Position numbers and translations under genes: made by a program. From an uncultured Pseudomonadales bacterium (lineage in GTDB: Bacteria > Patescibacteriota > Microgenomatia > UBA1400 > PJMF01), in contig CAZUHV010000001.1 in the NCBI GenBank assembly GCA_964620965.1, positions 85,839-149,838 on the forward strand: a DNA stretch of 64,000 nt, read 5' to 3'. How positions within the stretch are numbered: position 1 is the stretch's first letter; every line of letters starts with the position of its first letter. Below the pieces are notes generated by a model. That model ran no database searches. It had not been told where the DNA came from and saw only the letters and a list, made by a program, of their open reading frames with translations. This document shows positions 1 through 64,000 of this stretch, piece by piece.

Positions 1-126
1 CTACTTGCGTTTCCAGTTTCAATAAGAATATCTATCAACTGTGTGACAAAAAATTCTCTATCAGATTTAATTTGTTGAGATATTAAACTAGTTATTTTAT
101 TTGCTAGTTTTTTTGTATTACTCATC
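1..126 (-). CDS. partial CDS (N-terminal 42 codons, continues beyond window start); hypothetical protein
   Basis: Reverse complement of 1..126 reads ATG then MSNTKKLANKITSLISQQIKSDREFFVTQLIDILIETGNAS with no stop before the window edge. Too short to appear in the ORF track. An 8-bp perfect inverted repeat CATCTGAT/ATCAGATG overlaps the start codon. Confidence 0.3.
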
Positions 127-157
127 TGATGAGTATCAGATGTGATATAATTAGACA

Positions 158-187
158 TAAAAAAAGTCCCGTGTTTACGGAACTTTC
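158..187 (-). terminator. rho-independent terminator downstream of tRNA-Gln
   Basis: On the minus strand: hairpin AGTTCCGT-aaac-ACGGGACT (8-bp stem, 1 mismatch) followed by a TTTTTTT run, immediately 3' of the tRNA. Confidence 0.5.
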
Positions 188-215
188 TTTATCTAATGTA
201 ATTTTATTTTTCGTG

Positions 216-286
216 ATCCCGAACTAGGATTCGAACCTAGGATAACTGTGCCAGAAACAGTTGTGATGCCACTTCACTATTCGGGA
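216..286 (-). tRNA. tRNA-Gln (anticodon CUG)
   Basis: Hand-folded cloverleaf on the minus strand. Acceptor TCCCGAA/TTCGGGA with a U1-A72 pair (typical of bacterial tRNA-Gln). D stem GTGA/TCAC. Anticodon stem ACTGT/ACAGT with loop TTCTGGC. T arm CTAGG-TTCGAAT-CCTAG. CCA is not encoded. Confidence 0.8.
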
Positions 287-379
287 TAGTAAATACTTTG
301 CAATTATAAATCATCAGTGCAATATTGTTAAGCTTATGTCAGGTTATTGTAAGAATCTATGTGTTAAAATACCCCAAAC

Positions 380-1048
380 ATGAAAAACATACTCATTGTC
401 GAAAATAATAAAACCTTAGCAACAACCCTTGCTACTCACTTAAAAAATAAGAAATTTTTTGTTTCCGTTACTACTACCATAGAAGATTCAATTAAAGAAC
501 TAGAAAACTACTCATATGACTTAGTTATTTTGGATCGAATCTTAGATGACGGTGATGGTATCGAAGTTGCAGAGTTTATCTCGGATTTTTCATATCAAAC
601 AAAGGTTCTAATATTATCAGAAATAGAATCAACAAACGAAAGAATTAGAGGCCTAGAAAGTGGTGCAGATGACTATCTAATCAAACCCTTTTCGCTAACA
701 GAACTTACAATAAAAATCCAAAAACTACTTAATACTCAAAAAATAAAAGAGATTGAGAAACTGTCATTAGGAAAAATAAGTATTATGCCAGAAACTGGTG
801 AACTTAATTTAAATGGAAAAATAAAGCTCATTAGAAAAAAAGAAAGTCAATTACTTTCTTGCTTAATTAGGCACAAAAACCAAGTGGTTAGTAGAGATAA
901 AATCATAAATATTATTTGGTCAGGAAGTTATGATCAACCTACTCAATCAACTTTGGACGTTTATATCAGAAGACTGAGAATTAGGCTAGAAAAATATAGT
1001 TCTTCAATTAAGACTGTAAGAGGCTTTGGTTATATGGCTCTGGAATAG
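380..1048 (+). CDS. OmpR-family response regulator (receiver domain plus winged-helix DNA-binding domain)
   Basis: Receiver motifs LVILD...DGDG and K in LIKPF. C-terminal trans_reg_C-like region (VYIRRLRIRLE...RGFGY). Confidence 0.8.
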   Translation: MKNILIVENNKTLATTLATHLKNKKFFVSVTTTIEDSIKELENYSYDLVILDRILDDGDGIEVAEFISDFSYQTKVLILSEIESTNERIRGLESGADDYLIKPFSLTELTIKIQKLLNTQKIKEIEKLSLGKISIMPETGELNLNGKIKLIRKKESQLLSCLIRHKNQVVSRDKIINIIWSGSYDQPTQSTLDVYIRRLRIRLEKYSSSIKTVRGFGYMALE

Positions 1049-1772
1049 GAAACGTAATTTGAACATGAGTTCCAACTCCATATCCACTTATAATCTTAAA
1101 CGTTCCTTTAAACTCATTTTCTACCGTTTGCTTCACAAAAAATAATCCCAAACCCAAACCATGTTCTTTGTATGAAATACCTCGTACCAATGCTAATTTT
1201 TGAGCAAAATTTGTCATTCCTTTTGCAAAATCTACTATTCCTATAAAAACCTGTCCTTTAATAATCCGAACGGACAAACTAATGTGTGAATGTTTCTTAT
1301 CTTTATATGCTTCATACGCATTGTTTAGTAAGCAAATTATGATTTCCTGAAAGAATAATTTACTGCCAAAAAGTTTTAGTTTTTTAGGCAGATAGTTAGT
1401 GTAAAAGATTGCACAGTTATTTTTATTCTTAAATAACTGTAAAACTTCATTAATCGCCATACCTACCTCGAAAGTATCAGTTTTATTTTCCAAATCCGTA
1501 ATAGAAGCAATTAATTGCGTGAGGTGCTTTACAGCTTGTTCTGCATTTTCCAAATTTTCTATTTTTTCTTTTTCATCTTTTTTATTTTTTAAATTGTCGA
1601 GTGAACAAGACAAAATAGTTAATGGTGTCATACAGGCGTGTCTGAAAACAAAATTATTTTCTAGCCTTACAAGGTCTTGATTTTTTGTGGAATGAAAAAA
1701 TAGTTTATTAACCCTCATGATAGGGTCTACAAGTGACAGCCGGTTAAAAAGGTTCAAAATCCGACTCAACAT
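1008..1772 (-). CDS. sensor histidine kinase (cytoplasmic, HisKA plus HATPase_c)
   Basis: H-box RHACMTPLTIL and G-box GLGLGLFFVKQ. No transmembrane segment. Its 3' end overlaps the convergent response-regulator gene by 41 nt. Confidence 0.7.
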   Translation of the reverse strand: MLSRILNLFNRLSLVDPIMRVNKLFFHSTKNQDLVRLENNFVFRHACMTPLTILSCSLDNLKNKKDEKEKIENLENAEQAVKHLTQLIASITDLENKTDTFEVGMAINEVLQLFKNKNNCAIFYTNYLPKKLKLFGSKLFFQEIIICLLNNAYEAYKDKKHSHISLSVRIIKGQVFIGIVDFAKGMTNFAQKLALVRGISYKEHGLGLGLFFVKQTVENEFKGTFKIISGYGVGTHVQITFPIPEPYNQSLLQS

Positions 1773-1846
1773 AGATTTATCAAATAGCGATTATATGTAA
1801 TGAGTATGTATTTGTAAATACTAAAAAAATTATTAGGTGCGAATAA

Positions 1847-3430
1847 TCAATCTAAAACTAAGTCTTCGAATACACTAGTTATGTTCCAGACTTGCAAACA
1901 TGGACCATTAAAAGGCCTACAATATTCTGCTATCAATAAACTTTTATCTAGCTCAACCTTTAAGTTATCTAACCTATGGGAGTTAACTACAAGCCACTGC
2001 TCATCAAACATTCTTGCACTCTCTGCAAACTTTTGAGGAATTCCAACTACTGGATACCCTACCCCATCTATTGCAATGTTCTCAACATTTCTGTTATGAA
2101 AATATAAATTTAAACCGTCTGGTAATGAGCCAAAAGATCCTTCTGTTGCCACTGCAATTTTTTTTGTTTGTGCTTCTGTTTGAATTAACTCAACCACTTC
2201 CATGAGACCATGTCCGGAAGACCACTCAGTTAAATATTGAACTTTATCCGACTCAACAAACGGAACTTGAGAGCTATTGGTTATAGAAGAGATCATAAAA
2301 ATACTAGAATTACCAATTGTATTTGCTAGTAACAAAACTAAGAAACCCAAAAATAAACTTTTCCATAAGAAGCTTTTGCTCATTTGTTCTGCCCAAATAA
2401 AAAAGTCTTCAATTGCAAAAACGCCGGCTAAAGTTAATGGTAAAACTGCTGGAAATAAGTATCGTGCATAAACCATTCTTCCCATTACTCCGATTGGAAT
2501 AATAAATGCTAATGCTGACCAAAAAAACACATGCACTAACCTTTTATTCTTTTTTGCAAACAACCCCATCAAGATAAACATTATAAAAGTTGGCGTCATG
2601 TATGAAACAAAATAACCAATATAGGTTGGAAAACTTGGAATAGTCTCTTTCCACTTTCCACCTAAAACTTCGGCAAGTGGAAACAAAAAATCGCTTCCTC
2701 TTCCAAATAATTGTGAAAATGAAGGAACTAGTGCAAGTAATCCAAACAAGAAAAATCCAATACTAATACTAAAAAAAACTTTTACTACAGACAAAAAATA
2801 GTTATCTGTTGATTTATTTTTCTTCAAAAAAGGCAGAAAAAACAAAGCAGGTATGAACAAAACCGCAGGAATTTTAGAATACAACGAGAATCCAAAAAAT
2901 AGTCCCGCACCCAATATATTAATCAAGCTTTCTTTTTCAAAAAGTTTCCTTTGCTTCAAACTAACAAATTCTTTTGTTAAAAAGTAAACACTTATTGAAA
3001 TCATTAGTGTCATCAATCCATCAGTTAAAACCATTCGATGATAAAAATACCAAAACGGAAGAATTGTTACGAGCAAACCGGAAAGATATACTGTCTTTTT
3101 ACTTTTAGTTACAAGTGAAGTAATGCCCATTACAACAAAGATCTGTAGTAATCCGATAATTACAGAAACAAAACGTGCAGCATACAGCTGGTTATTAAAT
3201 AGAAACTGAAACGGAGCAACTATCCAAAAAAAGAGTGGTGTTTTTCCGTCGTTCATTGGAAAAAAAAGATATCTAGGTAAGTCGTCAATAATTAGCTGGC
3301 TCCAACGAATATAAATTGCTTCATCAGCAAATACAGGTAATTCTAATAATCCTGAAAGGTGAGTAATTAGATAAAAAAATACAAGCCCTATACTCAATAA
3401 ACCAAACTGTTTCTTTAAAAACGTAAACAT
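1847..3430 (-). CDS. GT-C fold membrane glycosyltransferase (PMT/ArnT-like, polyprenyl-phosphate-sugar dependent)
   Basis: Polytopic membrane protein of 527 aa with an N-terminal FADEAIY motif resembling the DE motif of the GT39/GT83 family. Confidence 0.55.
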   Translation of the reverse strand: MFTFLKKQFGLLSIGLVFFYLITHLSGLLELPVFADEAIYIRWSQLIIDDLPRYLFFPMNDGKTPLFFWIVAPFQFLFNNQLYAARFVSVIIGLLQIFVVMGITSLVTKSKKTVYLSGLLVTILPFWYFYHRMVLTDGLMTLMISISVYFLTKEFVSLKQRKLFEKESLINILGAGLFFGFSLYSKIPAVLFIPALFFLPFLKKNKSTDNYFLSVVKVFFSISIGFFLFGLLALVPSFSQLFGRGSDFLFPLAEVLGGKWKETIPSFPTYIGYFVSYMTPTFIMFILMGLFAKKNKRLVHVFFWSALAFIIPIGVMGRMVYARYLFPAVLPLTLAGVFAIEDFFIWAEQMSKSFLWKSLFLGFLVLLLANTIGNSSIFMISSITNSSQVPFVESDKVQYLTEWSSGHGLMEVVELIQTEAQTKKIAVATEGSFGSLPDGLNLYFHNRNVENIAIDGVGYPVVGIPQKFAESARMFDEQWLVVNSHRLDNLKVELDKSLLIAEYCRPFNGPCLQVWNITSVFEDLVLD

Positions 3431-3432
3431 AC

Positions 3433-4749
3433 TTATATTCTACCTAGTTTTTTCCTGTTTTTAAAAAGATCTTTGATATTAGTAAAAAGATATACCATTG
3501 GAATTACCCAAGTCACTAACCTAGATTGCAACTGAATCTCATCAGAATACTCAAAACTATTTTTTAACCAAGGAACATATCTCAAAAGTGAGCTTAATGA
3601 AAAAATGAGAATCGTGTTTCTTAATGTTTTTTGTTTTATAAACGGAACCCAAACCAAAATCCAGAGCAAATACCATGGTAAAAACTGCTGTGATCTATCG
3701 GTAAAAAGTGGAATGAACAAAACTAAAGCTAAAATTGTTGGAATATATTTTTCAAACCAAGAAGATAGTATCAGTAACCCAGATGCTATGAACTGCGAAG
3801 GAATTGGCAATCTAAATCTGGATTTGATTAAATTGGAATACTTTTCCAAGAAAAATACGAGTAAGAAGACAAATATAAATAATGGCACTATTATAACTGT
3901 TGCTAGCTTAATCGAAATAGAAACTGCAAGTAAAACAGAGGCCAAAACAAAATCTCTAAATAACAATGTTTTAGATTTTTTTAAACTTTGAGGCTGTAGT
4001 AATCTAAGAGTAAGACTTACACCTAAAACTGCCGGAGCCATCATCCATAAATCATTGTGATAGTTTGAAACAACCTCTATTAAAAGCAAAGGATTTAAAA
4101 ATACTAGCGCAAGTTCATGTAAATATAATTTTCTTTTATTTAACGTTTGTGAAAGATGTTGTAATGCAAAATATAAAAAGACCAAACTTACTAGCATAAA
4201 AATTCTAAAGAAAAATAATGTTGGAAGCAATTTTTCCATTCCCAAAAAAGAAGGAATTAAGGACAATCCAGTCCATCCATAGCCATATGGAGCAGTTGTA
4301 TGGGTATTGTGCATAAAACGCACCCAATCATCTATTTGAGCAAAATCGAGCGCAGTTTTTATATGAGGGTTGTATCCCCACTTTAAAACCATTCTTGCAT
4401 TAAATACATAGTTAAAAATATCATGAGAAAGCGCGTTATAAGAAACAAATAACGGTAAAATAATCAAACCATAAACACCCGCATAAACAGACTTAAAACT
4501 AAACTCTGTTTTAGGCTGTTTTTTCTGTAATAAATAAATTGCCCAAATATAACAAAAAAATAACGCCACAATCAAGAAAATATATGCTGCTGTAATAAAC
4601 ACTGGAGCATGATAAAACTCTTTCCACATTCTGAGTTGAAAGTTCCAATAAATAGGATTAGAACTCAAAATTAAGTTTGGCTCTGTCAAGATATATGAGA
4701 ACAGACTATATAAAAATAGTGTTATAATAAAAAATATAGATATAAGCAT
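3433..4749 (-). CDS. polytopic membrane protein, putative GT-C glycosyltransferase
   Basis: At least 10 predicted transmembrane helices. Translationally adjacent to glycosyltransferase genes. No specific motif recognised. Confidence 0.35.
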   Translation of the reverse strand: MLISIFFIITLFLYSLFSYILTEPNLILSSNPIYWNFQLRMWKEFYHAPVFITAAYIFLIVALFFCYIWAIYLLQKKQPKTEFSFKSVYAGVYGLIILPLFVSYNALSHDIFNYVFNARMVLKWGYNPHIKTALDFAQIDDWVRFMHNTHTTAPYGYGWTGLSLIPSFLGMEKLLPTLFFFRIFMLVSLVFLYFALQHLSQTLNKRKLYLHELALVFLNPLLLIEVVSNYHNDLWMMAPAVLGVSLTLRLLQPQSLKKSKTLLFRDFVLASVLLAVSISIKLATVIIVPLFIFVFLLVFFLEKYSNLIKSRFRLPIPSQFIASGLLILSSWFEKYIPTILALVLFIPLFTDRSQQFLPWYLLWILVWVPFIKQKTLRNTILIFSLSSLLRYVPWLKNSFEYSDEIQLQSRLVTWVIPMVYLFTNIKDLFKNRKKLGRI

Positions 4750-4751
4750 CT

Positions 4752-5522
4752 TTATTTGTATTTGCCAAGCATATCAGAAACTCTGATAATAATAATATCT
4801 CGAAGCATCCGTAATGAATCTTTAATTGGACTCACTCTATCAGATTCATGTGCTTGCCAATAGATTGGTACTTCTTTTAATTTGTAGCCTTTTTTTAAAC
4901 CCAAATAGAGAAGCTCAACGTCAAACGCTCCTGTAAATGCGTCTTTTCTTTCTTCCATTTTGCCATAAACATACAAAGAGTTATACAAATCTTCTGTAGC
5001 CTTTTCTGAAAATAACTTGAAACCACACTGAGTATCTAAAATTCCTGGAACAGCTAAAATTCTCACAAACACATTAAAGCCCCAACCCATTAAGTGCCTA
5101 TGAAAAGCTTCTTTGTCTCGTTTCGCACCAACAATCTCTCTAGAACCAATAACAATATCAAAGCCTTCGTTTGCATACTTTAATAATTTTTCGACATCTG
5201 CAAGAGGAGTTGATTGATCAAAATCTGTAAATAATCTCCATTCACCTGTTGCTGCAAGCATCCCAGACTTAACAGTAGGTGCTTTTCCTGCATGCACGTT
5301 ATGTAAAACCTTTATTCTTTTGTCTTTTTTTGCAAAAATATCGAGCTCATCTGCAGTTCCATCTATAGAACCGTCATCACTCATGATAAGTTCCCATTCG
5401 TATGGTTGTTTTTCGAGATATCCCAAAACTTCATCCAAGACACCTCTTTTGAGGTTTTTCATCTCATTATAGGAAGGGATAACTACAGACAAAAATGGTT
5501 TCTTCATATTTGAATCATACAC
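4752..5522 (-). CDS. GT2 glycosyltransferase, dolichyl/polyprenyl-phosphate mannose synthase (Dpm1)-like
   Basis: LSVVIPSYNE...SDDGSIDGT GT-A motifs. No membrane domain. Overlaps the next gene at 5522. Confidence 0.7.
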   Translation of the reverse strand: MYDSNMKKPFLSVVIPSYNEMKNLKRGVLDEVLGYLEKQPYEWELIMSDDGSIDGTADELDIFAKKDKRIKVLHNVHAGKAPTVKSGMLAATGEWRLFTDFDQSTPLADVEKLLKYANEGFDIVIGSREIVGAKRDKEAFHRHLMGWGFNVFVRILAVPGILDTQCGFKLFSEKATEDLYNSLYVYGKMEERKDAFTGAFDVELLYLGLKKGYKLKEVPIYWQAHESDRVSPIKDSLRMLRDIIIIRVSDMLGKYK

Positions 5523-7135
5523 TAATTACTATTTTTCCTTAAGACTGTAATTTCTGGACCATTTGGGATGGTGTACACTTCTGTAGGGATTTTATTTGGA
5601 AAGGTAACAATTTCGTATACTGGAGAGTCAACTTCTTTATCAAACTTCCTCTCTTCATCAATAATGAACAATGTTTCAACTTCACCATATTGCTCTTCAG
5701 GAACTGGAGGTTTTTTAGTTGTAGTTAAAAAGTAACGATAATTTTGCCCATTTATATCACCTGTTGCATTGAGTAAAACAATATTATATTTTTCACCATC
5801 TGCAACTCTATCAACAATTGTGTCAGAAACTGCTTGAATATGTGCAATCGTCCAACCAAGCGAATGTAATATCACTGTGGCGTGATTATAGTTAAACTTA
5901 GCAAAAATAAGTAAATATGCTCCAACAAATAAATAGCCCAATTTTTTTGAAAGCAAGTCGTTCATTACTATTGCTAAAGTAAAGAAAATAACTGGAAAGA
6001 GATATGCTATATAGTGTTCGTAAATATTTTGCTTATATGCTGTTGTTCCCAAAATTCCTGTAAATAGAAAGCTTGCAATAATAAGTTCAGCAGTTATATC
6101 TTTCTTTTTTTGTCTTTTTTTATGAATTACAGCCAAAAATCTCCACAAAATAATACCAGTTAAAATCAAATCAATATATCCTGAATGTTTACCAGCAGCT
6201 ATCTCAGTAACGATCTGTTCTGATCTAAATCGTAAGTCTAGTAAAGTAAGGGTTACTGGATTAGAGTCTTCCGCAATTTCTTTCTTCGAGAAGGCATCTT
6301 CCTTTGTTAAAATATCCAAAAATGCATTTCTATTTAAACCATCATGTTTCAGATCAAATAAAAATAAAGGAGTAAGAGACGCAAAAAAGATGAGTGCTCC
6401 AATTACAGTAGAAACTAACATTGGTTTTATTGTTTTCTTTGCTTTAAGCTTAAGAAATAGCTGATATAGCCACACTAGACCAAAACCTGCCCCAGAAAGC
6501 AGTGTTAAATAGTGCAACTGAATTAAGATTGCAAAACAAACTGTAACTGCAATCCAATATTTCACATCTTTCTTTAGAGCTTTATATGTGAAGAAAATTA
6601 AAAAGAGTGAAACAATTGGTGCTGGATTTGGGTTCCAGCTAAAACGAGTATTATGTGCAACTACAGCAGAAAAACCAAACAGACCACTTGCCCAAAGTGC
6701 AACTTTTTCATCCAAAAACTGCTTGCCAATATAGTACATAAGAAAAACTGTCAAAATTCCTAATAACGCAATTGCATACACAGGTCCCATTGGACTTGGA
6801 TAGGTCAACATTAAAAATGGAACCATAAAGTAATAGTACAAAGGACCTAAGTACATATTACCAACACTCGTTACGGGCCCAATAAAAACAGGATCTAAAT
6901 CTTTAAAAATCTTTGCAACTACCATTGCATCTCGGCCCTGATCTCCCAAAAATTGAACCGTGTTTGGGATGTTATATAAACGTAAAAACGAAGCAATCAA
7001 TAAAATAAATAATAGAACAAAGTGTTTTTGTTCAAATTTTTTAGGCAAGATTTTTTGTAACAAATGCATAAAGAACTTTTTACTTTGTTTTCCAAATAAA
7101 TTTATTATATGCAAAAAAGTTCCAGAACAAACCAA
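5522..7135 (-). CDS. GT-C fold membrane glycosyltransferase (PMT_2/ArnT-like)
   Basis: Polytopic protein with an RLYNIP...GDQGRDA loop and YYYF motifs like ArnT/PMT_2. The true start may be the internal Met at 7069 (MHLLQK), which would reduce the overlap with the upstream gene. Confidence 0.5.
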   Translation of the reverse strand: MVCSGTFLHIINLFGKQSKKFFMHLLQKILPKKFEQKHFVLLFILLIASFLRLYNIPNTVQFLGDQGRDAMVVAKIFKDLDPVFIGPVTSVGNMYLGPLYYYFMVPFLMLTYPSPMGPVYAIALLGILTVFLMYYIGKQFLDEKVALWASGLFGFSAVVAHNTRFSWNPNPAPIVSLFLIFFTYKALKKDVKYWIAVTVCFAILIQLHYLTLLSGAGFGLVWLYQLFLKLKAKKTIKPMLVSTVIGALIFFASLTPLFLFDLKHDGLNRNAFLDILTKEDAFSKKEIAEDSNPVTLTLLDLRFRSEQIVTEIAAGKHSGYIDLILTGIILWRFLAVIHKKRQKKKDITAELIIASFLFTGILGTTAYKQNIYEHYIAYLFPVIFFTLAIVMNDLLSKKLGYLFVGAYLLIFAKFNYNHATVILHSLGWTIAHIQAVSDTIVDRVADGEKYNIVLLNATGDINGQNYRYFLTTTKKPPVPEEQYGEVETLFIIDEERKFDKEVDSPVYEIVTFPNKIPTEVYTIPNGPEITVLRKNSN

Positions 7136-8267
7136 TTATTATTCCAGTTGCGACAAAGACTAACCCTGTATCTATTACTATCCCAATAAGAGGAATTCTG
7201 AACAAATCAAACAAACCAACAAATTTTTCCCCTAAGAAATTTACAATAAGCTGAATAATAATAGAGCCGCTAGAAGTTACATTGAATTGCAAAAATTTGC
7301 CAAATATCTTTGATCTGTCAAGTTTTTTATCAGCAAATGTCCACGCATTATTTAGTAAGAAGTTTGAGGCAATCGCAATTTCTATACTTATAAGAACAGC
7401 CGCTAAAAAGTTTGTGAAAAACCCAACTGTAAATGCTGGTAATAATGCTCGGAAAATTTGTAAAGAAACTAATTGAATCAATGTTCCCATTCCACCAACA
7501 ACTAAAAACTTAAAAATACGGCTTGCTAAAAGATCTGTAGCTCTTAAACGAATTAAATATAGTAATGTATCTTTCATATAATTTAATGGTAATTTTGATT
7601 CCCCAATTGTTCTATCAATAAATTGAAATGGAACTTCTACTATCTTAAAACCTGCCCTAACTGCAGCGTTCAAGAATCCAATCTGGAAAGTATACCCAAG
7701 TAATTCCTTTTCTGTTATTTTTTTAACTACAACATCATAAACTTTTTTGCGAATGGCACGATACCCACCTGTCCAATCTTTTATTTTGAAGTTTGTGAGG
7801 AGTGTCTGTGCAACAAGATTTCCAACTACACTCATAAACTTTCTATGAATTCCCCAGTTTGCTGGAATGCCGCCTCCAGGAATATATCGAGAACCAACAA
7901 CCATATCAGCACCTTCATCAATTGCCTTCATAAATTCTGGTATTTTAGTTGGATCATGAGATAAATCTGCATCAAACTCAAAAACTACTTCAGCTTTAAG
8001 CTCAGTAAATGCTTTTTCCATTCCTTTTAGGTAAGCACCCCCTAAGCCTGCTTTTTTTGGATTTACAAGCAAATGCAAATTTTTATGTTCTTTTTGCATT
8101 TTCTTGACAACTTCGTAAGTTTTATCTGGAGAAGTATCATCTACAACAAGTATCCCCATATTCCAGTTTGAAACTTTTTTGAATTGTTCCTGTAATAACG
8201 GAACAACTTTTTGAATATTTTCCTTTTCGTTATATGTAGGAATAATAACAATTGCTGTTTGTGGCAT
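7080..8267 (-). CDS. GT2 polyprenyl-phosphate sugar synthase fused to a GtrA-like membrane domain
   Basis: IVIIPTYNEKENI...VVDDTSPDKT GT2 motifs. C-terminal four-helix GtrA-like region (FLVVGGMGTLIQL...). Confidence 0.7.
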   Translation of the reverse strand: MPQTAIVIIPTYNEKENIQKVVPLLQEQFKKVSNWNMGILVVDDTSPDKTYEVVKKMQKEHKNLHLLVNPKKAGLGGAYLKGMEKAFTELKAEVVFEFDADLSHDPTKIPEFMKAIDEGADMVVGSRYIPGGGIPANWGIHRKFMSVVGNLVAQTLLTNFKIKDWTGGYRAIRKKVYDVVVKKITEKELLGYTFQIGFLNAAVRAGFKIVEVPFQFIDRTIGESKLPLNYMKDTLLYLIRLRATDLLASRIFKFLVVGGMGTLIQLVSLQIFRALLPAFTVGFFTNFLAAVLISIEIAIASNFLLNNAWTFADKKLDRSKIFGKFLQFNVTSSGSIIIQLIVNFLGEKFVGLFDLFRIPLIGIVIDTGLVFVATGIIIGLFWNFFAYNKFIWKTK

Positions 8268-8302
8268 GGCACTACTTTCTTTTTTGTAGGTCTATTATAG
8301 TG

Positions 8303-9280
8303 TTAATCTTTTGATTTAGCCTCTTTTTCAAGCTCAGACTCAACCATTAATTTAACTAAACCTTCAAAATCAACAGATGGTTTCCATCCAAGCTTTTCAC
8401 GAGCTTTGGTTGGGTCACCAATCAACAAATCAACTTCTGCAGGACGATCAAACTTTGGGTTATGCTTATATATAGCCTCCCAGTCATCGATCTCTGCGAA
8501 TCTACAACTTAGTTGTAAAAACTCTCTCACTGAATGAGTTTCACCTGTAGCAACCACATAATCCTCTGGAGTGTCTTGTTGTAACATCAGCCACATTGCT
8601 TCAACATAATCTTTTGCATATCCCCAGTCACGCTTTGCGTCTAAGTTACCAAGTTCAACAAATTCTTGTTTTCCAAGTTTAACTCTAGCAACTGCATTCG
8701 CAATTTTTCTTGTAACAAACTCTAGTCCACGTCTTGGGGACTCATGGTTAAACAAAATACCAGATACCGCAAACATATCGAAAGACTCTCTATAGTTAAC
8801 AGTAATCCAGTGACCGTATACTTTAGCAACACCATAAGGTGAACGAGGCCAAAATGGGGTTGTTTCTTTTTGAGGAACCTCTTGAACTTTACCAAACATC
8901 TCACTTGAGCTAGCCTGATAAAACTTTGCATGTGGACATGCTAGTCTGACTGCCTCTAAAACACGTGTTACTCCAAGTGCAGTAAATTCACCCGTTAAAA
9001 CTGGTTGATCCCAACTCGCCTTAACAAATGACTGAGCTGCCAAATTATACACTTCATCTGGTTGAATCTCTTTTAATGCATAAGTGAGTGAGTGTTGGTC
9101 AATTAAATCTCCTGAAACTAATTCGAGATTTTCGTTATGAATTAAGTGTTGAATGCGAGCAAAATTTTGAGTACTCGTTCTTCTAGTCAAACCATACACT
9201 TTATACCCTTTTTCTAGAAGTAGTTCTGCAAGGTAAGATCCATCTTGACCAGTAATACCTGTTATAAATGCCTTTTTCAT
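8303..9280 (-). CDS. gmd: GDP-mannose 4,6-dehydratase
   Basis: [31 protein letters not shown]-terminus and the YxxxK SDR core are typical of Gmd. Confidence 0.85.
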
Positions 9281-9295
9281 ATATTCCTTACTATT

Positions 9296-10249
9296 TTAAT
9301 TGTTTCTATACCAATCAATGATTCTTTGTAGTGTTGCATCTAAAGTAATTGTAGGATTCCAACCTAACTCTTTCATTTTAGCATTATTTGCTATCATTTT
9401 TGGAATGTCGTGAGGTCGCATCCTTGACTCGTCAGTAATAACAGAAATCTCTTTTTGAGATAAAGCAAGTAACTTATCCACTATTTCACTCATCTTAATT
9501 CCAACTCCGGAACCAATATTGTATGCTTCACCACTTTTACCAGAATTCATTACTGTTATATATGCACGTACCATATCTTTTACGTCAGTAAAATCTCTAA
9601 TTGTTGAAAGATCACCTACTTTTAACTCAGATGCCTCGCCTCTCTCTATTGCAATTATTTGTTTCACAAAAGCAGGAAGAGCAAAATCGTCAGATTGCCT
9701 CTCGCCGATATGATTAAACGGACGAACTGTAACAATATCTAAACCATAAGAAATGTAATATGAATAAGACAACAAATCTTGAGTAACTTTCGAAACAGCA
9801 TATGGATTGATCGGTCTAAACGGATGATTTTCTGAAACTGGAATTTCGTCATCAGAAATACTCACTCCATACTCTTCTGCAGAGCCAACCACCAGCAATC
9901 GAGTATGTTTACAGTAGTCACGCACAGCCAATAAAACATTTTGTTGCAATTGAATGTTGTTTGCCAATACTGTGTCAGCCTCATCAAAACTTTTTCCAAC
10001 AAACGCTAATGATGCCAAGTGATATATCTGACTTGGCTGTAAATCTTTGATTAGTTGGGCTGTAGCTTCTCTATTGGTTAAGTCAAGAGGATGTATATGA
10101 TCTGCGCCGATCAGTTCAGCTATAAATTCATTCTCACCAGTATACGAAGTGACATGAATATTTGTATATCCTTGCGCAACTAACGCTTCAACTAAGTGTG
10201 ATCCTGCAAACCCTGTTCCACCTGTTATCAATATTTTTGGTTGTTCCAT
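9296..10249 (-). CDS. NAD-dependent epimerase/dehydratase, GDP-4-keto-6-deoxy-D-mannose reductase (Rmd)-like
   Basis: ILITGGTGFAGSHLVEAL Rossmann motif. Located immediately downstream of gmd. Assignment as Rmd versus GDP-fucose synthase is inference. Confidence 0.55.
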   Translation of the reverse strand: MEQPKILITGGTGFAGSHLVEALVAQGYTNIHVTSYTGENEFIAELIGADHIHPLDLTNREATAQLIKDLQPSQIYHLASLAFVGKSFDEADTVLANNIQLQQNVLLAVRDYCKHTRLLVVGSAEEYGVSISDDEIPVSENHPFRPINPYAVSKVTQDLLSYSYYISYGLDIVTVRPFNHIGERQSDDFALPAFVKQIIAIERGEASELKVGDLSTIRDFTDVKDMVRAYITVMNSGKSGEAYNIGSGVGIKMSEIVDKLLALSQKEISVITDESRMRPHDIPKMIANNAKMKELGWNPTITLDATLQRIIDWYRNN

Positions 10250-10252
10250 AAA

Positions 10253-11542
10253 CTATCTTCCAACTCCAAAATAAGTATATCCTTGTTCAACCAATTTTTC
10301 TTTCGAAAACTGGTTTCTTGCATCAATAAAAATTTGTTTTTTATCTTCTTTTACTTTCCCAAAATCAAACGCAACAATCTCAGACCACTCAATCAAAGCA
10401 ATAATTACATCAGCCCCCTTGCAGGCTTCTGAAATTTTTTCATGATATGTTGCATTTTTATCTTCAGGAATAAAATACTTCACAACTTCAAGTGCCTTTG
10501 GATCAAAACCTCTCACAACTGCACCTCGAGATAATAGTTCTGGGATGACTTTTACACTTGGAGCTTCTCTCATATCATCAGTATTTGGTTTAAATGAAAG
10601 ACCTAATACAGCGACTGTTTTACCCTCAAAACCACCAATTTCTTGGGAATATTGTTCTAGTAATTTACCAATCCTGTATTCATTCAGTTCATTTATCTTG
10701 TTAAATAGGTTTCCATCTTCGCCAACTGTTCTTGAATAGTGAGCTAACTCTTTTACATCTTTAGGGAAACAAGAACCGCCGTATCCAAAACCAGGATACC
10801 AATAGTGACCTCCCACTCTCTTATCTTCACTAATTGCGTTAATAACCTCTTGTACATCAGCACCATTTTTTTCACATAAATCAGCAATTTGATTAATAAA
10901 AGTGATTCTTGTTGCTAAATAAGCATTTGCTGCATACTTTGCCATTTGAGCAGATTCTGGACTCACTTTAATTACAGGAGCCTGCAATGGTTTGTGCAGC
11001 TCTTCAAGAATGTCATATGCGTATTTTCTTGTAGCACCAATAACAATTCTATCTGGATGTAACGTATCATGAACTGCGGTTCCTTCTTTTAAGAATTCTG
11101 GAACTGAAGCTGTCGCAAACTCAACTTTTGTTAGTTTTTCAATATGTTCTGCTACCACTGGTAAAGTTCCAGGTGGAACTGTAGATTTAACAACCACAAC
11201 TGCACGTTCTTTTAAATATGGAGCAGCACTTTCGCTGGCAGCAAAAACAAACCTCAGATCAGCATTACCATCTGCAGCCGAAGGAGTTCCAACTGCAATC
11301 ACAATTACATCAGAGTTTGTCACGGCTTCTTGGTATGATGTTGTAAAAGTAAGGTTACCCTCTTTTTGCGTATGAGCAAGTAATTCCTCAAGGTTTGGTT
11401 CAAAAAAAGGAACTTTTGAGTTTCTTAAAGAAGCTATCTTCTTCTCATCTATATCAAGACCAACAACTTCATGACCAAAAGAAGCATAAACAGCAGCTGT
11501 CACAACCCCTACAAATCCTGTACCTATAACTGTAATTTTCAT
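10253..11542 (-). CDS. ugd: UDP-glucose/GDP-mannose 6-dehydrogenase family nucleotide-sugar dehydrogenase
   Basis: MKITVIGTGFVGVVTAAVYA NAD-binding N-terminus. Catalytic GGSCFPKDV motif. Confidence 0.8.
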   Translation of the reverse strand: MKITVIGTGFVGVVTAAVYASFGHEVVGLDIDEKKIASLRNSKVPFFEPNLEELLAHTQKEGNLTFTTSYQEAVTNSDVIVIAVGTPSAADGNADLRFVFAASESAAPYLKERAVVVVKSTVPPGTLPVVAEHIEKLTKVEFATASVPEFLKEGTAVHDTLHPDRIVIGATRKYAYDILEELHKPLQAPVIKVSPESAQMAKYAANAYLATRITFINQIADLCEKNGADVQEVINAISEDKRVGGHYWYPGFGYGGSCFPKDVKELAHYSRTVGEDGNLFNKINELNEYRIGKLLEQYSQEIGGFEGKTVAVLGLSFKPNTDDMREAPSVKVIPELLSRGAVVRGFDPKALEVVKYFIPEDKNATYHEKISEACKGADVIIALIEWSEIVAFDFGKVKEDKKQIFIDARNQFSKEKLVEQGYTYFGVGR

Positions 11543-11600
11543 ATCTATCTCTTTCTATACTATACCAATAAAGCAAAGTCTGTGTGAGATTTCAAGTATA

Positions 11601-12647
11601 TCACTTTTCGACCTGGCTTGTGGCATGAGCTGATCTGGAAACTTCTTCAGGACTAATCCATACATATGAATTAAATACCCAATCAACTAATTTCGTAGTT
11701 TCTAGGTACCTGTCATCACTACCCATAACCACAACTATAATATTGTGATTTTCTCTCTTAAATTGTGTAATAAGTACTTGTGCAGCCCCTTCAGTTGTTC
11801 CCGTCTTGATACCAACTACCGTCGGATCAACTCCTAACAACTTGTGTGTTGATTCAAAAGCATGTGTGTATTCACCAGATAAATCAGTAATCTCTGCAGT
11901 TTTTGTTGCAACCACAGAAGCTAAAAATTCATTTTTCATGAACTCTTTACTTAAAATTACTAAATCGTGTGCAGAGCTTCGTTGGACATCATCGTCAAAA
12001 CCGGCAGGGTTTTTGTACTGAGTGCTTTGCAACTGAAGAGCTTGTGCTTTTGTATTCATTTTTTGCACAAAATTTTCAATCCCTGCCGAAGAACTCAGAG
12101 CAAGGATATACGCTGCATCATTATTAGATTGAATTAAAGTAGCCTTTAATAAATCTTTTACATACATTTGTTCGCCAACAGCAAATTCATAACTAAAGCC
12201 CTCAATACGAGGCAGTTCTGGAACAACAATAACTTGATCCAATTGAAATTCATCAAGTGCAACTAGAGCAGTCATAAGTTTAGTCGTTGAGGCTGGAAGT
12301 AAAATACGTTCACTATTCCTTTCAAATAAAACAGTTCCTGTATCAATATCTTCAACATATGCTGATTTTGCGGTAATTGAATTGGCAAAATCTTGGTAAG
12401 AAACGTAGTTTGTCGCAGAATTCGTTGCAACTAAACCAGCTCCATTTAAATCACTAGGTACATCCAAACCAAGCTTTTCTTTTAATACAGGAATCTTTTG
12501 AACTGGGACCAAATACACTTCATTCACTGGCTCTAGTTGTTCTGTTGTAAAAAACAAAGCATCTAGACCACGATAAATGACAAATGTCACCAATATAACC
12601 AAAAAACTAGCTAGCAAATAATACTTCTTTGCTTGTAAACGTTTCAT
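11601..12647 (-). CDS. D-alanyl-D-alanine carboxypeptidase (peptidase S11, PBP5/DacA-like)
   Basis: N-terminal membrane anchor or signal. SxxK motif ASTTKLMT. SNN motif (IQSNNDAAY). KTG motif (GIKTGTTEGA). Confidence 0.75.
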   Translation of the reverse strand: MKRLQAKKYYLLASFLVILVTFVIYRGLDALFFTTEQLEPVNEVYLVPVQKIPVLKEKLGLDVPSDLNGAGLVATNSATNYVSYQDFANSITAKSAYVEDIDTGTVLFERNSERILLPASTTKLMTALVALDEFQLDQVIVVPELPRIEGFSYEFAVGEQMYVKDLLKATLIQSNNDAAYILALSSSAGIENFVQKMNTKAQALQLQSTQYKNPAGFDDDVQRSSAHDLVILSKEFMKNEFLASVVATKTAEITDLSGEYTHAFESTHKLLGVDPTVVGIKTGTTEGAAQVLITQFKRENHNIIVVVMGSDDRYLETTKLVDWVFNSYVWISPEEVSRSAHATSQVEK

Positions 12648-12670
12648 AAGACTACTCTAATTGTAGCAAT

Positions 12671-14083
12671 TTATTCTTGTTCAGGCAGTACAACTTTTAT
12701 GTGTAGTTCTTTGAGTTGCTCTTCACTAACTTCTGCTGGAGCTCCCATCACTGCAGTTCTTCCTGTAGAAGTCATAGGAAATGCTATTGCCTCTTTAAGT
12801 GATGTTTCACCAGCAAGCAGCATTACCAAACGATCTAAACCTAAAGCGATTCCACCATGTGGAGGAGTTCCAACTTCAAATGCTTCAAGCATGTGACCAA
12901 CACCTTCTTGAATTTCTTCTTCTGAATAACCCATTATTTTGAATGTAGCTTTTAAAACTTCAGCCTTATGAGCACGAATGCTTCCACCACCAGCTTCATA
13001 TCCATTACAAACTAAATCATATTGAGCTGTAACGATTTCTCCAATATTTTCACCTTTTAGATGTTGCTCTACATGTTCAGGAATCGGGGTTGAAAATGGA
13101 TTATGTGTAAATGTCCAGCCACTCTTGCCATCTGCAACTTCCGCTTTATCTGCTGTATCAACTTTCTTAAAAAAAGGAAAACTCACAACCCAAGCAAAGG
13201 CTAAAACACCTTCTTCTTTTTCTTTTTCAGTTCTTAAATCAAACTTATCTGCACCAAACTGTTTGATTGCCTCTTCATAAGTGAAAACTGGGAATGTTTC
13301 GTCTTTGAGCTTTCCTCCGACTGCTTTGACTGCATATTTTGTCATAGCTTCAACGGTGTTCATCACATCTTTTTGCTCAACAAAACTCATTTCTAAGTCA
13401 AGTTGTGTAAATTCAAAACCTCTATCTGCACGAAGGTCTTCATCACGAATACAACGTGCAACTTGAAAATAGTTTTCTACTCCTGCTGTCATCAAAAGCT
13501 GTTTATATTGCTGTGGACTTTGAGGTAATGCATAGAACTTTCCAGGATTAAATCTTGATGGAACAATAAAGTCACGAGCGCCTTCTTTAGTTGCTAATGA
13601 AAGCATTGGTGTTTCTACCTCAACAAAATCTTGCTTAAACAAATATTCTCTGAAAGCTTGAATAAGTGCAGAACGCATTCTTAAGGTTTTACGCATTCTC
13701 TCTCTTCGAAGATCGAGGTATCTGTATTTTAAGCGAACTTCTTCTTTAACCTCATATCCATCACCCTCAACTTGAATTGGAAGCTCTTTTGCTTTGTTAA
13801 GGATTTCATACTCTTGAACTTCAATCTCAACCGTTCCAGTTTCTGAATCTTTATTAATCATTCTTTCTGGACGGGCTTTAACTAATCCCTTAATGGAAAC
13901 TACTGATTCTGGAGTTAAGTCTCCCATCATTTGAAAACCTACGCATTGTACAGAAGCTGTATAGTCTCTTAAATCAATAAAAGTAATCTTTCCATGATCT
14001 CTTTTTGTAGAAACCCAACCTTTAAGTGTTACTGTTTCACCAACTAATTCTGGTGTTTGTTTAATTAATGTACGTTTTGACAT
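12671..14083 (-). CDS. aspS: aspartate--tRNA ligase (archaeal/eukaryal-type class IIb, AspRS)
   Basis: QSPQ flipping-loop motif (LPQSPQQYKQ). Motif 2 FQVARCIRDEDLRADRGFEFTQLDLE. Motif 3 GGGSIRAH...GLDRLVML. The ORF track starts at 14128, but the AAGGAG RBS is positioned for the ATG at 14083 (MSKRTL). Confidence 0.8.
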   Translation of the reverse strand: MSKRTLIKQTPELVGETVTLKGWVSTKRDHGKITFIDLRDYTASVQCVGFQMMGDLTPESVVSIKGLVKARPERMINKDSETGTVEIEVQEYEILNKAKELPIQVEGDGYEVKEEVRLKYRYLDLRRERMRKTLRMRSALIQAFREYLFKQDFVEVETPMLSLATKEGARDFIVPSRFNPGKFYALPQSPQQYKQLLMTAGVENYFQVARCIRDEDLRADRGFEFTQLDLEMSFVEQKDVMNTVEAMTKYAVKAVGGKLKDETFPVFTYEEAIKQFGADKFDLRTEKEKEEGVLAFAWVVSFPFFKKVDTADKAEVADGKSGWTFTHNPFSTPIPEHVEQHLKGENIGEIVTAQYDLVCNGYEAGGGSIRAHKAEVLKATFKIMGYSEEEIQEGVGHMLEAFEVGTPPHGGIALGLDRLVMLLAGETSLKEAIAFPMTSTGRTAVMGAPAEVSEEQLKELHIKVVLPEQE

Positions 14084-14125
14084 ACATCTCCTTTTATCAA
14101 CAGGCTCTTTTTTGCAAAAATGATA

Positions 14126-14295
14126 CAAAAAAACACGTCTTGTGCCCTACTACGTTGAAAGGGCTCTTGGACGTGCGTCAAAAGCGGTGCCACCTTATCT
14201 AATACTTTATTCCTGCTATCACGGGCTTACCCGGGTTAAAAAACCTACGCAGTTTGTTTTTATACAAACACTGGTCTATTGTCAGAAGACTCTCT
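14126..14295 (-). ncRNA. T-box riboswitch leader (candidate Asp specifier GAC) upstream of aspS
   Basis: On the minus strand there is a T-box consensus AAGGTGGCACCGC. It is followed by terminator hairpin CACGTC...GCCC-tttcaacgtagta-GGGC...GACGTG plus a U7 run ending 40 nt before the aspS RBS. The upstream stem-I region has an AGAGA motif and a loop containing GACA. A promoter TTGATA-18-TAAAAT lies at 14301..14330. Confidence 0.6.
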
Positions 14296-14482
14296 AGCGT
14301 ATTTTATTTTGCTAAAAAGTATTGTATCAAATAAATTACTAGATTGCATTCATAAAATAAAAAGCTATAATCAGGAACTGAAAAATATGACCCTTCTACA
14401 AACCACACACAAGCAACAAATGATTACCCTTTTTAGTAATAAGGTGCGGGTTTGATTGGAAAAAAATAGTATAGAAAAAAAA

Positions 14483-14508
14483 TGAAAACCCGCCAAAATA
14501 GGCGGTTT
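14483..14508. terminator. bidirectional rho-independent terminator hairpin
   Basis: CCGCC-aaaata-GGCGG stem with an A-run on one side and a T9 run on the other. On the minus strand it would stop the recJ transcript before the aspS promoter and T-box region. Confidence 0.45.
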
Positions 14509-14521
14509 TTTTTTGAAAAAA

Positions 14522-14893
14522 ATGAGAACGACAATAGAACAAAAAATAACTTCTCCTCCTGAAATTGATCTTGCTACAAAAAAAGCAGAAATTAGTGCAA
14601 GGAAAAAAGAGAAATATAAAAAAAGATTAGAACAAGCATATGCTGAATACGAAGTAATCCGTGCAGAGTTTTTAAGAAGGATTGCTCAAGAAGCTGGGAT
14701 TACAATCAATCAACTCAATGATCCAGAAACTATGGATTGGGCACTCAAAAAAATACGATATCAAGAAATAAAACCTGCGGTCATTAAGGGATCAAAAAGT
14801 GATCCTAGAGTAAAAGCAGAACGAAAAAAAGGTTACGCTCAAAAAATAAGAAGAAAAAGACTCAAACAACTAGGTCGTTTGTATATCTTTTAA
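14522..14893 (+). CDS. hypothetical small basic protein
   Basis: The ORF track starts at TTG 14513, but ATG 14522 (MRTTIEQ) is more plausible. Lys/Arg-rich. Its 3' end overlaps convergent recJ by 24 nt. Confidence 0.4.
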   Translation: MRTTIEQKITSPPEIDLATKKAEISARKKEKYKKRLEQAYAEYEVIRAEFLRRIAQEAGITINQLNDPETMDWALKKIRYQEIKPAVIKGSKSDPRVKAERKKGYAQKIRRKRLKQLGRLYIF

Positions 14894-16549
14894 AATAACT
14901 TGAGGATATTTTTTTTCTCTCCATTCATTGATATCGAGAGTACCAATAAGTGATATTTTTGAGTTTACTTTTAAATCAGAATAAAAATCGCTCATTCTCC
15001 AACCCAAACAATCAAAAGCTGTTGCACCAGAGTTATCAAACTCCTGAACTTTAAGTTTAATATGCTCTTGTTCCTTACCAATTTTTTTTATTTCTAAAAC
15101 TTTTAGGTTTTTGATTTCAAAAACTGGTTGCACATTCGCCATACCATATGGAGCAAACTCTGAAAGTGACTCTATTGTTGCAACAGATATAAGCTGAACA
15201 GGAATCTCACACTCAACTTCTATTCCTCTTTCTAATTGAGATTTTTTTATTTTCTCATTTGCCAACTGAAACAATCTCTTTTTTATAGTTTCTAATTTTT
15301 CTGGCAAAAAGCTAAACCCGGCAGCCATTGGATGACCGCCTACAGAAACCAAATCATCTCTAATTTCTCTGAGAATTTCTGTAATATTTACTTCCTGTAT
15401 TGATCTTGCGGAGGCTTTTGCTAAATCTGCTCCTAGTGAAATTGCAATCGATGGTTTGTAGTATTTTTCTGATAAACCTCCAGCAATTAAACCAAGTATT
15501 CCCTCATGATATTTTTCTGAGTGCACAATAATGAGGTTCTCAGTAATAATCTCAGAAACTTGTAACATGGCATCATCAAGCATTTCTTTTGTAAGATCTT
15601 GTCTTGTTACATTTGTGGCCTGTAAAATACTAGCCAGTTCTTCTGCCTGTTTTTTATTCTTAGTGCACAATAAGCGCAAAGCATCAAGACCATGTTCGAG
15701 TCTTCCCATTGCATTAATTCGCGGGGCAATAACAAAACCAATTGTCCCTTCTGTAATCTCTGTCTGTTTAACTTGGGAAACTTTACAGAGCTCAAGAATA
15801 CCCAAATTTTTGCTTTTACGTAAAGCTTTTATACCAAATGTTGCAAAACTCCTGTTTGCCTTTAAAAGTGGCACTTGATCAGCTATCGTTGCAATACCAG
15901 CTAAATCAAGCAGTTGCTCTGCATATTCTGCATCTAAACCTTTTGCAAGCATCCAAGAAACTGTTGCTCCACATAACTGGGTTGTATGCACAATATGAGT
16001 AGCAAGAGGAAAAATTTCTGTTTCACCTTTTTTTTCTGGTTGATGATGATCTGTGACAATAACGGCAATACCTTTATCCCGTGCATATTGAACAGCCTCG
16101 TGGGCAACAATACCATTATCAACCGTTATGATCAGATCTGGGTTATAACTTGTAACAATTTCATCTATGGCAACTTGAGTAATTCCATAGCCATGTTTTT
16201 CTCTGTGAGGAATAAACGGAGCAGGATGCTTTTTACCTTCTGGATGATGAGTTTTATAGAGTTTAAACAGTACTTGCCATAAAATGGCACTCGCACAAAT
16301 TCCATCTACATCATAATCTCCAAAAATAACAATTCTTTTATCTTCTTTTAGAAACTTTTTAATAAGTTTTAATGCTCCAGAATATTCTGCTTCTGAAATT
16401 TTGAGTTGTGACACCGAAAAATCAACAGGATTTTTTGGATGTAAAAACTCTTCAGTATCTTCTTTTTGTATATTTCTATTCTTAAATACAACTTTCAAAA
16501 GAGATTCTATAGTTTTTGGAACCACATTAGATTTTTTATGCCACTTCAT
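14870..16549 (-). CDS. recJ: single-stranded-DNA-specific exonuclease RecJ (DHH/DHHA1)
   Basis: DHH motifs FGDYDVDGICASAIL, DHHQ (VTDHHQP), and GGHPMAAG in the DHHA1 domain. Confidence 0.85.
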   Translation of the reverse strand: MKWHKKSNVVPKTIESLLKVVFKNRNIQKEDTEEFLHPKNPVDFSVSQLKISEAEYSGALKLIKKFLKEDKRIVIFGDYDVDGICASAILWQVLFKLYKTHHPEGKKHPAPFIPHREKHGYGITQVAIDEIVTSYNPDLIITVDNGIVAHEAVQYARDKGIAVIVTDHHQPEKKGETEIFPLATHIVHTTQLCGATVSWMLAKGLDAEYAEQLLDLAGIATIADQVPLLKANRSFATFGIKALRKSKNLGILELCKVSQVKQTEITEGTIGFVIAPRINAMGRLEHGLDALRLLCTKNKKQAEELASILQATNVTRQDLTKEMLDDAMLQVSEIITENLIIVHSEKYHEGILGLIAGGLSEKYYKPSIAISLGADLAKASARSIQEVNITEILREIRDDLVSVGGHPMAAGFSFLPEKLETIKKRLFQLANEKIKKSQLERGIEVECEIPVQLISVATIESLSEFAPYGMANVQPVFEIKNLKVLEIKKIGKEQEHIKLKVQEFDNSGATAFDCLGWRMSDFYSDLKVNSKISLIGTLDINEWREKKYPQVILKDIQTT

Positions 16550-16586
16550 ATTAGTACTATACCACTTCTCAAATAATTTACTCTGC

Positions 16587-16616
16587 TTGAAACCTGTTTA
16601 TTTAACCTGGTACAAT
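16587..16616 (+). promoter_or_regulatory. sigma70-like promoter for cca
   Basis: TTGAAA - 18 nt - TACAAT, 14 nt upstream of the cca start codon. Confidence 0.4.
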
Positions 16617-16629
16617 CTAAAGTTAGATT

Positions 16630-18216
16630 ATGGTAACTATAGAAAAAATTACAGTTTCAATAGAAGCACTCTATATTTTATATTGTCTGCAAAAACAAAA
16701 ATATGAGGGGTATATTGTTGGAGGAGCTGTCCGCGACACCTTAAGAGATTCTTTACTGTCAAAAAAACTTGATTCAACAAAAATGCTTACCGCTTCTGAC
16801 TATGATTTCACAACAAATGCAAAACCAGAAGAAATCCAAACTATTTTTCCAGAAAACTTTTATGATAATGTTTTTGGTACTGTTGGGATCGCTCAAAAAC
16901 ACCTCCTAGAGCAAATGGGCAAACCAGTTGATCCTAAAATTGAAGAAAAAACTGACCAAAATAACCAGGTGATCAATTTAGACTCTGCAACAAAAATTCA
17001 TGAATCTTTACAAAACTCTAACTCTGAGACAAAAAACTTTGAAAAAAAACAAAAAGATATCTATGAAATAACTACGTTTCGTTCTGATGGCGTGTACAAC
17101 GACCACAGAAGACCAGAAACTGTAACTTGGGGAAACACATTACAAGAAGACTTAAGTAGGAGAGATTTTACTATAAATGCAATGGCAATTAAAATTTCTC
17201 AATCATTTTTAGAAACAATAGATTTTGCAACCGCACAACCAGCTCTAACAGTAACAACAGAAAATTATGAAATTATAGACCTTCATAATGGAATGGAAGA
17301 TCTTGAATCTGAAATTATCAAAACAGTTGGTAATCCAAATAAACGTTTTACTGAAGATGCCTTAAGAATGCTTCGAGCAATTCGATTTTCTGTTCAGTTA
17401 AATATGCAGATTGATGAAGAAACTTTTGAAGCGATTCTCAAAAACTCACATCTGCTTCAACATATTAGCTATGAAAGAATTAGCGATGAGTTTTTAAAAA
17501 TGATTGGAAGTGAGTTTCCTAAAGAAGCAATACAAATTTTGGATGAAACAAAACTCCTAGAATATATCATTCCAGAACTTCTAGATGGAAAAGGAGTCAA
17601 GCAAGGTGGTCATCATACTACCGACGTTTGGACCCACAACCTTGATGCAATTGCTAGTTGCCCTTCTCTAGACCCAATCGTTCGCTTAGCAACTCTCTTG
17701 CACGATATTGCAAAACCTCATACCTATAAAGAAATAGATGGCAAGCCAACATTTTATAACCACGAGATTATTGGTTCGAGAATAGCAAAAAATATTGCTA
17801 GAAGGTTACGGCTCTCAAAAAGTGATGTTGAAAGGGTATTCACTCTAGTTAGATATCACATGTTTTACTATCAGCCAGATCACACAGATGCTTCTATTAG
17901 AAGGTTTATGAGAAAAGTCGGATTAGAGAACATAAATGATATTTTAGATTTACGTGAAGCAGATAGGCTTGGAAGTGGAGCCAAAAAAACAAGTTGGAGA
18001 CTCGAAGAAATGAAAGAAAGAATGGTTTCTCAACTTCACCAACCATTTGCCATAAAAGATTTAGCAATCAATGGACATGATATTATGGATACTTTTAGGA
18101 TAAAACCTGGTCCTGAACTTGGAAAAATTTTAAATGATTTATTTGAAAAAGTTTTAGAAAATCCAGAATTGAACACAAAAGAAATTTTGCTTAAAGAAGT
18201 TGAAAAAATGCTCTAG
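16630..18216 (+). CDS. cca: CCA-adding tRNA nucleotidyltransferase / poly(A) polymerase family with HD domain
   Basis: Pol-beta NTase head GGAVRDTLRD...DYDFTT with RxxRFxxQL. C-terminal HD motif (LLHDIAKP). An unusually long insert lies between the head and neck. Confidence 0.8.
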   Translation: MVTIEKITVSIEALYILYCLQKQKYEGYIVGGAVRDTLRDSLLSKKLDSTKMLTASDYDFTTNAKPEEIQTIFPENFYDNVFGTVGIAQKHLLEQMGKPVDPKIEEKTDQNNQVINLDSATKIHESLQNSNSETKNFEKKQKDIYEITTFRSDGVYNDHRRPETVTWGNTLQEDLSRRDFTINAMAIKISQSFLETIDFATAQPALTVTTENYEIIDLHNGMEDLESEIIKTVGNPNKRFTEDALRMLRAIRFSVQLNMQIDEETFEAILKNSHLLQHISYERISDEFLKMIGSEFPKEAIQILDETKLLEYIIPELLDGKGVKQGGHHTTDVWTHNLDAIASCPSLDPIVRLATLLHDIAKPHTYKEIDGKPTFYNHEIIGSRIAKNIARRLRLSKSDVERVFTLVRYHMFYYQPDHTDASIRRFMRKVGLENINDILDLREADRLGSGAKKTSWRLEEMKERMVSQLHQPFAIKDLAINGHDIMDTFRIKPGPELGKILNDLFEKVLENPELNTKEILLKEVEKML

Positions 18217-18219
18217 GTC

Positions 18220-18708
18220 TTATTTCAATGGCAAGCGCTGTAAAATAGGTAAATGATCAAATGCGACTTTCTCTGGTAAACTCTCTAAAGGAAACCACCT
18301 CGCTGCAACTGTTTCAATTCCATCAATAGTTAATTCTCCAGAAAACTGATTTGCTGTAAAGTAAAAATCAACTACTTGGTTTTTAGCCTTGTTTTGAGGA
18401 GTTGAAAAGACATGAAATAGTTTGAGACTTGCAGGATCAACAAGCAATCCCGTTTCTTCTTTTAGTTCTCGAGCAGCCCCTTGCTCAACTGTTTCATCCC
18501 AATCAAGATATCCTCCAGGCAAGTCCCACCAACCTTTGTCTGGTTCATCTCCTCTTTGAACAAGTAAAATTTGAGAATCTTTTAAAAGTATTACATTTGT
18601 TGCCATTGGCCGAGCATTAAATCGTGCGCAACTCCGACAAAATTCTCCTTTAGCTATTTTTCCTGTTGGATTATCCAACCAAAGTTGATGATCAGAACTA
18701 TTCGGCAT
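18220..18708 (-). CDS. NUDIX hydrolase
   Basis: Nudix box GGYLDWDETVEQGAARELKEETGL. N-terminal CxxC pair (CRSCARF). Confidence 0.75.
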   Translation of the reverse strand: MPNSSDHQLWLDNPTGKIAKGEFCRSCARFNARPMATNVILLKDSQILLVQRGDEPDKGWWDLPGGYLDWDETVEQGAARELKEETGLLVDPASLKLFHVFSTPQNKAKNQVVDFYFTANQFSGELTIDGIETVAARWFPLESLPEKVAFDHLPILQRLPLK

Positions 18709-18723
18709 ACCATGACCTTTGCA

Positions 18724-19605
18724 CTACTTTTTTTTGTTTTTTTGTCTTGCAACAATATCATCCCACAAAAGTAACAGTGGTGCCGCAGTAAATGTTGATG
18801 AATAAGTTCCCGTGATAGCACCAATTAAAAGTGCAACTGCAAACCAACGAATGGTTGCACCACCCAAAAGTGAAAGCGCAGCCAACATAACAATGATTGT
18901 TACCGAGTTATTAATAGATCTGCTTAAAGTTTCTAAAACGGCTGTGTTAACCAATGACTTATACTCCATACCCGCATGTTTTCTTCGCAGTTCACGTATT
19001 CTGTCAAAAACAACAATAGTGTCGTGCACAGAAAATGAAAGTGTTGTTAACAATGCAGTCACAAACAAGACGTCAACTTGAATTCCATAAAAATGACCTA
19101 AAAGACTAAAGGAACCTAGTAACACCAATGAGTCATGAAACATAGCTAAAATTGCGGAGACACCATATTTGAGTTCATTAAACTGTCTCCAGACATAGAT
19201 TGTAATAATTCCCGCGACAAGCAATAAAGCTGTTAAAGTCTTTTGCAGTAATTCTTTACTCAACGTTGGACCAACAGATTCAAATCGTAGTTCCTGCGCT
19301 GTAGGATAAGTTTTTTGTAGTTCACTTAAAGCTACAACCTTTGTTTCATTTTGAATGTCAATACCTTCGATAACATATCTTTCTGACTCTGTTTGAGTAA
19401 TAGATCTTACTTCGTATGTTGGACTAATAATTTCTGTAATACTTTCCACAGAAGCTTGAGAATCATTTATAGAAATTTCAAGTATTGAACCCCCAACAAA
19501 ATCTATTGAAGAATTAAAACCGTATTTTAATAAAGAAATAATACTTGGAATCAATATAAGTAAAGAAATAGCAAAAAATAAATTACGAAATTTCATAATA
19601 TTCAT
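18724..19605 (-). CDS. secF: protein translocase subunit SecF
   Basis: Six-TM SecF topology. Periplasmic loop and a C-terminal SecD/SecF TM bundle (GxxxG-rich TM helices). Directly downstream of secD. Confidence 0.8.
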   Translation of the reverse strand: MNIMKFRNLFFAISLLILIPSIISLLKYGFNSSIDFVGGSILEISINDSQASVESITEIISPTYEVRSITQTESERYVIEGIDIQNETKVVALSELQKTYPTAQELRFESVGPTLSKELLQKTLTALLLVAGIITIYVWRQFNELKYGVSAILAMFHDSLVLLGSFSLLGHFYGIQVDVLFVTALLTTLSFSVHDTIVVFDRIRELRRKHAGMEYKSLVNTAVLETLSRSINNSVTIIVMLAALSLLGGATIRWFAVALLIGAITGTYSSTFTAAPLLLLWDDIVARQKNKKK

Positions 19606-20978
19606 TAGTTGCCTCCTTTCAAGAATAAACGCATTAACGTTCTAGTAACGAGAACTCCTGTAAAGAGCGATAGTAAGACTCCAATTAATAACGTAATACC
19701 AAAGCCTCTTACCATTCCTCCGCTATTAAGGAACGAGAACTCCATTGGGTTTATTAGAATTAATGAAGTAATAATTGTTGCCAAATTGGCATCTTTAATA
19801 CTATCCCATGCACGACCAAAGCCAAGCTCTAAAGCAACATTGAATGGCTTATTAAGTCGCAACTCCTCTTTCATTCTTTCAAAAATTAAAATGTTAGCGT
19901 CAACAGCCATACCTACAGACAATAATAATCCAGCAATACCTGGCAAAGTAAGTGTTACCCCAATTACTTTATACACAGCAATTGTGAGGACTGCATAAAT
20001 CATAAGTGCAATACTCGCAATAAAACCCTTAGTTCCATAGTACAAAATCATAAATAACATGACTAAAGCTATTCCAACAACTCCTGCAAACATGCTTTTT
20101 TCCACAGACTCTTTTCCAAGAGTTGCATTTACATTTCTTTGTTCCAAAACTTTAATTGGCACTGGTAATGCTCCTGCATTCAGTTGAATCTTCAAATTTT
20201 GGGCTTCTTCATAGGTAAATCCACCAGTAATAGTTGCTTGACCGGTAACAATTGCATCTTGAATTGTTGGAGCCATAATTGGGTATCCGTCAATCAAAAT
20301 GGCAAGCTGTTCCCCGACATGTTGTGTTGTGATATCTGCAAATAACTGTCTTCCTTCATCATTAAACTCTATAGCAACTAAAGGTTCACCTGTATTTTGA
20401 TCTGATTGAACAACAGCTCTTTTTAGCTGTGCACCAGATAAACCTGTTGGAACTAAAACTGCTTGCGCCGCTGATGTAGCCTCTTGATCACCTTCTGCAG
20501 GTATCTCAATCTGTTCTATACCGACAAGTTGAAACTCAAGCTGAGCAGTTTGTCCGACTAACAATAATGCATCTTCAGGATTATCAATACCAGGAAGCTC
20601 TACAACAATCCTATACCCACCGTCTTTTACTAAAGTTTTAACTGTTGGTTCTGCTAATCCATATAAATCAACGCGCCTCAAAATAATTTCTCGAGCAGAA
20701 GCCAAAGCTTCTTCTCTATCTTCTTGCGCAATAGCACTCATATCAGCTTCTAAAACAATCTGAATTCCACCTTGAATGTCTAGTCCACGCTTCAGCTCGA
20801 ATTCTTTATGATAGTTTTTGCCAAACAAGTCAAAGTTAATTACAGGACTGCGCAATGTATATGAAACATCCATATTAAACAACGAAAAAGAAAGAGGTAA
20901 TTCTTTTGGCAAGGCAATAAGTCCTGCAACAACTACCAAAACCACTATAAGAAAAAAACGATTGAGATGCTTTTTCAT
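19605..20978 (-). CDS. secD: protein translocase subunit SecD
   Basis: N-terminal TM, a large periplasmic domain, and C-terminal conserved SecD TM helices (IALMIYAVLTIAVYKVIGVTLTLPGIAGLLLSVGMAVDANILIFER). The stop overlaps the secF start. Confidence 0.85.
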   Translation of the reverse strand: MKKHLNRFFLIVVLVVVAGLIALPKELPLSFSLFNMDVSYTLRSPVINFDLFGKNYHKEFELKRGLDIQGGIQIVLEADMSAIAQEDREEALASAREIILRRVDLYGLAEPTVKTLVKDGGYRIVVELPGIDNPEDALLLVGQTAQLEFQLVGIEQIEIPAEGDQEATSAAQAVLVPTGLSGAQLKRAVVQSDQNTGEPLVAIEFNDEGRQLFADITTQHVGEQLAILIDGYPIMAPTIQDAIVTGQATITGGFTYEEAQNLKIQLNAGALPVPIKVLEQRNVNATLGKESVEKSMFAGVVGIALVMLFMILYYGTKGFIASIALMIYAVLTIAVYKVIGVTLTLPGIAGLLLSVGMAVDANILIFERMKEELRLNKPFNVALELGFGRAWDSIKDANLATIITSLILINPMEFSFLNSGGMVRGFGITLLIGVLLSLFTGVLVTRTLMRLFLKGGN

Positions 20979-20996
20979 CTTAAATAAACCTTCTCT

Positions 20997-21596
20997 CTAA
21001 AGTCCAGGCAGATTCTTTTCAACAAACTCTTCTTCACTTCCAATGATCATGACACGACTTCCATACAAAACATCCATGATAAATGGGTCACGGCGTGTTT
21101 TTCTAAAATCAAACTCATCATCACTAAAAACCGCATAGTTAATTTCACGTTCAAGTCGTTTTTCCTCTTGTTTGACGAGGTCTTCAAGTTCTGGTAAAAC
21201 AATATCTCCAACAACAAGAAGATCGAGCTCATTGTGTCTTGGAGGTAAACCTTTAATAAATCGGGCAGAAAACATCACAAATGAAACAGTTCCAAGTTTT
21301 CTTCTTGCTTTTCTAATCTTATTTCCTAAACCTGTGCTTTTTGCAACCATTTGCTGGAGTTCTTGGAAAAATAGGTATTTTGTATTTAAAGAATAATAGA
21401 GTCTATTTCCTCTTTGCTCACTCTTTAAAATTCCAGCAGCAAGCATTCTGTCAAGCTCTCGACGAACAGCATTTATTTCTTCTTTAACTTCTCTAGTTAT
21501 TTCACGAACATAATACATTTCATTTTGGTTGTTAAAAAATAGCTCAACCATCTTGACGCGAACCTTAGAGATCATGAAGTCTTTTAAGCTATTCAT
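20997..21596 (-). CDS. hypothetical protein with N-terminal winged-helix and C-terminal nucleotidyltransferase-like region
   Basis: wHTH-like YVREITREVK...LYYSL. C-terminal DLLVVGD pattern as in minimal NTases. Weak call. Confidence 0.3.
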   Translation of the reverse strand: MNSLKDFMISKVRVKMVELFFNNQNEMYYVREITREVKEEINAVRRELDRMLAAGILKSEQRGNRLYYSLNTKYLFFQELQQMVAKSTGLGNKIRKARRKLGTVSFVMFSARFIKGLPPRHNELDLLVVGDIVLPELEDLVKQEEKRLEREINYAVFSDDEFDFRKTRRDPFIMDVLYGSRVMIIGSEEEFVEKNLPGL

Positions 21597-21600
21597 AGTT

Positions 21601-22827
21601 TTAGTATGTTACCTCTGTATCCGTATCTACTACTGAGATCCAAGTTAATCCTCTTGCAAACTTAATCTCTTCACCTTTTCTGTCTGTAAAGGTGAGCTCA
21701 GATTCTCTCGTTTTCTTGGTCCAAGTTGCTTTTACCACATCTCCATTCATGAAAACAAGTGCATTTCCTGTACCAGTAGTTGTATACAACATATGTTTTA
21801 ACTCATCAATAGGACCTTTTTCTGTTGTTAAGAGCACAATCACATTTGAAGCCTCGATTTGTTTGTCGTTATTTAAGTCTAAATGTGGTTCTCCAGCCAT
21901 TACACGTTTGTATGTGTTTGCTTCTGGAACATATTGCCACTCAACACCATACTCGCTCCACCCATCCCAAAATTCATAACTAATATTTGTTGTTGTACCA
22001 ACAGTTGGAACTGCATCTTGGAATGACCATCCCTTATAGGTTTCATTCCAGTCATCTCCACCAACAGTCGTTCGACCAATTTTTCTTTCTGGAGCAATAT
22101 TTGTCCAATCTCTATCTTCTGCTACTTCCCAAAGTAATTCTGTTGTTGTTTCCATTGTGTGTTCTGTTGCAACATCTCTTCCAACTCTATTTGCATTTCT
22201 TACAAAAGTTGGGTATCCAATAGAAAACTGATTTAAATCGTTTTCTAAATTCCAACCATAACTTGCAAGTTGACCCAATGCATCTGCTGGACCAGGCAAA
22301 TTAGCCCCACCAACGTGAACATAGAGTGGATAGTTGAATCCAGATGCCCAATCAATAAAGTAAGTTCTTGCTGATCTAACTGGAGCAATAACTGTGTCAT
22401 ATCTTTGAACTCCACAGTAGAACATACCCATAAATCTTGTTACCCCACCTTCTGCTAGGGCTTCGAAAACAATATCTGCATCACTTAAACCAGAATGTGG
22501 TCTGGCATCAGGAGAGTTTTCAATCATAACTGCAAGAGGGCGCCTTTTAGCCCATGCTTGCATTTCTGTCTTTGTATACAATTTACCATTCAAAGGACAT
22601 TCTTGATCCTTAGCTTCAGAAGGATCAATTTGTAGAATTTGAGCTAATTTTGTTTGTTCCTCTTCTACTAGATCATCTGTTGTTTTTTTATTTCCGTCTG
22701 AAACCAAGATATCTTGAATGAAGCTTGAGTTCGCAAATGATGAAAACACTGCATAAGAAAGTACTGAGGAAGCTACATATATCCCAAGTGTAAATAATAA
22801 GATTGTTTTATTCATTATTCCTTTCAA
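21601..22827 (-). CDS. hypothetical secreted protein
   Basis: N-terminal signal peptide. No recognised catalytic motif. Confidence 0.4.
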   Translation of the reverse strand: MKGIMNKTILLFTLGIYVASSVLSYAVFSSFANSSFIQDILVSDGNKKTTDDLVEEEQTKLAQILQIDPSEAKDQECPLNGKLYTKTEMQAWAKRRPLAVMIENSPDARPHSGLSDADIVFEALAEGGVTRFMGMFYCGVQRYDTVIAPVRSARTYFIDWASGFNYPLYVHVGGANLPGPADALGQLASYGWNLENDLNQFSIGYPTFVRNANRVGRDVATEHTMETTTELLWEVAEDRDWTNIAPERKIGRTTVGGDDWNETYKGWSFQDAVPTVGTTTNISYEFWDGWSEYGVEWQYVPEANTYKRVMAGEPHLDLNNDKQIEASNVIVLLTTEKGPIDELKHMLYTTTGTGNALVFMNGDVVKATWTKKTRESELTFTDRKGEEIKFARGLTWISVVDTDTEVTY

Positions 22828-22846
22828 AATAAACCGAAGTCACAGT

Positions 22847-23095
22847 CTACCTCATATATATAAATATGGAAAGTAAGACAATAAAGACCAATACCGTAAC
22901 AACTAACGTTTTTAGTAAATCCTTATATAATAATTTTACCTGAGACTGCGTAAAAATTGTAGTTTTAATTTTTTGTTTTGGCTGTTCTAAAACAATTGGC
23001 TCCCTATTTTCAGATACAGAAACAGTTGTTTGAGCAGCTACCTTTACTCTGGAATCTGATTGTTTCTTTTGTTTTTTTGTTTTTTTTCTAGCCAT
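22847..23095 (-). CDS. hypothetical small basic membrane-anchored protein
   Basis: Lys-rich N-terminus and one C-terminal TM. Overlaps the rseP stop by 8 nt, implying translational coupling. Confidence 0.3.
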   Translation of the reverse strand: MARKKTKKQKKQSDSRVKVAAQTTVSVSENREPIVLEQPKQKIKTTIFTQSQVKLLYKDLLKTLVVTVLVFIVLLSIFIYMR

Positions 23096-24215
23096 AAATA
23101 ATCCTCAGTACGTCTTTTATTGTAATCACTACAATAAGCCCAAGTAAAAGTATATACCCACCGTAATTAAAAATGTACTCAATTTTTTTAGTTCGTTTCT
23201 TTGTTAATAAAGACTCCAAGATAACAAAAACTGCTCTTCCACCATCTAACGGAGGAAATGGTAATACATTCATCACCGCTAGATTGATAGAAAGCATTCC
23301 TGTGAATGATAATACTGTTACCCAACCTTCTTCAAAAATTCCTGTGCTTTGGGCCTGATGTACAATCCCAATTGGACCTGCAACATCTTGAGGGATTTTG
23401 CCTCTAGTAAAAAGATCTGTCAAAATTCCACTAAAAGCTTGCACAATCTGCCAACCAAGTAAGAATGCTTGTTCAATACCATACACAGCACTTCGTAGTG
23501 GCATTTCTAGTGGTGGATAGAATGCAAAAACTACTGAATCAAATGCAATTCCCATTGCACCTTCATTTTCTGGGGTTTCTGCTTCTGTTCTCACATAAAT
23601 TTGATATTCATGCTTTTCATCAAGACATATTTTTTGTTCGCAAGCACCTGTTGTTACCAGAGTAACTGTTTCTCCTCTGTACTCATAAACAGCATTAATT
23701 ACTTCTTCTGGAGTAGATACGACAAATTCTTCTTCTCCATGTTTAATTGCAGTTATATTCACGTTTGTTGGTAGACCTGCTTGAGCTGCTGGAGAATTTT
23801 CAACAATAATACCAACCCTTGCTTCTGTAATTTGTTCTGGGATTCCCATTTTCGAAAAAATAATTGTAAAAGCTATCACTCCAAAAACAAAATTAACTGT
23901 TGCTCCTGCAAGAATAATCACTAACTTTTGATAGGTTGTTGCCTGATAAAACTGTCCAGTTTTATGCGCTTTTTTTTCCTTATCTTCAGTTTCTTCAGCA
24001 GGTTCTTCACCTTGCATTCGAACAAATCCACCAAAAGGAATCCAGTTTATTGTAAAATCTGTCCCTTTCCATCTAAAAAGCTTAAGTGCTTTTGGAGGAT
24101 ATCCCAAACCAAATTCATCTGCTTTTACTTTTGCCCACTTCGCTGCAAAAAAATGCCCAAGCTCATGGATAATTACAAGAAATGAAAGAATTAAAATGAA
24201 AACAAGTGCGCTCAT
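23088..24215 (-). CDS. rseP: RIP metalloprotease RseP (site-2 protease, M50, with PDZ)
   Basis: HELGHFFAAK zinc motif and a C-terminal LDGG motif (PFPPLDGGRAV). Confidence 0.85.
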   Translation of the reverse strand: MSALVFILILSFLVIIHELGHFFAAKWAKVKADEFGLGYPPKALKLFRWKGTDFTINWIPFGGFVRMQGEEPAEETEDKEKKAHKTGQFYQATTYQKLVIILAGATVNFVFGVIAFTIIFSKMGIPEQITEARVGIIVENSPAAQAGLPTNVNITAIKHGEEEFVVSTPEEVINAVYEYRGETVTLVTTGACEQKICLDEKHEYQIYVRTEAETPENEGAMGIAFDSVVFAFYPPLEMPLRSAVYGIEQAFLLGWQIVQAFSGILTDLFTRGKIPQDVAGPIGIVHQAQSTGIFEEGWVTVLSFTGMLSINLAVMNVLPFPPLDGGRAVFVILESLLTKKRTKKIEYIFNYGGYILLLGLIVVITIKDVLRIIYG

Positions 24216-24236
24216 AAGTGTACCTAAAACCGTATT

Positions 24237-24791
24237 TTATATAGTTAATAAATCTTTTTCTTTTTTAGCAGAAATCTCATCTAGCTTGGTCATGTATTCT
24301 TTTAAAATTTCATCCAAATTGTGTAGATCTGCTTTGATGTCATCTTCACTCACGCCCTCTGAACCTTTTTGAGCTTCAATATCTCTCTTGCCATCGGCTC
24401 TAATGCTACGAAGCATAACCCTGCCATTTTCAATCTTTTTTTGAAGAACTTTAACCATTTCTCTTCTTTTTTCTTCTGTGAGAGGAGCAATCTTTATTCT
24501 AATAATGTCTCCATCAACAACAGGATTTAAGTTAAGGTCCGCAGTTGCAATAGCGCGCTCAATATTTGCAAGAATTGATTTATCCCAAGGGCTTACTGTG
24601 AGCAATGTTGCATCTGGAGCCTGAACAGTTGCAAGTTCTGCAATTCTCATTCTCGTTCCATATGCTTCAACCATAACAGGGTCAAGTAATTGCACAGTTG
24701 CTTTTCCTGTTCTTAATGATGAGATATCTCTGGTAACGTGGTCAACTGCTTTCTCAAGCTTTTCTCTGACCTCTGAAAAATTAAATGCCAT
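24237..24791 (-). CDS. frr: ribosome recycling factor
   Basis: 184 aa. Characteristic RRF sequence, including VRTGRA-like LRTGKAT and the RIKIAPLTEEKRREMVK helix. Confidence 0.9.
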   Translation of the reverse strand: MAFNFSEVREKLEKAVDHVTRDISSLRTGKATVQLLDPVMVEAYGTRMRIAELATVQAPDATLLTVSPWDKSILANIERAIATADLNLNPVVDGDIIRIKIAPLTEEKRREMVKVLQKKIENGRVMLRSIRADGKRDIEAQKGSEGVSEDDIKADLHNLDEILKEYMTKLDEISAKKEKDLLTI

Positions 24792-24893
24792 ATTAGCTTT
24801 CTAAGTAAAAACTTTTTGTTTTTCTAACAAGTCCTTATTGTAACAAAATTTGTATCCGGATGGTAGAAGCGATATACTACAATACATAAAGCT

Positions 24894-25745
24894 ATGAATA
24901 TAAAAACATTTTTCAACACAATACAACAACCTTTTGTAAATTTTGATTACTATAAAAAGTCGATTCATACTCCAATTTCCCAAGCACTCTTAACTTTTTT
25001 CGGATTTTTATTTTTAATGGCCACAATTTCTGGATTTTATTTCGTAAAGACTCAGTTACCTGGAATGGTGAGCTCTACAGAATCTGTAATTACAGAAGCA
25101 CAAACTCATTACCCAGAAGATTTAGAGATTAAGTGGGATGGGACTGAGTTGGATGCAAATAGAGAAACTTTTGAAATCTATTGGCCAAATAACCTCAATG
25201 AACAAAGCCCAACTATCCCAAAGAAATTAGTACTTTTTAAAAATTCCCAAGAAACTCCAGATGAATTAGGCATTGATACTCACGAATATTTATTTTTTAT
25301 AAATAAATCGAGTATGTACCACGTCTCGGAAGAAGAAAATCAAGTCTGGGTACAACAAAATCTTTCTGAACTTTCGGAAGCTGATATGCCATTTACACTT
25401 ACCAAAGAAGTTGTGAATACTACTGCAGAACAAGTGCTTAATTTAATAGAAACAAAGTACAAAAATATAGAGCTTGGAGCTTTTCTTATTTTGGCACTTC
25501 TATTTGTGAGTAGCAAAATTTGGTTTTTAGCTATCGAAACCTTGTTTGTGATCTTGGTGTTCAAACTATATTCCATTGCAATTTCAACAAAGCAAACACT
25601 TTCATTAACGCTACACGTTATGATTCCAACAGTTGTAGTAAACACAATTGCAGAGTTACTCTATGGAAATATCACAATTCCACTACAAACAATTACCTTT
25701 TGGATTTTGATTATTATAATCAGTTTCCAATTGAAGAAAAAATAA
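24894..25745 (+). CDS. hypothetical membrane protein
   Basis: Several TM helices. Promoter-like TTGTAT-17-TATACT upstream. Confidence 0.4.
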   Translation: MNIKTFFNTIQQPFVNFDYYKKSIHTPISQALLTFFGFLFLMATISGFYFVKTQLPGMVSSTESVITEAQTHYPEDLEIKWDGTELDANRETFEIYWPNNLNEQSPTIPKKLVLFKNSQETPDELGIDTHEYLFFINKSSMYHVSEEENQVWVQQNLSELSEADMPFTLTKEVVNTTAEQVLNLIETKYKNIELGAFLILALLFVSSKIWFLAIETLFVILVFKLYSIAISTKQTLSLTLHVMIPTVVVNTIAELLYGNITIPLQTITFWILIIIISFQLKKK

Positions 25746-25766
25746 TAATTTTGAAAAAAAGGCAGT

Positions 25767-25797
25767 AAAAAGGGGCGTTATTACTAACGCCCCTTTT
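25767..25797. terminator. bidirectional rho-independent terminator
   Basis: Perfect 9-bp stem GGGGCGTTA/TAACGCCCC with a 4-nt loop, flanked by an A-run upstream and a T4 run downstream, between convergent genes. Confidence 0.7.
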
Positions 25798-25842
25798 CAC
25801 ATTATGCTACAAAAATTTTGAAACTAACGGCCGCGCTTAGGA

Positions 25843-26457
25843 TTATCCTTCGTCTTGCATCGTCATCTCTTCGGAGAGCAAAACGGTAGGGTCTTCCTTG
25901 AAAAGGTCTGCGGCGAATTCAGCCTGGACTTTGTCGGCCTCGGCCTGCGCCAGCAATTCTGCCAGATTGGCAACGGCCGTGCCGCGCTCAACGGTTTCAG
26001 CGCCGAGCAGTTTCCGCAGGTCTTCCAACGACATCCCAGTCAGGCCAGTGAGCCAGCCCAAACCAATCTTGAGTTTCTTCAACTCGCGCTGGGTAGAGCG
26101 AAGCTGTTGTTTGGCTTCCTTGAGTTCATCCGCCAGATCAACGTATTCCGGAATGTCTGCCAAAAAGTCCTGGCGGGTGTAGGTACCCTCAGGCAATTTG
26201 CGGCGGCCGCCTTCAACAGGCAGGCTCTCGGCGACATCCAGGAAAAAGTCAATCAAATCGGTCGCAGGCACTTTTTCCTCAATCACTTGGGAAATCTGGG
26301 GCCAAATCTCGCGCAAGGATTCATCATCCAGGCTGGAGAGATAGGTCACAGTGGCGTTGCGGGCCTCATTCGTCGGCAACATCAACAGCGCCCGGCGTTG
26401 AACCGAAAGAAGGATTTCGTCGCGCATATTGCGGGAGGTAGGAGTCTGATCGTTCAT
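25843..26457 (-). CDS. hypothetical acidic coiled-coil protein encoded in a GC-rich foreign island
   Basis: 204-aa ORF with G/C-ending codon usage (CGC, CTG, GCC, GGC), in sharp contrast to all neighbouring genes. The plus-strand ORF 25855..26502 is its mirror-frame shadow. Confidence 0.5.
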   Translation of the reverse strand: MNDQTPTSRNMRDEILLSVQRRALLMLPTNEARNATVTYLSSLDDESLREIWPQISQVIEEKVPATDLIDFFLDVAESLPVEGGRRKLPEGTYTRQDFLADIPEYVDLADELKEAKQQLRSTQRELKKLKIGLGWLTGLTGMSLEDLRKLLGAETVERGTAVANLAELLAQAEADKVQAEFAADLFKEDPTVLLSEEMTMQDEG

Positions 26458-26976
26458 AGTTTTGTTTCACCTTTGAAAAAATTTGTGTTGGCCAGCGCTT
26501 AAGGGCGACTGGCATTAGTAAGATATTTTGGGCCCGGCATGTTTTTCATGGGCCCGAACAGGATTTGCCCGGCTTTGATCAGAAGCCGAATGGCGTTCTG
26601 TGGCCTTTTTCTAGAATTGGCACACAGAAGCAAAGACCAACTATAATAATTAGTCTCTCTTTCTGCGGGCCAATCCCACGAAGCAAATTCAAATATCTTA
26701 CAAATCCAAAAGGTAAAACAAATATGTTTCTTTTGTAGTAATAATGTGAATGTGCAGTTGCTAATTCTCTTTTTTTGCCGCATTGGCATGCAAGTTAATT
26801 AACAACAAGAATGGTATTCTAACATAAAAATCCTATAGTGTCAATAGTTTAAGTTATTAAGATATCAATTGTTAAAAAATTACACATAAAGCCTGGTAGA
26901 AACAGACTTATAACGTTAAAATAAGGAATATATGAAAATTCCCATAACATTAAAATGAAGAATTATTAAGATAAAA

Positions 26977-27360
26977 TTACTTTACTTTAGGGTCTAAACG
27001 AAGCTCTAAATCAACTGGAGGAAATGCCAAATCTTGCTTAGCAGGGTCTGCAATATCCAAAAGTTCTCGTGAATCTTCTATCCTCTGCTGAATCGGACCA
27101 AGTTCATTTGCAACAACTGGATTCGTATCTTCACCTACTTCTTGAGTTGATCCTCTGCCTCTCATTGCCATAACCAAAACTAACAAAAGAATAATAAAGA
27201 TAAAGCCAATAACACCAATTATTATAAAAAGCTTCTTTCTGCTCTTAGGCTTTTGCTCTAAATCTTCCGGCTTATCTTCTCTATATACAGTCTCGTTTTC
27301 AAAGATCGGCTCTTCAAATGAAAACTGTGTTTGGTTGATTGGTATCTCTTGTTCTGCCAT
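26977..27360 (-). CDS. hypothetical single-pass membrane protein
   Basis: One central TM (LFIIIGVIGFIFIILLLVLVMAM). ATG overlap with the upstream gene. Confidence 0.4.
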   Translation of the reverse strand: MAEQEIPINQTQFSFEEPIFENETVYREDKPEDLEQKPKSRKKLFIIIGVIGFIFIILLLVLVMAMRGRGSTQEVGEDTNPVVANELGPIQQRIEDSRELLDIADPAKQDLAFPPVDLELRLDPKVK

Positions 27361-27363
27361 ATG

Positions 27364-28218
27364 TTACAAACTAAGTAGTTCCTCTAAATGATCTAGTGTT
27401 CTAGAAAGGCGAGCATATACTGGGCTCAGGTCTTCTAAAATCCTCTCGTAAAAACCACGTTTAAAACCGTCTCTTCTTGCTACAAGAAAATCTTCATTTA
27501 ACTTTGCTAAGTCTTGATTCGTTACTTTAAAGTCCTTTTCTACCTCTGCGTATGCTCTTTCACGTTTTGCGGTTACAACAGAACTTGCCTCTTCTGAATC
27601 ATGCTCTTTAATAATATCTGCTTCAATAATTTCTGCTTTATCTTGCACTTCTTGAATTTTTCCAATTCTTATTAAAGAAAGAGTTTTATAAACTAAACTC
27701 TCATACTGAATCGCCACTGGCTCAAAATCATCTGCTAGCAAAGCCATAGCTGGTCTATCCTTTGCGACTTGAACATTCTCTTGGTGAATTTTTAAAAGAT
27801 TAATCATTCCAACCAGCTCTGAGTGTGTTTGCTCTTTGATGTCTAGTTCAATACCATTGGTTTCTACAAGAACCGCGTCAATAAGTTCTGCATAGGTAAT
27901 CATGACTCTCAAGCGATCTGCCATTACAGTTCGTGTTGCATTTACTGCTTCCTCTAGCGCTGCCAAAGTCTGAACCTGCTCATGATTAGTTTTTGCAATA
28001 GAAAAATCCTTCTCAGATTTTCTATATACTTCAACTTGGTCACGATACAAAATACGTAGTTGCCTAATCTTTTCTGTTTCTCTTTCTTTAGTGAAAATCT
28101 GTGTCGTTGCCTCTGAGGTTGCTGTCGCTTCTGCTGTTGCAGTTTCTTGTGCAAAAATTGCAGTACCAAAAAAAGAACCTAAAATAACGAGTAGTAAAGC
28201 AATAAATATTTTTTTCAC
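27364..28218 (-). CDS. hypothetical secreted coiled-coil protein
   Basis: Signal peptide followed by a Glu/Lys-rich helical region. Confidence 0.4.
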   Translation of the reverse strand: MKKIFIALLLVILGSFFGTAIFAQETATAEATATSEATTQIFTKERETEKIRQLRILYRDQVEVYRKSEKDFSIAKTNHEQVQTLAALEEAVNATRTVMADRLRVMITYAELIDAVLVETNGIELDIKEQTHSELVGMINLLKIHQENVQVAKDRPAMALLADDFEPVAIQYESLVYKTLSLIRIGKIQEVQDKAEIIEADIIKEHDSEEASSVVTAKRERAYAEVEKDFKVTNQDLAKLNEDFLVARRDGFKRGFYERILEDLSPVYARLSRTLDHLEELLSL

Positions 28219-28227
28219 AAGTAGTAC

Positions 28228-28950
28228 CTATTTATTAGATGCAAGCTCTCTTTCTCTAGCAAACATGATTGCTTCATGGAGTGACTCAAAAGTACCAGTG
28301 TCAAGCCACTTGCCTTCAACAAACGCAACATCTAATGTTCCTTCTTTTAAGTATACATTATTTAAGTCTGTAATTTCCAACTCACCTCGTGCACTTGGTT
28401 GCAAAGACTTTGCCTTTTGCACAACAGTATTGTCATAAATGTACATACCCGTCACTGCATAATTAGATTTTGGTTCTGCAGGTTTTTCTTCTATTGAAAC
28501 AACCTTGTGATCTGCATCAAACTCAGCAACGCCGAATCTCTCTGGATCTGTCACCTCTTTAATAAAAATACGCCCACCCTTTTGGAAAGATTGAATTGGT
28601 TGTGAAAAATCGTCTTCATATAAGTTATCTCCGAGAATTAAAGTAACGCTGTCATCACCAATGAAGTTTTCTCCAATAATAAATGCTTGGGCTAAACCTT
28701 CTGGCTTATCCTGAATTTCGTAGGTAAACTTACAACCAAACTCTTTACCACTACCAAGTAGTTTCAAAAAATCTCCAGCATGATCTGGAGCAACGATGAT
28801 AAGAATATCCTTAATTCCTGCTTTTAACAAAGTTTCAAGGGGGTAATAAATCATTGGTTTATTATAAATTGGCAGTAACTGCTTGCTTGTAACTTGAGTA
28901 AGAGGTCTTAATCTTGTTCCTGACCCTCCTGCGAGAATAATTCCCTTCAT
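28228..28950 (-). CDS. sugar-phosphate nucleotidyltransferase (short RmlA/GlmU N-terminal-like)
   Basis: [18 protein letters not shown]...KQLLPI motif of glucose-1-phosphate nucleotidyltransferases. Confidence 0.75.
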
Positions 28951-29022
28951 ATTTGACTCCTTTTTTTATTTTTTACCTGTATTTGATCATCATACTTTGT
29001 ATGATAGGTCCTTAGTGTACCA

Positions 29023-29280
29023 CTAGTTCAATAAAAGTAGTAATAGAGAAATGCCCAAAACTGATACTGCTAAATACTCTAAAACCACATGAGAATTAAT
29101 GTGCTTATTAGTCGTATGTACAACAATTCCCCAAATAAAATAGAATATCCCCATTGCAATTGCTACGATTTTTTGTTGAAAATGATCTGGCCAAACATGC
29201 AAGAAAGTTACCACAAATCCAATCAGAACAAAGAATAATACTATATATGCAATTTTATGATTTCGGATATCTTGTATCAT
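29023..29280 (-). CDS. hypothetical small membrane protein
   Basis: Two to three TM helices. Stop overlaps the upstream gene start. Confidence 0.3.
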   Translation of the reverse strand: MIQDIRNHKIAYIVLFFVLIGFVVTFLHVWPDHFQQKIVAIAMGIFYFIWGIVVHTTNKHINSHVVLEYLAVSVLGISLLLLLLN

Positions 29281-30272
29281 GGGCCAACCACTCCACCTCT
29301 AAATGCTACTATAAGGTACATCACTATTATAAAAAAGATTATGTGTGCAACATTTTTGCCTACGAATCGGACTGAATCTCTATGTCCTGCAACAACTGCA
29401 TCATAAATAAGCACTGCAAGCAGAATTAAAATGATGCTTAAGAAAAATGCTTTAAGGACATGCTGAGGAGAAAAGAGAATCCCATTTGAAAGTTCTCCTT
29501 GAGGAACTACTGCCTCTGCAAGAACTTCTTCTGTTTGTGAATCTTCTAATTCTTGAGTTTGCATTTCATTTTCTAATTCTAGGGCTTGATCTTCTTGATT
29601 TTCTAGACTCTCTTCTGTCGCAATGTTGCTATTTATAGTAGTACTACTTGCCACTGCAGGCACTGAAACACTCGGTGCTTTTGCTACTGCTTGTGTTTCT
29701 GGAGTTCCAAACATTTGAACCACTAGTGTAGTCTCAACTCCATTTAATTGGCCATCTACAACAGCAATTCCAATTTCTTGATATCTAGGATTCATGATGT
29801 TAGCTCTGTGAGTTGGGGAGTTCATCCAGGCGCTCATCATTGGACTTGTAGAATCAAAGTCTCTTGCAAGATTTTCTCCTGCTATCTTATATACATACCC
29901 TGCAGATTTAATAAAATCCCAAGGTTCCTTTCCAGAAGGAGAAGTGTGTGCCCAATACCCTTCAGAAAACATGTTTTGTGCCTTTGCAATGGCGGCTTGA
30001 GCTAACAAAGTATTATAAGAAAGCGTTCCTAACCCCGATGCTAACCGCTGAGAATTTGTAGATTCAACAACTTGAGCAACAGTTATGTTAGAAGCATACC
30101 CGAGTATATTTCCTTTAGCTGGATGCACTGTAGACAATAAACCAACTAATTGATAGAAACCAATTGCAATTATTGATAAAAACAAAAGTGGTTTTGGGTG
30201 CAAAAATCTAGGTCTCTGGTTGTTAGACCTCTGTGGATGAAATAGATGCTTAAGAGTTTTTGATAATCCCAC
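29277..30272 (-). CDS. CAP/SCP/PR-1 domain protein (YkwD-like) with membrane anchors
   Basis: GYWAHTSPSGKEPWDF...GENLA...MMSAWMNSPTHRANIMNPRYQEIGIAV CAP-domain motifs. N- and C-terminal TM segments. Confidence 0.7.
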   Translation of the reverse strand: MGLSKTLKHLFHPQRSNNQRPRFLHPKPLLFLSIIAIGFYQLVGLLSTVHPAKGNILGYASNITVAQVVESTNSQRLASGLGTLSYNTLLAQAAIAKAQNMFSEGYWAHTSPSGKEPWDFIKSAGYVYKIAGENLARDFDSTSPMMSAWMNSPTHRANIMNPRYQEIGIAVVDGQLNGVETTLVVQMFGTPETQAVAKAPSVSVPAVASSTTINSNIATEESLENQEDQALELENEMQTQELEDSQTEEVLAEAVVPQGELSNGILFSPQHVLKAFFLSIILILLAVLIYDAVVAGHRDSVRFVGKNVAHIIFFIIVMYLIVAFRGGVVGP

Positions 30273-30315
30273 ACACTCTTTCTATATAGTTCATTATGCT
30301 AAGAAAATTTCTGAG

Positions 30316-31440
30316 TTACAAGGGGGATTCTGTAACAATTTGGCAAAAATCAGAGAAGTAACAACGTTTTAAAATAATTTTTTTTGTTTCTGGAGGTACA
30401 TCTGTATATACAAGGTTATGATAAAAAAATCCTGGAGTTTCAAAATAGTATATTTGAGGAAGCATAAACTGATGATGTTTTTTTTCTGCTAAATTTTTAA
30501 GGAAGTTATCCGACCAAGCTTCTGCGATAAAATAGCTAGAACTAGCATATTGATTTTCGTACTCAAAAAAGACTGAAACTTCATTTTCAGTTTCCTTGTT
30601 AACTTGGACTTCTATAACTTTGTCTTTTGAATCTGTTTGATTTGCATTATTGAAATAAGAAATATTCATAACTTTTTCTGCTTCTTTATTCCCAAATAAA
30701 TCTTCTGACCAATACTTTATTTCATTACCTACTAAATTTTTTGGAATAAAAAACTGGTATATTTCTTCATTGTTTTTCAATTCCTTAACTAGATTCGTCA
30801 CTATGCTAACTTCTTTTGAATCTTCGTACACAAAATATGAAACACTGATCAAAGAAACTGGTTTGTTTGCTCGAAACTGTAAAACAGAGTTTTCTGTAAC
30901 AAACAATTGCGTTGTTGTCATATCCCTAATTTGAAAGTTTGGTTTATAACTAGAATCAAATACATTGTTATTTGTAAAATGTATATCGTATATTCCCTTT
31001 TCAAATGTAAATCTTGATAAATCTATTACTACCTGATGCCAAGCATCAGTAACCGACTGTATTGATAATTGAGAAACTGGAACGTCTCCAATAAAAACTG
31101 TTAGTTGTGGTACATCTGTGATTTCAAAAAATTCTGGTTTGTTTTGACTATCATCTTTAATATAAAAAGATAAAAATTGAGTTGCATCTGTAATTTCTAT
31201 TTGATACTTATCCTGATCTATATCTACATACGAGATTACACTTTCTTTGTTTGAATACTGTTTCCCAGATTGTAAGAGCAAAAATTCGGTTTCAGCACTT
31301 ACCCATTCACCAGTTGCAAAAGTAATAGTTTCACTCTGAACAACACTGTCAAAAAATGCAAAAGAACGGAAATGCACTATTAAATTGAAACCTACAAAAA
31401 AAATAACAAATAATAAGAAACAGACACTAATTTTTTTCAT
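30316..31440 (-). CDS. secreted protein with SipW-cognate-like signal (AFFDS), possible matrix or anchoring protein
   Basis: Signal peptide followed by SFAFFDSVV, similar to the TasA-class motif. Located downstream of sipW. Confidence 0.4.
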   Translation of the reverse strand: MKKISVCFLLFVIFFVGFNLIVHFRSFAFFDSVVQSETITFATGEWVSAETEFLLLQSGKQYSNKESVISYVDIDQDKYQIEITDATQFLSFYIKDDSQNKPEFFEITDVPQLTVFIGDVPVSQLSIQSVTDAWHQVVIDLSRFTFEKGIYDIHFTNNNVFDSSYKPNFQIRDMTTTQLFVTENSVLQFRANKPVSLISVSYFVYEDSKEVSIVTNLVKELKNNEEIYQFFIPKNLVGNEIKYWSEDLFGNKEAEKVMNISYFNNANQTDSKDKVIEVQVNKETENEVSVFFEYENQYASSSYFIAEAWSDNFLKNLAEKKHHQFMLPQIYYFETPGFFYHNLVYTDVPPETKKIILKRCYFSDFCQIVTESPL

Positions 31441-31904
31441 ATATTTTTTTCTTTAAAACTTTTGATCTTGTTACCTACCACAAAAGATAAATAGAAAATG
31501 CTCCCAGTTAAGATAAGTAAAAGAGAATATTTAGACTTCATAAATAAAACTAAAAAACCTATTTTTGGGATACTAAAAAAAATCTTTCCAATAACTTGTT
31601 CTTTTTTAATTAGTGACAAATCAGAAAAAGTATTTGCATCTCCTTTAACTTCGTATAAGGTTTCAGAACTTTTGTGAATAGAAACTATTCTGTGAGTAAC
31701 TGTTATTCCTTCAATTTCATAACTTACTATGTCATTAGGAGAATACTGCTCCTGGCTTTTAGCCAGGAGCACATCCCCAAATACAAACTCTGGTTTCATT
31801 GAATTAGAGGTAACTATGAGTAATTTCACTTTTAATATCTGCATTGAAATAATAATTGTGAGATACGGTATTAAGAGAAAAAACCACACTACCTGTATTT
31901 TCAT
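31437..31904 (-). CDS. sipW: signal peptidase I, SipW/archaeal-eukaryal type (S26B)
   Basis: VTSNSMKPEFVFGDVLLAK catalytic Ser region. C-terminal TM. Confidence 0.65.
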   Translation of the reverse strand: MKIQVVWFFLLIPYLTIIISMQILKVKLLIVTSNSMKPEFVFGDVLLAKSQEQYSPNDIVSYEIEGITVTHRIVSIHKSSETLYEVKGDANTFSDLSLIKKEQVIGKIFFSIPKIGFLVLFMKSKYSLLLILTGSIFYLSFVVGNKIKSFKEKNI

Positions 31905-31909
31905 AAAAT

Positions 31910-32485
31910 TTAATATCCTGATGGCCAGCTAGCCCCTTGAAGTACTTGTTTTGCACCCACGTGTAAACTACTCGTGAAACCTTGATTTTGATATTCATTT
32001 GAAACTGAATCACTCAACTTTACAGAGATTCTCAAATGTTCCTGCTGTTGTGATAACACATCAATAAGTGTGTTTTCTGTTCCATCTTCACTGATATAAA
32101 ACTCACCTCCAACTTCAAAATTTGTTGGGGTGATATCTACCCAACCAAATTCTGTGAGTCGTTCCACCAAAGTTATCTCAACCATATTTGGATCAAGTTG
32201 AGCATCAGTCCAAAATCCATCAAGATATCCTTTAATATTTATCGGAAAGTCTCCAGAATTAAGTAAATCAAACTCCATAACGTGTACTTCACCAGGCTGC
32301 CAGTTTGAAACAGACAATACAGAATCTTGGTTCATTGTCAGCTCCAAATCACCAGAAACAAAAATGTTATCTGCTGAATTTGCTGATGCAGTAAAGTATG
32401 CCTTTGTAACAGCAAACGTAAATAATGATAAAAGAACAATAAACAGCAACGGGATATTGATCTTAGAAATTGGTATTGTTTTCAC
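31910..32485 (-). CDS. TasA/camelysin-family secreted protein (SipW-cognate signal peptide)
   Basis: Signal peptide ending KAYFTASANS then FVSGDLELT, the hallmark of the TasA/CalY family. Immediately upstream of sipW. Confidence 0.6.
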   Translation of the reverse strand: MKTIPISKINIPLLFIVLLSLFTFAVTKAYFTASANSADNIFVSGDLELTMNQDSVLSVSNWQPGEVHVMEFDLLNSGDFPINIKGYLDGFWTDAQLDPNMVEITLVERLTEFGWVDITPTNFEVGGEFYISEDGTENTLIDVLSQQQEHLRISVKLSDSVSNEYQNQGFTSSLHVGAKQVLQGASWPSGY

Positions 32486-32581
32486 GATACTCCTTTCAAT
32501 ACTTAATATTTTCTTGATAATAAGACCAAATTCTTACATTGAGCTGTCATTATCAAAAAAATGTGTGTACAATAAAAAATA

Positions 32582-32977
32582 TTGATGTCATACAACAAAT
32601 TGACAAAACAAGAAAAAGAAGTAATTGAAAATCGTGGAACAGAACGCCCATTTACTGGTGAGTATGATGATTTCTATGAACCAGGTACTTTTATTTGTAG
32701 GAAATGTAATACTCCACTTTTTTCATCTCAGGCAAAATTTGATGCCGGCTGTGGATGGCCAGCCTTTGAAGATACCTTTGCAAACGCTGTAAAAAGAATT
32801 CGTGGTCCTTTTACACCTTGGGCAGAAATTCGCTGTGCCCATTGTGATGCACATCTTGGGCATGTGTTTGAAGGCGAACAATTTACTATCAAAAACACTA
32901 GACATTGTGTAAACTCAGTTTCAATACGATTTATTAAAGAAGGTGAAAATCTTCCACCAATTTTAGAAGAAGATTAA
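32582..32977 (+). CDS. msrB: peptide-methionine (R)-S-oxide reductase MsrB
   Basis: Two CxxC zinc motifs (CRKC...CAHC). Active-site RCAHCDAHLGHVF. Confidence 0.9.
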   Translation: MMSYNKLTKQEKEVIENRGTERPFTGEYDDFYEPGTFICRKCNTPLFSSQAKFDAGCGWPAFEDTFANAVKRIRGPFTPWAEIRCAHCDAHLGHVFEGEQFTIKNTRHCVNSVSIRFIKEGENLPPILEED

Positions 32978-32978
32978 T

Positions 32979-33512
32979 ATGAATCTTGAAACCGCAACTA
33001 TAGCAAATGGATGCTTTTGGTGCACAGAGGCAATCTTTCAACAATTAAAAGGTGTTGTTTCCGTTACACCAGGCTATTCTGGTGGAAGAAGGAAAAATCC
33101 AAGTTATGAGCAAGTTTCTACAGGAGTAAGTGGACATGCAGAAGCAATCCAAATTGAGTTCGATCCTACTGTCATTTCCTTTAAAACTCTTTTAGACGTG
33201 TTTTGGCACACACATAATCCAACTACACTAAATAGGCAAGGATATGACGTTGGAACTGAATATAGGTCAGCAATCTTCTATAATTCGGAAGAGCAAAAAA
33301 AGACTGCAGAGCAATCATTACAAGATTTTGAAAAAGAAGGCTTATACGACAAACCAGTTGTCACAGAAATTACCAAATTTGATGCATTCTACCCTGCAGA
33401 AAACTATCACAAAAATTTTTATAAAAATAATCCCAATGCTCCATACTGCACGTTTGTAATAGAACCAAAATTGAAAAAATTTTGGGAAAAATACAAGGAC
33501 TTAACAAAATAA
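32979..33512 (+). CDS. msrA: peptide-methionine (S)-S-oxide reductase MsrA
   Basis: GCFWC active-site motif near the N-terminus. Confidence 0.9.
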   Translation: MNLETATIANGCFWCTEAIFQQLKGVVSVTPGYSGGRRKNPSYEQVSTGVSGHAEAIQIEFDPTVISFKTLLDVFWHTHNPTTLNRQGYDVGTEYRSAIFYNSEEQKKTAEQSLQDFEKEGLYDKPVVTEITKFDAFYPAENYHKNFYKNNPNAPYCTFVIEPKLKKFWEKYKDLTK

Positions 33513-33516
33513 CTAA

Positions 33517-34077
33517 CTAGTTAATCATCCACAATGTGTAGTTTAAAACTCCAGCAAAGGTAACCCAAGCAAGATATGGGAGCAGTAATAGACCTGCCCA
33601 TTTGCTAAATCTTATAAACACATAAATTAAAGTTGCAATCATTATCCATAATAAAGAAATTACTACAAATGCTGCACCAAGCTCTTTCATGCCAAAAAAT
33701 ACCAATGACCAAATAGAATTAACAACTAAATGAATTAAAAAGAAAATGACTGCAGAGTACATCTGTTCTCTTTTCTTTGCTTGCAATTTATATTTAAACC
33801 ACGCAATGATTCCTGTTGGTTTCTGAAGCTGAACCCAAATTAAATAGAGAGAGATACCCATTAGGGTGTATAAAATGAACCAGACTGGTGCAAAAACCCA
33901 GTTTGGGGGGTTAAAGTTTGGCTTTGCAAGTGTGACATACCATGTTGTAATTGACTGCTGGGTTGCAAATGAACCTACAAAACCAGCTAAGTGTGAAAGT
34001 AAAATGGATACACCTAATAACAGAGGAGATTTAATTTCAATTTTGTTTTTTTTCTTCATATAAAAAAAGTATAACAA
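33517..34077 (-). CDS. tspO: TspO/MBR family tryptophan-rich sensory protein
   Basis: Five-TM protein with W/Y-rich motifs (WFILYTLMGISLYLIW and KPNFNPPNWVFAPVW). Confidence 0.75.
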   Translation of the reverse strand: MLYFFYMKKKNKIEIKSPLLLGVSILLSHLAGFVGSFATQQSITTWYVTLAKPNFNPPNWVFAPVWFILYTLMGISLYLIWVQLQKPTGIIAWFKYKLQAKKREQMYSAVIFFLIHLVVNSIWSLVFFGMKELGAAFVVISLLWIMIATLIYVFIRFSKWAGLLLLPYLAWVTFAGVLNYTLWMIN

Positions 34078-34151
34078 ATATTAGTCTGCAATAGTACTGA
34101 AGAACTGATATAATAGTGGTCTTAATTGCACTTTTATAAAAAATCGTTAAT

Positions 34152-34225
34152 GGCCCCATCGTCTAGCGGTTAGGACACCAGGTTCTCATCCTGGTAACCA
34201 GAGTTCGATTCTCTGTGGGGTCACC
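34152..34225 (+). tRNA. tRNA-Glu (anticodon CUC)
   Basis: Acceptor GGCCCCA/TGGGGTC. D arm TCGTCTAGCGGTTAGGACA. Anticodon stem CCAGG/CCTGG with loop TTCTCAT. T arm AGAGTTCGATTCTCT. Discriminator A then CC encoded. Confidence 0.8.
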
Positions 34226-35743
34226 TAAAGCAACACCCTGTGTATTAAAGTTAAATAATGATTGATACATAGGGTTTATTTCAGGGTTCAATGTTCCATT
34301 AAAGTCATATGTGACACCTTTGGGAAAGATTGAACCAAATAAAGCTTTTATCTGAGGTACGGTCGATTTTTTGTACGTAGCTCCTAAATCACTCAAAGTT
34401 TCTTTTATAAAAGCTGTTAGCTTGTTGATATCATATTTTTCAAGCGTTGAGTCTGCTTTGGCAACATGAGCTTTCTGTAGTTTATTCTCTATTAATGCGT
34501 TTTGTTCCATGAATATTTCATCGGTATACACACCCATCATGTTTTTTTGCACCAACACTTTTCTCATATCTTTGAGTCTTTGAATTTCATCATCTGCTAC
34601 GTTTTTGGCTTTCTTTACATTGGCAAGCCTCCTTTCATATTCTTCAACTACATACTGTGTAAATAACTCAATACATTCTTTACTTGGTGAAATGGATCTC
34701 AACAATCGAACCACTTCTTCATCTAACTGTTCAGCTCTAATAGAAGCGGCCTGACATTTAGTAGAACATCGGTAGTATGGATACTTTTTACTTCTACCTT
34801 TACTCCAACCAGCAGTTATTCCTTTGCCACACTCAGAACACTTAACAATCCTTCTTAACGGAAATGTTTTATTATTTCTAACTCGTTTTGTATTTACTAC
34901 AGGTTTAAAAACTCTTCTACCATCTAAAGCATCCTGAACTTTATAGAACTGTTCTAATGAAATCATTGGCCTGTGTTGACCTTGGACTTCTTCTTTATAA
35001 GTATCTGACGTCAAAATTCCTGCATAAAATTTATTACGAAGCATTCGTTGAACGGTAGGCACCTTTAATTTTATTCTTTTGCCTTTATGAACAGTGTATA
35101 AGCCCAGCTCGTTCATGATTTTCGTTATTTCAATGAGGCTTTTGTTTCCAAGCGCCATCAAATCCCACGCCTGCACCATCTTGTCCCATGATTCTGGGTC
35201 TTCGATTGGAAATTTGTTAACATCCATCATGTACCCAAGTGGAGGTTTTCTTGTGATTAATCCAGACTTGAACCTTGCATACATGCCATTTCTTGTTCTC
35301 TCGCTGCGTACATCATTATCATGCTGAGCAAAACTGGCCATGATAGTTTCTAGCAGTGTATCTGTTGGAGACGTTCCTGTGGGTTCTGAGGCTGAAATTA
35401 GCTGTATATTATTGCTGATCAAGGTCTTTCTGATTGAAAGATAATCTGAAGTTTGTCGAGAAAGTCGATCTAGTCTGTAGATAATAACAGCACCAAGCGT
35501 TCTTTTATTTTTCTTGCAATAATGCAGTAACTCGACTAATTCTGGACGACCAGCTATAGTTTTGGCAGACTTACCTTCCTCACGAAATATTTTGATAACT
35601 TTCAAGCCTTTTCTAATAGCTTCTTTTCGACACAGTTCTTCTTGAGTATCTAATGAAAAATTATCAACTTGCTCTTCGGTTGAAACTCTGAGGTAAATAA
35701 TTGCATCAGTTTTAGTAGTATTTTGAGCTTTATTTCTAGTCAT
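34163..35743 (-). CDS. large serine recombinase (resolvase catalytic domain, recombinase domain and zinc ribbon)
   Basis: IIYLRVSTEEQ catalytic Ser motif. Recombinase domain. Zinc ribbon CSECG...YYRCSTKC. C-terminal coiled coil. The last about 21 codons are encoded antisense to the 3' two-thirds of tRNA-Glu. Confidence 0.8.
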   Translation of the reverse strand: MTRNKAQNTTKTDAIIYLRVSTEEQVDNFSLDTQEELCRKEAIRKGLKVIKIFREEGKSAKTIAGRPELVELLHYCKKNKRTLGAVIIYRLDRLSRQTSDYLSIRKTLISNNIQLISASEPTGTSPTDTLLETIMASFAQHDNDVRSERTRNGMYARFKSGLITRKPPLGYMMDVNKFPIEDPESWDKMVQAWDLMALGNKSLIEITKIMNELGLYTVHKGKRIKLKVPTVQRMLRNKFYAGILTSDTYKEEVQGQHRPMISLEQFYKVQDALDGRRVFKPVVNTKRVRNNKTFPLRRIVKCSECGKGITAGWSKGRSKKYPYYRCSTKCQAASIRAEQLDEEVVRLLRSISPSKECIELFTQYVVEEYERRLANVKKAKNVADDEIQRLKDMRKVLVQKNMMGVYTDEIFMEQNALIENKLQKAHVAKADSTLEKYDINKLTAFIKETLSDLGATYKKSTVPQIKALFGSIFPKGVTYDFNGTLNPEINPMYQSLFNFNTQGVALGDPTENRTLVTRMRTWCPNR

Positions 35744-35939
35744 AATTCAGCTGGTTTAGTAATTCATCTAACGTTTTTCCTTCAAACATTTCTTTTTCAA
35801 AGTCGTCTAACCAACTAGTTGCCAAAAATTTAATTTCAACAACTGAATCTTGCAAAATTTCTTGAGGAATTGGTGAGTTTTCACCAGTGTAGGTATTGGG
35901 GTTATTGTCTAATTCGTGGCTATTTTTCATCTCGATCAA
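35736..35939 (-). CDS. hypothetical small acidic protein (candidate recombination directionality factor)
   Basis: 67 aa, pI acidic. Its stop overlaps the recombinase start by 8 nt. The functional assignment is speculative. Confidence 0.3.
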   Translation of the reverse strand: MIEMKNSHELDNNPNTYTGENSPIPQEILQDSVVEIKFLATSWLDDFEKEMFEGKTLDELLNQLNYD

Positions 35940-35948
35940 CCCTTATTT

Positions 35949-35991
35949 AACTATCCATATACGGTTAGTATATATACTATTACGGATAGTT
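35949..35991. promoter_or_regulatory. nested palindrome (candidate operator or recombinase-binding site) upstream of the T4CP gene
   Basis: Outer inverted repeat AACTATCC/GGATAGTT encloses a perfect 14-bp palindrome TAGTATATATACTA. A TTGCCA-17-TATACT promoter follows at 36009..36037. Confidence 0.4.
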
Positions 35992-36071
35992 GTCAACACT
36001 AATTTATTGCCAAAAACCAGAGGTTGGGGTATACTCCAACACAACATTGTCTGCCCAAAGAAAAGAAGGGC

Positions 36072-38660
36072 ATGGCTACTGATTTAAACCAAATACTCTC
36101 ATACTTTCCTGCCACAGTAATTCCATCAATCAACTGGTCTGTTCTTTATTTTTCCCTCAGCATTTTTTTCATTTTTCTTGTTTCACTCTTCTTAGCTTTT
36201 CAGCTCATTCGGCTTGCCTTGTTATATAGACTTCACACTGCAAAACATGTCTATTTAGAAATTAAGCCACTCAAAAAGACAGAGCTTAATCCATATTCTA
36301 CCGAGCAACTCTTTAATCTCTTTCATAGCATTACCAATCAAAGGTCTTTTATTGAGAGAATATTTAGAGTTACAAAAAGTATTAGCCTGGAGATTGTCTC
36401 CACCAAGGCCGATGGTATTCGCTATGTGATTCGAGCACCTCAGTCTTTATCAGGACTTATCAAAAATAGCTTGCTGTCATATCTGCCAGGAATTCAGATC
36501 AACAAAACCGCTGAGTATCTACAGAAAAGTGAAAATAGTTTTACCACACAACTAAAACTTGCCAAACACTTTGCTTTCCCTCTAAAGGCTCATGAAAGTT
36601 TAGATAAAAATGACCCTATCGCGTACTTAACTGGGGCTATGACTAAACTCAAGGAAAACGAGTTACTTGCCTATCAAATTGTTATCAGCCCTGTTTCAAA
36701 ATCAAAACTTCCTGAAGTTAAACGACTCCAAAAACTCATCAAGAGTAAACAAGACTTAACTGCCGAAATTGCCCATGCACATTCAGGTGCTTGGTTGTAT
36801 CTGACAATTTCTTACGCACTACAAATCTTACTTTTACCACTTGGTTTATTAGTGTTCCTAGCTACCGATGGTAGAGATGGGCCATTATTACCACTGCCTA
36901 AAATTCTAAAAGGCAAGAAATCAAGTAATGCCTACCAGAGTGAAATTGAAAAGCTAGTTAAAAAGAAAATTGATCAGCCTTTATACAAGGCTTCAATCAG
37001 AGTGCTTTCTCAATCAACAAATGAATATTGGGCTAAGAAAAAATCAAAAGGTTTTGTTTCAACGCTCAAGTCAATGAGTGGTACTCAATATCAACATCTT
37101 ACTAAAAGTCTTAAACTTCCAATCAAGCAACTTAACACTTTCAAGAACTTATTGTTTAGAAATCGGCTATTACTCCCTTTTAACAACACAATACTGTCTG
37201 CATCCGAACTTGGAGATTTATATCACTTCCCATTCACCAAGACGACAAAAACTGAAGATATGCAAAAGCAGTTTAGCAAGGATTTACCTGCACCGCTGTC
37301 ACTCAAAAAAGGTAATAAGCTTGATGTAGTATTTGCCCAAAATACGTATGGTAATTCCAGAACATTGATCGGCTTAACCGAGGATGAACGCAGAAGACAC
37401 ATGTACATCTTGGGAGCTACAGGTACGGGCAAATCAACCATGCTACTGAGCATGATCAACTCCGATATTCAAAACGGCAAAGGATTGGCAGTTGTTGATC
37501 CTCATGGAGATTTGATTGAACAAATTTTACATCTAATACCAAAAGAGCGGATCAAAGATGTTGTGTACTTTAACCCTGATGATATTGAGTATCCGATGGG
37601 AATCAACTTACTTGAGTTATCACAAGGCTTAGGTGAAGAAGCTGCATTAAGAGAAAAAGAATACATCTCTGAAAGCATTATTTCTTTGTTCCATAAAATC
37701 TATACCGAAAAATACTCGGGCCCAAGGATGGAGTATATCCTCAGAAACACCATTCATACTGCCTTTACTGTTCCTGGAGCAACATTATTTACTGTCTATA
37801 AATTACTAATCAATACTAAGTTTAGAAAATCAGTGGTTAAACAACTAACCGATGAAAACCTCAAAGACTTTTGGAAGTATGAGTTTGCCAAAGCTGGAGA
37901 CTACCAGAAAGTAAAAATGATCTCACCAATTACTAACAAAATTGGTCGTTTCCTGTTTTCTCCAACAGCTAAAAGAATCTTGGAGCAAGAAAAATCTACC
38001 ATAAACTTTGAAGAAATAATGAATGAAGGCAAGATCTTGCTTTGTAACTTATCCAAAGGAAAGCTTGGAGAAGATAACTCAAAAGTGTTTGGCGTGGTGG
38101 TTATGGCAAAACTACAGCTTGCTTCTCTAAGGCGTGCTCGAATGGCTGAGAAAGATAGAAAAGACTTCTACTTATATGTTGATGAATTCCAAAACTTTGC
38201 CACTCCCGCTTTTGCACAAATATTGTCTGAGGCTAGAAAGTATAGACTAGGGGCAATACTAGCCCATCAAACAACTTCACAGTTGGAAGACAAGTCATTA
38301 GTTAATGTGACACTGGCTAACACTGGAACAGTAATTTGCTTTAGAACTGCTAACCCAGAAGATGAGACACTCATCTTGCCTCAATTCAGGCCATATGTTG
38401 AACAAGGTGATATTGCTGGATTACCGTCATACAGATTCTTTATGAGACTAGGTGCTTTAAACCCTGAAGAGCCTTTTTCTGGGATTACTATGCCTGTTGA
38501 AATTAGGGAAAACAAAGGAAGAGTGAATGAGGTGATTGAGAATTCTAGAAAGCACTTTGCCATGAAATACGAGCCGTCAGCAACAACACAAGTTTTTCGT
38601 AGATATAAAAAGGTAAGTAAACCCAAATCTAAAACACAGGCATTTTCGACCTTGCCTTAG
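36072..38660 (+). CDS. type IV coupling protein-like ATPase (TraD/TrwB/VirD4 or TraG-D_C family, membrane-anchored)
   Basis: N-terminal TM helices. Walker A YILGATGTGKST. VVDPHGDL. Walker B YLYVDEFQNF. The ORF track starts at 36024, which lies inside the predicted promoter, so the ATG at 36072 (MATDLNQ) is preferred. Confidence 0.55.
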   Translation: MATDLNQILSYFPATVIPSINWSVLYFSLSIFFIFLVSLFLAFQLIRLALLYRLHTAKHVYLEIKPLKKTELNPYSTEQLFNLFHSITNQRSFIERIFRVTKSISLEIVSTKADGIRYVIRAPQSLSGLIKNSLLSYLPGIQINKTAEYLQKSENSFTTQLKLAKHFAFPLKAHESLDKNDPIAYLTGAMTKLKENELLAYQIVISPVSKSKLPEVKRLQKLIKSKQDLTAEIAHAHSGAWLYLTISYALQILLLPLGLLVFLATDGRDGPLLPLPKILKGKKSSNAYQSEIEKLVKKKIDQPLYKASIRVLSQSTNEYWAKKKSKGFVSTLKSMSGTQYQHLTKSLKLPIKQLNTFKNLLFRNRLLLPFNNTILSASELGDLYHFPFTKTTKTEDMQKQFSKDLPAPLSLKKGNKLDVVFAQNTYGNSRTLIGLTEDERRRHMYILGATGTGKSTMLLSMINSDIQNGKGLAVVDPHGDLIEQILHLIPKERIKDVVYFNPDDIEYPMGINLLELSQGLGEEAALREKEYISESIISLFHKIYTEKYSGPRMEYILRNTIHTAFTVPGATLFTVYKLLINTKFRKSVVKQLTDENLKDFWKYEFAKAGDYQKVKMISPITNKIGRFLFSPTAKRILEQEKSTINFEEIMNEGKILLCNLSKGKLGEDNSKVFGVVVMAKLQLASLRRARMAEKDRKDFYLYVDEFQNFATPAFAQILSEARKYRLGAILAHQTTSQLEDKSLVNVTLANTGTVICFRTANPEDETLILPQFRPYVEQGDIAGLPSYRFFMRLGALNPEEPFSGITMPVEIRENKGRVNEVIENSRKHFAMKYEPSATTQVFRRYKKVSKPKSKTQAFSTLP

Positions 38661-39322
38661 TTGCTTTTAACAATTTTTCCATCTTTGATTATTGGAAAGA
38701 AATTGAATGTATCAACCTCTAGTGCCAAGTGAAAGTCATCCTCGGGAAAATTATCATTTTGAGGATTAAGAAAGCTATTCAATATCCATTCATGTTGTTC
38801 AAGCTTTGCTTTCACTTCCTCGAGAGAAGGATGTGTCTCACCTTTTAATTTACTTACCATGTACTCAGCAAAAAGTTGATCTTCTAAAGCATACATTGGG
38901 ACGAATGTAATATCTTCAGATTGACTGGCTTTTAAGAAATCCAAAATTGCTTGAGCAGAAACGAATGACCCAAATATTATTTGATTTGCATTTGTAGAAT
39001 TAACTAAGCCTTGTGTGCCAGTTGAACTTCTATGAATAACCTTTTTTCCATCCAAATTATTAAGGGTTTTTATAACTGATGGAGAATTACCGATATCAAA
39101 ACCATCAATCTTAATTCCCTTATTTTCACCAACAAGCAACACTTCTTCATCCTTCATCTTAAAGTCAAAAGCCTCTTCTGGGGTTGCAACAGGATGAATT
39201 GAAGTCACACCTTTATCAAGTAAATATGATGCAACAGTTGCTGCCCTCAGAACGTCAATTATTATCGCAATACCATTAGCACTTTGCGCCCCTTTAATTC
39301 CTTTGACAATTTTAATATTCAT
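38657..39322 (-). CDS. 2-phosphosulfolactate phosphatase (ComB) family protein
   Basis: IIDVLRAATVASY and GIKIDGFDIGNSP motifs typical of PF04029. Confidence 0.55.
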   Translation of the reverse strand: MNIKIVKGIKGAQSANGIAIIIDVLRAATVASYLLDKGVTSIHPVATPEEAFDFKMKDEEVLLVGENKGIKIDGFDIGNSPSVIKTLNNLDGKKVIHRSSTGTQGLVNSTNANQIIFGSFVSAQAILDFLKASQSEDITFVPMYALEDQLFAEYMVSKLKGETHPSLEEVKAKLEQHEWILNSFLNPQNDNFPEDDFHLALEVDTFNFFPIIKDGKIVKSN

Positions 39323-39348
39323 ATTTTTCCCTTAAGCATATAAGTTCA

Positions 39349-40083
39349 TTATGCTTTACTCATACTATTTATTGTTCGTGCAATACTTAGCCAATCACTT
39401 TTTTTTAATCCATACGCTACTGGGTGTGGGATTACAAAGAAATGAGTAGTACCTTTTCTGCAATGATATAGATTTTTATTTTTCCTAAACTTCTCAGAAA
39501 CAATATCACTCCATTTATCTAAATATGATAAAGAATAAAAAATTACTACCTTTGGATTATGTTTTTTTAGTAACTTTTTAAATAAATCAATTCTTATTGG
39601 CATTACATGCTCTAAATATGTTTTTCTTGTTTCTAAATAATCAATCTTAAATTGGTCATAAAACCAATCTTTTTTTCTGACTGACTTACAAGGAAGTGGC
39701 ATGAACTCTAAAACACAGTGATCACTATGTGATCTAGCAAAGTTATTTCGTTGATATTGTTTTATTACATCTAGACTAACTTCTTCACTTGAATACAACA
39801 TAAGTAATATGAGAATAAGTTTTGACCAGGTTCTCTGACTTGGAGCATCTGGTAAAAACCATTTAATGTGATCAGGGACATGCTTCATATCAGATTTGAT
39901 ATCTATGACAGATTTATCTTTGGTCTTAGTAAACCTTTTTTCTAAATCTGATAGGCTGCCATCAAAACCTTCCTCCATACCAACAAACCAAGTATCAGAG
40001 TCAAGATTCCCATACCCCCAGTAGTTTTTTATTCTATTTTCGATTAATTCTTTATTTAACATACCTAATGCTTGATTATACAT
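39349..40083 (-). CDS. hypothetical protein (possible UDG-superfamily-like fold; weak)
   Basis: 244 aa. N-terminal GMEEGFDG and C-terminal VIPHPVAYG are spaced like UDG motifs A and B. This is inference only. Confidence 0.3.
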   Translation of the reverse strand: MYNQALGMLNKELIENRIKNYWGYGNLDSDTWFVGMEEGFDGSLSDLEKRFTKTKDKSVIDIKSDMKHVPDHIKWFLPDAPSQRTWSKLILILLMLYSSEEVSLDVIKQYQRNNFARSHSDHCVLEFMPLPCKSVRKKDWFYDQFKIDYLETRKTYLEHVMPIRIDLFKKLLKKHNPKVVIFYSLSYLDKWSDIVSEKFRKNKNLYHCRKGTTHFFVIPHPVAYGLKKSDWLSIARTINSMSKA

Positions 40084-40262
40084 TGATTTAAACTTAAGAT
40101 TACTCTATTAAAAAACTGCCCCTACCGTCTAGGACAAAAATAAGATACTTTCCCAGATACGAATCAAAATATTCTTTACCTCTATTCCCTTATATAATAA
40201 GGGGAGGGAATGATACAATACCTCACAATACAGAAAATAGCCTGCCCATAGTAAATAACACT

Positions 40263-41030
40263 ATGGATACCATAACTCCTAAACAATTAGAAATCCTCAT
40301 ACTAATATATCGTTTCCGTTTCCTTAATCGTCACCAAATCCAAATACTCCTTAATCATAAAGACCCCAAACGAATAAACTCCTGGCTTAAAGATCTCAAT
40401 CAAAAAAATATCCTCGGTAGAATCTACTCAACTAAACTCAAAGAAAATACCAAACCAGCGATATACTACCTAGCTACCAAATCAAGAAAAATACTTCTTG
40501 AACAAGAAAATACTAACGAGAAAATTTTAAGAAGAGCCTACAGGGACAAAAATGCTTCTCAAAAATTAATAAATCACAGCATCTTTCTAGCCAATGTCTA
40601 TTTATTACTTAAAGAACAAGCCCTCAAAAACAAACAAGAACTTCATTTTTATACAAAAACTGATTTAGCAGAACACTACTACCTGCCATATAACCGACCA
40701 GATGTGTATATTTCCCTGAAAGGGAATGACTTAACAAAGCGTTATTTCCTAGAAATCATTGACAAAGGTACACCACGCTTTATGCTTCGAAAGAAAATCT
40801 CTCAATACATTGAGTACTTTGACGAAGGAACCTGGCAAAATAGGACGTTACATGAAAAACCATCACTTTTATTTATCTCTCCAAATCAAAATATCTACAA
40901 CTTCCTCACCAAACATATTGCTCAAGTTTTGGAGGAGGAGACTTCAGACTTACAATTTTTCCTAAGTCTGAAGTCAGAGATACAAGAAGCTGGCTTAACT
41001 GCCAACACTTGGCACCTCATCAGCGAGTAA
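40263..41030 (+). CDS. replication-relaxation family protein (PF13814-like, putative relaxase or mobilisation protein)
   Basis: N-terminal ITPKQLEILILIYRFRFLNRHQIQ winged-helix signature of the Replic_Relax family. Confidence 0.55.
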   Translation: MDTITPKQLEILILIYRFRFLNRHQIQILLNHKDPKRINSWLKDLNQKNILGRIYSTKLKENTKPAIYYLATKSRKILLEQENTNEKILRRAYRDKNASQKLINHSIFLANVYLLLKEQALKNKQELHFYTKTDLAEHYYLPYNRPDVYISLKGNDLTKRYFLEIIDKGTPRFMLRKKISQYIEYFDEGTWQNRTLHEKPSLLFISPNQNIYNFLTKHIAQVLEEETSDLQFFLSLKSEIQEAGLTANTWHLISE

Positions 41031-41780
41031 TACCGCCAGCACTTTTTCAACTGTTCCCATCGCCTTAGTTATGGCAATGAGTGGATCATCTGAATAGTGG
41101 CTAATATAGCTCCAAGCTTTCCCGCTAGAATCTCCCATGCCGTACAAGTCCATCAATACTGCAGATGTAAACTCGGCTACTGTTTCTTGTGTCTTGTTTT
41201 GTCCTTGCTTTAGCTCTCCATCTATTCGCGCGTGTATCGCATGGGCTAATTCATGAAAAAATACTCCTGCATCGTGTGTACCAAGTCTGATTTTGCTACC
41301 ATCAGTTTGACAATCACCAAGCTTATCAGGACTAATAGGTGCATACTCAACATCTATACCAAATTTTTTAGCCACATCTAGCAACGGAGGATATTCTACT
41401 GGCTCGTAGGTTGATACCATTTCATCACCCTCAGTGCATGAAGCTGCAAATACTGGAATAGGAGCAAACCCAACACAAATATTTTTTGTATCCTCTTCGT
41501 TTTCCTGATCAACCTTTGCGAGCTTGGGTCTGAGTATATACACTGCTTTACTACCTTTTTTGACCGTTCTGCCTTCTTTTTGCCACTGTTTATACCCTCG
41601 GCAATCAAGCTCATCTGACTGTAAAAAGGCTAGCACTTTATTTGATAAACTCCACTTATTAACTGGAGCATCACTAGCAACTTGAATGCGAGCTATTCTT
41701 GTCACAGTTGATAAGTCTCCAGTTTGAAATTTTTCTATTACTTTGTTGATGCTTGCCTGTGCTTTTGCTGATAGTTTCAT
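40995..41780 (-). CDS. ArdC-like antirestriction protein (ssDNA-binding ArdC-N plus zincin metalloprotease-like domain)
   Basis: KWSLSNKVL...RGYKQWQKEGRTVKKGSKAVYI matches the ArdC-N pattern. C-terminal HExxH (FHELAHAIH). Confidence 0.55.
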   Translation of the reverse strand: MKLSAKAQASINKVIEKFQTGDLSTVTRIARIQVASDAPVNKWSLSNKVLAFLQSDELDCRGYKQWQKEGRTVKKGSKAVYILRPKLAKVDQENEEDTKNICVGFAPIPVFAASCTEGDEMVSTYEPVEYPPLLDVAKKFGIDVEYAPISPDKLGDCQTDGSKIRLGTHDAGVFFHELAHAIHARIDGELKQGQNKTQETVAEFTSAVLMDLYGMGDSSGKAWSYISHYSDDPLIAITKAMGTVEKVLAVLLADEVPSVGS

Positions 41781-41952
41781 TTTTTCCCCCTTTAAAATTT
41801 TTTAATTGGAAGCAGGTTAGCCTGCTTCCATTACATGGAGCTTTAAAAGCGGGGTGAGTTTTGCAAGGGTCCCGACTTTCAGTCGAGACTTGCTATAGCC
41901 CTTGCAAAATGAGGGGTAAGACCCCTAATAACTACAGTCGTATAATTGAGAT

Positions 41953-42495
41953 ATGAAACAAAACACTAAACTTCCAAAAAACTATCCAACAAGTATCACT
42001 GAAGCATATGACTTAATTGTCAAAGCATTGCTTTCTGAAGATAAAGAACTAATAGCTAAAACCTGGAAATTCATTAATGAGGCAGAAGGTGATTGGGTTT
42101 GGGTAAGAGCAAAATTAATTACCGATTGTTATGAAGCTGCAGATGCAAAAGGAAGGGAAGAGTTTTGCTTGCTTGCATTAAGTGAGCATGTTAAAAATGG
42201 TCGAGCTTTGCCTCTAGCTGAGTTATTTACTGATCCCGATACAAACATTGATTATCTCGAATATCTAATGGGAGATATGACAATTTATCGACTGCCAATT
42301 GCAACTCCTGAGATAGGTAAATATGAATATCAAAAGGCATTAGAAAAAAAGTTTCTTGGAGATTTTATCGAAACACATTCTGTAGATGAAGTTACATACA
42401 CTCCACTAGATACTCAAGAGAAAATTGATGCATACAATAGCGGTGAGTATTATGAAAAGTTTGTGTATGGTAAAAGAAGAAAAAAGAAAAAATGA
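41953..42495 (+). CDS. hypothetical protein
   Basis: 180 aa with a Lys-rich C-terminus. TATAAT lies only 6 nt upstream of the ATG, suggesting a possible leaderless mRNA. Confidence 0.35.
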   Translation: MKQNTKLPKNYPTSITEAYDLIVKALLSEDKELIAKTWKFINEAEGDWVWVRAKLITDCYEAADAKGREEFCLLALSEHVKNGRALPLAELFTDPDTNIDYLEYLMGDMTIYRLPIATPEIGKYEYQKALEKKFLGDFIETHSVDEVTYTPLDTQEKIDAYNSGEYYEKFVYGKRRKKKK

Positions 42496-42535
42496 CGAAT
42501 TGCTCTGAGAAACTCTCAAAGCAATTAGGTATTAA
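42496..42535. repeat. 40-bp palindromic repeat, copy 1 (direct repeat of 48161..48200, 39/40 identical)
   Basis: CGAATTGCTCTGAGAAACTCTCAAAGCAATTAGGTATTAA. Contains a 13-bp-stem hairpin AATTGCTCTGAGA-aac-TCTCAAAGCAATT. Confidence 0.8.
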
Positions 42536-42592
42536 CTTTTACAGTCTAAAAATGTTTTTCTGCTGAAAGGTGAGTATTTTATAATTGAAGAA

Positions 42593-43090
42593 CTATTCTT
42601 CATTTAAAATCATTTCCATTAAGTACTGATCATAAAAACGATCGTCAATCTTAACTGCCATCTTTAGCTCACCTACTTTTTCAAAACCCACTGATTCATA
42701 TAAATTTAATGCTGAAATTTGGGTTGCTATAACTCCCAATTGTATTTTTTTTATCTCTGGCTTAGATTTTATCTCTTCAATAACAGTCAACAATAGTTTT
42801 TTCCCAATTCCTTTTCCTCTACATTCTGGGCTCACATAAACACGTACTATGTTTGCAATATGTGCCAATTTTTTCTTTTCCTCACAATAAAAACCAGCCA
42901 TACCGACAAGTTTTTCATCATCAGTAATTGCAAAAAACATATTTTTTATCCTGTCTTGCCACTCAGAATCTTCTTTTGAACTTATTTCTTCTTTGCTCCA
43001 CAAAAATGCTTGTGGTGAATTAGCAATGGACTCCATATAGAGATTTTTATAATCGAGCCATCTTGAAATTGGTAATTTAGTAATTTTCAT
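42593..43090 (-). CDS. GNAT family N-acetyltransferase
   Basis: Acetyl-CoA binding motif RGKGIGKKLL. Confidence 0.7.
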   Translation of the reverse strand: MKITKLPISRWLDYKNLYMESIANSPQAFLWSKEEISSKEDSEWQDRIKNMFFAITDDEKLVGMAGFYCEEKKKLAHIANIVRVYVSPECRGKGIGKKLLLTVIEEIKSKPEIKKIQLGVIATQISALNLYESVGFEKVGELKMAVKIDDRFYDQYLMEMILNEE

Positions 43091-43153
43091 TATTATTCAA
43101 ATTCTAACTGATTTTTACATTATTTCGCCACCATAAACAAGCTAAAAAATTAA

Positions 43154-44518
43154 CTATTTACTTCTGTAATATTCAAACATATCTTGATTCCAATCAGCGC
43201 TTATCAATGCCTCCCAGGCTGATTCTGCTTGACCAGGATGTTTAGTCTTCCAATCTGCTAACCAAGTTTGAATAATATATCTTTCATCCCTCTCAAGCAT
43301 TGCAGAAATTATTCTTCGTGCTAATAATTCTCTTGGTATCAATACACCTTGCAAGAGTAAGTTTGAAAATTCAATTTCTTCTAAACGACTTAAACCATTT
43401 GAATCAACCTTAACTGGAACTTCAACAAAAGTTTCATCATCAAGTCCTTTAATTGCACCTTTATTTGGAATACTCAATTGTAATTCTGCACCTGTATTAT
43501 TTTCCCTCGCATCAATATATGGGATAATATCCCACTCTGATCTATGCAACCCAAATGTTCTTGTAGCAGATTGAGAGGGACTAAAATTATTTACATTTTT
43601 AACAATGTTTGTTAACCACGAGAGATTCATATTATGTCCAATATCACCATCGAAACCTTGAGTAGGACCAAACCATTTCTCTTTAGTCTGAGGACTATCA
43701 GCATACCACCAAAATTCTGGCATAACACCTCTAACAGTATCTCCAACTGGAAAAAGACCATACCGCTTGTACATATCTAATGCTACCTTACTAATTTGAT
43801 AGTCCGCATGATGTGATACTGGGGTGTAAAATTTATAAAATGATTCTGCAGCAGTATTAATCCAATCGTCTAACATTGGATAAGCATTTTCTCCTTTATA
43901 AGTGAAATTTTTTAACCATATATTATGATTTATTCCAGCTACTTGTGAACTCACCAATCCAAAATCAGAAATACCTAATAAACCATATAACTTTTTTAAT
44001 TCATGATGTCCATGACAAATACCAATGGTATCAACTCCTGTAGCTTGATGAATAAGTCCACAGCCCTCTGGAACTGGATTTGCTGCCATAATCAATGTAG
44101 CATCTGGGCATCTATCTGCCATCGTTTCACCAACATCCATCATTAACTTAAGTTGTCTAAATGGTGTATTGATTCCTATACCTCTATAATATCCATGTTC
44201 TTCAAGTAAAGCTCTGTCTTGATCCATTGCATCTCTTCCACCAGCCAAAGCCGCTAAAATAACATAATCAACTGCTCCTCTCAACGGTTTTTCCCAAGAA
44301 GTTTCTGTTTGGAAAGTATAACCTGCATTCATTTCATCGTTATAAGATTGTGCAACTCTTGCAATAGCATTCAAACGTTCTTCATCTTTGTCCACTAAAA
44401 TAATGTTTGAATTATGTAACCCTGGTGTAATTATTAAATCTCTAATAATATCCAAAGAAAAAGTAGCACTTCCTGCGCCTATAACCTCAATATTGTTTCT
44501 TTTCATTTTTGTTCCCAA
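43154..44518 (-). CDS. glycoside hydrolase family 4 (NAD/Mn-dependent alpha-glucosidase / 6-phospho-glucosidase-like)
   Basis: N-terminal Rossmann IEVIGAGSATFS. Conserved CHGH region (IGICHGHHE). Size 454 aa. Confidence 0.6.
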   Translation of the reverse strand: MGTKMKRNNIEVIGAGSATFSLDIIRDLIITPGLHNSNIILVDKDEERLNAIARVAQSYNDEMNAGYTFQTETSWEKPLRGAVDYVILAALAGGRDAMDQDRALLEEHGYYRGIGINTPFRQLKLMMDVGETMADRCPDATLIMAANPVPEGCGLIHQATGVDTIGICHGHHELKKLYGLLGISDFGLVSSQVAGINHNIWLKNFTYKGENAYPMLDDWINTAAESFYKFYTPVSHHADYQISKVALDMYKRYGLFPVGDTVRGVMPEFWWYADSPQTKEKWFGPTQGFDGDIGHNMNLSWLTNIVKNVNNFSPSQSATRTFGLHRSEWDIIPYIDARENNTGAELQLSIPNKGAIKGLDDETFVEVPVKVDSNGLSRLEEIEFSNLLLQGVLIPRELLARRIISAMLERDERYIIQTWLADWKTKHPGQAESAWEALISADWNQDMFEYYRSK

Positions 44519-44598
44519 TCAAATTGATTTGCGGATAATTATATCATAAGGTACAATTATATATCTAAATATATCATTAGAAGTTTTGAAAGCTAACA

Positions 44599-45495
44599 AT
44601 GCCAAATAAAAGTAAAGAACACCATATAGACCACAGACACTATGATAACCTGTTAACAGAGGGAAGAAGAATGTTATGGCATGACCCAATATGGAGACAA
44701 GGACCAGAAAGGGCATATTCTGTTACTTCAGAAGCAATTGATATTTTCTTAGAGTATTCTGACTCCTTAGAGGTACCTTATATGGAAATTGGTTCTGGAC
44801 CTTATTCTCCTTTGGGAGTGTCAACAGTTATGTATCTAAATGGCGTTGAAAGTACAATTGCATTAGACATAACACAAGCGGATCTCCAAAGATCAGCCGA
44901 AGCTTTATATGATTTGTTGGCAGCTTGTGCACTTGAACCAGATAAGTGGAATATGTCTGGAAAACCAAATGAAGAATTCTTACAAAGAATAAGACAATTT
45001 AACATTCCTGCATTAAAAAAAGGTGATTTACTCACCGGAGTTTCTAGTACAAATTTAAGTTATGTTTTAGGTAGCTTAGAAAATATGCCTTTAACTAATG
45101 AGCAAGTTTCTCTAGTTTCCTCAAGAGCAACTCTGGAACATATTTTAAATTTCAAACAAGGCATGCAAGAATTATTTAGAGTTATGCAACACGGTGGTGT
45201 AGCATTCCATTCCATTGATTTAGTTGACCATCGAGTTTACAGAGAACCTGAAAAATATAATATGTGGTCATTCCTCACTGAGGAGAAAAATCCTATTAAC
45301 AAATGGTGCAACCGTCTTAGAGCGGACGAAATCTTGAAAATTGCAGAGAATGTAGGATTTGAAACACATGTTATTAAAACAGGAAAAAATGAGATTCCTC
45401 CTGAAGTGCTAAACAACCTACACCCACATTATGCAAAGATGGATTTAGAGGATCTTAAGACTACTAATCTTGTATGTGTGTTTTACAAGAAATAG
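44599..45495 (+). CDS. class I SAM-dependent methyltransferase-like protein
   Basis: EIGSGPYSPLG glycine-rich motif. Weak call. Confidence 0.4.
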   Translation: MPNKSKEHHIDHRHYDNLLTEGRRMLWHDPIWRQGPERAYSVTSEAIDIFLEYSDSLEVPYMEIGSGPYSPLGVSTVMYLNGVESTIALDITQADLQRSAEALYDLLAACALEPDKWNMSGKPNEEFLQRIRQFNIPALKKGDLLTGVSSTNLSYVLGSLENMPLTNEQVSLVSSRATLEHILNFKQGMQELFRVMQHGGVAFHSIDLVDHRVYREPEKYNMWSFLTEEKNPINKWCNRLRADEILKIAENVGFETHVIKTGKNEIPPEVLNNLHPHYAKMDLEDLKTTNLVCVFYKK

Positions 45496-45502
45496 TACAT
45501 CT

Positions 45503-46675
45503 ATGAATCCAAACGAATCGTTAATTTTAAGGCCAGCAATAAACAGAGAAATCACTAAAAGTAGAAAGTGGCTTGATGTCCCGAACCCTGATGTCTTGGG
45601 CATGGGTTTAGCAGATATGGATTTTCAAACAGCTCCTCCTGTGATTGAAGCAATTAAATTACGGGTTGAACATGGTATTTTTGGATATGACCAATTACCA
45701 GATTTTCTTTTTGAAACAATTATCAAAAGATTAGAATTATTACACAACTGGAAGGTTAAGCCAGAATGGATTCTTCTAACACCTGGAATTATTCCTAGCT
45801 TATATGCTACAAACAGAGCAATCGGAAGCTCTCATGATGATGTGATCACACTAGTACCTACTTACGGAGAAATAATGAATTCTGCTCTCAGAGCAAATCA
45901 AAATTTAATACAGGTTGAAATGAATTTTGATGGTAAAAACTGGGCAATAGATTTTGACAAGTTTGAAGAATCTATAACACCCAAGACGAAAGTTTTAAAT
46001 TTTTGCAACCCACATAATCCAATAGGTCATGTGTACAATGTCCAAGAACTAACTAAAATAGCAGAAATATGTAAAAGACATAACATAGTTATTTCTTCTG
46101 ACGAAGTCTATGCAGATTTAATATTAGATGAAAATAAAAGACATATTCCGATAGCTTCGATCGATGATCAAATAGCACAAAATACTATCACTCATTTATC
46201 AGCAAGTAAAACTTTTAATTTATCTGGATTAAGATTTTCATATACAATTATTCCCAATGAAGGTTTACGAGAAAAGTTTATTCAAAATACTTCAAGAATT
46301 TTACCTGGTGTTAACTTTTTAGGTGCAATAGCAACATTGGCAGCATATCAATATGGTGAAGAATGGAGAGGTGAACTGATAAATTATTTAAGAATCAATA
46401 GAGATTTAATCTATCAGTACTTTGATCCTATCCCCAATGTATCAGTTTCAAAAATTGAAGGAACATTTTTAGCATGGATAGACATAAGATCCTTAGGACT
46501 AAATAATCCCACTGATTTTTTCGCTACTCATGCTAAAGTACAGTTGCTTGATGGAAATGATTTTTCAGCACCAGGATTCATTAGGCTTAATTTTGGGTGT
46601 GAAACTAGCAAACTAGAACAAGCACTTATCAAAATTAAACAAGCAATTCTTACACATCAAGAGCGAATTCATTAA
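45503..46675 (+). CDS. PLP-dependent aminotransferase class I/II, MalY/PatB-type C-S lyase
   Basis: PLP-lysine motif LSASKTFNLSGLRFSY. The ORF track starts at 45470 and overlaps the methyltransferase gene, so the internal Met (MNPNES) is preferred. Confidence 0.7.
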   Translation: MNPNESLILRPAINREITKSRKWLDVPNPDVLGMGLADMDFQTAPPVIEAIKLRVEHGIFGYDQLPDFLFETIIKRLELLHNWKVKPEWILLTPGIIPSLYATNRAIGSSHDDVITLVPTYGEIMNSALRANQNLIQVEMNFDGKNWAIDFDKFEESITPKTKVLNFCNPHNPIGHVYNVQELTKIAEICKRHNIVISSDEVYADLILDENKRHIPIASIDDQIAQNTITHLSASKTFNLSGLRFSYTIIPNEGLREKFIQNTSRILPGVNFLGAIATLAAYQYGEEWRGELINYLRINRDLIYQYFDPIPNVSVSKIEGTFLAWIDIRSLGLNNPTDFFATHAKVQLLDGNDFSAPGFIRLNFGCETSKLEQALIKIKQAILTHQERIH

Positions 46676-47072
46676 TATAATTTTTTAGAAAATCTAGAAA
46701 TGGATTTGTATAATCAATTTCTGCCAATAATGTTTTTACATTTTCTTGAGAAAAAAATTTCAGCTGTTTCCCTTCACCAAGCTTAATTTTATCTTTCTGA
46801 GTATCAACTCTAGCTTGAAAAATTAGTGCATCCCAGTCTTCATTAAAAGCTAATGAACCAACCCTTACCACATCTGAAGCAACAAGTGATGTCTCCTCAA
46901 AAACTTCTCTTTCTGCGGCATTTTCTGGTAGTTCACCTGGTTCAATACCACCACCTACTAAACTCCATTGGTTAGTCATTAATGGAGTATTTCCATCTCT
47001 AAGATGCAAAAGAAATTCACCATTTTGATTGATAATTATTATACCTACTCCAACTTTTTTATTTTTTTTCAT
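46650..47072 (-). CDS. NUDIX hydrolase
   Basis: Nudix box GGGIEPGELPENAAEREVFEETSL. Confidence 0.75.
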   Translation of the reverse strand: MKKNKKVGVGIIIINQNGEFLLHLRDGNTPLMTNQWSLVGGGIEPGELPENAAEREVFEETSLVASDVVRVGSLAFNEDWDALIFQARVDTQKDKIKLGEGKQLKFFSQENVKTLLAEIDYTNPFLDFLKNYINEFALDV

Positions 47073-47119
47073 TCTGAATAATTATAACAAAATTTGACCT
47101 ATTATTTTTTTCTAAAAAA

Positions 47120-48064
47120 TTATTTACCACTTTTTTGAGATTGGATTGTCAATTTTATGCCTTCATTTATATCAACTTTAGGTGACCAACCCAATCTTTG
47201 ACCTGCCTTTTTGTTGTCTAAAACATTTCTTCTGACATCACCGGGCCTATCTGGACCAAAAATTGCTGGTTGTCCAGAGTTTAAAGCATTCTTAACAGCT
47301 TCAAATACCTCAAGATTTGATACCTCAACTCCAGAAGATATATTGAAGTAATCTGATTCTTTATGAATCATACTAAGCATTATTGCATCAACAAGATCAT
47401 GTACATAGAGATAATCTCTTGTATGTTTTCCGTCACCATTAATTATAGGAATTTCACCATTAAGCATTTTATTAATAAATATTGCTATAATACCTGCTTC
47501 TCCCTGAGAGTCTTGTCTAGGCCCATAAATATTTGCCAAACGTAAAGAAACCCAAATCATATTATATAAATTTCCAAAAAGCCTCATATAATATTCCCCT
47601 GATAATTTTGAAATATTATAAAAAGATGCTGGTTTTAAAATTTTTACATCTTCATCCGTAGGCAGCATTTCATCAGGTTGTTCACCATATAATGCACCTC
47701 CAGTGTTTGTATATATTATTCTTTCACCACCATTCTTCCTTGCTGCATCTAAAACATTAAACATCCCACGAACATTTACCTCCAAATCAAAACGAGGATC
47801 TTTCATTGAAGCTGGAACTTGATTTTGAGCCGCAGTGTGAACAACTACTTCAGGTTTAACTTTATCAAAAACTTTCTCTAAACTTTCCTCATCGCAAATA
47901 TCAACTTGATAAAACTTTGTACTATCATTTAAATTTTCGATTTTACCACTAACCAAATTATCAACAACAGTAACATTATAGCCCTCAGCTATACATCTAT
48001 CTTGAACATGAGATCCAATAAATCCAGCACCACCTGTTACTAAAATTTCCCGTCCTTTTTTCAT
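47120..48064 (-). CDS. NAD-dependent epimerase/dehydratase (UDP-glucose 4-epimerase-like)
   Basis: ILVTGGAGFIGSHV. Catalytic YxxxK (YNISKLSGE). The ORF track extends to 48184, but that extension overlaps the 40-bp repeat, so the start at MKKGREIL is preferred. Confidence 0.7.
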   Translation of the reverse strand: MKKGREILVTGGAGFIGSHVQDRCIAEGYNVTVVDNLVSGKIENLNDSTKFYQVDICDEESLEKVFDKVKPEVVVHTAAQNQVPASMKDPRFDLEVNVRGMFNVLDAARKNGGERIIYTNTGGALYGEQPDEMLPTDEDVKILKPASFYNISKLSGEYYMRLFGNLYNMIWVSLRLANIYGPRQDSQGEAGIIAIFINKMLNGEIPIINGDGKHTRDYLYVHDLVDAIMLSMIHKESDYFNISSGVEVSNLEVFEAVKNALNSGQPAIFGPDRPGDVRRNVLDNKKAGQRLGWSPKVDINEGIKLTIQSQKSGK

Positions 48065-48160
48065 TTTGACCCCTTTATTATTAAAATGATATAAATTGTT
48101 ATAGAAAGCAATTGTAATCGAGTTATATAAGATAATCAAGACTAATACAATAAAAAATTT

Positions 48161-48200
48161 CGAATTGCTCTGAGAAACTCTCAAAGCAATTAAGTATTAA
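48161..48200. repeat. 40-bp palindromic repeat, copy 2
   Basis: CGAATTGCTCTGAGAAACTCTCAAAGCAATTAAGTATTAA. On the minus strand the hairpin is followed by a T-run, so it may act as the terminator of 48190..48495. Confidence 0.8.
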
Positions 48201-48495
48201 AAATCAAATAATCATACAGAAACATAACTGCCCACAAACAAAAGATTGAGATAATCAAATAAGCAAGCTTTCTATTCCAACCCCGCTTCAACTGTGCCAA
48301 CGAGCCCAACAGAATTACTATCTCAAATGGATAAGTAATAAAATCACAGTAACTTCCACACCAATTCTTTTCTAAAATAACTACATCTGTTGCAAAGCTA
48401 TTTAAACCAAAACTTTGCTGCACATCTCTAACAATATGAAACACTGAGAAAAGTACTAACAAACCAAAAACATATTTGTATGCATTCTTTCTCAT
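48190..48495 (-). CDS. hypothetical small membrane protein
   Basis: Three TM helices. ATGA overlap with the upstream nuclease gene. Confidence 0.35.
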   Translation of the reverse strand: MRKNAYKYVFGLLVLFSVFHIVRDVQQSFGLNSFATDVVILEKNWCGSYCDFITYPFEIVILLGSLAQLKRGWNRKLAYLIISIFCLWAVMFLYDYLIFNT

Positions 48496-49997
48496 ATCAC
48501 TTTTTGTAACTCTTCCAATATCCTCACCATCGCAAAAGTATCAAGTGTGCAATAACGGCTCAAATCATCCATAATCATTGGTCGTTTTTCTCTGTTTTTA
48601 CCTTCCAAAACGGTTTGTGTCCACATTCTGCGAGCTAGTAATCCATCAGAAACATTAAGCTCTTTGTAGCTTAACTCAGGAGCTAATACTGGCATAACTT
48701 TCTTGACCGAGGCACTGCCAAAAAAATCTTTATCAAAAAACCACATCTTAGCAAATGGAGTCATCAAATCGTCTATGCGATCATTGAGATCTGCCAGGAA
48801 ATCTGCATACTCTGGAAACAGTTCTGCCATTCGATCATTACAACCTTTTTCATAACTCATGTTCCAAGTAAGCACAGTACCAGTTGTACCAATATCTTGC
48901 TTGAGCTGAGCTAATAATCCTGGCATTGGATCTGTTGCTTGGTTATGTAAATACTCTAAGTGTTTTAACTCTGCACCTGGGCTTTCAATTATGTGTAACG
49001 AATATTGGAATGGATAATCCTTGTATGGGCTATATCCATCAAATTGAGGAACTACTGTTGAGAGTGTTTCGTAATCAAAAAAGTAGAGTGGATACTGGAA
49101 CGTATCTAAAAAGGCTTTAATCTTGTCTTTATCAATAATTCGCTGACCAGTTTTAGTGGTTCTAATTTGAACTCGTTGTTTATCTCTTAAAGCTTGGTCT
49201 TCTGTCATCTCGTGAATTGAAGAAATGCCAAGATCTTCTAGATCCCCAAGTTGTTCTGGGCTTGGATAAGCAAGGTTGTAAATGGAGTAGGTGTCATATT
49301 CACCTTTGATGTTTTTATAAATCTCCATCCATTCTTCAAGCCACTGTGATGATTTGTTTGGAATACAAAGTTGATTAATAAATCTTGGTGAAACATCTGG
49401 CATAGTTCTATTTGCCAATACTTCAAAGGCCATATCTACTTGTAAAAGTGTGGTGCTCATCAAGGCGCGAACTTTATCTGTGATATCTGTTTTATCAACC
49501 AAACCAGCAGGATCAATTTCCCCCTCACGCACATATTCTTTGTTTGCATGCATCACAGCTACATTGCGAATTTTTAGTCCTGCTTTTTCTAGTACCAACA
49601 GTTGAAATGCTAAATCATATTCGTGTTCTGGTTTAGCTTTAGTGCTAGCTTTAATTTCAATTAAGTCAAAAGTTTCATCCGGATGTTTGAATAATACATC
49701 AGTAATACAAGTTAAATTATCAACTTCAAACCTGCCTTGAAAAATAACTTCTGCGCCTTGTTGTAAAGCTTGCTGAGTTCGAGCAGGTAGACTCAAATAC
49801 TCATCATAATTATTGAATCCAAGTCGAACCCCATTGGGAAATAGGCTTTCGGCATATTGCTCAAAGTCATGACCTGCATCAAACATGGCTTGCGTATTGT
49901 CATCAACTGGAGGTAATTTATTTTTGTCATACTTCTTTAGCCACAACCATGCAGGATGGCGAAGAAAGAGCATGTAGTCGGATTTACTTAATATCAT
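48492..49997 (-). CDS. dual-nuclease protein: N-terminal PD-(D/E)XK (Cas4/RecB-like) plus C-terminal DnaQ/RNase H-like exonuclease-like domain (DUF2779-like)
   Basis: D...FDLIEIKAS fits the PD-(D/E)XK core. C-terminal LYFFDYETL resembles DEDD exonuclease motif I. The start ATG overlaps the RloC-like stop (ATGA). Confidence 0.5.
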   Translation of the reverse strand: MILSKSDYMLFLRHPAWLWLKKYDKNKLPPVDDNTQAMFDAGHDFEQYAESLFPNGVRLGFNNYDEYLSLPARTQQALQQGAEVIFQGRFEVDNLTCITDVLFKHPDETFDLIEIKASTKAKPEHEYDLAFQLLVLEKAGLKIRNVAVMHANKEYVREGEIDPAGLVDKTDITDKVRALMSTTLLQVDMAFEVLANRTMPDVSPRFINQLCIPNKSSQWLEEWMEIYKNIKGEYDTYSIYNLAYPSPEQLGDLEDLGISSIHEMTEDQALRDKQRVQIRTTKTGQRIIDKDKIKAFLDTFQYPLYFFDYETLSTVVPQFDGYSPYKDYPFQYSLHIIESPGAELKHLEYLHNQATDPMPGLLAQLKQDIGTTGTVLTWNMSYEKGCNDRMAELFPEYADFLADLNDRIDDLMTPFAKMWFFDKDFFGSASVKKVMPVLAPELSYKELNVSDGLLARRMWTQTVLEGKNREKRPMIMDDLSRYCTLDTFAMVRILEELQKVI

Positions 49998-52213
49998 ATT
50001 TTCTCAAGCAAACTTAAAAAGTCGTCTAATTTCTGTATTTTTTCAGGTTCATTCAACTTCATGATTTCGTGTTGATCATGCATATGTTCATGCCAGTTAT
50101 TTTCTAAAATATCATCTTTAACCAAACACTTGTCACCAATTTTTTCTAGATATGCAGAAATACTCCCCTCAGAAAGAGTCTTTTCATCCAAAGAGAAATA
50201 ATACTTGTGTCTCAAAATTCTTTCCAAGCACTTACGTACCTTACCAATTGCTTCATCAACATTTCTATTGTTATCAACTGAATCTTTAATAAACTTTACG
50301 CTTTTGAAAAATTCTTCCTCAATAACGTTTTCCACATCACACTTTACTATGCTAGAGCCTGCAGAACCTGAGTTTTTAATTTGAAGAAATTTGGTTTCAT
50401 TTTTTGGTATTTTGCTTTGCAATCTAGCCAAAAAGCTATCATCATGAGTAAGTATAATTACCTGCTCTGGCTCTTCATTTGATTGATTTTTAATTTTGAC
50501 TATAGTCCTAACCAACGCGTCCTTGCGATTTGAATCTAAACTTGAAAAAGGATCGTCAAAGACAACAATTTTTTTGTTTAAAAATTTATCTGTTTGTAAT
50601 TTTGATATAAAAATTGCAATTGCCAACAATCTTCTATCGCTATCACTTAACGTATTCCCAAAGTAATATTTATCCTTAGGCTCAATGTCGTCCTGAGATC
50701 TTTTATTTGAAATAGGAACAACTTGACTGCCAAATGCAAATTCGTAGTCAACAAAATGTGATTTTGATCTAGTTAAGTTCGAGCGACTATCTAATTTCTG
50801 TATTGAGAACTCTGCCCTAAGTTCATTTTTCAATACTTTTTCAATTTCTTTTTGATTATCTACAATTGTTTTTTTTGTCTCCTGATTAATTTCGTCTCTT
50901 AGGTTTTTCACTTCCTTCTTCTTGTCTTTGATGAGTTTTTCTGCATCAAAATAGTCTTTTGTTAAACTCACTCCTTCTTTGCTATGCCTGTATTTAGATA
51001 GCTTTAACTTTTTTAACTGATTTAGTAAATTTCGATAATCTTGTTCAGAGAATTCCTGTTTAAGTATTGAATCAAATACAGGGTGAAGTTTTTTAATTTC
51101 AATCAAGAATAATTGAAATGGTTTATCTTTTGAGATTAAATCAATCGAATAGTTTAAATTCTTTAATTTTTTATCAATTTCTTTGTCTAGATCCGCTTTA
51201 TTTTCCAGTAACTCCTTCTTATTTAACAATTCATCACAGTTAATTCCTAGAGGGTTAAGTTTTGCTATTTCTGCTTCAGGATCAAATCGCAAAAAGTTTT
51301 CTCCCGCTGATTCAATTTCTTTTTGAACTTGTCTATACGTTGCGCCAAAAACGCTCTTAAAATCTTTTATTAAATCTTTTACAGGCTCTAAGTCTTGCCC
51401 ACAAAAAACACAGTTTTTAGACTCATCTTTTAAGATAGCAACACCTTCTGAAATAAAATTCTTAGATGCACTTGCGTCTTTCCAATGATTATGAATATGA
51501 TTTTCAATGCTTACTTCAGCTGAAGTATCTAACGATTTCTCCATTGCTAACTTAAAGTTCTCAAATTTTGACGCCAATGGGGAATGCTTAATCTGTTCCT
51601 TAATTGATGAAATATTATTTAGGCGTTTAATTTCTGTTTCTTTTTTTGAAATTTTGTCATCAACACTCTCTACTTTTTCTGCTTTAAGAAATTCCTCAAA
51701 AGTTCCCAGATCAACTTTTATATATTTATTTTTTACTTTGTCTCTATCACTTTCTAAATCTGCTTGTTCATTACGAAGCCTCTTGAGAGCAAGTACTTTA
51801 TCACCTATGTTTTCTCCTACAAATATTCCATGAAGTGAAGCTTTATGTTCAAAATCAATTTGATCTCCTAGATAAACGTAATTTTGAACAAAGTTACTAT
51901 CAAATACAACAATATTTGGATTACTCCAGTTACCGTTTGATAGAGTGGAATGTTTATTATTTTCATCCAAAATATCAATCTCAGAACTTTCTGAATATCC
52001 GAAAGTCTTTTTACCCTTCAACAATCCTTGATCAGAATTTTTTAAGGATCTAAATATCGTTGTCAAAGTGCTTTTGCCATAAGTGTTATGTCCAAAAATA
52101 ACAGTTCTTTTGAAAAAACGTAATTCATCATCTCCAGAACATGTAAATTGCTTGAACTTTCCAATTCCTTTGATTTTTATAATTTTACTAATCATTTTTT
52201 CCCTTACTACCAC
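49994..52213 (-). CDS. RloC/PrrC-like ABC-type ATPase with coiled-coil zinc-hook insert, putative restriction-linked anticodon nuclease
   Basis: Walker A FGHNTYGKSTL. Long Lys/Glu coiled coil containing CVFC (CxxC hook). D-loop/Walker B VVFDDPFSSLD. C-terminal R-x3-H (RILRH) and a His cluster. Co-operonic with hsdR. Alternative start at 52195 (MISKIIKIKG). Confidence 0.55.
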   Translation of the reverse strand: MVVREKMISKIIKIKGIGKFKQFTCSGDDELRFFKRTVIFGHNTYGKSTLTTIFRSLKNSDQGLLKGKKTFGYSESSEIDILDENNKHSTLSNGNWSNPNIVVFDSNFVQNYVYLGDQIDFEHKASLHGIFVGENIGDKVLALKRLRNEQADLESDRDKVKNKYIKVDLGTFEEFLKAEKVESVDDKISKKETEIKRLNNISSIKEQIKHSPLASKFENFKLAMEKSLDTSAEVSIENHIHNHWKDASASKNFISEGVAILKDESKNCVFCGQDLEPVKDLIKDFKSVFGATYRQVQKEIESAGENFLRFDPEAEIAKLNPLGINCDELLNKKELLENKADLDKEIDKKLKNLNYSIDLISKDKPFQLFLIEIKKLHPVFDSILKQEFSEQDYRNLLNQLKKLKLSKYRHSKEGVSLTKDYFDAEKLIKDKKKEVKNLRDEINQETKKTIVDNQKEIEKVLKNELRAEFSIQKLDSRSNLTRSKSHFVDYEFAFGSQVVPISNKRSQDDIEPKDKYYFGNTLSDSDRRLLAIAIFISKLQTDKFLNKKIVVFDDPFSSLDSNRKDALVRTIVKIKNQSNEEPEQVIILTHDDSFLARLQSKIPKNETKFLQIKNSGSAGSSIVKCDVENVIEEEFFKSVKFIKDSVDNNRNVDEAIGKVRKCLERILRHKYYFSLDEKTLSEGSISAYLEKIGDKCLVKDDILENNWHEHMHDQHEIMKLNEPEKIQKLDDFLSLLEKI

Positions 52214-55047
52214 TCAAACATATCTACTATATTCTCAATAGCACTCCTCACACGATCGATGATGCTTTGACGTTCTAAAATTCTTGGGGCTTCTGGGAGA
52301 AGATCAACAATATCTTGTCCATGTGGAAGTTTTTGTGTATATAAATACTCGCCAATAATATTTTCAAACTTTTCTAGTGGAATATTTTCAGCTTGTGCTA
52401 CTTCTCGCAGTGCAGAGGAGCGTTCACTTGCCCAGAATTTCTCAAAGGCTTCTTCAACATTTTCATCTTCTCTGATCTTAGGTAGATTCTCCTCAATAAA
52501 TTTACGGATAAGTTCTTTCTTTTTGCGAAGCTTCACATCGCGATCAAATAATCTGAGAATATCTTCTGTTTTCTTCTCACGAACTACATCTGAACTAATG
52601 TCTTTAAGTCCAGCAATAAGCTGAATAATGTAGTCAAAATCAACTACATCACGAACAGTGAGCTCTAATTCAAAGTCGATTTGATCCAAAATGGATTCTT
52701 TTTCAGGCTCATGAGTTTTTCTTTCCTCATGAATATCAAGATACTTACTTTGGTAATCATAAAATTCTTGTTCTGTAATACCCAAGTCATCAAATGAGAA
52801 TTCTGCAAAGGTTTCGAGTGAAGACTTAATTCGAAGCAAATCTCTAAAGCTTTTAACAAATGCAGCCTTATCTTCTTCACCTCGCAAATCATCAACTGAA
52901 GAAACAGTAGGTACTTTTACTCGTAAGTGAGCAAGCTTTTCTTCAAACTCCTTTTTCTGAACTTCATATGGCTTCTTGAAAACAACTTCCTTAGCGTTTT
53001 CATCACCAAACAAAGCAAGAGCTTTGTCAGTATTCAGTTTAAGGTTTCTAAAAGAAACAATGTTTCCATGCGGTTTGTCAGAGTTCAGCAAACGATTTGT
53101 TCTGGAATAAGCCTGGATTAGTCCGTGATATCTCAAATTCTTATCAACGTACAAAGTGTTGAGTCTTGGGCTATCAAATCCAGTTAAGAACATGTTTACC
53201 ACAATAGTTAGATCAACTTCTTTGTTTTTAATTCGCTTCTGTAGATCTCGATAATAGTCATAGAATCTGTCAGTAGAGTAATTTGTGCCGAAATCCTTGT
53301 TGTAGTTTTTGATACAGCTTTCTAAGAAATCTCTTGAATGCTGATTTATCACATCACCCTTATCAGCAAACACGTCAACATCAAGCATGTCTGCACTATC
53401 ATCCTCATTTGCTTGATAGGTAAAAATTGTAGCGATTTTAAAATCATCAGGTTTCTTAGCAGAAAGCAGAGTGTAGTATTTCTTTAATATCTCAATACTT
53501 GGAGTGCAAAAAAGAGCATTAAACTTGCCATTCTTTGTTTTACGCTTCCAATCATGAAGGATATATTCAGCAATTTTTTCTATTCGCTCATCACTTTCGA
53601 GAACTTCTTTGGTGTCAATACCTTCAACCATAGTTTCAGCAAAGATGTCAGCATCTAGAGTATCAGGGTCTTTTTTCTTGTACTTACCAACATACTCAAC
53701 TGCAAAACCAAGCACATTATTGTCATCAATAGCGTGGGTAATAATATAGCGGTGCAAGCATTCACCAAATACATCTTTTGTAGTTACACCACCAACATTG
53801 TTATCAGCAAATATCGGTGTTCCAGTAAAACCAAAGAGTTGAGCTTTATTAAAATGACTCTTTATTCTATTGTGGGTTAATCCAAACTGACTGCGGTGAC
53901 ACTCATCAAAAATAATGACTACTTTTTCATCTTGCAGATCTTCAAATTGTTTAAGATACGATTCTCTGGAAACTGCAATATCTAGCTTTTGGATTGTAGT
54001 AACTATGAGTTTTCTCTTTGGCTCTTTAAGCTGTTTTACTAAGTTACGAGTATTATCCGTTCCATCAACAGAACCATCAGAAAAGTGATTAAACTCTTTT
54101 GTTGTTTGAATATCGAGGTCTTTACGATCAACTACAAAGATAACTTTTTTAATTTCGGGTAACTGTGAAAGAATCTGACTGGCTTTGTATGAAGTCAAGG
54201 TTTTTCCAGAACCAGTGGTATGCCAAATATAGCCATTCTGGTTAGTTTCTTTAACCTTTTGCTCAATAGCTCTGACTGCATAGTACTGATAAGGGCGGAG
54301 TACCATTGGAATTTTAAGAGATTCATGCAACACAATATATTCAGCAATCATGGATGAGATTTTGCATTTTTCTAAAAACGCCTCAGCAAATTGATTAAGT
54401 TGTGTAATTTTTTTGTTTTCTTCATCTGTCCAATAGAAGGTTTGTTCAAATGATTGCTTTGGATTATTAGAAAAGTATTTTGTGTTTACACCATTAGAGA
54501 TAATAAAAATCTGGACGTATTCGAATAAAGTTCCTGAAAAAGAATGTTTGTGATAGCGTTGAATCTGATTGAAAGCCTCCTTCATTTCAACGCCACGGCG
54601 TTTGAGCTCAATTTGCACTAAGGGAAGACCATTTATGAGAAGGGTAACGTCATAGCGATTTTCATACCTTCCAGCTTGAGTGACTTGATTTGTGACTTGG
54701 TACTCATTCTTGCACCACTTATCCATGTTGAAAAATCGAACCCAGAACTTTGTCTCATCATCACGAGTCAGCACAAATCTATCTCGCAAAGTTTTTGCTT
54801 TTACAAAGCGGTCACCTTTTTCAAGATGATTGAGTATGCGAGAAAATTCGGTATCAGAGAAAATTGTGTTGTTAAACTTTTCTAGTTGTGACTTAAGATT
54901 TTGATTTAATGACTCTACATCTGGCAAAGAAACCCTATCAAAACCCAAGTTTCCAAGTTGTGCTATTAATTCGTTTTCTAGTTGTAGTTCTGATTGCGCC
55001 ATAATTTTATCTATACAAACATTTGTTGTAACAGTCCCTTTTTCCAC
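52207..55047 (-). CDS. hsdR: type I restriction enzyme R subunit
   Basis: SF2 helicase motif I GYIWHTTGSGKTLTS. DEAH box FDECHRSQ. N-terminal nuclease region. The likely true start is 55002 (MAQSELQ). Confidence 0.85.
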   Translation of the reverse strand: MEKGTVTTNVCIDKIMAQSELQLENELIAQLGNLGFDRVSLPDVESLNQNLKSQLEKFNNTIFSDTEFSRILNHLEKGDRFVKAKTLRDRFVLTRDDETKFWVRFFNMDKWCKNEYQVTNQVTQAGRYENRYDVTLLINGLPLVQIELKRRGVEMKEAFNQIQRYHKHSFSGTLFEYVQIFIISNGVNTKYFSNNPKQSFEQTFYWTDEENKKITQLNQFAEAFLEKCKISSMIAEYIVLHESLKIPMVLRPYQYYAVRAIEQKVKETNQNGYIWHTTGSGKTLTSYKASQILSQLPEIKKVIFVVDRKDLDIQTTKEFNHFSDGSVDGTDNTRNLVKQLKEPKRKLIVTTIQKLDIAVSRESYLKQFEDLQDEKVVIIFDECHRSQFGLTHNRIKSHFNKAQLFGFTGTPIFADNNVGGVTTKDVFGECLHRYIITHAIDDNNVLGFAVEYVGKYKKKDPDTLDADIFAETMVEGIDTKEVLESDERIEKIAEYILHDWKRKTKNGKFNALFCTPSIEILKKYYTLLSAKKPDDFKIATIFTYQANEDDSADMLDVDVFADKGDVINQHSRDFLESCIKNYNKDFGTNYSTDRFYDYYRDLQKRIKNKEVDLTIVVNMFLTGFDSPRLNTLYVDKNLRYHGLIQAYSRTNRLLNSDKPHGNIVSFRNLKLNTDKALALFGDENAKEVVFKKPYEVQKKEFEEKLAHLRVKVPTVSSVDDLRGEEDKAAFVKSFRDLLRIKSSLETFAEFSFDDLGITEQEFYDYQSKYLDIHEERKTHEPEKESILDQIDFELELTVRDVVDFDYIIQLIAGLKDISSDVVREKKTEDILRLFDRDVKLRKKKELIRKFIEENLPKIREDENVEEAFEKFWASERSSALREVAQAENIPLEKFENIIGEYLYTQKLPHGQDIVDLLPEAPRILERQSIIDRVRSAIENIVDMFEW

Positions 55048-56237
55048 TCTTTTGCTTCTTTTATTTGGTTAACTTTTAATTCTATTAACTGGTCAATGGA
55101 TGAAACAAAATCAACGATTTTTGCTTGTTCTTCTTCGGAAGGATATGGTATCGGCATATCCATTAAATCTGAGGTTGATATTGCCATACGGTCGTGACGT
55201 GCTCCGTAGTTTGCAACTTTTTTCATATATTTATGCCAAAGACTAGTGTCGAAATATTTTTCATAAAAATACTTGTTTCCTTTTTTCAATTCAAGAACTG
55301 TATATAATGGAGACATTACACCAGTTTGGAGTGAATTCATTTTCATAGGACCAACGGGAGCACTTGTTGATATTCTAGGGTTGTATACAAAGTCATCAAT
55401 TTCAACAACATAATAATTCATTAAATTATTCTGATTCACAATATCTCTATCAAAATAATCATTTTGGCTCACAATCCCTTCTGAAGCTGAATTAGTCAAA
55501 ACATGATTTATTTTATTGTTAGTATTCTTTTTTGTTTTTCTTAAAAAAATATCTTTGAGTTTTCTCATTTCCCAATCTGGGTATTTTTTACTATCTTTAC
55601 CATTAAATCTTAATTCTTTTGTAAAAATCTTTTGAGTCATTCCTTTCTTATATTCTTCAAGCGTATCCTTTTGTTTTTCTAGGTTAATAATCCAACCATT
55701 TATTGTTGATAAAAAAGATGCCAATTTTTTTTGTTCGTCAATGGTTGGAATATTTACTTTAATTGATGAAAAATTTTCATAGAATAAGTATTGTCTTACT
55801 CCACCCTCAACATATCTTTTGACAAATCTATTAAATAAGTCAGACTTAAAAAAATGATACATAAATATATCATCAACATTGTCTGTTGTTGAAAAACAAA
55901 CATAAAGTGAGCTAATGATGACATTGTCTAAATCACCACTAAATCCAATGGAACCCACATTTATTCTGGCAGGGTTATATGCAAATGTATTTCTCTTAAC
56001 TACTTTATACATTGAAGTATCATAATTTCTCTCATTACTATCAAGTCCATCAAATTGTTCAGATTGTGGTAAAAAACCTCTTACATTATTAATCGAATAT
56101 ATTGGATATTTTTTTCCACTTTTATTTTTATTATTTTTTTTCTTTGTAATCTCACCAAGTTTATATTGAGTCCACATTCCAAAGAATCCTGGGAACCTCA
56201 ATTGTGGCTTTGCTTGCATATTTTTACTACTTTTCAT
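55011..56237 (-). CDS. hsdS: type I restriction-modification specificity subunit
   Basis: Two target-recognition domains separated by conserved helical spacers (LEKQKDTLEEYKKGMTQKIF ... LKVNQIKEAKEWKKGLLQQMF). Confidence 0.8.
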   Translation of the reverse strand: MKSSKNMQAKPQLRFPGFFGMWTQYKLGEITKKKNNKNKSGKKYPIYSINNVRGFLPQSEQFDGLDSNERNYDTSMYKVVKRNTFAYNPARINVGSIGFSGDLDNVIISSLYVCFSTTDNVDDIFMYHFFKSDLFNRFVKRYVEGGVRQYLFYENFSSIKVNIPTIDEQKKLASFLSTINGWIINLEKQKDTLEEYKKGMTQKIFTKELRFNGKDSKKYPDWEMRKLKDIFLRKTKKNTNNKINHVLTNSASEGIVSQNDYFDRDIVNQNNLMNYYVVEIDDFVYNPRISTSAPVGPMKMNSLQTGVMSPLYTVLELKKGNKYFYEKYFDTSLWHKYMKKVANYGARHDRMAISTSDLMDMPIPYPSEEEQAKIVDFVSSIDQLIELKVNQIKEAKEWKKGLLQQMFV

Positions 56238-57816
56238 ACTTAAAAGGATTGTCTATTCCTAACTCATCACAAAATGTATCTAGTTCTTTTCTATATTTTT
56301 GTTCTTTATGTTGATAATCTTTCAAATTTTTTGCAACTAGATCTAAATCCACAGGCTCTTCCTCTTCAAATGAATCAATATATCTAGGTATATTGAGATT
56401 AAAGTCATTTTCATATATCTCTTTCAGACTAACTCTACGAGAATATTTATCAACTTCTTTTCTTTCATTATATGTATGAAATATTTTATCAATGTGACTA
56501 TCACTAAGACGGTTTTGTGTGCCAACCTTTTCAAATTCGCTTGATGCATCAATAAAAAAAATATCATCATCTTCTTGTCTGCATTTTTTGAAAACTAATA
56601 CTATCGTTGGGATGCCTGTTCCATAAAACAAGTTTGCTGGCAAGCCAATAACAGCATCTAAGTAATTTTGCTTCTCAATAATATATTGTCTAATAGTTGC
56701 ATTTGACCCTCCAGTGAAAAGCACGCCATGTGGCAAAATAACAGCCATAGTTCCATTTTCGGTCAGGTGGTAAAGCATATGTGTCACAAATGCATAATCA
56801 GCTCTACTTTTAGGAGCTAACCTTCCATATTGTGAAAACCTTTCATCATGTAACAAAGCTGGATCTGACTCTCCCTTCCATTTTGCTGAAAATGGAGGAT
56901 TGGCTACCACTGCCTCAGCTTGCAGATCTATGTGCATATCATCTGTAAGCGTGTCACCTTGTCTAATGCTGAAATGATCAAAGTGAACTCCATGAAGGAT
57001 CATATTCATGCGAGCTAAGTTGTATGTAGTCGGGTTAAGCTCTTGTCCATAATAGGAAACTACGTCTGCATACTCACCAATTCTTAAGAGAAGAGAACCA
57101 GATCCACAGGTTGGGTCATAGACTGATTTAACTCGTTTTTTGCCATGAGTCACAATCTTTGCAAGAAGTCTAGAAACTTGAGCTGGAGTATAGAACTCTC
57201 CGCCTTTTTTACCTGCCCCTGCGGCAAACTCACCAATTAGATACTCATATGCATCACCAAGCAAGTCACTTTTTGTGTCTTCAAGTTTAAAATCAATACC
57301 ACTAAGCAGAGTCAGCACTTCAACAATTACTTCATTCTTTTTGTTTTCTGACTTACCCAACTTGGTTGAAGTTAAATCTACGTCATCAAATAATCCTTTG
57401 AAATCATCTTCGCTAGCTGTTCCCATTGAGGTTTGCTCAATAGAGTTAAGGACATTCTTGAGGTTTTCTAAAATAAAAATATCTTGACCTTTAACTTCAC
57501 CATTACCTTTTCTGACAATGTAAGAAAAAAGCTCTGTAGGTTTGAGGAAAAAGCCTAAGTGATCAATGGTAGCTTTTTTAATATGCTCGACAATCTGTTG
57601 ACCTTCGTCAGTTGAGTCATCTACCTCAGCAAAAGAGAATTTTTCACTAGCCAGAAGTTTTTCATCAATATAGCGAGCAAGTTTTTCTGAAAGATATTTA
57701 TAGAAAATGAAGCCAAGAATATAGTTTTTATATTCGTCTGCATTCATTTTTCCCCGGAGAACATTGGCTACAGCCCAAAGTTGCTTTTCAAGTAATCGTT
57801 TTTGTTCTCCAGACAT
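56227..57816 (-). CDS. hsdM: type I restriction-modification N6-adenine DNA methyltransferase subunit
   Basis: N-terminal HsdM_N (LWAVANVLRG). SAM motif DPTCGSGSLL. Catalytic NPPF (VANPPFSAKW). Confidence 0.85.
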   Translation of the reverse strand: MSGEQKRLLEKQLWAVANVLRGKMNADEYKNYILGFIFYKYLSEKLARYIDEKLLASEKFSFAEVDDSTDEGQQIVEHIKKATIDHLGFFLKPTELFSYIVRKGNGEVKGQDIFILENLKNVLNSIEQTSMGTASEDDFKGLFDDVDLTSTKLGKSENKKNEVIVEVLTLLSGIDFKLEDTKSDLLGDAYEYLIGEFAAGAGKKGGEFYTPAQVSRLLAKIVTHGKKRVKSVYDPTCGSGSLLLRIGEYADVVSYYGQELNPTTYNLARMNMILHGVHFDHFSIRQGDTLTDDMHIDLQAEAVVANPPFSAKWKGESDPALLHDERFSQYGRLAPKSRADYAFVTHMLYHLTENGTMAVILPHGVLFTGGSNATIRQYIIEKQNYLDAVIGLPANLFYGTGIPTIVLVFKKCRQEDDDIFFIDASSEFEKVGTQNRLSDSHIDKIFHTYNERKEVDKYSRRVSLKEIYENDFNLNIPRYIDSFEEEEPVDLDLVAKNLKDYQHKEQKYRKELDTFCDELGIDNPFKYEK

Positions 57817-57937
57817 AATTGTGCTTTCTGTTTTCTTGACTAAATGTATTATTAAGATTCATATAAAAATCTCGGTTAACAATCACCATTATAGTACAAC
57901 CTCAAGAGTTACGGGATATCAAAATCACTTTTCTCTC

Positions 57938-57965
57938 TTGATATACACCAGACTACTGATATAAT
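57938..57965 (+). promoter_or_regulatory. sigma70-like promoter upstream of the T4SS-like operon
   Basis: TTGATA - 16 nt - TATAAT. A hairpin AGCTGCC-n9-GGTAGCT plus T7 follows in the roughly 100-nt leader at 58005..58034. Confidence 0.4.
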
Positions 57966-58079
57966 CTGATACAATTTACAACCAAAAGTAAAGCGTTATA
58001 ACAAGAGCTGCCCACTAGTGAGGTAGCTTTTTTTGTAACACCTGCCCAACAAACTTTAATTAGTGAAAGGGTCGTGTTT

Positions 58080-58412
58080 ATGAAAAAACTCATAGTTCTC
58101 CAAAGCATATTACTTACTTCCTTAGTCGTGGCGAGTCCAGCATTTGCTCAGTCCGCAGAAGTAGGACAAATTCAATCATTTATCCAAGAAGTGATTCAGA
58201 TCATGGTCACTTTGTCTGGCTTTATCGCAGCAGGCTTTATTGTCTGGGGCGGAGTTGGTTACATTACTAGCTCTGGAAATCCAGAAGCTTTAGAAAAATC
58301 TAAAAAGACTATTCTGTATTCTGCAGTCGGGCTGACCTTAGTACTCGGTGCGTTTGTTATCTCAAACATGGTGAGCCAGGTAGCAACTACTGCATTTGGA
58401 TCTGGAATGTAA
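58080..58412 (+). CDS. VirB2/TrbC-like pilin
   Basis: Signal peptide ending AFAQS, then two hydrophobic helices separated by SSGNPEALEKSKKT. The ORF track starts at GTG 58074. The ATG at 58080 has an AAAGGG RBS. Confidence 0.5.
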   Translation: MKKLIVLQSILLTSLVVASPAFAQSAEVGQIQSFIQEVIQIMVTLSGFIAAGFIVWGGVGYITSSGNPEALEKSKKTILYSAVGLTLVLGAFVISNMVSQVATTAFGSGM

Positions 58413-58437
58413 TTGATTAGAAAAGGAATACGTATTG

Positions 58438-59736
58438 ATGAGAAGAGTACTATCAACTATTGGAACAACCGCACTTGTTTTCCTTTTCTTTAGTTCTCCT
58501 GTTTTTGCTCAATCAACTAACCCTGATGTCATAGAATATACAAACAGTACATTACAAATCATCACTTTAATAGCGACCGCATCAGCGGTCTTTTTTTTAG
58601 TTAAAGCAGGATATCTCTACATCACCTCAGCTGGAAAACCTGAAGTTCTTGAGTCTGCCAAGAAAACTATCCGTAATGCAGTTATTGGCTTAACTTTAGT
58701 TTTAGCTGCAAATGTTGTCACCTCTGTTTTTCAGCATGCTTTAAATTCGCAAACAACTACTGGCTCTGGCACACCCATAGATATCGTCAGTATAGAAGCT
58801 GTTGAACCATCTGAAGGACTCACTCAAGTTTTAATTGATGCCATTGGAGGCTTTATCCAAAATATTGTGGAGAGTTCTACTGAGCCAATTGTGAATGGGG
58901 TGCTTGGATACCTGACAACCACACCAACACTTTTAAACAATGAGGTGGTTCGCAATTTTTGGTTTATTTCAGTCGGTATTGTGGACGCTTTATTCATCTT
59001 GGTTGTAGCCCTAATGGGCTTGCAAGTCATGAGTGCTAGTACCTTTGGTTTTGATGAAGTAGAGCTTAAACAACTGCTTCCAAGGTTAGGACTTACTTTC
59101 TTGGCTGCAAATATTTCACTCTTTCTAGCAGACTACGCCATTATCACCTGCAATATGTTGGTAAAAGTTATCTTAGATTCAACAGGAGGACTGAACCATG
59201 CTTGGATAGAAGCTGCTTTTAACCCTACAGCAGTCATTTCTGGAACTACGCCACTGATCATTTTGATATTTATGGTGCTGTTTTTAATTGTCTCAATCGT
59301 GTTACTGCTTATGTACATCAGTAGGCTCATTTTTATTTCCCTTGGGGCAGTTTTGTCACCATTTATCTTTCTGCTTTCAGCTCTGCCTAAATTTTCTGAC
59401 TTTGCCTTGATTGCCATAAAGACTTACCTTGTTAGTATTTTTATCGTGTTTGTTCATGTGGTGATTATTCAGCTCGCCAGCTCATTTTTAACTCTGCCAG
59501 ACCACAGTGAAAACTCAATCATTTCAATTGCCGTCGGGATTGGACTTTTTATCACCTTACTTAAAACCCCAAACCTCATGATTCAGATGGTGATGTATAC
59601 CGCTAATTCTGGAATAATGAAAAAGCTCGGGAACCAAATTATTAACGTGATGACAACAGATAACGCATCCGTTGCTAGTAGAGCTCAAGCTCAAAATACT
59701 GCCTCAAAACTAACTAGAAAGGCCATCAAAATATGA
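58438..59736 (+). CDS. fusion of VirB2-like pilin module to VirB6/TrbL-like polytopic membrane protein
   Basis: The first roughly 100 aa are a paralogue of the preceding pilin (VFAQS...SAGKPEVLESAKKT...). These are followed by at least 6 TM helices typical of VirB6. ATGA overlap with the next gene. Confidence 0.5.
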   Translation: MRRVLSTIGTTALVFLFFSSPVFAQSTNPDVIEYTNSTLQIITLIATASAVFFLVKAGYLYITSAGKPEVLESAKKTIRNAVIGLTLVLAANVVTSVFQHALNSQTTTGSGTPIDIVSIEAVEPSEGLTQVLIDAIGGFIQNIVESSTEPIVNGVLGYLTTTPTLLNNEVVRNFWFISVGIVDALFILVVALMGLQVMSASTFGFDEVELKQLLPRLGLTFLAANISLFLADYAIITCNMLVKVILDSTGGLNHAWIEAAFNPTAVISGTTPLIILIFMVLFLIVSIVLLLMYISRLIFISLGAVLSPFIFLLSALPKFSDFALIAIKTYLVSIFIVFVHVVIIQLASSFLTLPDHSENSIISIAVGIGLFITLLKTPNLMIQMVMYTANSGIMKKLGNQIINVMTTDNASVASRAQAQNTASKLTRKAIKI

Positions 59737-60239
59737 GAAGCCAAGTCATACCAGCTCAAATAACCACAGTAGAAGATAAGATTGCAGGCAACTTTAGTCT
59801 GACACAGATCATGCTACTGCTTATGCCAGTCTTGATTGCAACATTTATCTACACTTTCCTACCACCTACCATGACTTTTGTTATCTATAAGCTAGTTCTA
59901 GCAAGTATCTTTGCAGTTTTAAGTATCACGCTAGCTGTCAGAGTCAAAGGCAGAATCATCTCCAGTTGGTTAGTTGTTTTGATTCGGTACAACATTAGAC
60001 CAAAGTATTACATCTATAACAAAAACTCAGTGATTTACCGAGAAGTTATAAAGCCAGAAGTTCAAAATATTGTTGTTAAACAGAAACATGATGAAAAAGT
60101 TGCACAAAAACAACTTAACTCCCCAGATATCAAAGATGTATTAAAACTTCGCCATCTTCTAGACACAACTGATTTCAATCTAACCTATCGCTCTGGCAAG
60201 AAAGGAGGACTCAATGTGGCTTTTGAAAAAATCTCTTAA
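59733..60239 (+). CDS. VirB3/PrgI-like small two-TM protein
   Basis: N-terminal hydrophilic region, two adjacent TM helices, cytoplasmic tail. Sits between the VirB6-like and VirB4 genes. Confidence 0.4.
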   Translation: MRSQVIPAQITTVEDKIAGNFSLTQIMLLLMPVLIATFIYTFLPPTMTFVIYKLVLASIFAVLSITLAVRVKGRIISSWLVVLIRYNIRPKYYIYNKNSVIYREVIKPEVQNIVVKQKHDEKVAQKQLNSPDIKDVLKLRHLLDTTDFNLTYRSGKKGGLNVAFEKIS

Positions 60240-60834
60240 CAAAATTAGCTCTCGTAACCAAATTGCTATCAAAGAAGTTCGTGATGGAATCTTGGTTCTA
60301 CCAAATAACGAACACCGACTGATTATTGAAACTTCCTCAGTTAACTTTGAGCTTAAAAGTGAAGCGGAACAAGATGTATTAATTGATAGCTTTCAAACAT
60401 TTCTAAACTCACTGCCCTCTCAACTGCAAATCCTGATTCGCATTCGTGAAGTAGATATTGACCAATACGTTGATTCCATTGATCTACTCAAAGAAACGGA
60501 AGATGAAAAGCAATACATAGAACAAATTAATGACTACACTCAATTTATTCGCCAACTCGTATCTGGCAACAAAATCTTGTCTCGCAAGTTTTACATCGTC
60601 CTACCTTACAAACCGGAAACCAAAGGCAATACTTTTGAGCTAGCCCAAGCTCAACTCAATTTAACTCAAGATATGGTAATTAAAGCTCTAGAAAAACTAG
60701 GAATGAAGGCAAGGAAGCTCGATAGCTTAGAAGTTTTACATCTCTTTTATAGCTTCTACAACAAGGGACAGATAAAAACTCAGGAATTAACCAGCACTAC
60801 TATGAAAGCAATACTACAACACAACTATGTTTAA
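60214..60834 (+). CDS. VirB4 N-terminal domain protein (split VirB4, part 1)
   Basis: Pattern AIKEVRDGILVLPNNEHRLIIETSSVNFELKSEAEQ...FQTFLNSLPSQLQI resembles the VirB4/TcpF N-terminal domain. Its stop overlaps the next start (ATGTTTAA). Confidence 0.45.
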   Translation: MWLLKKSLNKISSRNQIAIKEVRDGILVLPNNEHRLIIETSSVNFELKSEAEQDVLIDSFQTFLNSLPSQLQILIRIREVDIDQYVDSIDLLKETEDEKQYIEQINDYTQFIRQLVSGNKILSRKFYIVLPYKPETKGNTFELAQAQLNLTQDMVIKALEKLGMKARKLDSLEVLHLFYSFYNKGQIKTQELTSTTMKAILQHNYV

Positions 60835-62641
60835 TACTGTTCAAAACTACTACCACAACTTACAAAAATGGAAGCGAAAAAAGGTTCGTAAGTTTAAAAC
60901 CCAACAAGAGAAAAAACGAAGAGAACGCCTTTCACTTCAGTTTAGTTTTGGTGAACAAGATCAAGTTGACTTAATTTCTTATTCTGGCTTGATGGAAGAA
61001 TCTACCTACCTACAAATGGGTGATACCTATGTTCGAACGCTTTTTATCTCTGGCTACCCATATGTTGCTAATGTTGGTTGGCTCAATATGCTAATTAACT
61101 TCAACCATGACTTAGATATTTCATATCACATTGAGCACGTTGACCCTTTGATGGCATTGCCAAAACTGAATCGAAAAATTACTGAGCTTGAGTCAACCAA
61201 ACGAAGCATGCTAAAGGCAGGAAAAGTGATTGGTTCTGAAATCACTGACCCACTTGAATCTGCTATGGAACTGAAAGACAAAATCCAAAGAGGTCAGGAA
61301 AAACTGTTTCAAATTTCTATTTACATGACCTTGAGTGCAAATAGTTTGGAAGAGCTCAATAAAACCACACAAGTTCTTGAAACCATCATGGCATCTAGAA
61401 TGTTTTACATCAAAACTGCCACTTTCCAACAACTTGAAGGCTTGCAATCAATTCTGCCAAGAGGCGAAAACCAACTCAATCAAAAACGAAACTTGGATAG
61501 CTCCAGTGCAGCTTTAACTTTCCCATTTGTTTCATCCGAACTTGTCCAAGAATCAGGTATTTTATATGGAATTAATAAATCAAATAATTCACTGGTAATT
61601 GTAGATCGCTTCTCTTTAAATAACGCTAACTCAATTATCTTTGCTCAATCAGGAAGTGGTAAAAGTTACACTGCCAAAGTTGAAATTTTAAGACAACTAA
61701 TGCAACAAACAAAAGTTATCGTTATTGATCCTGAACGGGAGTATAAACAACTAGCAAAATCAGTTAAAGGCACATACATTCGCTTATCTGCCACTTCTAA
61801 AGAAAAGATTAACCCCTTTGATTTCTCACTCAAATCATTTACGGGTCAAAACGGATTAGCTGAACATATTCAAGATCTAACTGAAATTATTTCCCTGATG
61901 GCAGGCTCACTCACAGATGAAGAGCGTGCTGTAGTCGATAAAGCTTTAATTGAAACCTACAAACAATTTGGCATTAGCATGCGAAAAGGCAACTACGAAG
62001 CTGATCAAAAATTTCCGCTACTTAAAGATTTCTATAAGGTGCTCAAGAAAATGAAACAAAAAGAGCTATGTCACAGGCTGGATAAATTCGTTTCTGGCTC
62101 GCTTTCCAGTGTGTTTGATTCTCAAACCAATGTAGATCTTTCCAACCGCTTAGTCATTTTTGATATCAAAGATTTGGATGAGTCACTCAGGCAAATAATG
62201 ATTCTAGCCACTGCTAATTTTGTACACTCTGAAGTTAAATCTAACCCACAAAAACGTATCTTAGTAATTGATGAAGCCTGGTTGCTTTTGCAACATGAAG
62301 AAAGCGCGAGGTTCTTAGCAGGATTGGTCAGACGTGCACGCAAACACTACTTGGGAGTCACTCTCATTTCTCAGCAAGCTAATGACTTTTTAAACCAAGA
62401 ATATGGCAGAGCAATTGCCTCGCAATCATCACTCAGAATATTGATGAAGCAGGATACAACTTCAATTAAAAAAGTAGTCCAGGAATTTAACTTGAGTGAG
62501 TACGAGCAACAATTTCTACTTACTTGTGACCGAGGTGAAGCTTTAATAATTGCTGACCAAAACCATGTGGCTGTAAAAATAGTTGCCTCAGAAAAAGAAC
62601 ATCCAATGTTAACCACTGATCCGAAAGATTTATATTTATAG
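60827..62641 (+). CDS. virB4: VirB4/TrbE-family type IV secretion ATPase (split VirB4, part 2)
   Basis: Walker A AQSGSGKSYT. Walker B RILVIDEAWLLL. GVTLISQQANDF motif. Confidence 0.75.
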   Translation: MFNTVQNYYHNLQKWKRKKVRKFKTQQEKKRRERLSLQFSFGEQDQVDLISYSGLMEESTYLQMGDTYVRTLFISGYPYVANVGWLNMLINFNHDLDISYHIEHVDPLMALPKLNRKITELESTKRSMLKAGKVIGSEITDPLESAMELKDKIQRGQEKLFQISIYMTLSANSLEELNKTTQVLETIMASRMFYIKTATFQQLEGLQSILPRGENQLNQKRNLDSSSAALTFPFVSSELVQESGILYGINKSNNSLVIVDRFSLNNANSIIFAQSGSGKSYTAKVEILRQLMQQTKVIVIDPEREYKQLAKSVKGTYIRLSATSKEKINPFDFSLKSFTGQNGLAEHIQDLTEIISLMAGSLTDEERAVVDKALIETYKQFGISMRKGNYEADQKFPLLKDFYKVLKKMKQKELCHRLDKFVSGSLSSVFDSQTNVDLSNRLVIFDIKDLDESLRQIMILATANFVHSEVKSNPQKRILVIDEAWLLLQHEESARFLAGLVRRARKHYLGVTLISQQANDFLNQEYGRAIASQSSLRILMKQDTTSIKKVVQEFNLSEYEQQFLLTCDRGEALIIADQNHVAVKIVASEKEHPMLTTDPKDLYL

Positions 62642-63253
62642 ATGCATGCTGTACTTACCGCTCACACCATTTGGTCTTATAGAAGGGAATTTCAGTTTGT
62701 TGCGTTTTCATTTTTGGTTTTAATCTCACTGCCCATCATTGCAGTAGTTATCCTGATGCACACAGGAATCAACATTGTCTCTGATGCTCTGATTGACGTT
62801 GAGCCAGAAACACAAACTATTCAAATCAAAAACCCTGCAGATGGGTCTGTCGTTAAAGAAGTATCAAAAAAAGTGGCATGGCCTGTTCAAGGAGTAACAA
62901 CACTTGAATTTGCTAAATCTAGTGGCTACCAAAAGTTTCATGCAGGAATCGATATTGCCAACTCTCAAGGGAAAGTGGGAGATAAAATATCACCTTTTAT
63001 GGATGGGACTGTAACTTATGCTGGCGAGATTTTTTGGGGATATGGAAAACACGTAATTATTGATCATGGAGACAACATGACATCTGTATATGCTCACTTA
63101 AATCGAATTACTGTTTATGAAGGAGAGGAAGTAAAAGTGAGTGATTCAATTGGAGAAATGGGGAGTACCGGCTGGTCTACAGGACCGCATTTGCATTTTG
63201 AGATTAGAGTCTATGGAGTGCCAATAGATCCTACGATGATTCTAGGTATCTAA
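62642..63253 (+). CDS. M23 family metallopeptidase (LytM-like peptidoglycan hydrolase, VirB1 functional analogue)
   Basis: HAGIDIA, DxGxNM (IIDHGDNM) and GSTGWSTGPHLHFEIR motifs. N-terminal TM. Starts 1 nt after the VirB4 stop. Confidence 0.8.
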   Translation: MHAVLTAHTIWSYRREFQFVAFSFLVLISLPIIAVVILMHTGINIVSDALIDVEPETQTIQIKNPADGSVVKEVSKKVAWPVQGVTTLEFAKSSGYQKFHAGIDIANSQGKVGDKISPFMDGTVTYAGEIFWGYGKHVIIDHGDNMTSVYAHLNRITVYEGEEVKVSDSIGEMGSTGWSTGPHLHFEIRVYGVPIDPTMILGI

Positions 63254-63385
63254 GATTGAACTCTTCTTGCAATTATCTGTATATATGCCAGAGAGCAATC
63301 AAAAAGTTAGAACTAGCGTACAATCATCGAATATATGCGGTAGAAGCGTGTATGGCTAATAATTATTTGTGGTAGTATCTAAGTA

Positions 63386-63934
63386 ATGTTTGAAAAAATA
63401 CTCCCTATAACTATAGTTTTTGTTTTTTTGTTAAACCTATACATGTTTCTAATTCCCTCAACAAGCAACTCCTATAGTATTACTCAAACATTCGATGATT
63501 ACCACGCCGTAGATAATTGGAACTCACCTGATTATGCAGATGGGTTTTTTGACGATGATGAACATCTAGATCTAGTTTTCAATGATGGTTGCATATATCT
63601 AACAAGAGCTGAGACTAAAATAGAAATGCATAGTAGTGAATGTGAACAAAAGAACCCTGCATTCAGAACACAAGCCAACCAGGGCCCCAAGATTGGGGGA
63701 CAAAAGGTATTCCAAGGACTCTCAACAAGCAGACCACACTTTGCAATCTTGCAATCATTTGCTGCCAAAAAGAGTGAACAAAATTGGAAGGTATACGAAC
63801 AGGTGAATTTGAATACTACTGTTTGGGAAATCCTGCCAGATGGAATAATAGTAACTGCAGAAGCAAGTACTGCCGACAAATTAGATGCCGCATGGTACTT
63901 CGTCAGTCACCTTTTCACTTTTATACTAAACTAG
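63386..63934 (+). CDS. hypothetical secreted protein
   Basis: N-terminal signal peptide. Cys-containing. No recognised motifs. Confidence 0.35.
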   Translation: MFEKILPITIVFVFLLNLYMFLIPSTSNSYSITQTFDDYHAVDNWNSPDYADGFFDDDEHLDLVFNDGCIYLTRAETKIEMHSSECEQKNPAFRTQANQGPKIGGQKVFQGLSTSRPHFAILQSFAAKKSEQNWKVYEQVNLNTTVWEILPDGIIVTAEASTADKLDAAWYFVSHLFTFILN

Positions 63935-64000
63935 TTCCAGCATTAGTAATTACTTAAAGTATTTTTTTATGCTTTAGTTCTTACTAAAGGTTTTTTTGCC

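Follow-up and report, generated by a model that had tools for sequence, protein, structure and literature searches.

The present study describes a cassette of about 140 nt with three hairpins, a previously undescribed, strongly conserved and covarying element of Patescibacteria, found in a window of 64 kb (the whole stretch of DNA that was analyzed). The hairpins are real, conserved and maintained by compensatory changes, and every copy of the cassette is on the coding strand, directly before a ribosome-binding site and start codon, where it marks the outer limit of a conserved module of a serine recombinase, a type IV coupling protein (T4CP), a MOBC (Replic_Relax) relaxase and ArdC. Conservation and covariation in about 40 elements identify a functional cis element that folds when single-stranded and is part of a transfer module. 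The cassette may be a self-contained expression-control region of establishment genes (ArdC here, DUF2958 elsewhere), an explanation to which we give roughly an even chance, and it is probably not a classical transfer origin. A sequence-only reading of the region had proposed an origin of transfer (oriT), an sso or a small RNA; its notion of a cis element of a transfer module folding in single-stranded form holds, while an oriT is not the best reading and a small RNA is left without promoter, terminator or Rfam match.

Table 1. Positions of the cassette, its parts and neighboring features in the window
Feature	Position	Strand	Description
Whole three-hairpin cassette	41791..41929	- (ArdC-coding)	Order 5′ to 3′: HP1, HP2, unpaired core, HP3, A/T-rich spacer
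HP1	41912..41926	-	AGGGGTCTTACCCCT; 6-bp stem, 3-nt loop; 5′ edge of cassette
HP2	41859..41909	-	11-bp basal stem TTTTGCAAGGG/CCCTTGCAAAA, conserved internal loop, covarying inner hairpin 41869-41889
Near-invariant unpaired core, between HP2 and HP3	41845..41858	-	CTCACCCCGCTTTT on minus, AAAAGCGGGGTGAG on plus
HP3	41803..41833	-	Perfect 10-bp stem 41807-41830, 4-nt loop, lower-stem extension TAAT/ATTA
A/T-rich spacer and ribosome-binding site	41781..41802	-	AAAAAATTTTAAAGGGGGAAAAA, then ATG 41780-41778; read from sequence
ArdC-family gene	40995..41780	-	Pfam ArdcN, E = 2e-5; gene directly behind cassette
180-aa ORF	41953-42495	+	Divergent from ArdC-like ORF
MOBC-type relaxase (Replic_Relax, PD-(D/E)XK)	40263..41030	+	Pfam PF13814, E = 1.8e-13
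IR-A, intrinsic-terminator-like hairpin and U-run	40110..40140	-	Hairpin covaries across 18 loci
Type IV coupling protein (VirD4/TraD-like)	36024..38660	+	Pfam TrwB_AAD_bind, DUF87, TraG-D_C; weak NCBIfam TraD/VirD4 matches
Large serine recombinase	34163..35743	-	Pfam Resolvase, Recombinase, Zn_ribbon_recom; opposite end of module
tRNA-Glu	34152-34225		Adjoins large serine recombinase

The three inverted repeats that the sequence-only reading had placed between the ArdC gene and a hypothetical gene are all present where it put them, far above chance, and the two flanking ORFs are indeed divergent. HP1 is the hairpin it had written as AGGGGT-aag-ACCCCT on the plus strand at 41912-41926, and the inverted repeat at 41,859-41,909 has 11-bp arms as it had said; these are perfect (TTTTGCAAGGG/CCCTTGCAAAA, 41859-41869 and 41899-41909, 29 nt apart) and form the base of HP2. 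The sub-repeat it had seen inside these arms, GTCCCGAC at 41869-41876 with GTCGAGAC at 41882-41889, exists with one mismatch, a C.A on the plus strand that is a G.U pair on the minus strand. The remaining hairpin, HP3, had been given as 9 bp at 41,808-41,829; the hairpin is there, its extent was too short, and the arms are perfect over 10 bp (41807-41816 and 41821-41830). The gap between HP2 and HP3 holds a 12-nt near-invariant core (minus strand, CTCACCCYGCTT; plus strand, AAGCRGGGTGAG), whose columns are invariant or near-invariant in alignments A2, A3 and A5 and which is predicted to be unpaired or weakly paired; a specific pairing partner for the core was tested and not supported. From HP3 to the ATG there are only 26 nt in the window. 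Covariance model R1 matches 41791-41927 on the minus strand (145 bits, E ~1e-32) and finds a single cassette copy in the 64-kb window, and homology of the cassette with a close relative (L001) starts at 41929.

The structure exceeds what base composition would give. The 172-nt region folds better than 200 of 200 dinucleotide shuffles, as RNA on both strands and as DNA on the plus strand, with z-scores of −4.5 (RNA, plus), −6.35 (RNA, minus) and −5.8 (DNA, plus). Four places in the whole 64-kb window carry a qualifying inverted repeat (perfect, at least 9 bp, arms at least 50% G+C, spacer 3–40 nt), two of them in the cassette, as against 0–2 in shuffled windows (mean about 0.5). In single-sequence folds the CCCC/T-run that follows HP2 was also predicted to pair over a long range with the A-run/GGGG at the ribosome-binding site; this helix was dropped because pairing with a copy's own tail was no better than with the tails of other copies (−11.4 vs −10.3 kcal/mol, ranks scattered), and a model in which the distal arm supplied a TATAAT box 17 nt from TTGCAA was dropped together with it.

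About 40 non-identical copies of the cassette were found by the covariance model in Patescibacteria loci, with scores of 60–163 bits and all on the ArdC (coding) strand, and the same model finds none in ArdC loci outside Patescibacteria. In an alignment that was itself fitted to the covariance model, 97% of 1183 cells are paired and compensatory double changes occur in 23 of 31 modelled pairs; shuffles gave 11.5 ± 1.6 such pairs with none of 500 reaching the observed value, and slid controls were at most 56% paired. MAFFT/RNAalifold, which was not fitted to the model, recovered HP1 and HP3 with compensatory changes. HP1 is conserved in all copies and its innermost pair covaries, being U-A in 23 and C-G in 16. 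In HP2 double changes affect all four inner pairs and five of the basal pairs, with its outer TT/AA becoming GG/CC in DUF2958 copies; its inner region falls into two length classes, its arms are between 29 and about 50 nt apart, and 5 copies retain a minus-strand T.G wobble in the inner helix. All 10 modelled pairs of HP3 show compensatory double changes. Thus conservation in homologous elements, on which the sequence-only reading had made its proposal depend, was found for the repeats, which also covary, in about 40 elements, and the unpaired core is near-invariant. At least one copy occurs in every Patescibacteria-type module examined, usually exactly one. Outside these modules there were no matches: Rfam 15 has none in the cassette at E ≤ 10 for the window and none at E ≤ 1 for four other loci, blastn of 40200-42500 against 72,556 PLSDB plasmids returned nothing (a collection that we take to include the Frpo-bearing F-like and IncI plasmids), and a degenerate pattern gave 12 chance matches in IMG/VR viral contigs, none confirmed by the covariance model, with the ArdC relatives in IMG/VR being distant and without a cassette.

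The module appears to be a small integrative mobilizable element of Patescibacteria, with the cassette at its end. It is widespread, is present in several copies in some genomes and has been exchanged between lineages of the Candidate Phyla Radiation (CPR), a group in which a conjugation-type type IV secretion system is almost universal and relaxases are rare. The gene behind the cassette is, on the strength of its predicted structure, a true ArdC: the AlphaFold model (pLDDT 78.5) has as its best PDB fold match the R388 ArdC (6I89, E = 5e-8, TM 0.58 over the full length), and of 351 homologs at 56–92% identity the named ones are from Patescibacteria. The relaxase gene, of a family that has been equated with MobC (PF13814; PMC5357655), is convergent with ArdC, overlaps it by 36 nt and lies about 0.75 kb from the cassette, close to the 0.8 kb that had been estimated. 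It adjoins ArdC in 28 loci, the T4CP adjoins it in 25, and 25–28 loci have cassette, relaxase and T4CP together; in L177 and L178 a serine recombinase occupies the same position. DUF2958 and ArdC form a widespread gene pair, and no conserved regulator gene was found in the module. A second hairpin locus, IR-A, lies upstream of the relaxase and was considered as a better-placed oriT. Mismatches in IR-A read as C.A on the strand of the relaxase and as G.U on that of ArdC (15 of 171 pairs), a T-run follows on the latter strand, and IR-A was rejected as an oriT because the mismatch pattern and the U-run identify a terminator on that strand. As read from the sequence, then, transcription of the ArdC unit stops at a canonical terminator that lies upstream of the relaxase gene, and IR-A would end the ArdC-direction transcript after an antisense run through that gene.

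HP3 lies 22–51 nt from a start codon in 39 of 41 copies, and the ORF that starts there is ArdC or DUF2958. ArdC follows in most loci; in six (L009, L010, L019-L021 and L031) a DUF2958 gene stands behind the cassette instead, and L025 has two copies, one before ArdC and one before DUF2958, with a single relaxase. In L025 the HP3 sequence is not the same in the two copies, and each HP3 is matched by its own downstream segment only, with HP3/downstream complementarity of −12.2 kcal/mol for own and −10.0 kcal/mol for other combinations. A partial third copy of an HP3 arm occurs near the ribosome-binding site in many copies. At the other side of the cassette, every informative pair of related loci loses synteny sharply, at −3 to +3 nt of the 5′ edge, and this also holds for a unit of about 0.5–0.6 kb made of cassette plus DUF2958. 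Even close relatives have unrelated DNA beyond HP1 on that side, loci that are otherwise related have different genes inserted directly before the cassette, and the 5′ edge is also the exact starting point of three independent contigs. No conserved target motif was found just upstream of this edge, no motif that DUF2958 units share at their 3′ end, and neither a tRNA-Glu fragment nor a cassette-edge repeat at the tRNA-Glu/recombinase end of the element.

The pairing of the cassette differs from that of the terminator of the ArdC unit in that G.U pairs number 6 of 1183 (0.5%) in the former and about 9% in the latter. This near-absence is unusual for RNA structure and hints at folding at the DNA level. 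Such wobbles as occur are T.G on the coding strand in HP2 and HP3 (one of them in HP3 of L201) and A.C on the coding strand in HP1; an antisense folding strand, suggested by an early wobble count, was abandoned when the count became balanced once more copies were included and artefacts removed. Sigma-70 promoters were not found in this region of the window, and on both strands of 41 copies there is no sigma-70-type promoter at a fixed position inside or upstream of the cassette. TTGCAA/TTGACA in the HP2 stem is the only −35-like hexamer in a stem, with a −10-like hexamer 16–18 nt away in 3–4 of 41 copies and no consistent site in any stem; promoter rules may differ in Patescibacteria. About 12 of the 41 copies, none of them with DUF2958, have on the antisense strand a TATAAT/TAAAAT box at a distance of 4–9 nt to HP3. 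A scan of 41500-42200 for intrinsic terminators found none, and the sequence after HP1 is CAUUUUG in ArdC-type and CGGUUCG in DUF2958-type copies.

Because the sequence upstream of HP1 is unrelated between close relatives, the cassette has no external promoter to depend on, and since there are only 22–51 nt between HP3 and the ATG, promoter and leader would have to overlap the cassette. This is one ground for the expression-control explanation; others are the conservation and covariation of the hairpins, the constant distance to ORF starts in two gene contexts, the L025 copies with their own matching downstream segments, the terminator of the ArdC unit, the identification of the gene as a true ArdC, its frequent pairing with DUF2958, and the precedents of p576, pLS20, pKM101 and Frpo. 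Under it the hairpins would fold in single-stranded nucleic acid and, once folded, would set the amount and timing of gene expression after entry into a new cell. This could take the form of an mRNA 5′ leader that stabilizes or gates the transcript, as reported before ardC576 of p576, or the transferred DNA strand itself may fold into an entry-activated promoter or primer signal, which would be the role of Frpo/ssi with unrelated sequence and architecture. In view of the almost strictly Watson-Crick pairing of the cassette we lean slightly toward a DNA-level contribution of HP1 and HP2 and an RNA-level role of HP3. A particular version, in which the cassette is an entry signal on the transferred strand, i.e. 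a promoter and/or primer site that fires ArdC or DUF2958 before complementary-strand synthesis, with a three-hairpin architecture of an origin independent of Frpo and a 5′ edge that doubles as a junction for exchange of cargo or cassettes, is possible and on balance doubtful. Counted against the expression explanation were a DUF2958 gene without a cassette in L085, the lack of a sigma-70-type promoter at a fixed position, the scarcity of G.U pairs, the balanced count of wobble pairs between the strands, and the lack of support, in a cis-specificity test, for a predicted helix sequestering the ribosome-binding site; the single-stranded DNA promoter form has against it that a −35/−10 pair is not restored in any stem and that no resemblance to Frpo-bearing plasmids was found. 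Mostly single copies per module and the sharp break at the 5′ edge would fit a transfer or recombination site equally well and likewise speak against it.

An alternative explanation is that the cassette is the oriT of the MOBC-relaxase module, with hairpins recognized by the relaxase or an accessory protein and a nic site in the core or at the 5′ edge of HP1. This would accord with the nearby relaxase gene in a T4CP-relaxase module, a usual single copy in each module, strict Watson-Crick pairing as expected of DNA hairpins, the nic-like arrangement of a near-invariant unpaired core beside a covarying inverted repeat, and the loss of homology within 3 nt of the 5′ edge, where the three contigs begin; the MOBC relaxase TraX has been reported to recombine oriT copies (review, PMC5714925), which was also counted in its favor. 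Nevertheless we regard it as unlikely. About 60 nt of the cassette are near-invariant even though the relaxases are 33–45% identical (ArdC, 57–96%), two copies with different HP3 accompany the single relaxase of L025, and in both gene contexts the cassette keeps to ORF starts, which leaves insufficient space for a separate promoter. The TraX bind site consists of 5 direct repeats, 70–120 bp from nic (PMC12857230), and no such set is present: there is no direct-repeat family beyond chance in 41600-42150, and no 6-mer except ATTTTT occurs three or more times in 41700-42000. ArdC as a leading-region gene would also point away from such an oriT, opposite to the orientation reported for anti-defence genes (PMC11541004). 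A set of nic cores of other MOB families was compared with the cassette and none occurs in it; that of CloDF13, a string occurring once in CloDF13, was uninformative because the cassette core shares GGGTG only.

If the transferred strand folds, it could instead recruit primase or RNA polymerase for complementary-strand priming as an ssi/sso, with no direct role in expression. Three consecutive hairpins in about 140 nt are reminiscent of G4-type ssi signals, which have three, Frpo is said, in work by Masai and Arai of 1997, to double as a primer signal, and the setting is a conjugative module; strict Watson-Crick pairing together with strong conservation of primary sequence would suggest recognition by conserved host machinery. 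The orientation on the coding strand, the 22–51 nt to the start codon and the downstream segment that covaries with HP3 are however left unexplained, the wobble pairs name no folding strand, and CS-6 (TAGCGT/A), which in a loop defines ssoA, is absent from both strands of 41781-41952, making this quite unlikely. The same 172 nt contain no attC R″/R′ core sites (RYYYAAC / GTTRRRY), as an integron-type site would have, and this bears on the possibility that the cassette serves at the end of the element as a site of recombination or as a junction, such as part of the serine recombinase attachment site or a cassette-type site, with hairpins that are recombinase substrates. Such a site would account for the synteny breaks at the 5′ edge, including those of the DUF2958 unit, for the different genes upstream, the contigs that break there, the recombinase at the opposite end and the two tandem units in L025. 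We consider it very unlikely: attachment sites normally co-vary with their recombinase, yet HP1 is nearly invariant among modules whose recombinases share only 24% identity; hairpins are not needed at serine-recombinase sites; the edge sequence is not repeated at the tRNA-Glu/recombinase end; and the coupling to the ribosome-binding site would have no explanation. The arms could also be double-stranded operator palindromes for a dimeric repressor in a zygotic-induction control like that of Reg576 or ArdK, without intrastrand folding, a possibility suggested by their strict symmetry free of G.U pairs, the partial third HP3 arm near the ribosome-binding site and the precedent of Reg576 operators at PardC576 (PMC6294495). 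Variable spacing of the HP2 arms and the separately covarying inner helix between them nonetheless point to hairpin formation as opposed to fixed half-site spacing, and the two HP3 sequences of L025, each matched only by its own downstream segment, the lack of a conserved regulator gene and the absence of Reg576 heptamers render operators highly improbable. Hardly more can be said for an independent small RNA or a cis-antisense RNA, such as a FinP/CopA-like antisense that starts at the TATAAT-like box 3′ of HP3 and pairs with the ArdC leader; a mobilization module with an essential small RNA is known from SGI1 (sgm-sRNA, PMC9299015). It would explain strict Watson-Crick pairing if hairpins form in both sense and antisense transcripts, and the antisense box is in place in about a dozen copies, but it is missing in most, including those with DUF2958, there is no conserved −35 box, no terminator on either strand within the cassette and no Rfam match, and this too is scarcely probable.

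Whatever its function, the cassette is a testable object of about 170 bp for existing Saccharibacteria genetic systems, in which early expression, action only as a single strand, and mobilization could be assayed. It adds a new, well-supported structured family, absent from Rfam, to the catalogues of RNA and DNA motifs, and its near-total lack of G.U pairs beside a G.U-rich terminator may be of use in telling DNA-level and RNA-level hairpins apart by computation. If the entry-signal version were true, the CPR would have in the cassette its first defined cis-acting signal for conjugation or establishment, and the cassette would give direct evidence of DNA exchange by single-strand transfer in these bacteria.

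Among known systems, the cassette resembles G4-type ssi and ssoA signals, which function only in one strand of the single-stranded DNA of mobile replicons, in having about three hairpins in 100–150 nt, and is unlike them in lacking CS-6 and in its constant position before start codons, which is not an ssi/sso feature. The oriT2 of pAD1 is an inverted repeat of about 140 bp with short repeats. With it and other MOBC oriTs the cassette shares the relaxase family (PF13814/MOBC), a structured non-coding region of about 140 nt with large inverted repeats, and a T4CP-relaxase module, whereas it has no array of about five direct repeats, is separated from the relaxase gene by ArdC, is coupled to ORF starts, may occur as two different copies in one locus and is conserved across very divergent relaxases. 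Frpo single-stranded DNA promoters sit immediately upstream of leading-region genes (PMC11541004), and like Frpo/ssi of F, ColIb-P9 and related plasmids the cassette is a structured, orientation-specific non-coding repeat immediately upstream of early establishment or anti-defence genes, with DNA-like strict Watson-Crick pairing and copies before different genes. Frpo, in contrast, consists of a single long, imperfect hairpin in which −35 and −10 boxes are re-created, where the cassette has three separate hairpins with TTGCAA in one stem, no −10 partner and no similarity to any PLSDB plasmid. A further parallel is p576 of Bacillus pumilus, in which three inverted repeats occupy 75 bp before ardC576 and their deletion halves expression, the establishment genes being transcribed opposite to the conjugation genes (PMC6294495); conserved repeated regions also precede the establishment genes of pLS20 and pKM101 (PMC6294495). 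As at PardC576, the three inverted repeats of the cassette are immediately upstream of the ardC start codon, and as in all three plasmids several establishment genes are preceded by conserved regions that resemble each other. The cassette is unlike ardC576 in having no sequence similarity to it, no Reg576 heptamer operators and no recognizable sigma-A promoter upstream of the repeats, and it is longer (about 140 nt), covarying, far more conserved across lineages and located at the edge of its module.

All three inverted repeats claimed by the sequence-only reading in the intergenic region between the ArdC-like gene and a divergent 180-aa ORF are present at its positions: AGGGGT-aag-ACCCCT at 41912-41926 (HP1), a perfect 11-bp repeat TTTTGCAAGGG/CCCTTGCAAAA enclosing GTCCCGAC/GTCGAGAC at 41859-41909 (HP2), and a perfect 10-bp hairpin with a 4-nt loop at 41807-41830 (HP3). 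The inner repeat of HP2 contains a C.A mismatch on the forward strand, equivalent to a G.U pair on the reverse strand. Folding of both strands, proposed there as a check, showed the 172-nt region to beat 200 of 200 dinucleotide shuffles, with z-scores of -4.5 for forward-strand RNA, -6.35 for reverse-strand RNA and -5.8 for forward-strand DNA. In the 64-kb window, perfect G+C-rich inverted repeats with a short spacer and arms of 9 bp or more occur at four places, two of them in this region, whereas shuffled windows average about 0.5; the remaining two are at 25768-25801 and 31747-31771.

We compared 79 genome and 80 metagenome ArdC loci, plus further contigs from exact protein look-up. ArdC homologs are abundant at 56-92% identity, and in locus after locus the same block, here called the cassette, recurs upstream of the gene. 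Read on the ArdC-coding strand (minus in the window), it runs from HP1 (AGGGGYCTTRCCCCT) through HP2 to an unpaired core that is invariant (CTCACCCYGCTT), then a long HP3, an A/T-rich spacer and a ribosome-binding site. HP2 consists of an 11-bp basal stem that hardly varies, an internal loop that is conserved, and an inner hairpin that is variable and falls into two length classes. The sequence of HP3 varies while its pairing is kept, the arms seen being GGAAGCAGG, GGAAGTAGG, TTGGAGGC, CAGGTAGC and GAGAGCAG, each with its exact complement. A covariance model trained on 11 copies detected 41 copies, scoring 60-163 bits and drawn from 40 sources; all are on the ArdC strand, exactly one is in the window (41791-41927), and there is no match in ArdC loci of Chloroflexota, Planctomycetota and other non-Patescibacteria groups. 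In the 41-copy alignment, itself fitted to the model, 97.0% of 1183 cells are paired and 23 of 31 pairs have changes on both sides, compared with 11.5 +/- 1.6 in shuffles, none of 500 of which reached the observed value; with partner columns slid as a control, pairing fell to 40-56% and covarying pairs to at most 5. Independently of the model, MAFFT/RNAalifold recovered HP1 and HP3 with compensatory changes. Conservation of the repeats in homologous elements, whose absence the sequence-only reading had named as part of a refutation, is thus borne out.

The host genome belongs to the Patescibacteria and is low in G+C (about 35%), and the closest genome locus (L001, ArdC identity 96%) is labelled uncultured Patescibacteria group bacterium. 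Many loci with Patescibacteria-type modules are in MAGs titled Pseudomonadales, Gammaproteobacteria, Methylococcaceae, Brocadiaceae or Limisphaerales, which suggests that the contigs are mis-binned or mislabelled; MAG CAZYNM01 has four module copies. The relaxase gene encodes PF13814 (Replic_Relax), the MOBC relaxase family of PD-(D/E)XK nucleases (PMC5357655; PMC3424549). According to a 2025 survey, no relaxase class is commoner in Patescibacteria than MOBC, which often lies beside t4cp; the survey describes no oriT (PMC12102498). Assignment of ArdC by sequence is weak (Pfam 25 bits; PDB profile search E about 0.6); the best PDB match of its AlphaFold model (pLDDT 78.5) is R388 ArdC over the full length (E = 5e-8, TM 0.58), and by this modelled fold the product is firmly placed as ArdC. 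No type IV secretion genes were seen in the 64-kb window, so that the unit looks like an integrative mobilizable element. About 60 nt are shared by tRNA-Glu and the serine recombinase ORF, an overlap that probably marks the integration end; the recombinase is preceded by a 64-aa ORF, an arrangement repeated in another ArdC locus, L177. The two genes between coupling protein (T4CP) and relaxase are cargo: in L001 other DNA replaces the 244-aa gene, and L177 has a GNAT and phosphatase pair at this spot. A small ORF of 50-56 aa lies directly 3' of ArdC in many modules (L191-L200, L208-L214, L177); the window, with its overlap of ArdC and relaxase genes, shows no evident ORF of this kind. On the other side of the repeats, the 180-aa ORF lacks a ribosome-binding site, and a perfect TATAAT box ends 6 nt from its ATG (41941-41955), so that its mRNA may be leaderless; the TTGCAA hexamer nearest this box, in HP2, is 33 nt upstream, or 18 nt were HP1 extruded. 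A few kb outside the element is a defence-type cluster with DUF2779/Cas4-like and AAA_13 ATPase genes and a complete type I restriction-modification system (hsdR, hsdS, hsdM), which sits beside an element bearing an anti-restriction gene.

Coordinates of genes and sequence features in and near the element
Feature	Position	Strand
tRNA-Glu	34152-34225	+
Large serine recombinase	34163-35743	-
64-aa ORF	35736-35930	-
Divergent region with palindrome between 64-aa ORF and T4CP	35931-36075	
VirD4/TraD-like coupling protein (T4CP)	36024-38660	+
Cargo: 2-phosphosulfolactate phosphatase	38657-39322	-
Cargo: 244-aa unknown	39349-40083	-
IR-A hairpin	40110-40140	
Palindrome around TATAAT	40174-40219	
Replic_Relax relaxase	40263-41030	+
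ArdC-like gene	40995-41780	-
Intergenic repeats	41781-41952	
180-aa ORF, divergent	41953-42495	+
Defence-type cluster	48492-57816	-

The T4CP-relaxase-ArdC trio is syntenic in 25-28 loci, with the cassette as the outer end of the conserved block, and in a second, distant module a serine recombinase also follows T4CP. For all informative pairs of related loci, the onset of homology falls between -3 and +3 nt relative to the 5' edge of HP1; window and L001 share 94% over 1.5 kb from an onset at -2 (41929 down to 40110), and the first base of three independent Logan contigs is the first base of HP1. The homology with L001 also breaks exactly at the outer edge of IR-A (40110), a hairpin 5' of the relaxase gene. 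In six loci (L009, L010, L019-L021, L031) the cassette lies further in, directly 5' of a DUF2958 gene (Pfam confirmed), with which it forms a discrete homology unit of about 0.5-0.6 kb with varied genes inserted just upstream, and ArdC is preceded by a different structured leader. This conserved "type 2" leader, located some 190 nt 5' of ArdC, combines internal repeats with a long-range 10-bp pairing (AACTCACTGT...ACAGTGAGTT) and a hairpin in which the Shine-Dalgarno AGGAGG pairs with CTCCTG, with one G.U pair on the coding strand. A further locus, L025, has two cassettes with unlike HP3 sequences, one 5' of DUF2958 and one 5' of ArdC. Many loci from Planctomycetota and other groups (L040-L054, L111-L137) have DUF2958 directly 5' of ArdC and co-oriented with it, and because the pair is so widespread in other phyla both genes belong to one functional set; in L085, where DUF2958 has no cassette, a remnant-like TTTTCACCCCATACCCCTTTTTTTGC is found upstream. 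HP3 and the start codon are 22-51 nt apart in 39 of 41 copies (26 nt in the window's copy), and many copies have an extra short segment between A/T spacer and ribosome-binding site that matches an arm of their own HP3, a cis-specificity with modest support (own pairs -12.2 kcal/mol, other pairs -10.0).

Only 6 of 1183 pairs in the cassette are G.U (0.5%), and outside L201 no G.U intermediate accompanies any of the 140 double-changed cells. IR-A, a covarying hairpin flanked by A-runs, serves as the module's own control: 15 of its 171 pairs are C.A on the relaxase strand and hence G.U on the ArdC strand, where a U-run follows, and from these features it is predicted to be an ordinary intrinsic terminator of the ArdC-direction transcript. 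RNA hairpins of the ArdC transcription unit thus drift through G.U, whereas the three 5' hairpins do not, which points to DNA-level pairing, to pairing required of both strands, or to stability being under unusually strong selection. The wobbles present, by coding strand, are a T.G conserved in inner HP2 in five copies, one in HP3 and three A.C in HP1, an asymmetry that names neither strand as the folding one; one basal HP2 position tolerates any mismatch. The ArdC and relaxase genes converge with a 36-nt overlap, and given termination at IR-A, transcription of ArdC should continue across the full relaxase gene in antisense, so that the relaxase might be subject to transcriptional interference or antisense control. 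Two further palindromes were noted, one around TATAAT upstream of the relaxase (CTTTACCTCTATTCCCTTATATAATAAGGGGAGGGAAT), which forms a second conserved non-coding block with IR-A, covaries between loci and is probably the promoter/operator of the relaxase, the other AACTATCC...GGATAGTT followed by TTGTCAAC between T4CP and the 64-aa ORF (in L177, ACTATCA...TGATAGT plus TTGTGTCAAG), a candidate for another operator or oriT of the module.

Patterns detected are best explained, with about even confidence, by a self-contained cassette that controls expression of establishment genes. Even close relatives have unrelated flanks upstream of HP1, and the gap from HP3 to the ATG is too short for an independent promoter and ribosome-binding site, so that expression signals of the downstream gene would have to overlap the cassette; this overlap favors the explanation, together with an orientation that is always that of the coding strand, the occurrence before two different genes, and the cis-matched segment beside the ribosome-binding site. 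The sequence-only reading had offered an oriT, its first choice, an sso or a regulatory small RNA; its general claim of a structured element in a transfer module is upheld, and oriT is not the best reading. An oriT of the module, which we consider unlikely, could account for the module context, the single copy in most modules, the DNA-like pairing, the invariant unpaired core beside a covarying repeat and the sharp junction at the cassette edge, the MOBC relaxase TraX being reported to recombine oriT copies (PMC5714925). It would not readily account for coupling of the cassette to ORF starts, for two differing copies beside a single relaxase in L025, or for some 60 near-invariant nt while relaxases share 33-45% identity; moreover, there is no direct-repeat bind site of TraX type (PMC12857230), and leading-region genes beside oriT are described with the orientation opposite to that of ArdC (PMC11541004). 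Nic cores of other MOB families that were looked for are all absent. A pure priming signal (ssi/sso) is improbable and a terminal recombination site slightly more so, while double-stranded operators and an independent or antisense small RNA are both very improbable.

Expression control by the cassette could take two physical forms, an mRNA leader or a single-strand DNA signal. The nearby ribosome-binding site, the cis-matched segment and the precedent of plasmid p576 count for the leader; strict Watson-Crick pairing, lack of a conserved upstream promoter and near-invariant primary sequence, the last suggesting recognition by conserved host machinery, count for DNA. The cassette is of value mainly because it allows tests of whether CPR bacteria conjugate, and by what means.

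Rfam 15 gave no match for the window copy or four other copies, PLSDB plasmids gave none to the cassette, and no description of the family was found in Rfam or the literature searched. The family is new in sequence, architecture (three hairpins and an invariant core) and host range (Patescibacteria), and also in behavior, with its precise module edge and almost no G.U pairs. Its kind is already known: structured or repeated control regions precede establishment genes of transferable elements. Frpo of F-like and IncI plasmids, immediately upstream of leading-region genes, is a hairpin that provides a promoter only in the entering single strand (PMC11541004); no cassette stem re-creates a -35/-10 pair, which counts against a Frpo-type form. 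Conserved repeated regions precede establishment genes in pLS20 and pKM101, and in p576, where these genes are transcribed opposite to the conjugation genes, deletion of three inverted repeats in the 75 bp before ardC576 halves expression (PMC6294495); the cassette likewise places three inverted repeats before ardC.

Follow-up and report, generated by a model that had tools for sequence, protein, structure and literature searches.

A nearly invariant 40-nt hairpin as a candidate terminator element in the accessory region of a putative Patescibacteria conjugative element

The 64,000-nt stretch of DNA that we analysed (here, the window) carries a genetic element whose host is a Patescibacteria (CPR) bacterium. 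Two copies of a 40-nt sequence, called E below, lie in this element around a cargo of six genes. Judging from sequence features, we give an even chance to the reading that E would be a terminator element with a constrained sequence, specific to one family of Patescibacteria conjugative elements and located in their accessory region.

The initial annotation reported two near-identical repeats with 39/40 identity in the same orientation, and this description proved accurate. The 32-nt core CGAATTGCTCTGAGAAACTCTCAAAGCAATTA occurs exactly at 42496-42527 and 48161-48192, both on the plus strand, and the sole difference between the 40-nt copies is G/A (42528 versus 48193). No chance matches to the core are expected (100 shuffles, 3 mismatches allowed). 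The window holds only two copies of the core, and neither a sequence profile nor a covariance model with the filters off revealed a third or degenerate copy of E in it. The repeat lengthens to 52 nt at 92% identity (42484-42535 versus 48149-48200) and is the sole significant direct repeat within 34-64 kb. With the covariance model R1, the first copy (E1) scores 71.1 bits and the second (E2) 73.7 bits. The genes said to be bracketed by the repeats were also found as named: GNAT, GH4, methyltransferase, a class I/II aminotransferase-fold PLP enzyme, Nudix and NAD-epimerase. The two copies, the cargo and the immediate flanks are arranged as follows:

41953..42495, plus strand: 180-aa ORF with a basic C-terminal tail, convergent on E1
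42496..42535, minus strand: E1, 40-nt conserved element, minus-strand reading TTAATACCTAATTGCTTTGAGAGTTTCTCAGAGCAATTCG
42498-42526, minus strand: E1 hairpin, 13 bp including one G.U, 3-nt loop
42593..43090, minus strand: GNAT acetyltransferase
43154..48064, mixed strands: remaining bracketed cargo as a block
43154..44506, minus strand: GH4
44599..45495, plus strand: methyltransferase
45503..46675, plus strand: PLP aminotransferase-fold enzyme
46650..47072, minus strand: Nudix
47120..48064, minus strand: NAD-epimerase
48161..48200, minus strand: E2, second copy (39/40 identity with E1), its hairpin at 48163-48191
48190..48495, minus strand: 101-aa hydrophobic ORF, TAA stop 48190-48192 inside E2

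The E region sits within a putative integrative conjugative element that contains a tRNA-Glu, a serine recombinase, a coupling protein, a relaxase, ArdC, a variable cargo/defence region and T4SS genes. Its backbone comprises:

34152..41935, mixed strands: conserved left backbone
34152-34225, plus strand: tRNA-Glu
34163..35743, minus strand: large serine recombinase
36072..38660, plus strand: VirD4/TrwB-like coupling protein
40263..41030, plus strand: MobC-type relaxase (Replic_Relax)
40995..41780, minus strand: ArdC-like
about 41795-41935: structured non-coding element
58074..63253, plus strand: T4SS genes, right border of the variable region

PF13814 corresponds to MobC (PMC5357655). The T4SS genes encode two VirB2/T4SS pilins, a PrgI-like protein, TraC-like and VirB4-like ATPases and an M23 peptidase, and their order is repeated in the related locus L033. 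T4SS loci of Patescibacteria have been catalogued recently, most of them without recognisable relaxases (PMC12102498). Half-site or tail motifs of E did not exceed chance in the rest of the window, the surroundings of the tRNA-Glu/recombinase junction included.

The terminator reading starts from the fold. The 13-bp stem claimed earlier is right with one restriction: the plus strand has a C.A mismatch at pair 8, whereas minus-strand RNA has a G.U wobble at this pair, and only this RNA therefore forms a perfect stem. The minus-strand hairpins of E1 and E2 have energies of -17.4 and -16.2 kcal/mol (z -3.1 and -3.3); the folds were also computed as DNA. E1 and E2 turned out to be the two best terminator-like sites in 38-53 kb, with 13 pairs, a 3-nt loop and a U-tract, and the sequences after their stems are CGTCATTTTT and CGAAATTTTT. 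The accompanying features are:

42484..42495, minus strand: U-rich tract after E1 (A6 at 42487-42492 on the plus strand)
48149..48160, minus strand: U-tract after E2 (A6 at 48152-48157 on the plus strand)
48111..48139, minus strand: promoter-like site TTGATT-17-TACAAT, which closely follows E2 and precedes the epimerase start at 48064

Bases 42484..42495 double as the Lys-rich C-terminus and TGA stop of the convergent 180-aa ORF. Together with the promoter-like site, E2 forms a terminator-then-promoter intergenic layout. At least five T within 15 nt after E were counted in 7 of 10 contexts, four of which have unrelated flanks, against a background of 5.1% (binomial 1e-7); the other three contexts (L019, L013 and L009) are without a clear U-tract. 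Where present, the U-tract begins 2-9 nt past the AT-rich stem base, so that the geometry is not canonical. The clearest canonical terminator of the host, at 25765-25800, has a GC-rich stem with A and T runs directly flanking it. Neither E nor the ncRNA-like element had a meaningful match in Rfam at gathering or relaxed thresholds.

In all contexts with a known upstream gene, the minus-strand E lies directly 3' of that gene, and the genes concerned are GNAT, the 101-aa and 123-aa genes, a 154-aa gene, FtsX and Ham1p. In the window, the 101-aa ORF ends the minus-strand run HsdM-HsdS-HsdR-AAA_13-DUF2779-101aa (57816 down to 48190). The suggestion that the second copy would serve as a terminator for 48190..48495 finds support in the position of E2, because the stop codon of this ORF falls within E2.

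We propose that the minus-strand transcript would form a perfect hairpin of 13 bp, in most cases with a U-tract behind it, and that E would act as an intrinsic-terminator hairpin, or as a 3'-end stabiliser, closing a transcription unit. E2 would close the R-M/AAA_13/DUF2779/101-aa unit, with the epimerase promoter coming next, and E1 would close the GH4-GNAT unit, facing the convergent 180-aa ORF. According to this proposal, E1 and E2 are in direct orientation because both transcription units are on the same strand, and the two would be paralogous copies of an element occurring 0-2 times per relative element. From the sequence, we infer that transcription probably terminates at E. Like intrinsic terminators, E has a hairpin directly after stop codons, in most contexts with a U-tract following, and one copy stands at a convergent junction while the other stands between co-directional units with a promoter-like site after it. 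In contrast to them, E is nearly invariant across diverged elements in its sequence, beyond its structure, and it has an AT-rich stem base and a U-tract that is 2-9 nt off or is missing (3/10 contexts).

In about 300 kb of related loci, each element has 0-2 copies of E, and all of these point the same way. It is 38-40/40 identical in six other lineages of the element family and was found in at least eight different flank contexts. The identity is 40/40 in L003 and 38/40 in L013, where ArdC identity is 62% and 69%, respectively. Across elements, the sequence is unchanged at 11 of the 13 stem pairs, in the loop and along most of the 9-nt tail, and the G.U wobble is retained in 9/9 distinct copies. 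The L013 copy has one compensatory change, U-A to C-G. A covariation test of the hairpin yields little information, because 11 of the 13 pairs never vary and there is one compensatory pair only. Both copies in L055 have a derived loop, AGC, and L025 carries a 90-nt repeat taking in a gene fragment; these two observations suggest copy-to-copy homogenisation or duplication. In 185,579 species-representative genomes, the strict E pattern matched at three loci only, which lie in three different MAGs, and in JGI metagenomes it matched at one locus. It gave no loci in IMG/VR, a blastn search of PLSDB gave chance matches only (E = 4), and 13 distant viral ArdC-like loci (identity of at most 44%) have no E.

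Besides the U-tract geometry and the three contexts that lack a clear U-tract, two further results weigh against the terminator reading. E is near-invariant between elements with only 62-69% identical proteins, for which termination alone is insufficient, and several homology breakpoints lie exactly at the edges of E, which a pure terminator does not predict. The near-invariance suggests an added, sequence-specific constraint. A protein or RNA partner may impose it; alternatively, it may come from repeated homogenisation or exchange between elements, in which E would provide a joint of short homology where modules are shuffled.

As an alternative that we consider rather improbable, E would be a target of site-specific recombination (attC-, pdif- or res-like) at which cargo modules are inserted, excised and exchanged, with E1 and E2 as the junctions of an integrated cassette. 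The E-cargo-E layout occurs in three lineages with two different cargos: L025 has the E-six genes-E unit of the window at about 80% identity, and L055 has two E copies around another, five-gene cargo. Therefore E may still have a role at module boundaries. The edges of E are sharp. Homology of the window to L025 stops 4 nt outside E2, and for L019 the CG edge of E1 is exactly the place where it stops; in the comparison with L055, E2 is a 50-nt homology island between unrelated flanks. The orientation of E is the same in all lineages, its sequence is nearly invariant amid otherwise unrelated flanks in L003 and L013, and its distribution among relatives is sporadic.

The closest relative, L019, tells against this idea. 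Its backbone is 89-93% identical to the window at the nucleotide level, and it has one E, but other neighbours on both outer sides. The initial annotation offered att-like insertion scars and proposed a comparison with relatives for presence or absence of the 5.6-kb block. It turned out that L019 retains GNAT and E1 alone, and that everything from GH4 through the epimerase, together with E2 and the 101-aa ORF, is replaced. Genes gained or lost between the window and L019 do not line up with the E1/E2 bracket, and 7 of 8 breakpoints lie away from E. When the window is compared with L019, or L025 with L055, no variable segment has E at more than one of its ends; GNAT, inside the bracket, is conserved, and the 101-aa ORF, outside it, is variable. 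The search for a cognate recombinase, also suggested earlier, found none in or next to the block, whose genes are metabolic enzymes only. The window encodes one recombinase only, the element's own large serine recombinase (34163..35743, 7 kb away), and its homologue is also present in L033, which lacks E. With these results, insertion scars in the form first proposed are unsupported. Among about 25 distinct loci sampled, neither an empty site (180aa-E-101aa/123aa) nor a circle junction was seen. The 13+3+13 geometry fits neither tyrosine-recombinase cores, with their 6-8 bp spacer, nor a 2-bp serine crossover on the dyad, and the cargo is multi-gene and of mixed orientation.

Known cassette systems resemble E in part. 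Like integron attC sites, E is palindromic, has one orientation and lies at the 3' ends of variable cargo, with some homology breakpoints at E. GNAT with its 3'UTR and E1 (42496-43114) makes up a portable-looking 619-nt module common to the window, L019, L025 and L055, with upstream neighbours that vary between them. An integron-type core motif was considered at the 5' edge of this module, where only a promoter-like conserved stretch was found. Unlike attC, E comes without an IntI integrase or attI, is 40 nt long without the R''-L''/L'-R' layout, has multi-gene cargo of mixed orientation and forms no array, with at most two sites. No tyrosine recombinase was found in the window or in the annotated related loci. 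The pdif (XerC/D) modules of Acinetobacter plasmids are alike in that short palindromes bracket accessory modules moving between related elements. However, pdif sites are 11-6-11 with alternating orientation, whereas E is 13-3-13 plus a tail, in direct copies and with no similarity to dif. A recombination joint of an undescribed cassette-exchange system, in which modules ended or flanked by E are excised and re-inserted at other E copies, is rather improbable in our estimate. It would explain the breakpoints at E edges, the recurrent E-cargo-E layout, the sporadic distribution and the near-identity across diverged elements. Candidates for the exchange enzyme are the element's serine recombinase, its MobC relaxase of the PD-(D/E)XK type, or the co-occurring nuclease DUF2779, which is Cas4-like.

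It is unlikely that E is mainly a protein-binding site with termination as a secondary property, either in DNA (a 29-bp palindrome for a dimeric regulator) or in RNA (for a FinO/ProQ-like or RNase III-type protein). The invariance of E well beyond the needs of a hairpin and the double change in L013, which preserves dyad symmetry or pairing, are consistent with such a site. However, no candidate binding protein was found. No recognisable fold was detected in the adjacent 180-aa ORF, and this ORF is missing from L003, L013 and L019; the 180aa-to-E1 junction is kept in L002 and L055. Moreover, an operator predicts neither the position at gene 3' ends nor the U-tract enrichment.

REP-like palindromic terminator repeats had also been suggested. 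The terminator part of this suggestion agrees with the predicted hairpin, the U-tract, the gene 3' ends and the two top-scoring sites, whereas the REP-family part finds no support, with 2 copies in 64 kb and 0-2 per element. The wider search for core copies, proposed earlier, gave one strict copy in each of the three matching species-representative MAGs. We rejected a genome-wide REP family on the three loci in 185,579 species genomes and on profile and covariance searches that gave no further or degenerate copies. On a related idea, which we find distinctly improbable, E would be a small mobile palindrome akin to REP/RAYT or IS200/IS605 ends, with a hairpin and a conserved single-stranded tail for recognition by an HUH enzyme, and would have landed at gene ends. 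E does resemble REP/BIME elements as an imperfect palindrome of about 35-40 nt with one conserved mismatch and a conserved asymmetric tail (TTAATACYT), found at 3' gene ends in unrelated flanks and with possible terminator or mRNA-stabiliser activity. Unlike them, it has 1-2 copies per genome versus tens to hundreds, and it is shared between species. E is limited to one region of one conjugative-element family in a fixed orientation relative to the backbone. No target-site duplications were seen, and no RAYT or other Y1/HUH transposase (PF01797-type) was found among about 60 window ORFs.

That E is an oriT/nic-type site of the MobC relaxase, with two direct copies like T-DNA borders around the cargo, is very unlikely. 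The likeness lies in direct repeats of about 25-40 nt around cargo, and in a hairpin with a conserved tail, usually one per element and in fixed orientation to the backbone, in a conjugative element that encodes a relaxase and a coupling protein. However, E is absent from 7-10 kb of the same backbone type in L015, L033 and L010, and both L015 and L033 encode the coupling protein and Replic_Relax. Where E is present, it lies 1.5 to more than 7 kb from the relaxase gene, and cargo separates the two. In the oriT of the MobC relaxase TraX, the binding site (five direct repeats) is about 70-120 bp from nic (PMC12857230, a review); E has no flanking direct repeats. An inverted-repeat region directly upstream of the relaxase gene, at 40110-40262, is conserved in the window, L019, L013 and the E-less L015, and it is a better candidate for an oriT or promoter than E. 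These E-less relatives and the conserved inverted-repeat region weaken the oriT reading.

It is scarcely credible that the pair is a functionless, neutral leftover of duplication: the repeat does run slightly into the flanks (52 nt in the window, 90 nt in L025), but E keeps an identity of 38-40/40 in lineages whose ArdC is 62-69% identical, and it occurs in at least eight flank contexts, in which its orientation is constant and U-tracts are enriched.

Knowledge of gene regulation and gene exchange in Patescibacteria is very scant. The locus reveals a putative conjugative-element family whose cargo/defence region is a mosaic, interspersed with a single kind of nearly invariant hairpin of 40 nt. 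Should E be no more than a terminator, it would be a useful landmark for annotation and would exemplify a terminator of constrained sequence that several species share. If E is instead a recombination joint, it would represent a new cassette-exchange route in an uncultured phylum, and its sequence would be a simple tag by which to find mobile cargo in CPR metagenomes.

The initial annotation had described a pair of near-identical direct repeats in the window, and this was borne out. The 32-nt core CGAATTGCTCTGAGAAACTCTCAAAGCAATTA of the palindromic hairpin element, called E here, occurs exactly twice (42496-42527 and 48161-48192, both on the + strand), where no occurrence is expected by chance even at three mismatches, and the 40-nt copies E1 and E2 differ by a single base. 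Similarity around them reaches 52 nt at 92% (42484-42535 vs 48149-48200). In a self-comparison of 34-64 kb, there was no other significant direct repeat. The six genes between the copies were also listed correctly: GNAT, GH4, a methyltransferase (MT), a PLP enzyme, Nudix and an NAD-epimerase (Epi). The 13-bp stem carries a C.A mismatch as read on the + strand; the same position is a G.U wobble on the - strand, so that the stem described earlier is perfect only as - strand RNA. The predicted - strand RNA hairpins of E1 and E2 have energies of -17.4 and -16.2 kcal/mol; when folded as single-stranded DNA, the two strands are about equally stable. On the - strand, each hairpin leads into CG, then 2-3 nt, then T6. 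A consensus scan of 38-53 kb for terminator-like sites ranked E2 first and E1 second. The surroundings are as follows:

41953..42495 (+), 180-aa ORF, convergent on E1, with its TGA abutting E1
42496..42535 (-), E1, between the 180-aa ORF and the GNAT gene
42593..43090 (-), GNAT gene
48064, true start of the epimerase
48139-48111, promoter-like site after E2, ahead of the epimerase start
48161..48200 (-), E2
48190..48495 (-), 101-aa ORF, with its TAA stop inside E2

The 180-aa ORF family comprises about 20 clusters with 55-94% identity and a basic KRRKKKK tail. Its AlphaFold2 model is confident (pLDDT 85), with four helices and then a beta-rich domain, and no match was found in Pfam, PDB sequences or Foldseek. 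In the related locus L055, this ORF runs into E and its stop is a TGA within E.

Over its first 34 kb, the window holds housekeeping genes (tRNA synthetase, RecJ, SecDF, RRF, cell-envelope sugar enzymes), and gene content shifts from 34.15 kb onward. There, tRNA-Glu(CTC) (34152-34225, +) overlaps the last ~20 codons of a large serine recombinase ORF (34163..35743, -). Because the housekeeping genes stop at this point, it is likely the left junction of an integrated element, whose right end would lie past the window. After the recombinase come a VirD4/TrwB-like coupling protein, Replic_Relax, an ArdC-like gene, a structured non-coding element (nc-element), the 180-aa ORF and E1; after the six cargo genes and E2 come the 101-aa ORF, Cas4-like DUF2779, AAA_13 (PADLOC candidate PDC-S06), a type I R-M system and T4SS genes (two pilins, PrgI-like, TraC/VirB4-like, M23 peptidase). 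Replic_Relax (PF13814) belongs to the MobC relaxase superfamily with a PD-(D/E)XK fold (PMC5357655, PMC3424549). Streptococcal class 8 integrative mobilizable elements combine a serine integrase with VirD4 and MobC (PMC5357655), and MOBC is the most frequent of the relaxase classes detected in Patescibacteria (PMC12102498). Related locus L033 repeats the gene order from recombinase through T4SS. Gene content, this literature and the recurrence in L033 point to a putative integrative conjugative element with an accessory region at about 41.9-58 kb. Defence genes between the conserved anchors DUF2779 and HsdR are swapped among relatives (window 48492-57816; L019 1-9365; L025 1-4777; L055 1-9000 and 17616-20558): AAA_13/PDC-S06 in the window, an AAA_15-OLD and UvrD (Gabija-like) pair and GmrSD in L019, and GmrSD in L025 and L055. 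Upstream of its 180-aa gene, L055 carries a DISARM-like set (DUF499, DUF3780, DUF1156, PLD-SNF2 helicase).

A strict E pattern, which overlooks variants like those of L013 and L055, matched three loci among 185,579 species-representative genomes, no two of them in the same CPR-type MAG. It also matched one contig from the JGI metagenomes and none from IMG/VR. Additional loci came from homologues of ArdC, GNAT and the 180-aa ORF. The comparison covers about 25 distinct related loci, all from metagenome assemblies. In window orientation, the contexts are:

Window: ArdC, nc-element, 180aa (+), E1, GNAT, GH4, MT, PLP, Nudix, Epi, E2, 101aa, DUF2779, AAA_13, R-M
L025: nc-element, 1.4 kb, 180aa, E1, the window's six genes (~80% nt identity), E2, 123aa, 156aa, 154aa, GmrSD, DUF2779; L002 has the same junction sequence
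L055: 180aa, E1, GNAT, DUF1611, AMP-binding/citrate-synthase-like, ACPS, aminotransferase, E2, 154aa, 49aa, GmrSD
L019 (= L001; backbone 89-93% identical to the window): nc-element, Nudix, Epi, radical SAM, Epi, E, GNAT, DUF2726, 123aa, GmrSD, DUF2779, Gabija-like pair, HsdR
L013: nc-element, 179-aa wHTH protein, E, Ham1p ... DUF2779, MmeI
L003: nc-element, 60 nt, E, FtsX, ABC
L009: nc-element, 5.7 kb of other genes, E at the contig end

Using a sequence profile and a covariance model with filters off, we found no E in L010 (ArdC 87%), L015 (69%) and L033-L041 (64%), in the chromosomal GNAT homologues L029-L032, or in viral ArdC-like loci. E is undescribed in Rfam, plasmid sequences and the literature searched.

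E is 40/40 identical in L003, where the ArdC protein is 62% and the gene region 69% identical in nucleotides, and 38/40 in L013 (ArdC 69%), whose two changes form one compensatory pair. Since 11 of the 13 stem pairs never vary, covariation statistics are uninformative. The edges of conservation are sharp and stay at the same positions whatever the flank. Orientation relative to the backbone is constant, and E lies directly 3' of a gene in every context with a known upstream gene. A T run of at least 5 within 15 nt after E is present in 7/10 contexts (background 5.1%; P about 1e-7), four of them with unrelated flanks, or in 5/8 when the homologous E1 contexts are counted as one. As judged from sequence, the function of E with the best support is termination or 3'-end formation on the minus strand, given where E sits, a stem that is perfect on one strand only, the enrichment of U-tracts and the order of terminator and then promoter. 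That E1 and E2 are direct repeats would reflect two consecutive units transcribed from one strand.

An intrinsic terminator is the known element closest to E in its working. The ordinary host terminator differs: the canonical bidirectional one at 25765-25800, in the housekeeping part, has an A-run, a GC-rich 15-bp stem (GGGGCGTTA..TAACGCCCC) and a T-run. A perfect 14-bp hairpin at 40940-40975 (GACTTCAGACTTAC...GTAAGTCTGAAGTC-type) lies within the 3' end of the relaxase ORF, 20 nt beyond the stop of the convergent ArdC-like gene, and is kept in L019 (15564-15599). This is probably an ArdC terminator embedded in coding sequence.

Sequence invariance, sharp edges and breakpoints at E edges are unexplained by termination, which suggests an additional constraint. 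Some breakpoints fall exactly at E between the window and L019 (42496), L025 (48204) and L055 (both E2 edges). The bracket is not peculiar to the window: in L025 it encloses the window's block, in L055 a different one. A role of E at module boundaries is therefore conceivable, but the earlier reading of E1 and E2 as att-like scars is not supported as it was put. Gains and losses relative to L019 are not bounded by the pair: GNAT with its UTR and E1 (619 nt) is kept, 43115-48506 (from GH4 to the epimerase and on through E2 and the 101-aa ORF) has been exchanged, and only one of the eight window/L019 breakpoints lies at an E edge. Between L025 and L055, the segment that varies stretches from E2 to the GNAT promoter. 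On these alignments, the E1/E2 bracket does not appear to be the unit of gain and loss.

The copies within one genome seem to evolve together, as the loop is AGC in both L055 copies and AAC in all others. The repeat in L025 extends to 90 nt (95.6% identity), because a 51-nt piece from the 3' end of the 123-aa gene, encoding ...KSKQNPVAYINC*, has been copied along with E to a place downstream of GNAT (4727-4816 and 10499-10588). This fragment is also found in L055 (10586-10640), which has no 123-aa gene. It is a relic of a past duplication or recombination that took in E and one flank. In Logan contigs L005, L006, L007, L008, L016 and L017 (same strain, three sequencing runs), short-read assemblies break inside E1 and E2, and one contig of 5,693 nt is exactly the E2-to-E1 block; at 40-52 nt, the repeat is thus sufficient to break up k-mer assemblies of such elements. 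The added constraint could come from a sequence-specific partner, or from repeated exchange and homogenisation, with E offering a short stretch of identity at which diverged elements recombine.

It is possible that E is the site of a dedicated site-specific recombination system. Like attC and pdif sites, it is associated with module boundaries, but it lacks defining features of each, and neither an enzyme for E, including the cognate recombinase looked for, nor an empty site or two-sided boundaries were found among the loci compared. The case for E as oriT is weak: E-less relatives have the same relaxase and coupling protein, and a strongly conserved intergenic stretch (40110-40262, +) adjoins Replic_Relax (40263..41030) upstream. 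This stretch is a candidate oriT or autoregulated relaxase promoter. Its inverted repeat surrounds a TATAAT-like box (TTTACCTCTATTCCCTTATATAATAAGGGGAGGGAATGATACAATA), with a TGCCCC..GCTAGGACA motif further upstream, and it is common to the window, L019, L013 and also L015, which has no E. We rejected REP/RAYT and genome-wide REP elements, which E resembles in architecture: the terminator part of the REP-like terminator proposed initially is supported by the hairpin, the frequent U-tract and the gene-end position, but no transposase was found among the window ORFs scanned, and instead of dozens of scattered copies there are two in the 64-kb window, 0-2 per related element and one strict copy in each of the three matching MAGs.

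The nc-element (~140 nt, directly upstream of the ArdC-like gene) is conserved in 8 loci: the window (41795-41935, +), L019 (14598-14745), L003 (1028-1172), L010 (7262-7405), L002 (1-150), L015, L013 and L009. Its consensus comprises three helices with 4 compensatory pairs, AGCGGGGTGA is invariant in it, and Rfam gave no match; variable cargo begins right past its last hairpin. Possible roles are a 5' leader, an sRNA or a single-strand promoter as in plasmid leading regions.

As a probable minus-strand terminator under added constraint, E is a moderately interesting landmark of CPR mobile-element architecture, and would be more so if it is indeed a recombination joint.

Follow-up and report, generated by a model that had tools for sequence, protein, structure and literature searches.

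A DUF2779-family dual-nuclease gene beside exchanged defence cargo, with a probable role in DNA-end degradation

The DUF2779 gene and its surroundings

The window (the whole stretch of 64,000 nucleotides analysed here) carries on its minus strand a type I restriction-modification system, an RloC-like gene, a DUF2779-family gene and a short hydrophobic ORF, which follow one another in the direction of transcription. A type IV secretion system (T4SS) module lies beyond the restriction genes, and the near end of a putative element is found at a tRNA-Glu. The features are as follows.

34152-34225: tRNA-Glu, near end of the putative element (34152..41780)
34163-35743, minus strand: large serine recombinase, near the same end of the putative element
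36024-38660, plus strand: T4 coupling protein, near the same end
40263-41030, plus strand: Replic_Relax, near the same end
40995-41780, minus strand: ArdC-N-like gene, near the same end
48163..48191, minus strand: terminator-like hairpin (13-bp stem and T run), directly after the 101-aa ORF
48190..48495, minus strand: 101-aa hydrophobic ORF without a family match; its ATG overlaps the DUF2779 stop (ATGA)
48492..49997, minus strand: DUF2779-family dual nuclease gene, 501 aa; PF11074 E=4.8e-38, PF01930 E=9.4e-5, 2585 homologues
49413..49997, minus strand: predicted N-terminal Cas4/RecB-like PD-(D/E)XK domain (about aa 1-195; D100, E114, K116, Q132; Fe-S cysteines lost)
48495..49112, minus strand: predicted C-terminal DUF2779 domain, DnaQ-like and of DEDDy type (about aa 296-501; D308, E310, E383, Y482, D486, D410)
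49994..52195, minus strand: RloC-like AAA_13 ABC-ATPase, a predicted anticodon nuclease, 733 aa counted from M7; PF13166 E=3e-24, PADLOC PDC-S06 E=3e-59
52207..55047, minus strand: hsdR, type I restriction subunit; TIGR00348 E=4e-146, HSDR_N, SWI2_SNF2, EcoR124_C
55011..56237, minus strand: hsdS specificity subunit; PF01420 E=1.3e-19
56227..57816, minus strand: hsdM methyltransferase subunit; PF02384 E=1.3e-108, HsdM_N
58074..63253, plus strand: T4SS module with a TrbC/VirB2-like pilin, a second pilin, PrgI, a VirB4-like ATPase and an M23 peptidase (Pfam)

The DUF2779 gene looks as if it lies inside a putative T4SS integrative conjugative element (ICE) at the tRNA-Glu. For hsdR, the likely start gives a protein of 931 aa and moves the upper boundary of the gene to near 55002; gene calling on the source contig gives the same length. 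The RloC-like gene probably begins at M7, where an AAGGG Shine-Dalgarno-like sequence is found, rather than at the 52213 end of its ORF. The 101-aa ORF probably closes the co-oriented series of genes. The hairpin behind it is suggestive by position alone, because the count of terminator-like sites in the window is at chance level; a promoter scan of the window also stayed at chance level and was uninformative on operon structure. We rejected the 101-aa ORF as a partner of the DUF2779 gene, as L038 is the only other locus where a homologue of it adjoins DUF2779.

The initial annotation described a 501-aa ORF whose start overlaps the stop of the RloC-like gene. This proved correct, on the minus strand: the ATG (49997..49995) shares the bases ATGA with the TGA of the upstream ORF 49994..52213, and its own stop overlaps the ATG of the next gene in the same manner (48492..48495). 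There are 2585 homologues with E<1e-5, many of them 62-84% identical, which shows that the ORF is not a product of chance. Furthermore, the protein aligns collinearly and over its full length with annotated DUF2779 proteins from plasmids.

Judged by its sequence, the ORF is a member of the DUF2779 family (PF11074) that joins a predicted Cas4/RecB-type PD-(D/E)XK domain and a predicted DnaQ-like DEDDy exonuclease domain in a single polypeptide. The Pfam match to PF11074 (aa 305-430) reaches 130.7 bits against a gathering cut-off of 23.3 and covers profile positions 1-126 of 126. The match to the Cas4 family PF01930 (aa 100-182) barely passes, with 23.0 bits against a cut-off of 22.7. Among the PADLOC-DB v2 models, only weak matches to Cas4 adaptation modules were obtained (E>=1.4e-5), and a profile search of solved structures returned nothing relevant, its sole match being vimentin (E 0.49).

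Residue invariance was scored in 39 close sequences and in 14 sequences that are 26-67% identical, the latter spanning CPR, Campylobacterota, Cyanobacteriota, Bacillota, Rhodothermota and Pseudomonadota. The PD-(D/E)XK set (D100, E114-I-K116 and Q132) is invariant in both alignments; the motif FDLIEIKAS noticed earlier corresponds to aa 110-118, and D111 within it is not conserved. In the C-terminal half, FFDYETL (aa 306-312) supplies the invariant D308 and E310 of an Exo I D-x-E motif. It is accompanied by an Exo II-like motif, N379-M-S-Y-E383, with E383 invariant, by an Exo III motif of the DEDDy type (Y-x3-D), Y482-C-T-L-D486, with Y482 and D486 invariant, and by D410, which is invariant as well. 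Thus, alignment of homologues from several phyla confirmed both sets of catalytic, metal-binding residues. The 4-Cys Fe-S cluster (an N-terminal Cys and a C-terminal triad) is absent from the window protein and the other CPR members, which have 'RHPAW' instead. In the 14-sequence alignment the plasmid homologues retain 'CPK' and C..C..C.

Fold comparison pointed in the same direction, with matches that are weak in E-value (0.01-0.02). For the model of the whole two-domain protein, the top Foldseek match was Cas4 (8d3l_I, probability 0.96, E 0.016). Since this model gave weak matches only, the C-terminal domain was modelled alone (pLDDT 88); its top match was a DnaQ domain (8h2f, probability 1.00, with a weak E-value of 0.0099), and RNase T and Maelstrom came next. 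The assignment of a Cas4/RecB-like N-terminal half and a DUF2779/DnaQ-like C-terminal half thus agrees with Pfam and the invariant residues and, less strongly, with the Foldseek matches.

The two-nuclease architecture is already published: it appears as family F.17 of Majorek 2014, where PF11074 is placed in the 3'-5' exonuclease clade (PMC3985635), and in MMSYN1_0389 of JCVI-syn3.0 (mSphere 2026, PMC13621843). The window protein is therefore a member of a described, uncharacterised family. In the literature searched, we found no biochemical or genetic data for any DUF2779/PF11074 protein.

An exchangeable defence slot upstream of DUF2779

Comparison of loci revealed that the T4SS pilin operon and the DUF2779 gene bound a variable slot, in which hsdMSR and the RloC-like gene form exchangeable cargo. 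Locus L002, from the closest relative, matches the window with 91.6% DNA identity over hsdR and 91.7% over DUF2779, the latter within the ORF only. Between these two genes the window has a 2.2-kb AAA_13 gene and L002 has 4.2 kb encoding an OLD/AAA_15-TOPRIM protein and UvrD, that is, a Gabija-like pair. The pilin flank and DUF2779 are also common to L004, L023 and L032, with different cargo. DUF2779 identity follows the T4SS backbone rather than the cargo, which would fit a passive hotspot-flanking gene equally well. The T4SS module forms the conserved far flank of the slot.

At least 39 of 61 DUF2779 loci (28 of 33 among closer relatives) had a recognised defence gene among the first three genes upstream and 6 of 59 had one downstream, a contrast that is exaggerated because defence labels came mainly from upstream genes; an unbiased Pfam count classed about 10 of 65 +1 genes as defence-like. 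The gene at position -1 points the same way as DUF2779 in 64 of 73 loci; the median distance between the two genes is 15 bp. In Patescibacteria the co-oriented upstream cargo, usually less than 50 bp from the DUF2779 start, comprises restriction systems of types I, ISP, IIL (MmeI), III and IV (GmrSD), as well as DISARM-like genes, Gabija-like pairs, SIR2-HerA, PHP-ATPase and other AAA_13 genes. DUF2779 is thus the conserved downstream border of a slot in which different anti-phage systems are swapped, and the link to restriction-modification and general defence genes is stronger than first supposed. No paper describing DUF2779 in defence islands was found in the literature searched.

Many MAG contigs carry taxon labels that look unreliable ('Pseudomonadales', 'Burkholderiales', 'Flavobacteriales'), and their gene content is Patescibacteria-like. 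These labels were given no weight.

Two other origins were considered and rejected. A CRISPR connection through the Cas4-like domain found no backing, as the window contains neither a repeat array nor a CRISPR Rfam match and no cas families occur among the neighbours. Phage origin was set aside after a search of 50,697 phage records gave 0 matches and IMG/VR only 3.

Possible roles of the DUF2779 protein

We consider it somewhat probable that this dual-nuclease gene, placed beside swapped defence cargo and not tied to RloC, degrades DNA ends for defence; DNA-end degradation in support of defence is the likely role suggested by its domains and position. The gene would be read through from whichever defence operon sits upstream. 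Its product may act as a helicase-independent processor of DNA ends, with the Cas4-like domain trimming 5' ends and the DEDDy domain 3' ends, a polarity that we infer. Its substrate would be linear DNA generated by the upstream systems, most of which cut DNA, or by DNA entry. The protein could thereby serve small genomes as a 'finisher' comparable to RecBCD/AddAB. Homology breaks sharply at the ends of the DUF2779 ORF, which suggests that the conserved sequence may be a recombination anchor for cassette exchange.

A bolder form of this reading is tentative, and we hold it to be rather unlikely as a whole. It states that the Patescibacteria DUF2779 clade is a generic, helicase-less dual exonuclease, encoded by the last co-transcribed gene of many unrelated DNA-targeting systems, which replaces RecBCD/AddAB and whose ORF anchors cassette exchange. 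The systems meant are type I, ISP, IIL, III and IV restriction, Gabija-like, SIR2-HerA and DISARM-like ones. If true, such a generic component would destroy broken invader DNA in reduced genomes.

It is less likely still that the protein is a housekeeping nuclease for repair or recombination of the chromosome or element, which does no more than border an insertion hotspot and plays no part in defence. The co-divergence with the T4SS backbone instead of the cargo would agree with this. DUF2779 lies after rpoC-dnaG-rpoD in L045 and L046, and the Mycoplasma family member MMSYN1_0389 is quasi-essential in a minimal cell on rich, phage-free medium; a general repair role fits these two observations better than immunity does. 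Solo-Cas4 is also reported to evolve mainly vertically. However, four assemblies carry two diverged copies (66-84% identical), and one such pair resides on a single 1.08-Mb contig with both copies island-linked. The strongly shared orientation and the short distances to upstream defence genes of unrelated kinds likewise speak against a bystander. Copies in MAGs with different labels are 98% identical and share the downstream block, and distant plasmid homologues again adjoin conflict-type genes (WYL, PLD, NACHT/STAND, GHKL and AAA+ NTPase). We also looked for one conserved ATPase partner of the plasmid homologues and discarded the idea: their upstream NTPases are unrelated (NACHT, ClpB-like AAA+, GHKL, double AAA), and none is AAA_13.

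We regard as improbable a backbone function in a conjugative or integrative element, such as processing of transferred or incoming DNA, establishment, exclusion of competing elements or counter-defence. The position of DUF2779 between a relaxase/T4CP/ArdC module and the T4SS pilin/VirB4 module would suit such a function, as would its co-divergence with the T4SS proteins. About 12 other loci (including L004, L005, L017, L023, L032, L042-L044, L056 and L070) have T4SS/ICE markers no more than 8 kb away, and homologues are found on 30 plasmid records. On the other hand, 26 of these 30 plasmids are typed as non-mobilizable, most loci have no T4SS gene within 8 kb, a distance to be read with the shortness of the flanks in mind, and the near absence of phage and IMG/VR matches also speaks against it. 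T4SS clusters in Patescibacteria-like bacteria may moreover be chromosomal core genes and not ICE genes.

The last alternative concerns the RloC-like gene itself. RloC is defined by an ABC-ATPase head, a coiled-coil interruption with a CxxC zinc hook and a C-terminal Arg-X3-Glu-X36-52-His triad (PMC2610378). The upstream protein conforms to this in its AAA_13 match, in its invariant Walker A motif, C262/C265 (the CxxC zinc hook) and R654-x3-E658, and in a His at +44, which gives Arg-X3-Glu-X43-His, within the published range; its designation as RloC-like is thus sound. The initial annotation went further and treated the nuclease as its obligate partner. Under such a reading, the two genes would form a dedicated module, comparable to Rad50/SbcC with Mre11/SbcD, in which the nuclease is the DNA-end partner or effector. 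In RloC the coiled coil and zinc hook are Rad50-like and no nuclease partner is known, the two genes share the ATGA overlap, and AAA_13 genes of other subfamilies adjoin DUF2779 in L044 (-1), L018 (+1) and L079 (+1).

Co-occurrence, nevertheless, largely refuted a dedicated module, by the standard for RloC that the initial annotation itself had set. DUF2779 was found within 7 kb of RloC-like orthologues (57-63% identical) in 0 of 6 contexts, the upstream side of the sixth ending with the contig. These orthologues follow AlwI-type II, type ISP or EcoRI-like methylase plus GmrSD-HNH modules, or are placed between the mod and res genes of a type III system. Conversely, an adjacent AAA_13 gene on either side was seen in 4 of 81 DUF2779 loci and was missing from the other 77, as counted by Pfam scans and a profile, because phmmer with the window AAA_13 protein alone misses other AAA_13 subfamilies. 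In L002, the Gabija-like pair takes the place of the RloC-like gene between the same hsdR and DUF2779 flanks. Translational coupling, which had been read as a sign of partnership, carries little weight, because gene overlaps are routine in the window (15 of 44 co-directional neighbour pairs, five of them by exactly 4 bp, in a stretch that is 95% coding) and the DUF2779 stop overlaps the next ATG too. There is no specific pairing of the DUF2779 gene with the RloC-like gene, which is variable cargo, and an obligate two-gene module is very improbable. The pairing is incidental and not worth pursuing as a new system. Hence, of the proposal of a new effector module in a defence island, the link to the island stands and the RloC-DUF2779 pair as a new system does not.

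The probable role in degrading DNA ends for defence is of interest for several reasons. DUF2779 is a large family whose function is experimentally uncharacterised and one member of which is quasi-essential in the minimal cell JCVI-syn3.0. Its steady place at the 3' edge of defence cargo leads to a testable hypothesis, namely DNA-end degradation after restriction. It also offers a practical marker: new Patescibacteria defence systems are well worth seeking directly upstream of DUF2779 genes.

Comparison with known systems

The nearest relatives are the described DUF2779 proteins (F.17, MMSYN1_0389, Mbov_0804 and NCBIfam UU173), which have the same order of a Cas4/DUF83-like PD-(D/E)XK domain and a DEDD-clade RNase H-like domain and the same catalytic residues, with Tyr replacing the His of DEDDh. 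The window protein belongs to a compact Patescibacteria clade (about 500 aa) distant from the Mycoplasma proteins, and scores 50 bits against the UU173 model, whose cut-off is 225. It has lost the Fe-S cysteines, whereas proteobacterial and cyanobacterial members of the family retain them. Its clade sits in defence islands, unlike the described members.

The protein resembles Cas4, its best structural match, in the D...ExK core and the conserved Gln. It differs in lacking the four-cysteine cluster, in its fused DEDDy exonuclease and in a Pfam score that is barely at threshold, and the window has no CRISPR array or cas gene. Cas4-family accessories of non-CRISPR defence systems have precedents in ACE1, an accessory nuclease that acts with pAgo (PMC12094033), and in UvrD-Cas4 fusions. 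Solo-Cas4 is over-represented in CPR and DPANN, and in DPANN it adjoins restriction-modification genes (PMC5704561).

An analogous fusion of a Cas4-like domain with an RNase H-fold exonuclease is known in the TM0106 family (COG2251; PF13482 RNase_H_2 and a Cas4-like domain; F.13 of Majorek). The window protein is not a member, because its match to TIGR03491 is weak (aa 14-157, 24.8 against a cut-off of 97.45) and its C-terminal family is different. On a Sphingobium plasmid, a TM0106-type gene has a DUF2779 gene in its vicinity.

The analogy that we propose with RecBCD and AddAB lies in two nuclease activities of opposite polarity that would act on restriction-generated DNA ends. In contrast to these enzymes, the window protein has no helicase domain and shows no sign of Chi-like regulation.

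At the level of gene order, the window resembles the restriction-linked ORFs of type I R-M loci (rlo genes, prrC), where an RloC/PrrC-type gene is inserted beside or inside a restriction-modification operon. Hotspot 5 of SXT ICEs is a variable defence hotspot with conserved flanks and exchangeable defence cargo. Compared with ICE hotspots, one flank of the slot described here is a predicted nuclease, and the cargo is located 5' of it and co-oriented with it in most loci and in many lineages.

A predicted two-nuclease protein

The gene studied here encodes a predicted DUF2779 dual nuclease and lies in a window with 35% G+C and 95% coding sequence.

48492..49997, minus strand: DUF2779 (PF11074) dual-nuclease ORF, 501 aa (Pfam)
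48190..48495, minus strand: 101-aa hydrophobic ORF with no family match, joined by an ATGA overlap to the DUF2779 stop
48163..48191, minus strand: hairpin with a 13-bp stem and a T run, beyond the 101-aa ORF
34152..41780 and 58074..63253, both strands: parts of a putative integrative conjugative element, by gene content

The ORF and the overlap of its ATG with the TGA of the upstream ORF (junction ATGA) are as the initial annotation described them, and both of the peptide motifs it had pointed out were found in the protein. PF11074 matches aa 305-430 (E=4.8e-38), and a Cas4 match (PF01930, E=9.4e-5) at aa 100-182 barely exceeds the gathering score. PADLOC gave weak Cas4 matches only, and in NCBIfam the UU173 family and TM0106 RecB-like nucleases matched below threshold. 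At E<1e-5 the protein has 2585 homologues, of which the best 120 share 62-84% identity and come chiefly from Patescibacteria (CPR) assemblies.

Among 39 close homologues, D100, E114, K116 and Q132 are invariant, as are D308, E310, E383, Y482 and D486. Both sets, together with D128 and D410, stay invariant after the addition of annotated DUF2779 proteins of 26-34% identity from plasmids of Aliarcobacter, Helicobacter, Planktothrix, Selenomonas, Salinibacter, Rhodoferax and Sphingobium. The motifs of the second set (D-x-E / N-x-x-Y-E / Y-x3-D) correspond to the DnaQ-like exonuclease signature in its DEDDy form. In the alignment that includes the distant plasmid members (A6), Cas4-type cysteines (an N-terminal CPK and a later C..C..C) are kept outside the CPR, in proteobacterial, cyanobacterial and Bacillota members; all four Cas4-type Fe-S cysteines are gone from the CPR clade, including the window ORF (aa 14 and about aa 205-225).

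An AlphaFold model of the whole protein (pLDDT 72) was best matched in Foldseek by Cas4 of the type I-C Cas4-Cas1-Cas2 complex (probability 0.96, E 0.016), with ACE1, RNase T and Maelstrom ranked lower. For a separate model of the C-terminal part (aa 290-501, pLDDT 88), the best match was the DnaQ domain 8h2f (probability 1.00, E 0.0099). With such modest E-values the fold matches are supportive, not decisive; alongside the Pfam matches and the invariant residues, they uphold both the PD-(D/E)XK and the DEDD-like half proposed initially.

Position beside a variable defence slot

Comparison with related loci shows that the DUF2779 gene lies at the downstream border of a defence slot whose content varies. 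In 64 of 73 loci the preceding gene has the same orientation, and the median gap is 15 bp. According to Pfam and PADLOC, the upstream restriction-modification genes are of type I (HsdR/M/S), type ISP, MmeI-type, type III (Mod/Res) and GmrSD. Further upstream cargo comprises a PLD-SNF2 helicase with an Eco57I-type methylase and DUF4365, OLD/AAA_15-TOPRIM with UvrD (GajA/GajB-like), SIR2 with HerA, PHP-ATPase, an AAA_11 helicase with an MTES_1575 endonuclease, Schlafen-type helicases and reverse transcriptases. A recognised defence gene is found among the three upstream genes in at least 39 of the 61 loci with at least 3 kb of upstream sequence, and in at least 28 of 33 among closer relatives, versus 6 of 59 downstream, these being lower bounds from labels propagated from scans, in a label set skewed to upstream genes.

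By an unbiased Pfam count, roughly 10 of 65 genes at +1 are defence-like (GmrSD, AbiEii, SMODS, NERD, AAA_13, UvrD), and a trypsin-like peptidase recurs there. This peptidase (363 aa, PF13365) directly follows DUF2779 in L006, L007, L008, L011, L013, L014, L020 and L027, at about 9540-11750 in locus coordinates. In L006, L007, L011, L013, L014 and L020 it is followed, directly or past one short ORF, by an unannotated protein of ~366 aa. In that sub-clade it may be a partner of DUF2779 or form a module of its own. In the window, the hairpin may close an hsdM-to-ORF101 transcription unit.

Cassette exchange is visible against the closest relative, L002, whose DUF2779 protein is 94% identical to the window's. 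The DNA of the two loci is 91.6% identical over the end of hsdS and the entire hsdR (55100..52196) and 91.7% identical over the DUF2779 ORF only (49986..48507), and unrelated downstream of it. The slot between these blocks holds the RloC-like gene in the window (52196..49986, 2.2 kb) and a Gabija-like OLD/AAA_15-TOPRIM and UvrD pair in L002 (3789..8012, 4.2 kb). The homology breakpoints of these ~92% identical loci coincide with the gene borders of hsdR and DUF2779.

The slot sits in what looks like an integrative conjugative element with its far boundary beyond the window end. From tRNA-Glu (34152-34225), which the 3′ end of a large serine recombinase gene overlaps, the order continues with a T4 coupling protein, Replic_Relax, an ArdC-N-like gene, metabolic cargo, the 101-aa ORF, DUF2779, rloC, hsdRSM, T4SS pilins, PrgI, a VirB4-like ATPase and, towards the window end, an M23 peptidase. 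Three other loci (L004, L023, L032) carry the window's T4SS pilin genes on one flank and DUF2779 on the other, around PLD-SNF2 with a methylase, another type I system, or PHP-ATPase.

Four assemblies contain two DUF2779 copies each, at 66-84% identity (L010/L020, both on the 1.08-Mb contig JACKFW010000001.1; L017/L033; L026/L028; L037/L038). L020 and L007, the latter from a differently named MAG, have 98% identical copies and the same downstream genes, which suggests recent transfer or one population sampled twice. Many contigs whose gene content is Patescibacteria-like (L003, L004, L008, L010, L013, L014, L062-L064) are titled Pseudomonadales, Gammaproteobacteria, Burkholderiales or Flavobacteriales. 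Since these titles are probably binning or labelling errors, taxon labels were left out as evidence.

From this setting we infer a role as a DNA-end nuclease: the protein would act on DNA ends with both polarities and would serve the upstream, mostly DNA-cutting systems. There are two main rivals, both less likely. One is a function in the element backbone. DUF2779 identity tracks the T4SS proteins, not the restriction genes: relative to the window, L032 shows 84% for DUF2779, 95% for VirB4 and 87% for pilin, whereas HsdR and DUF2779 stand at 85% and 66% in L008 and at 23% and 59% in L023. The other is a housekeeping repair nuclease that does no more than flank a hotspot. More distant relatives can sit elsewhere, such as L045 and L046 (998..9479, ~50% identity), directly behind rpoC-dnaG-rpoD, a housekeeping setting unlike the islands of closer relatives.

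The RloC-like neighbour

For the upstream ORF (49994..52213), M7 is the most likely start; AAGGG precedes it, and the resulting product has 733 aa (49994..52195). The protein matches AAA_13 (E=3e-24) and, in PADLOC, candidate PDC-S06 (E=3e-59). Across 23 aligned homologues, Walker A, C262-x-x-C265, R654-x3-E658 and the H-loop do not vary, and a His follows 44 residues past E658. These residues agree with the signature published for RloC, which combines a CxxC zinc hook with Arg-X3-Glu-X36-52-His (PMC2610378), so the label "RloC-like" is a fair one.

We tested the pairing both from DUF2779 loci and from RloC-like orthologues. In 80 DUF2779 loci (one genome per species), AAA_13 adjoins DUF2779 in only three, upstream in L044 and downstream in L018 and L079, each time from a subfamily other than the window's. 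Of six orthologues at 57-63% identity, among loci L082-L096 of other Patescibacteria, one follows an AlwI-type II system, one overlaps the preceding type ISP gene by 4 bp, one lies between type III mod and res, and two follow a pair made up of an EcoRI-like methylase and GmrSD_N-HNH; the sixth context is truncated upstream at a contig end. None of the six has a DUF2779 gene within 7 kb. The RloC-like gene is thus tied to restriction-modification systems in its own right. Published work links rloC to such loci seldom; in this linkage the clade resembles prrC more, but it spans system types.

These counts largely refute a dedicated RloC and DUF2779 pair. The ATGA overlap gives no support to one either, because such overlaps are routine: of the window's 44 co-directional gene pairs, 15 overlap, and in five of these the overlap is exactly 4 bp; the DUF2779 stop overlaps the next start in the same manner; and in other loci an exact 4-bp overlap with the DUF2779 start is seen for ten unrelated upstream genes. 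The observation, the domains and the RloC-like label of the initial annotation stand, and its obligate, translationally coupled partnership with a tRNA-cleaving ATPase, for which it had proposed co-occurrence with rloC as a check, falls. The adjacency is shown to be one of many interchangeable arrangements.

The wider family and published precedents

Full-length DUF2779 homologues occur in 30 plasmid records, no phage record and only three IMG/VR contigs. Neighbours on seven plasmids include WYL regulators, PLD proteins, DEAD/DEAH helicases, NERD, SbcCD-like genes and dGTPase. Several of the seven have an NTPase gene immediately upstream; these NTPases are mutually unrelated (NACHT, ClpB-like AAA+, GHKL, double AAA), and none is AAA_13. 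In L098-L104 (Aliarcobacter, Helicobacter, Planktothrix, Selenomonas, Rhodoferax, Sphingobium), a large NTPase of these kinds (NACHT/STAND among them) often directly precedes DUF2779, in surroundings that also contain WYL regulators and PLD proteins. This is a hint that varied NTPase sensors may use the nuclease as an effector.

We found no description of DUF2779 association with a defence slot in the literature, and the association is worth a systematic test. The two-nuclease architecture itself is already known, and the gene adds a further member to an uncharacterised family. Majorek et al. (2014; PMC3985635) assigned PF11074 to the 3′-5′ exonuclease clade of the RNase H-like superfamily and remarked that it occurs fused to the PD-(D/E)XK-like DUF83 domain. 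A 2026 mSphere study (PMC13621843) described MMSYN1_0389 of JCVI-syn3.0, quasi-essential and of unknown function, as a fusion of a Cas4-like and a DEDD nuclease in which Tyr replaces the DEDDh His. Precedents for the proposed role in DNA-end processing are ACE1, a Cas4-family accessory nuclease (PMC12094033), and solo-Cas4 linked to restriction-modification genes in small genomes (PMC5704561).
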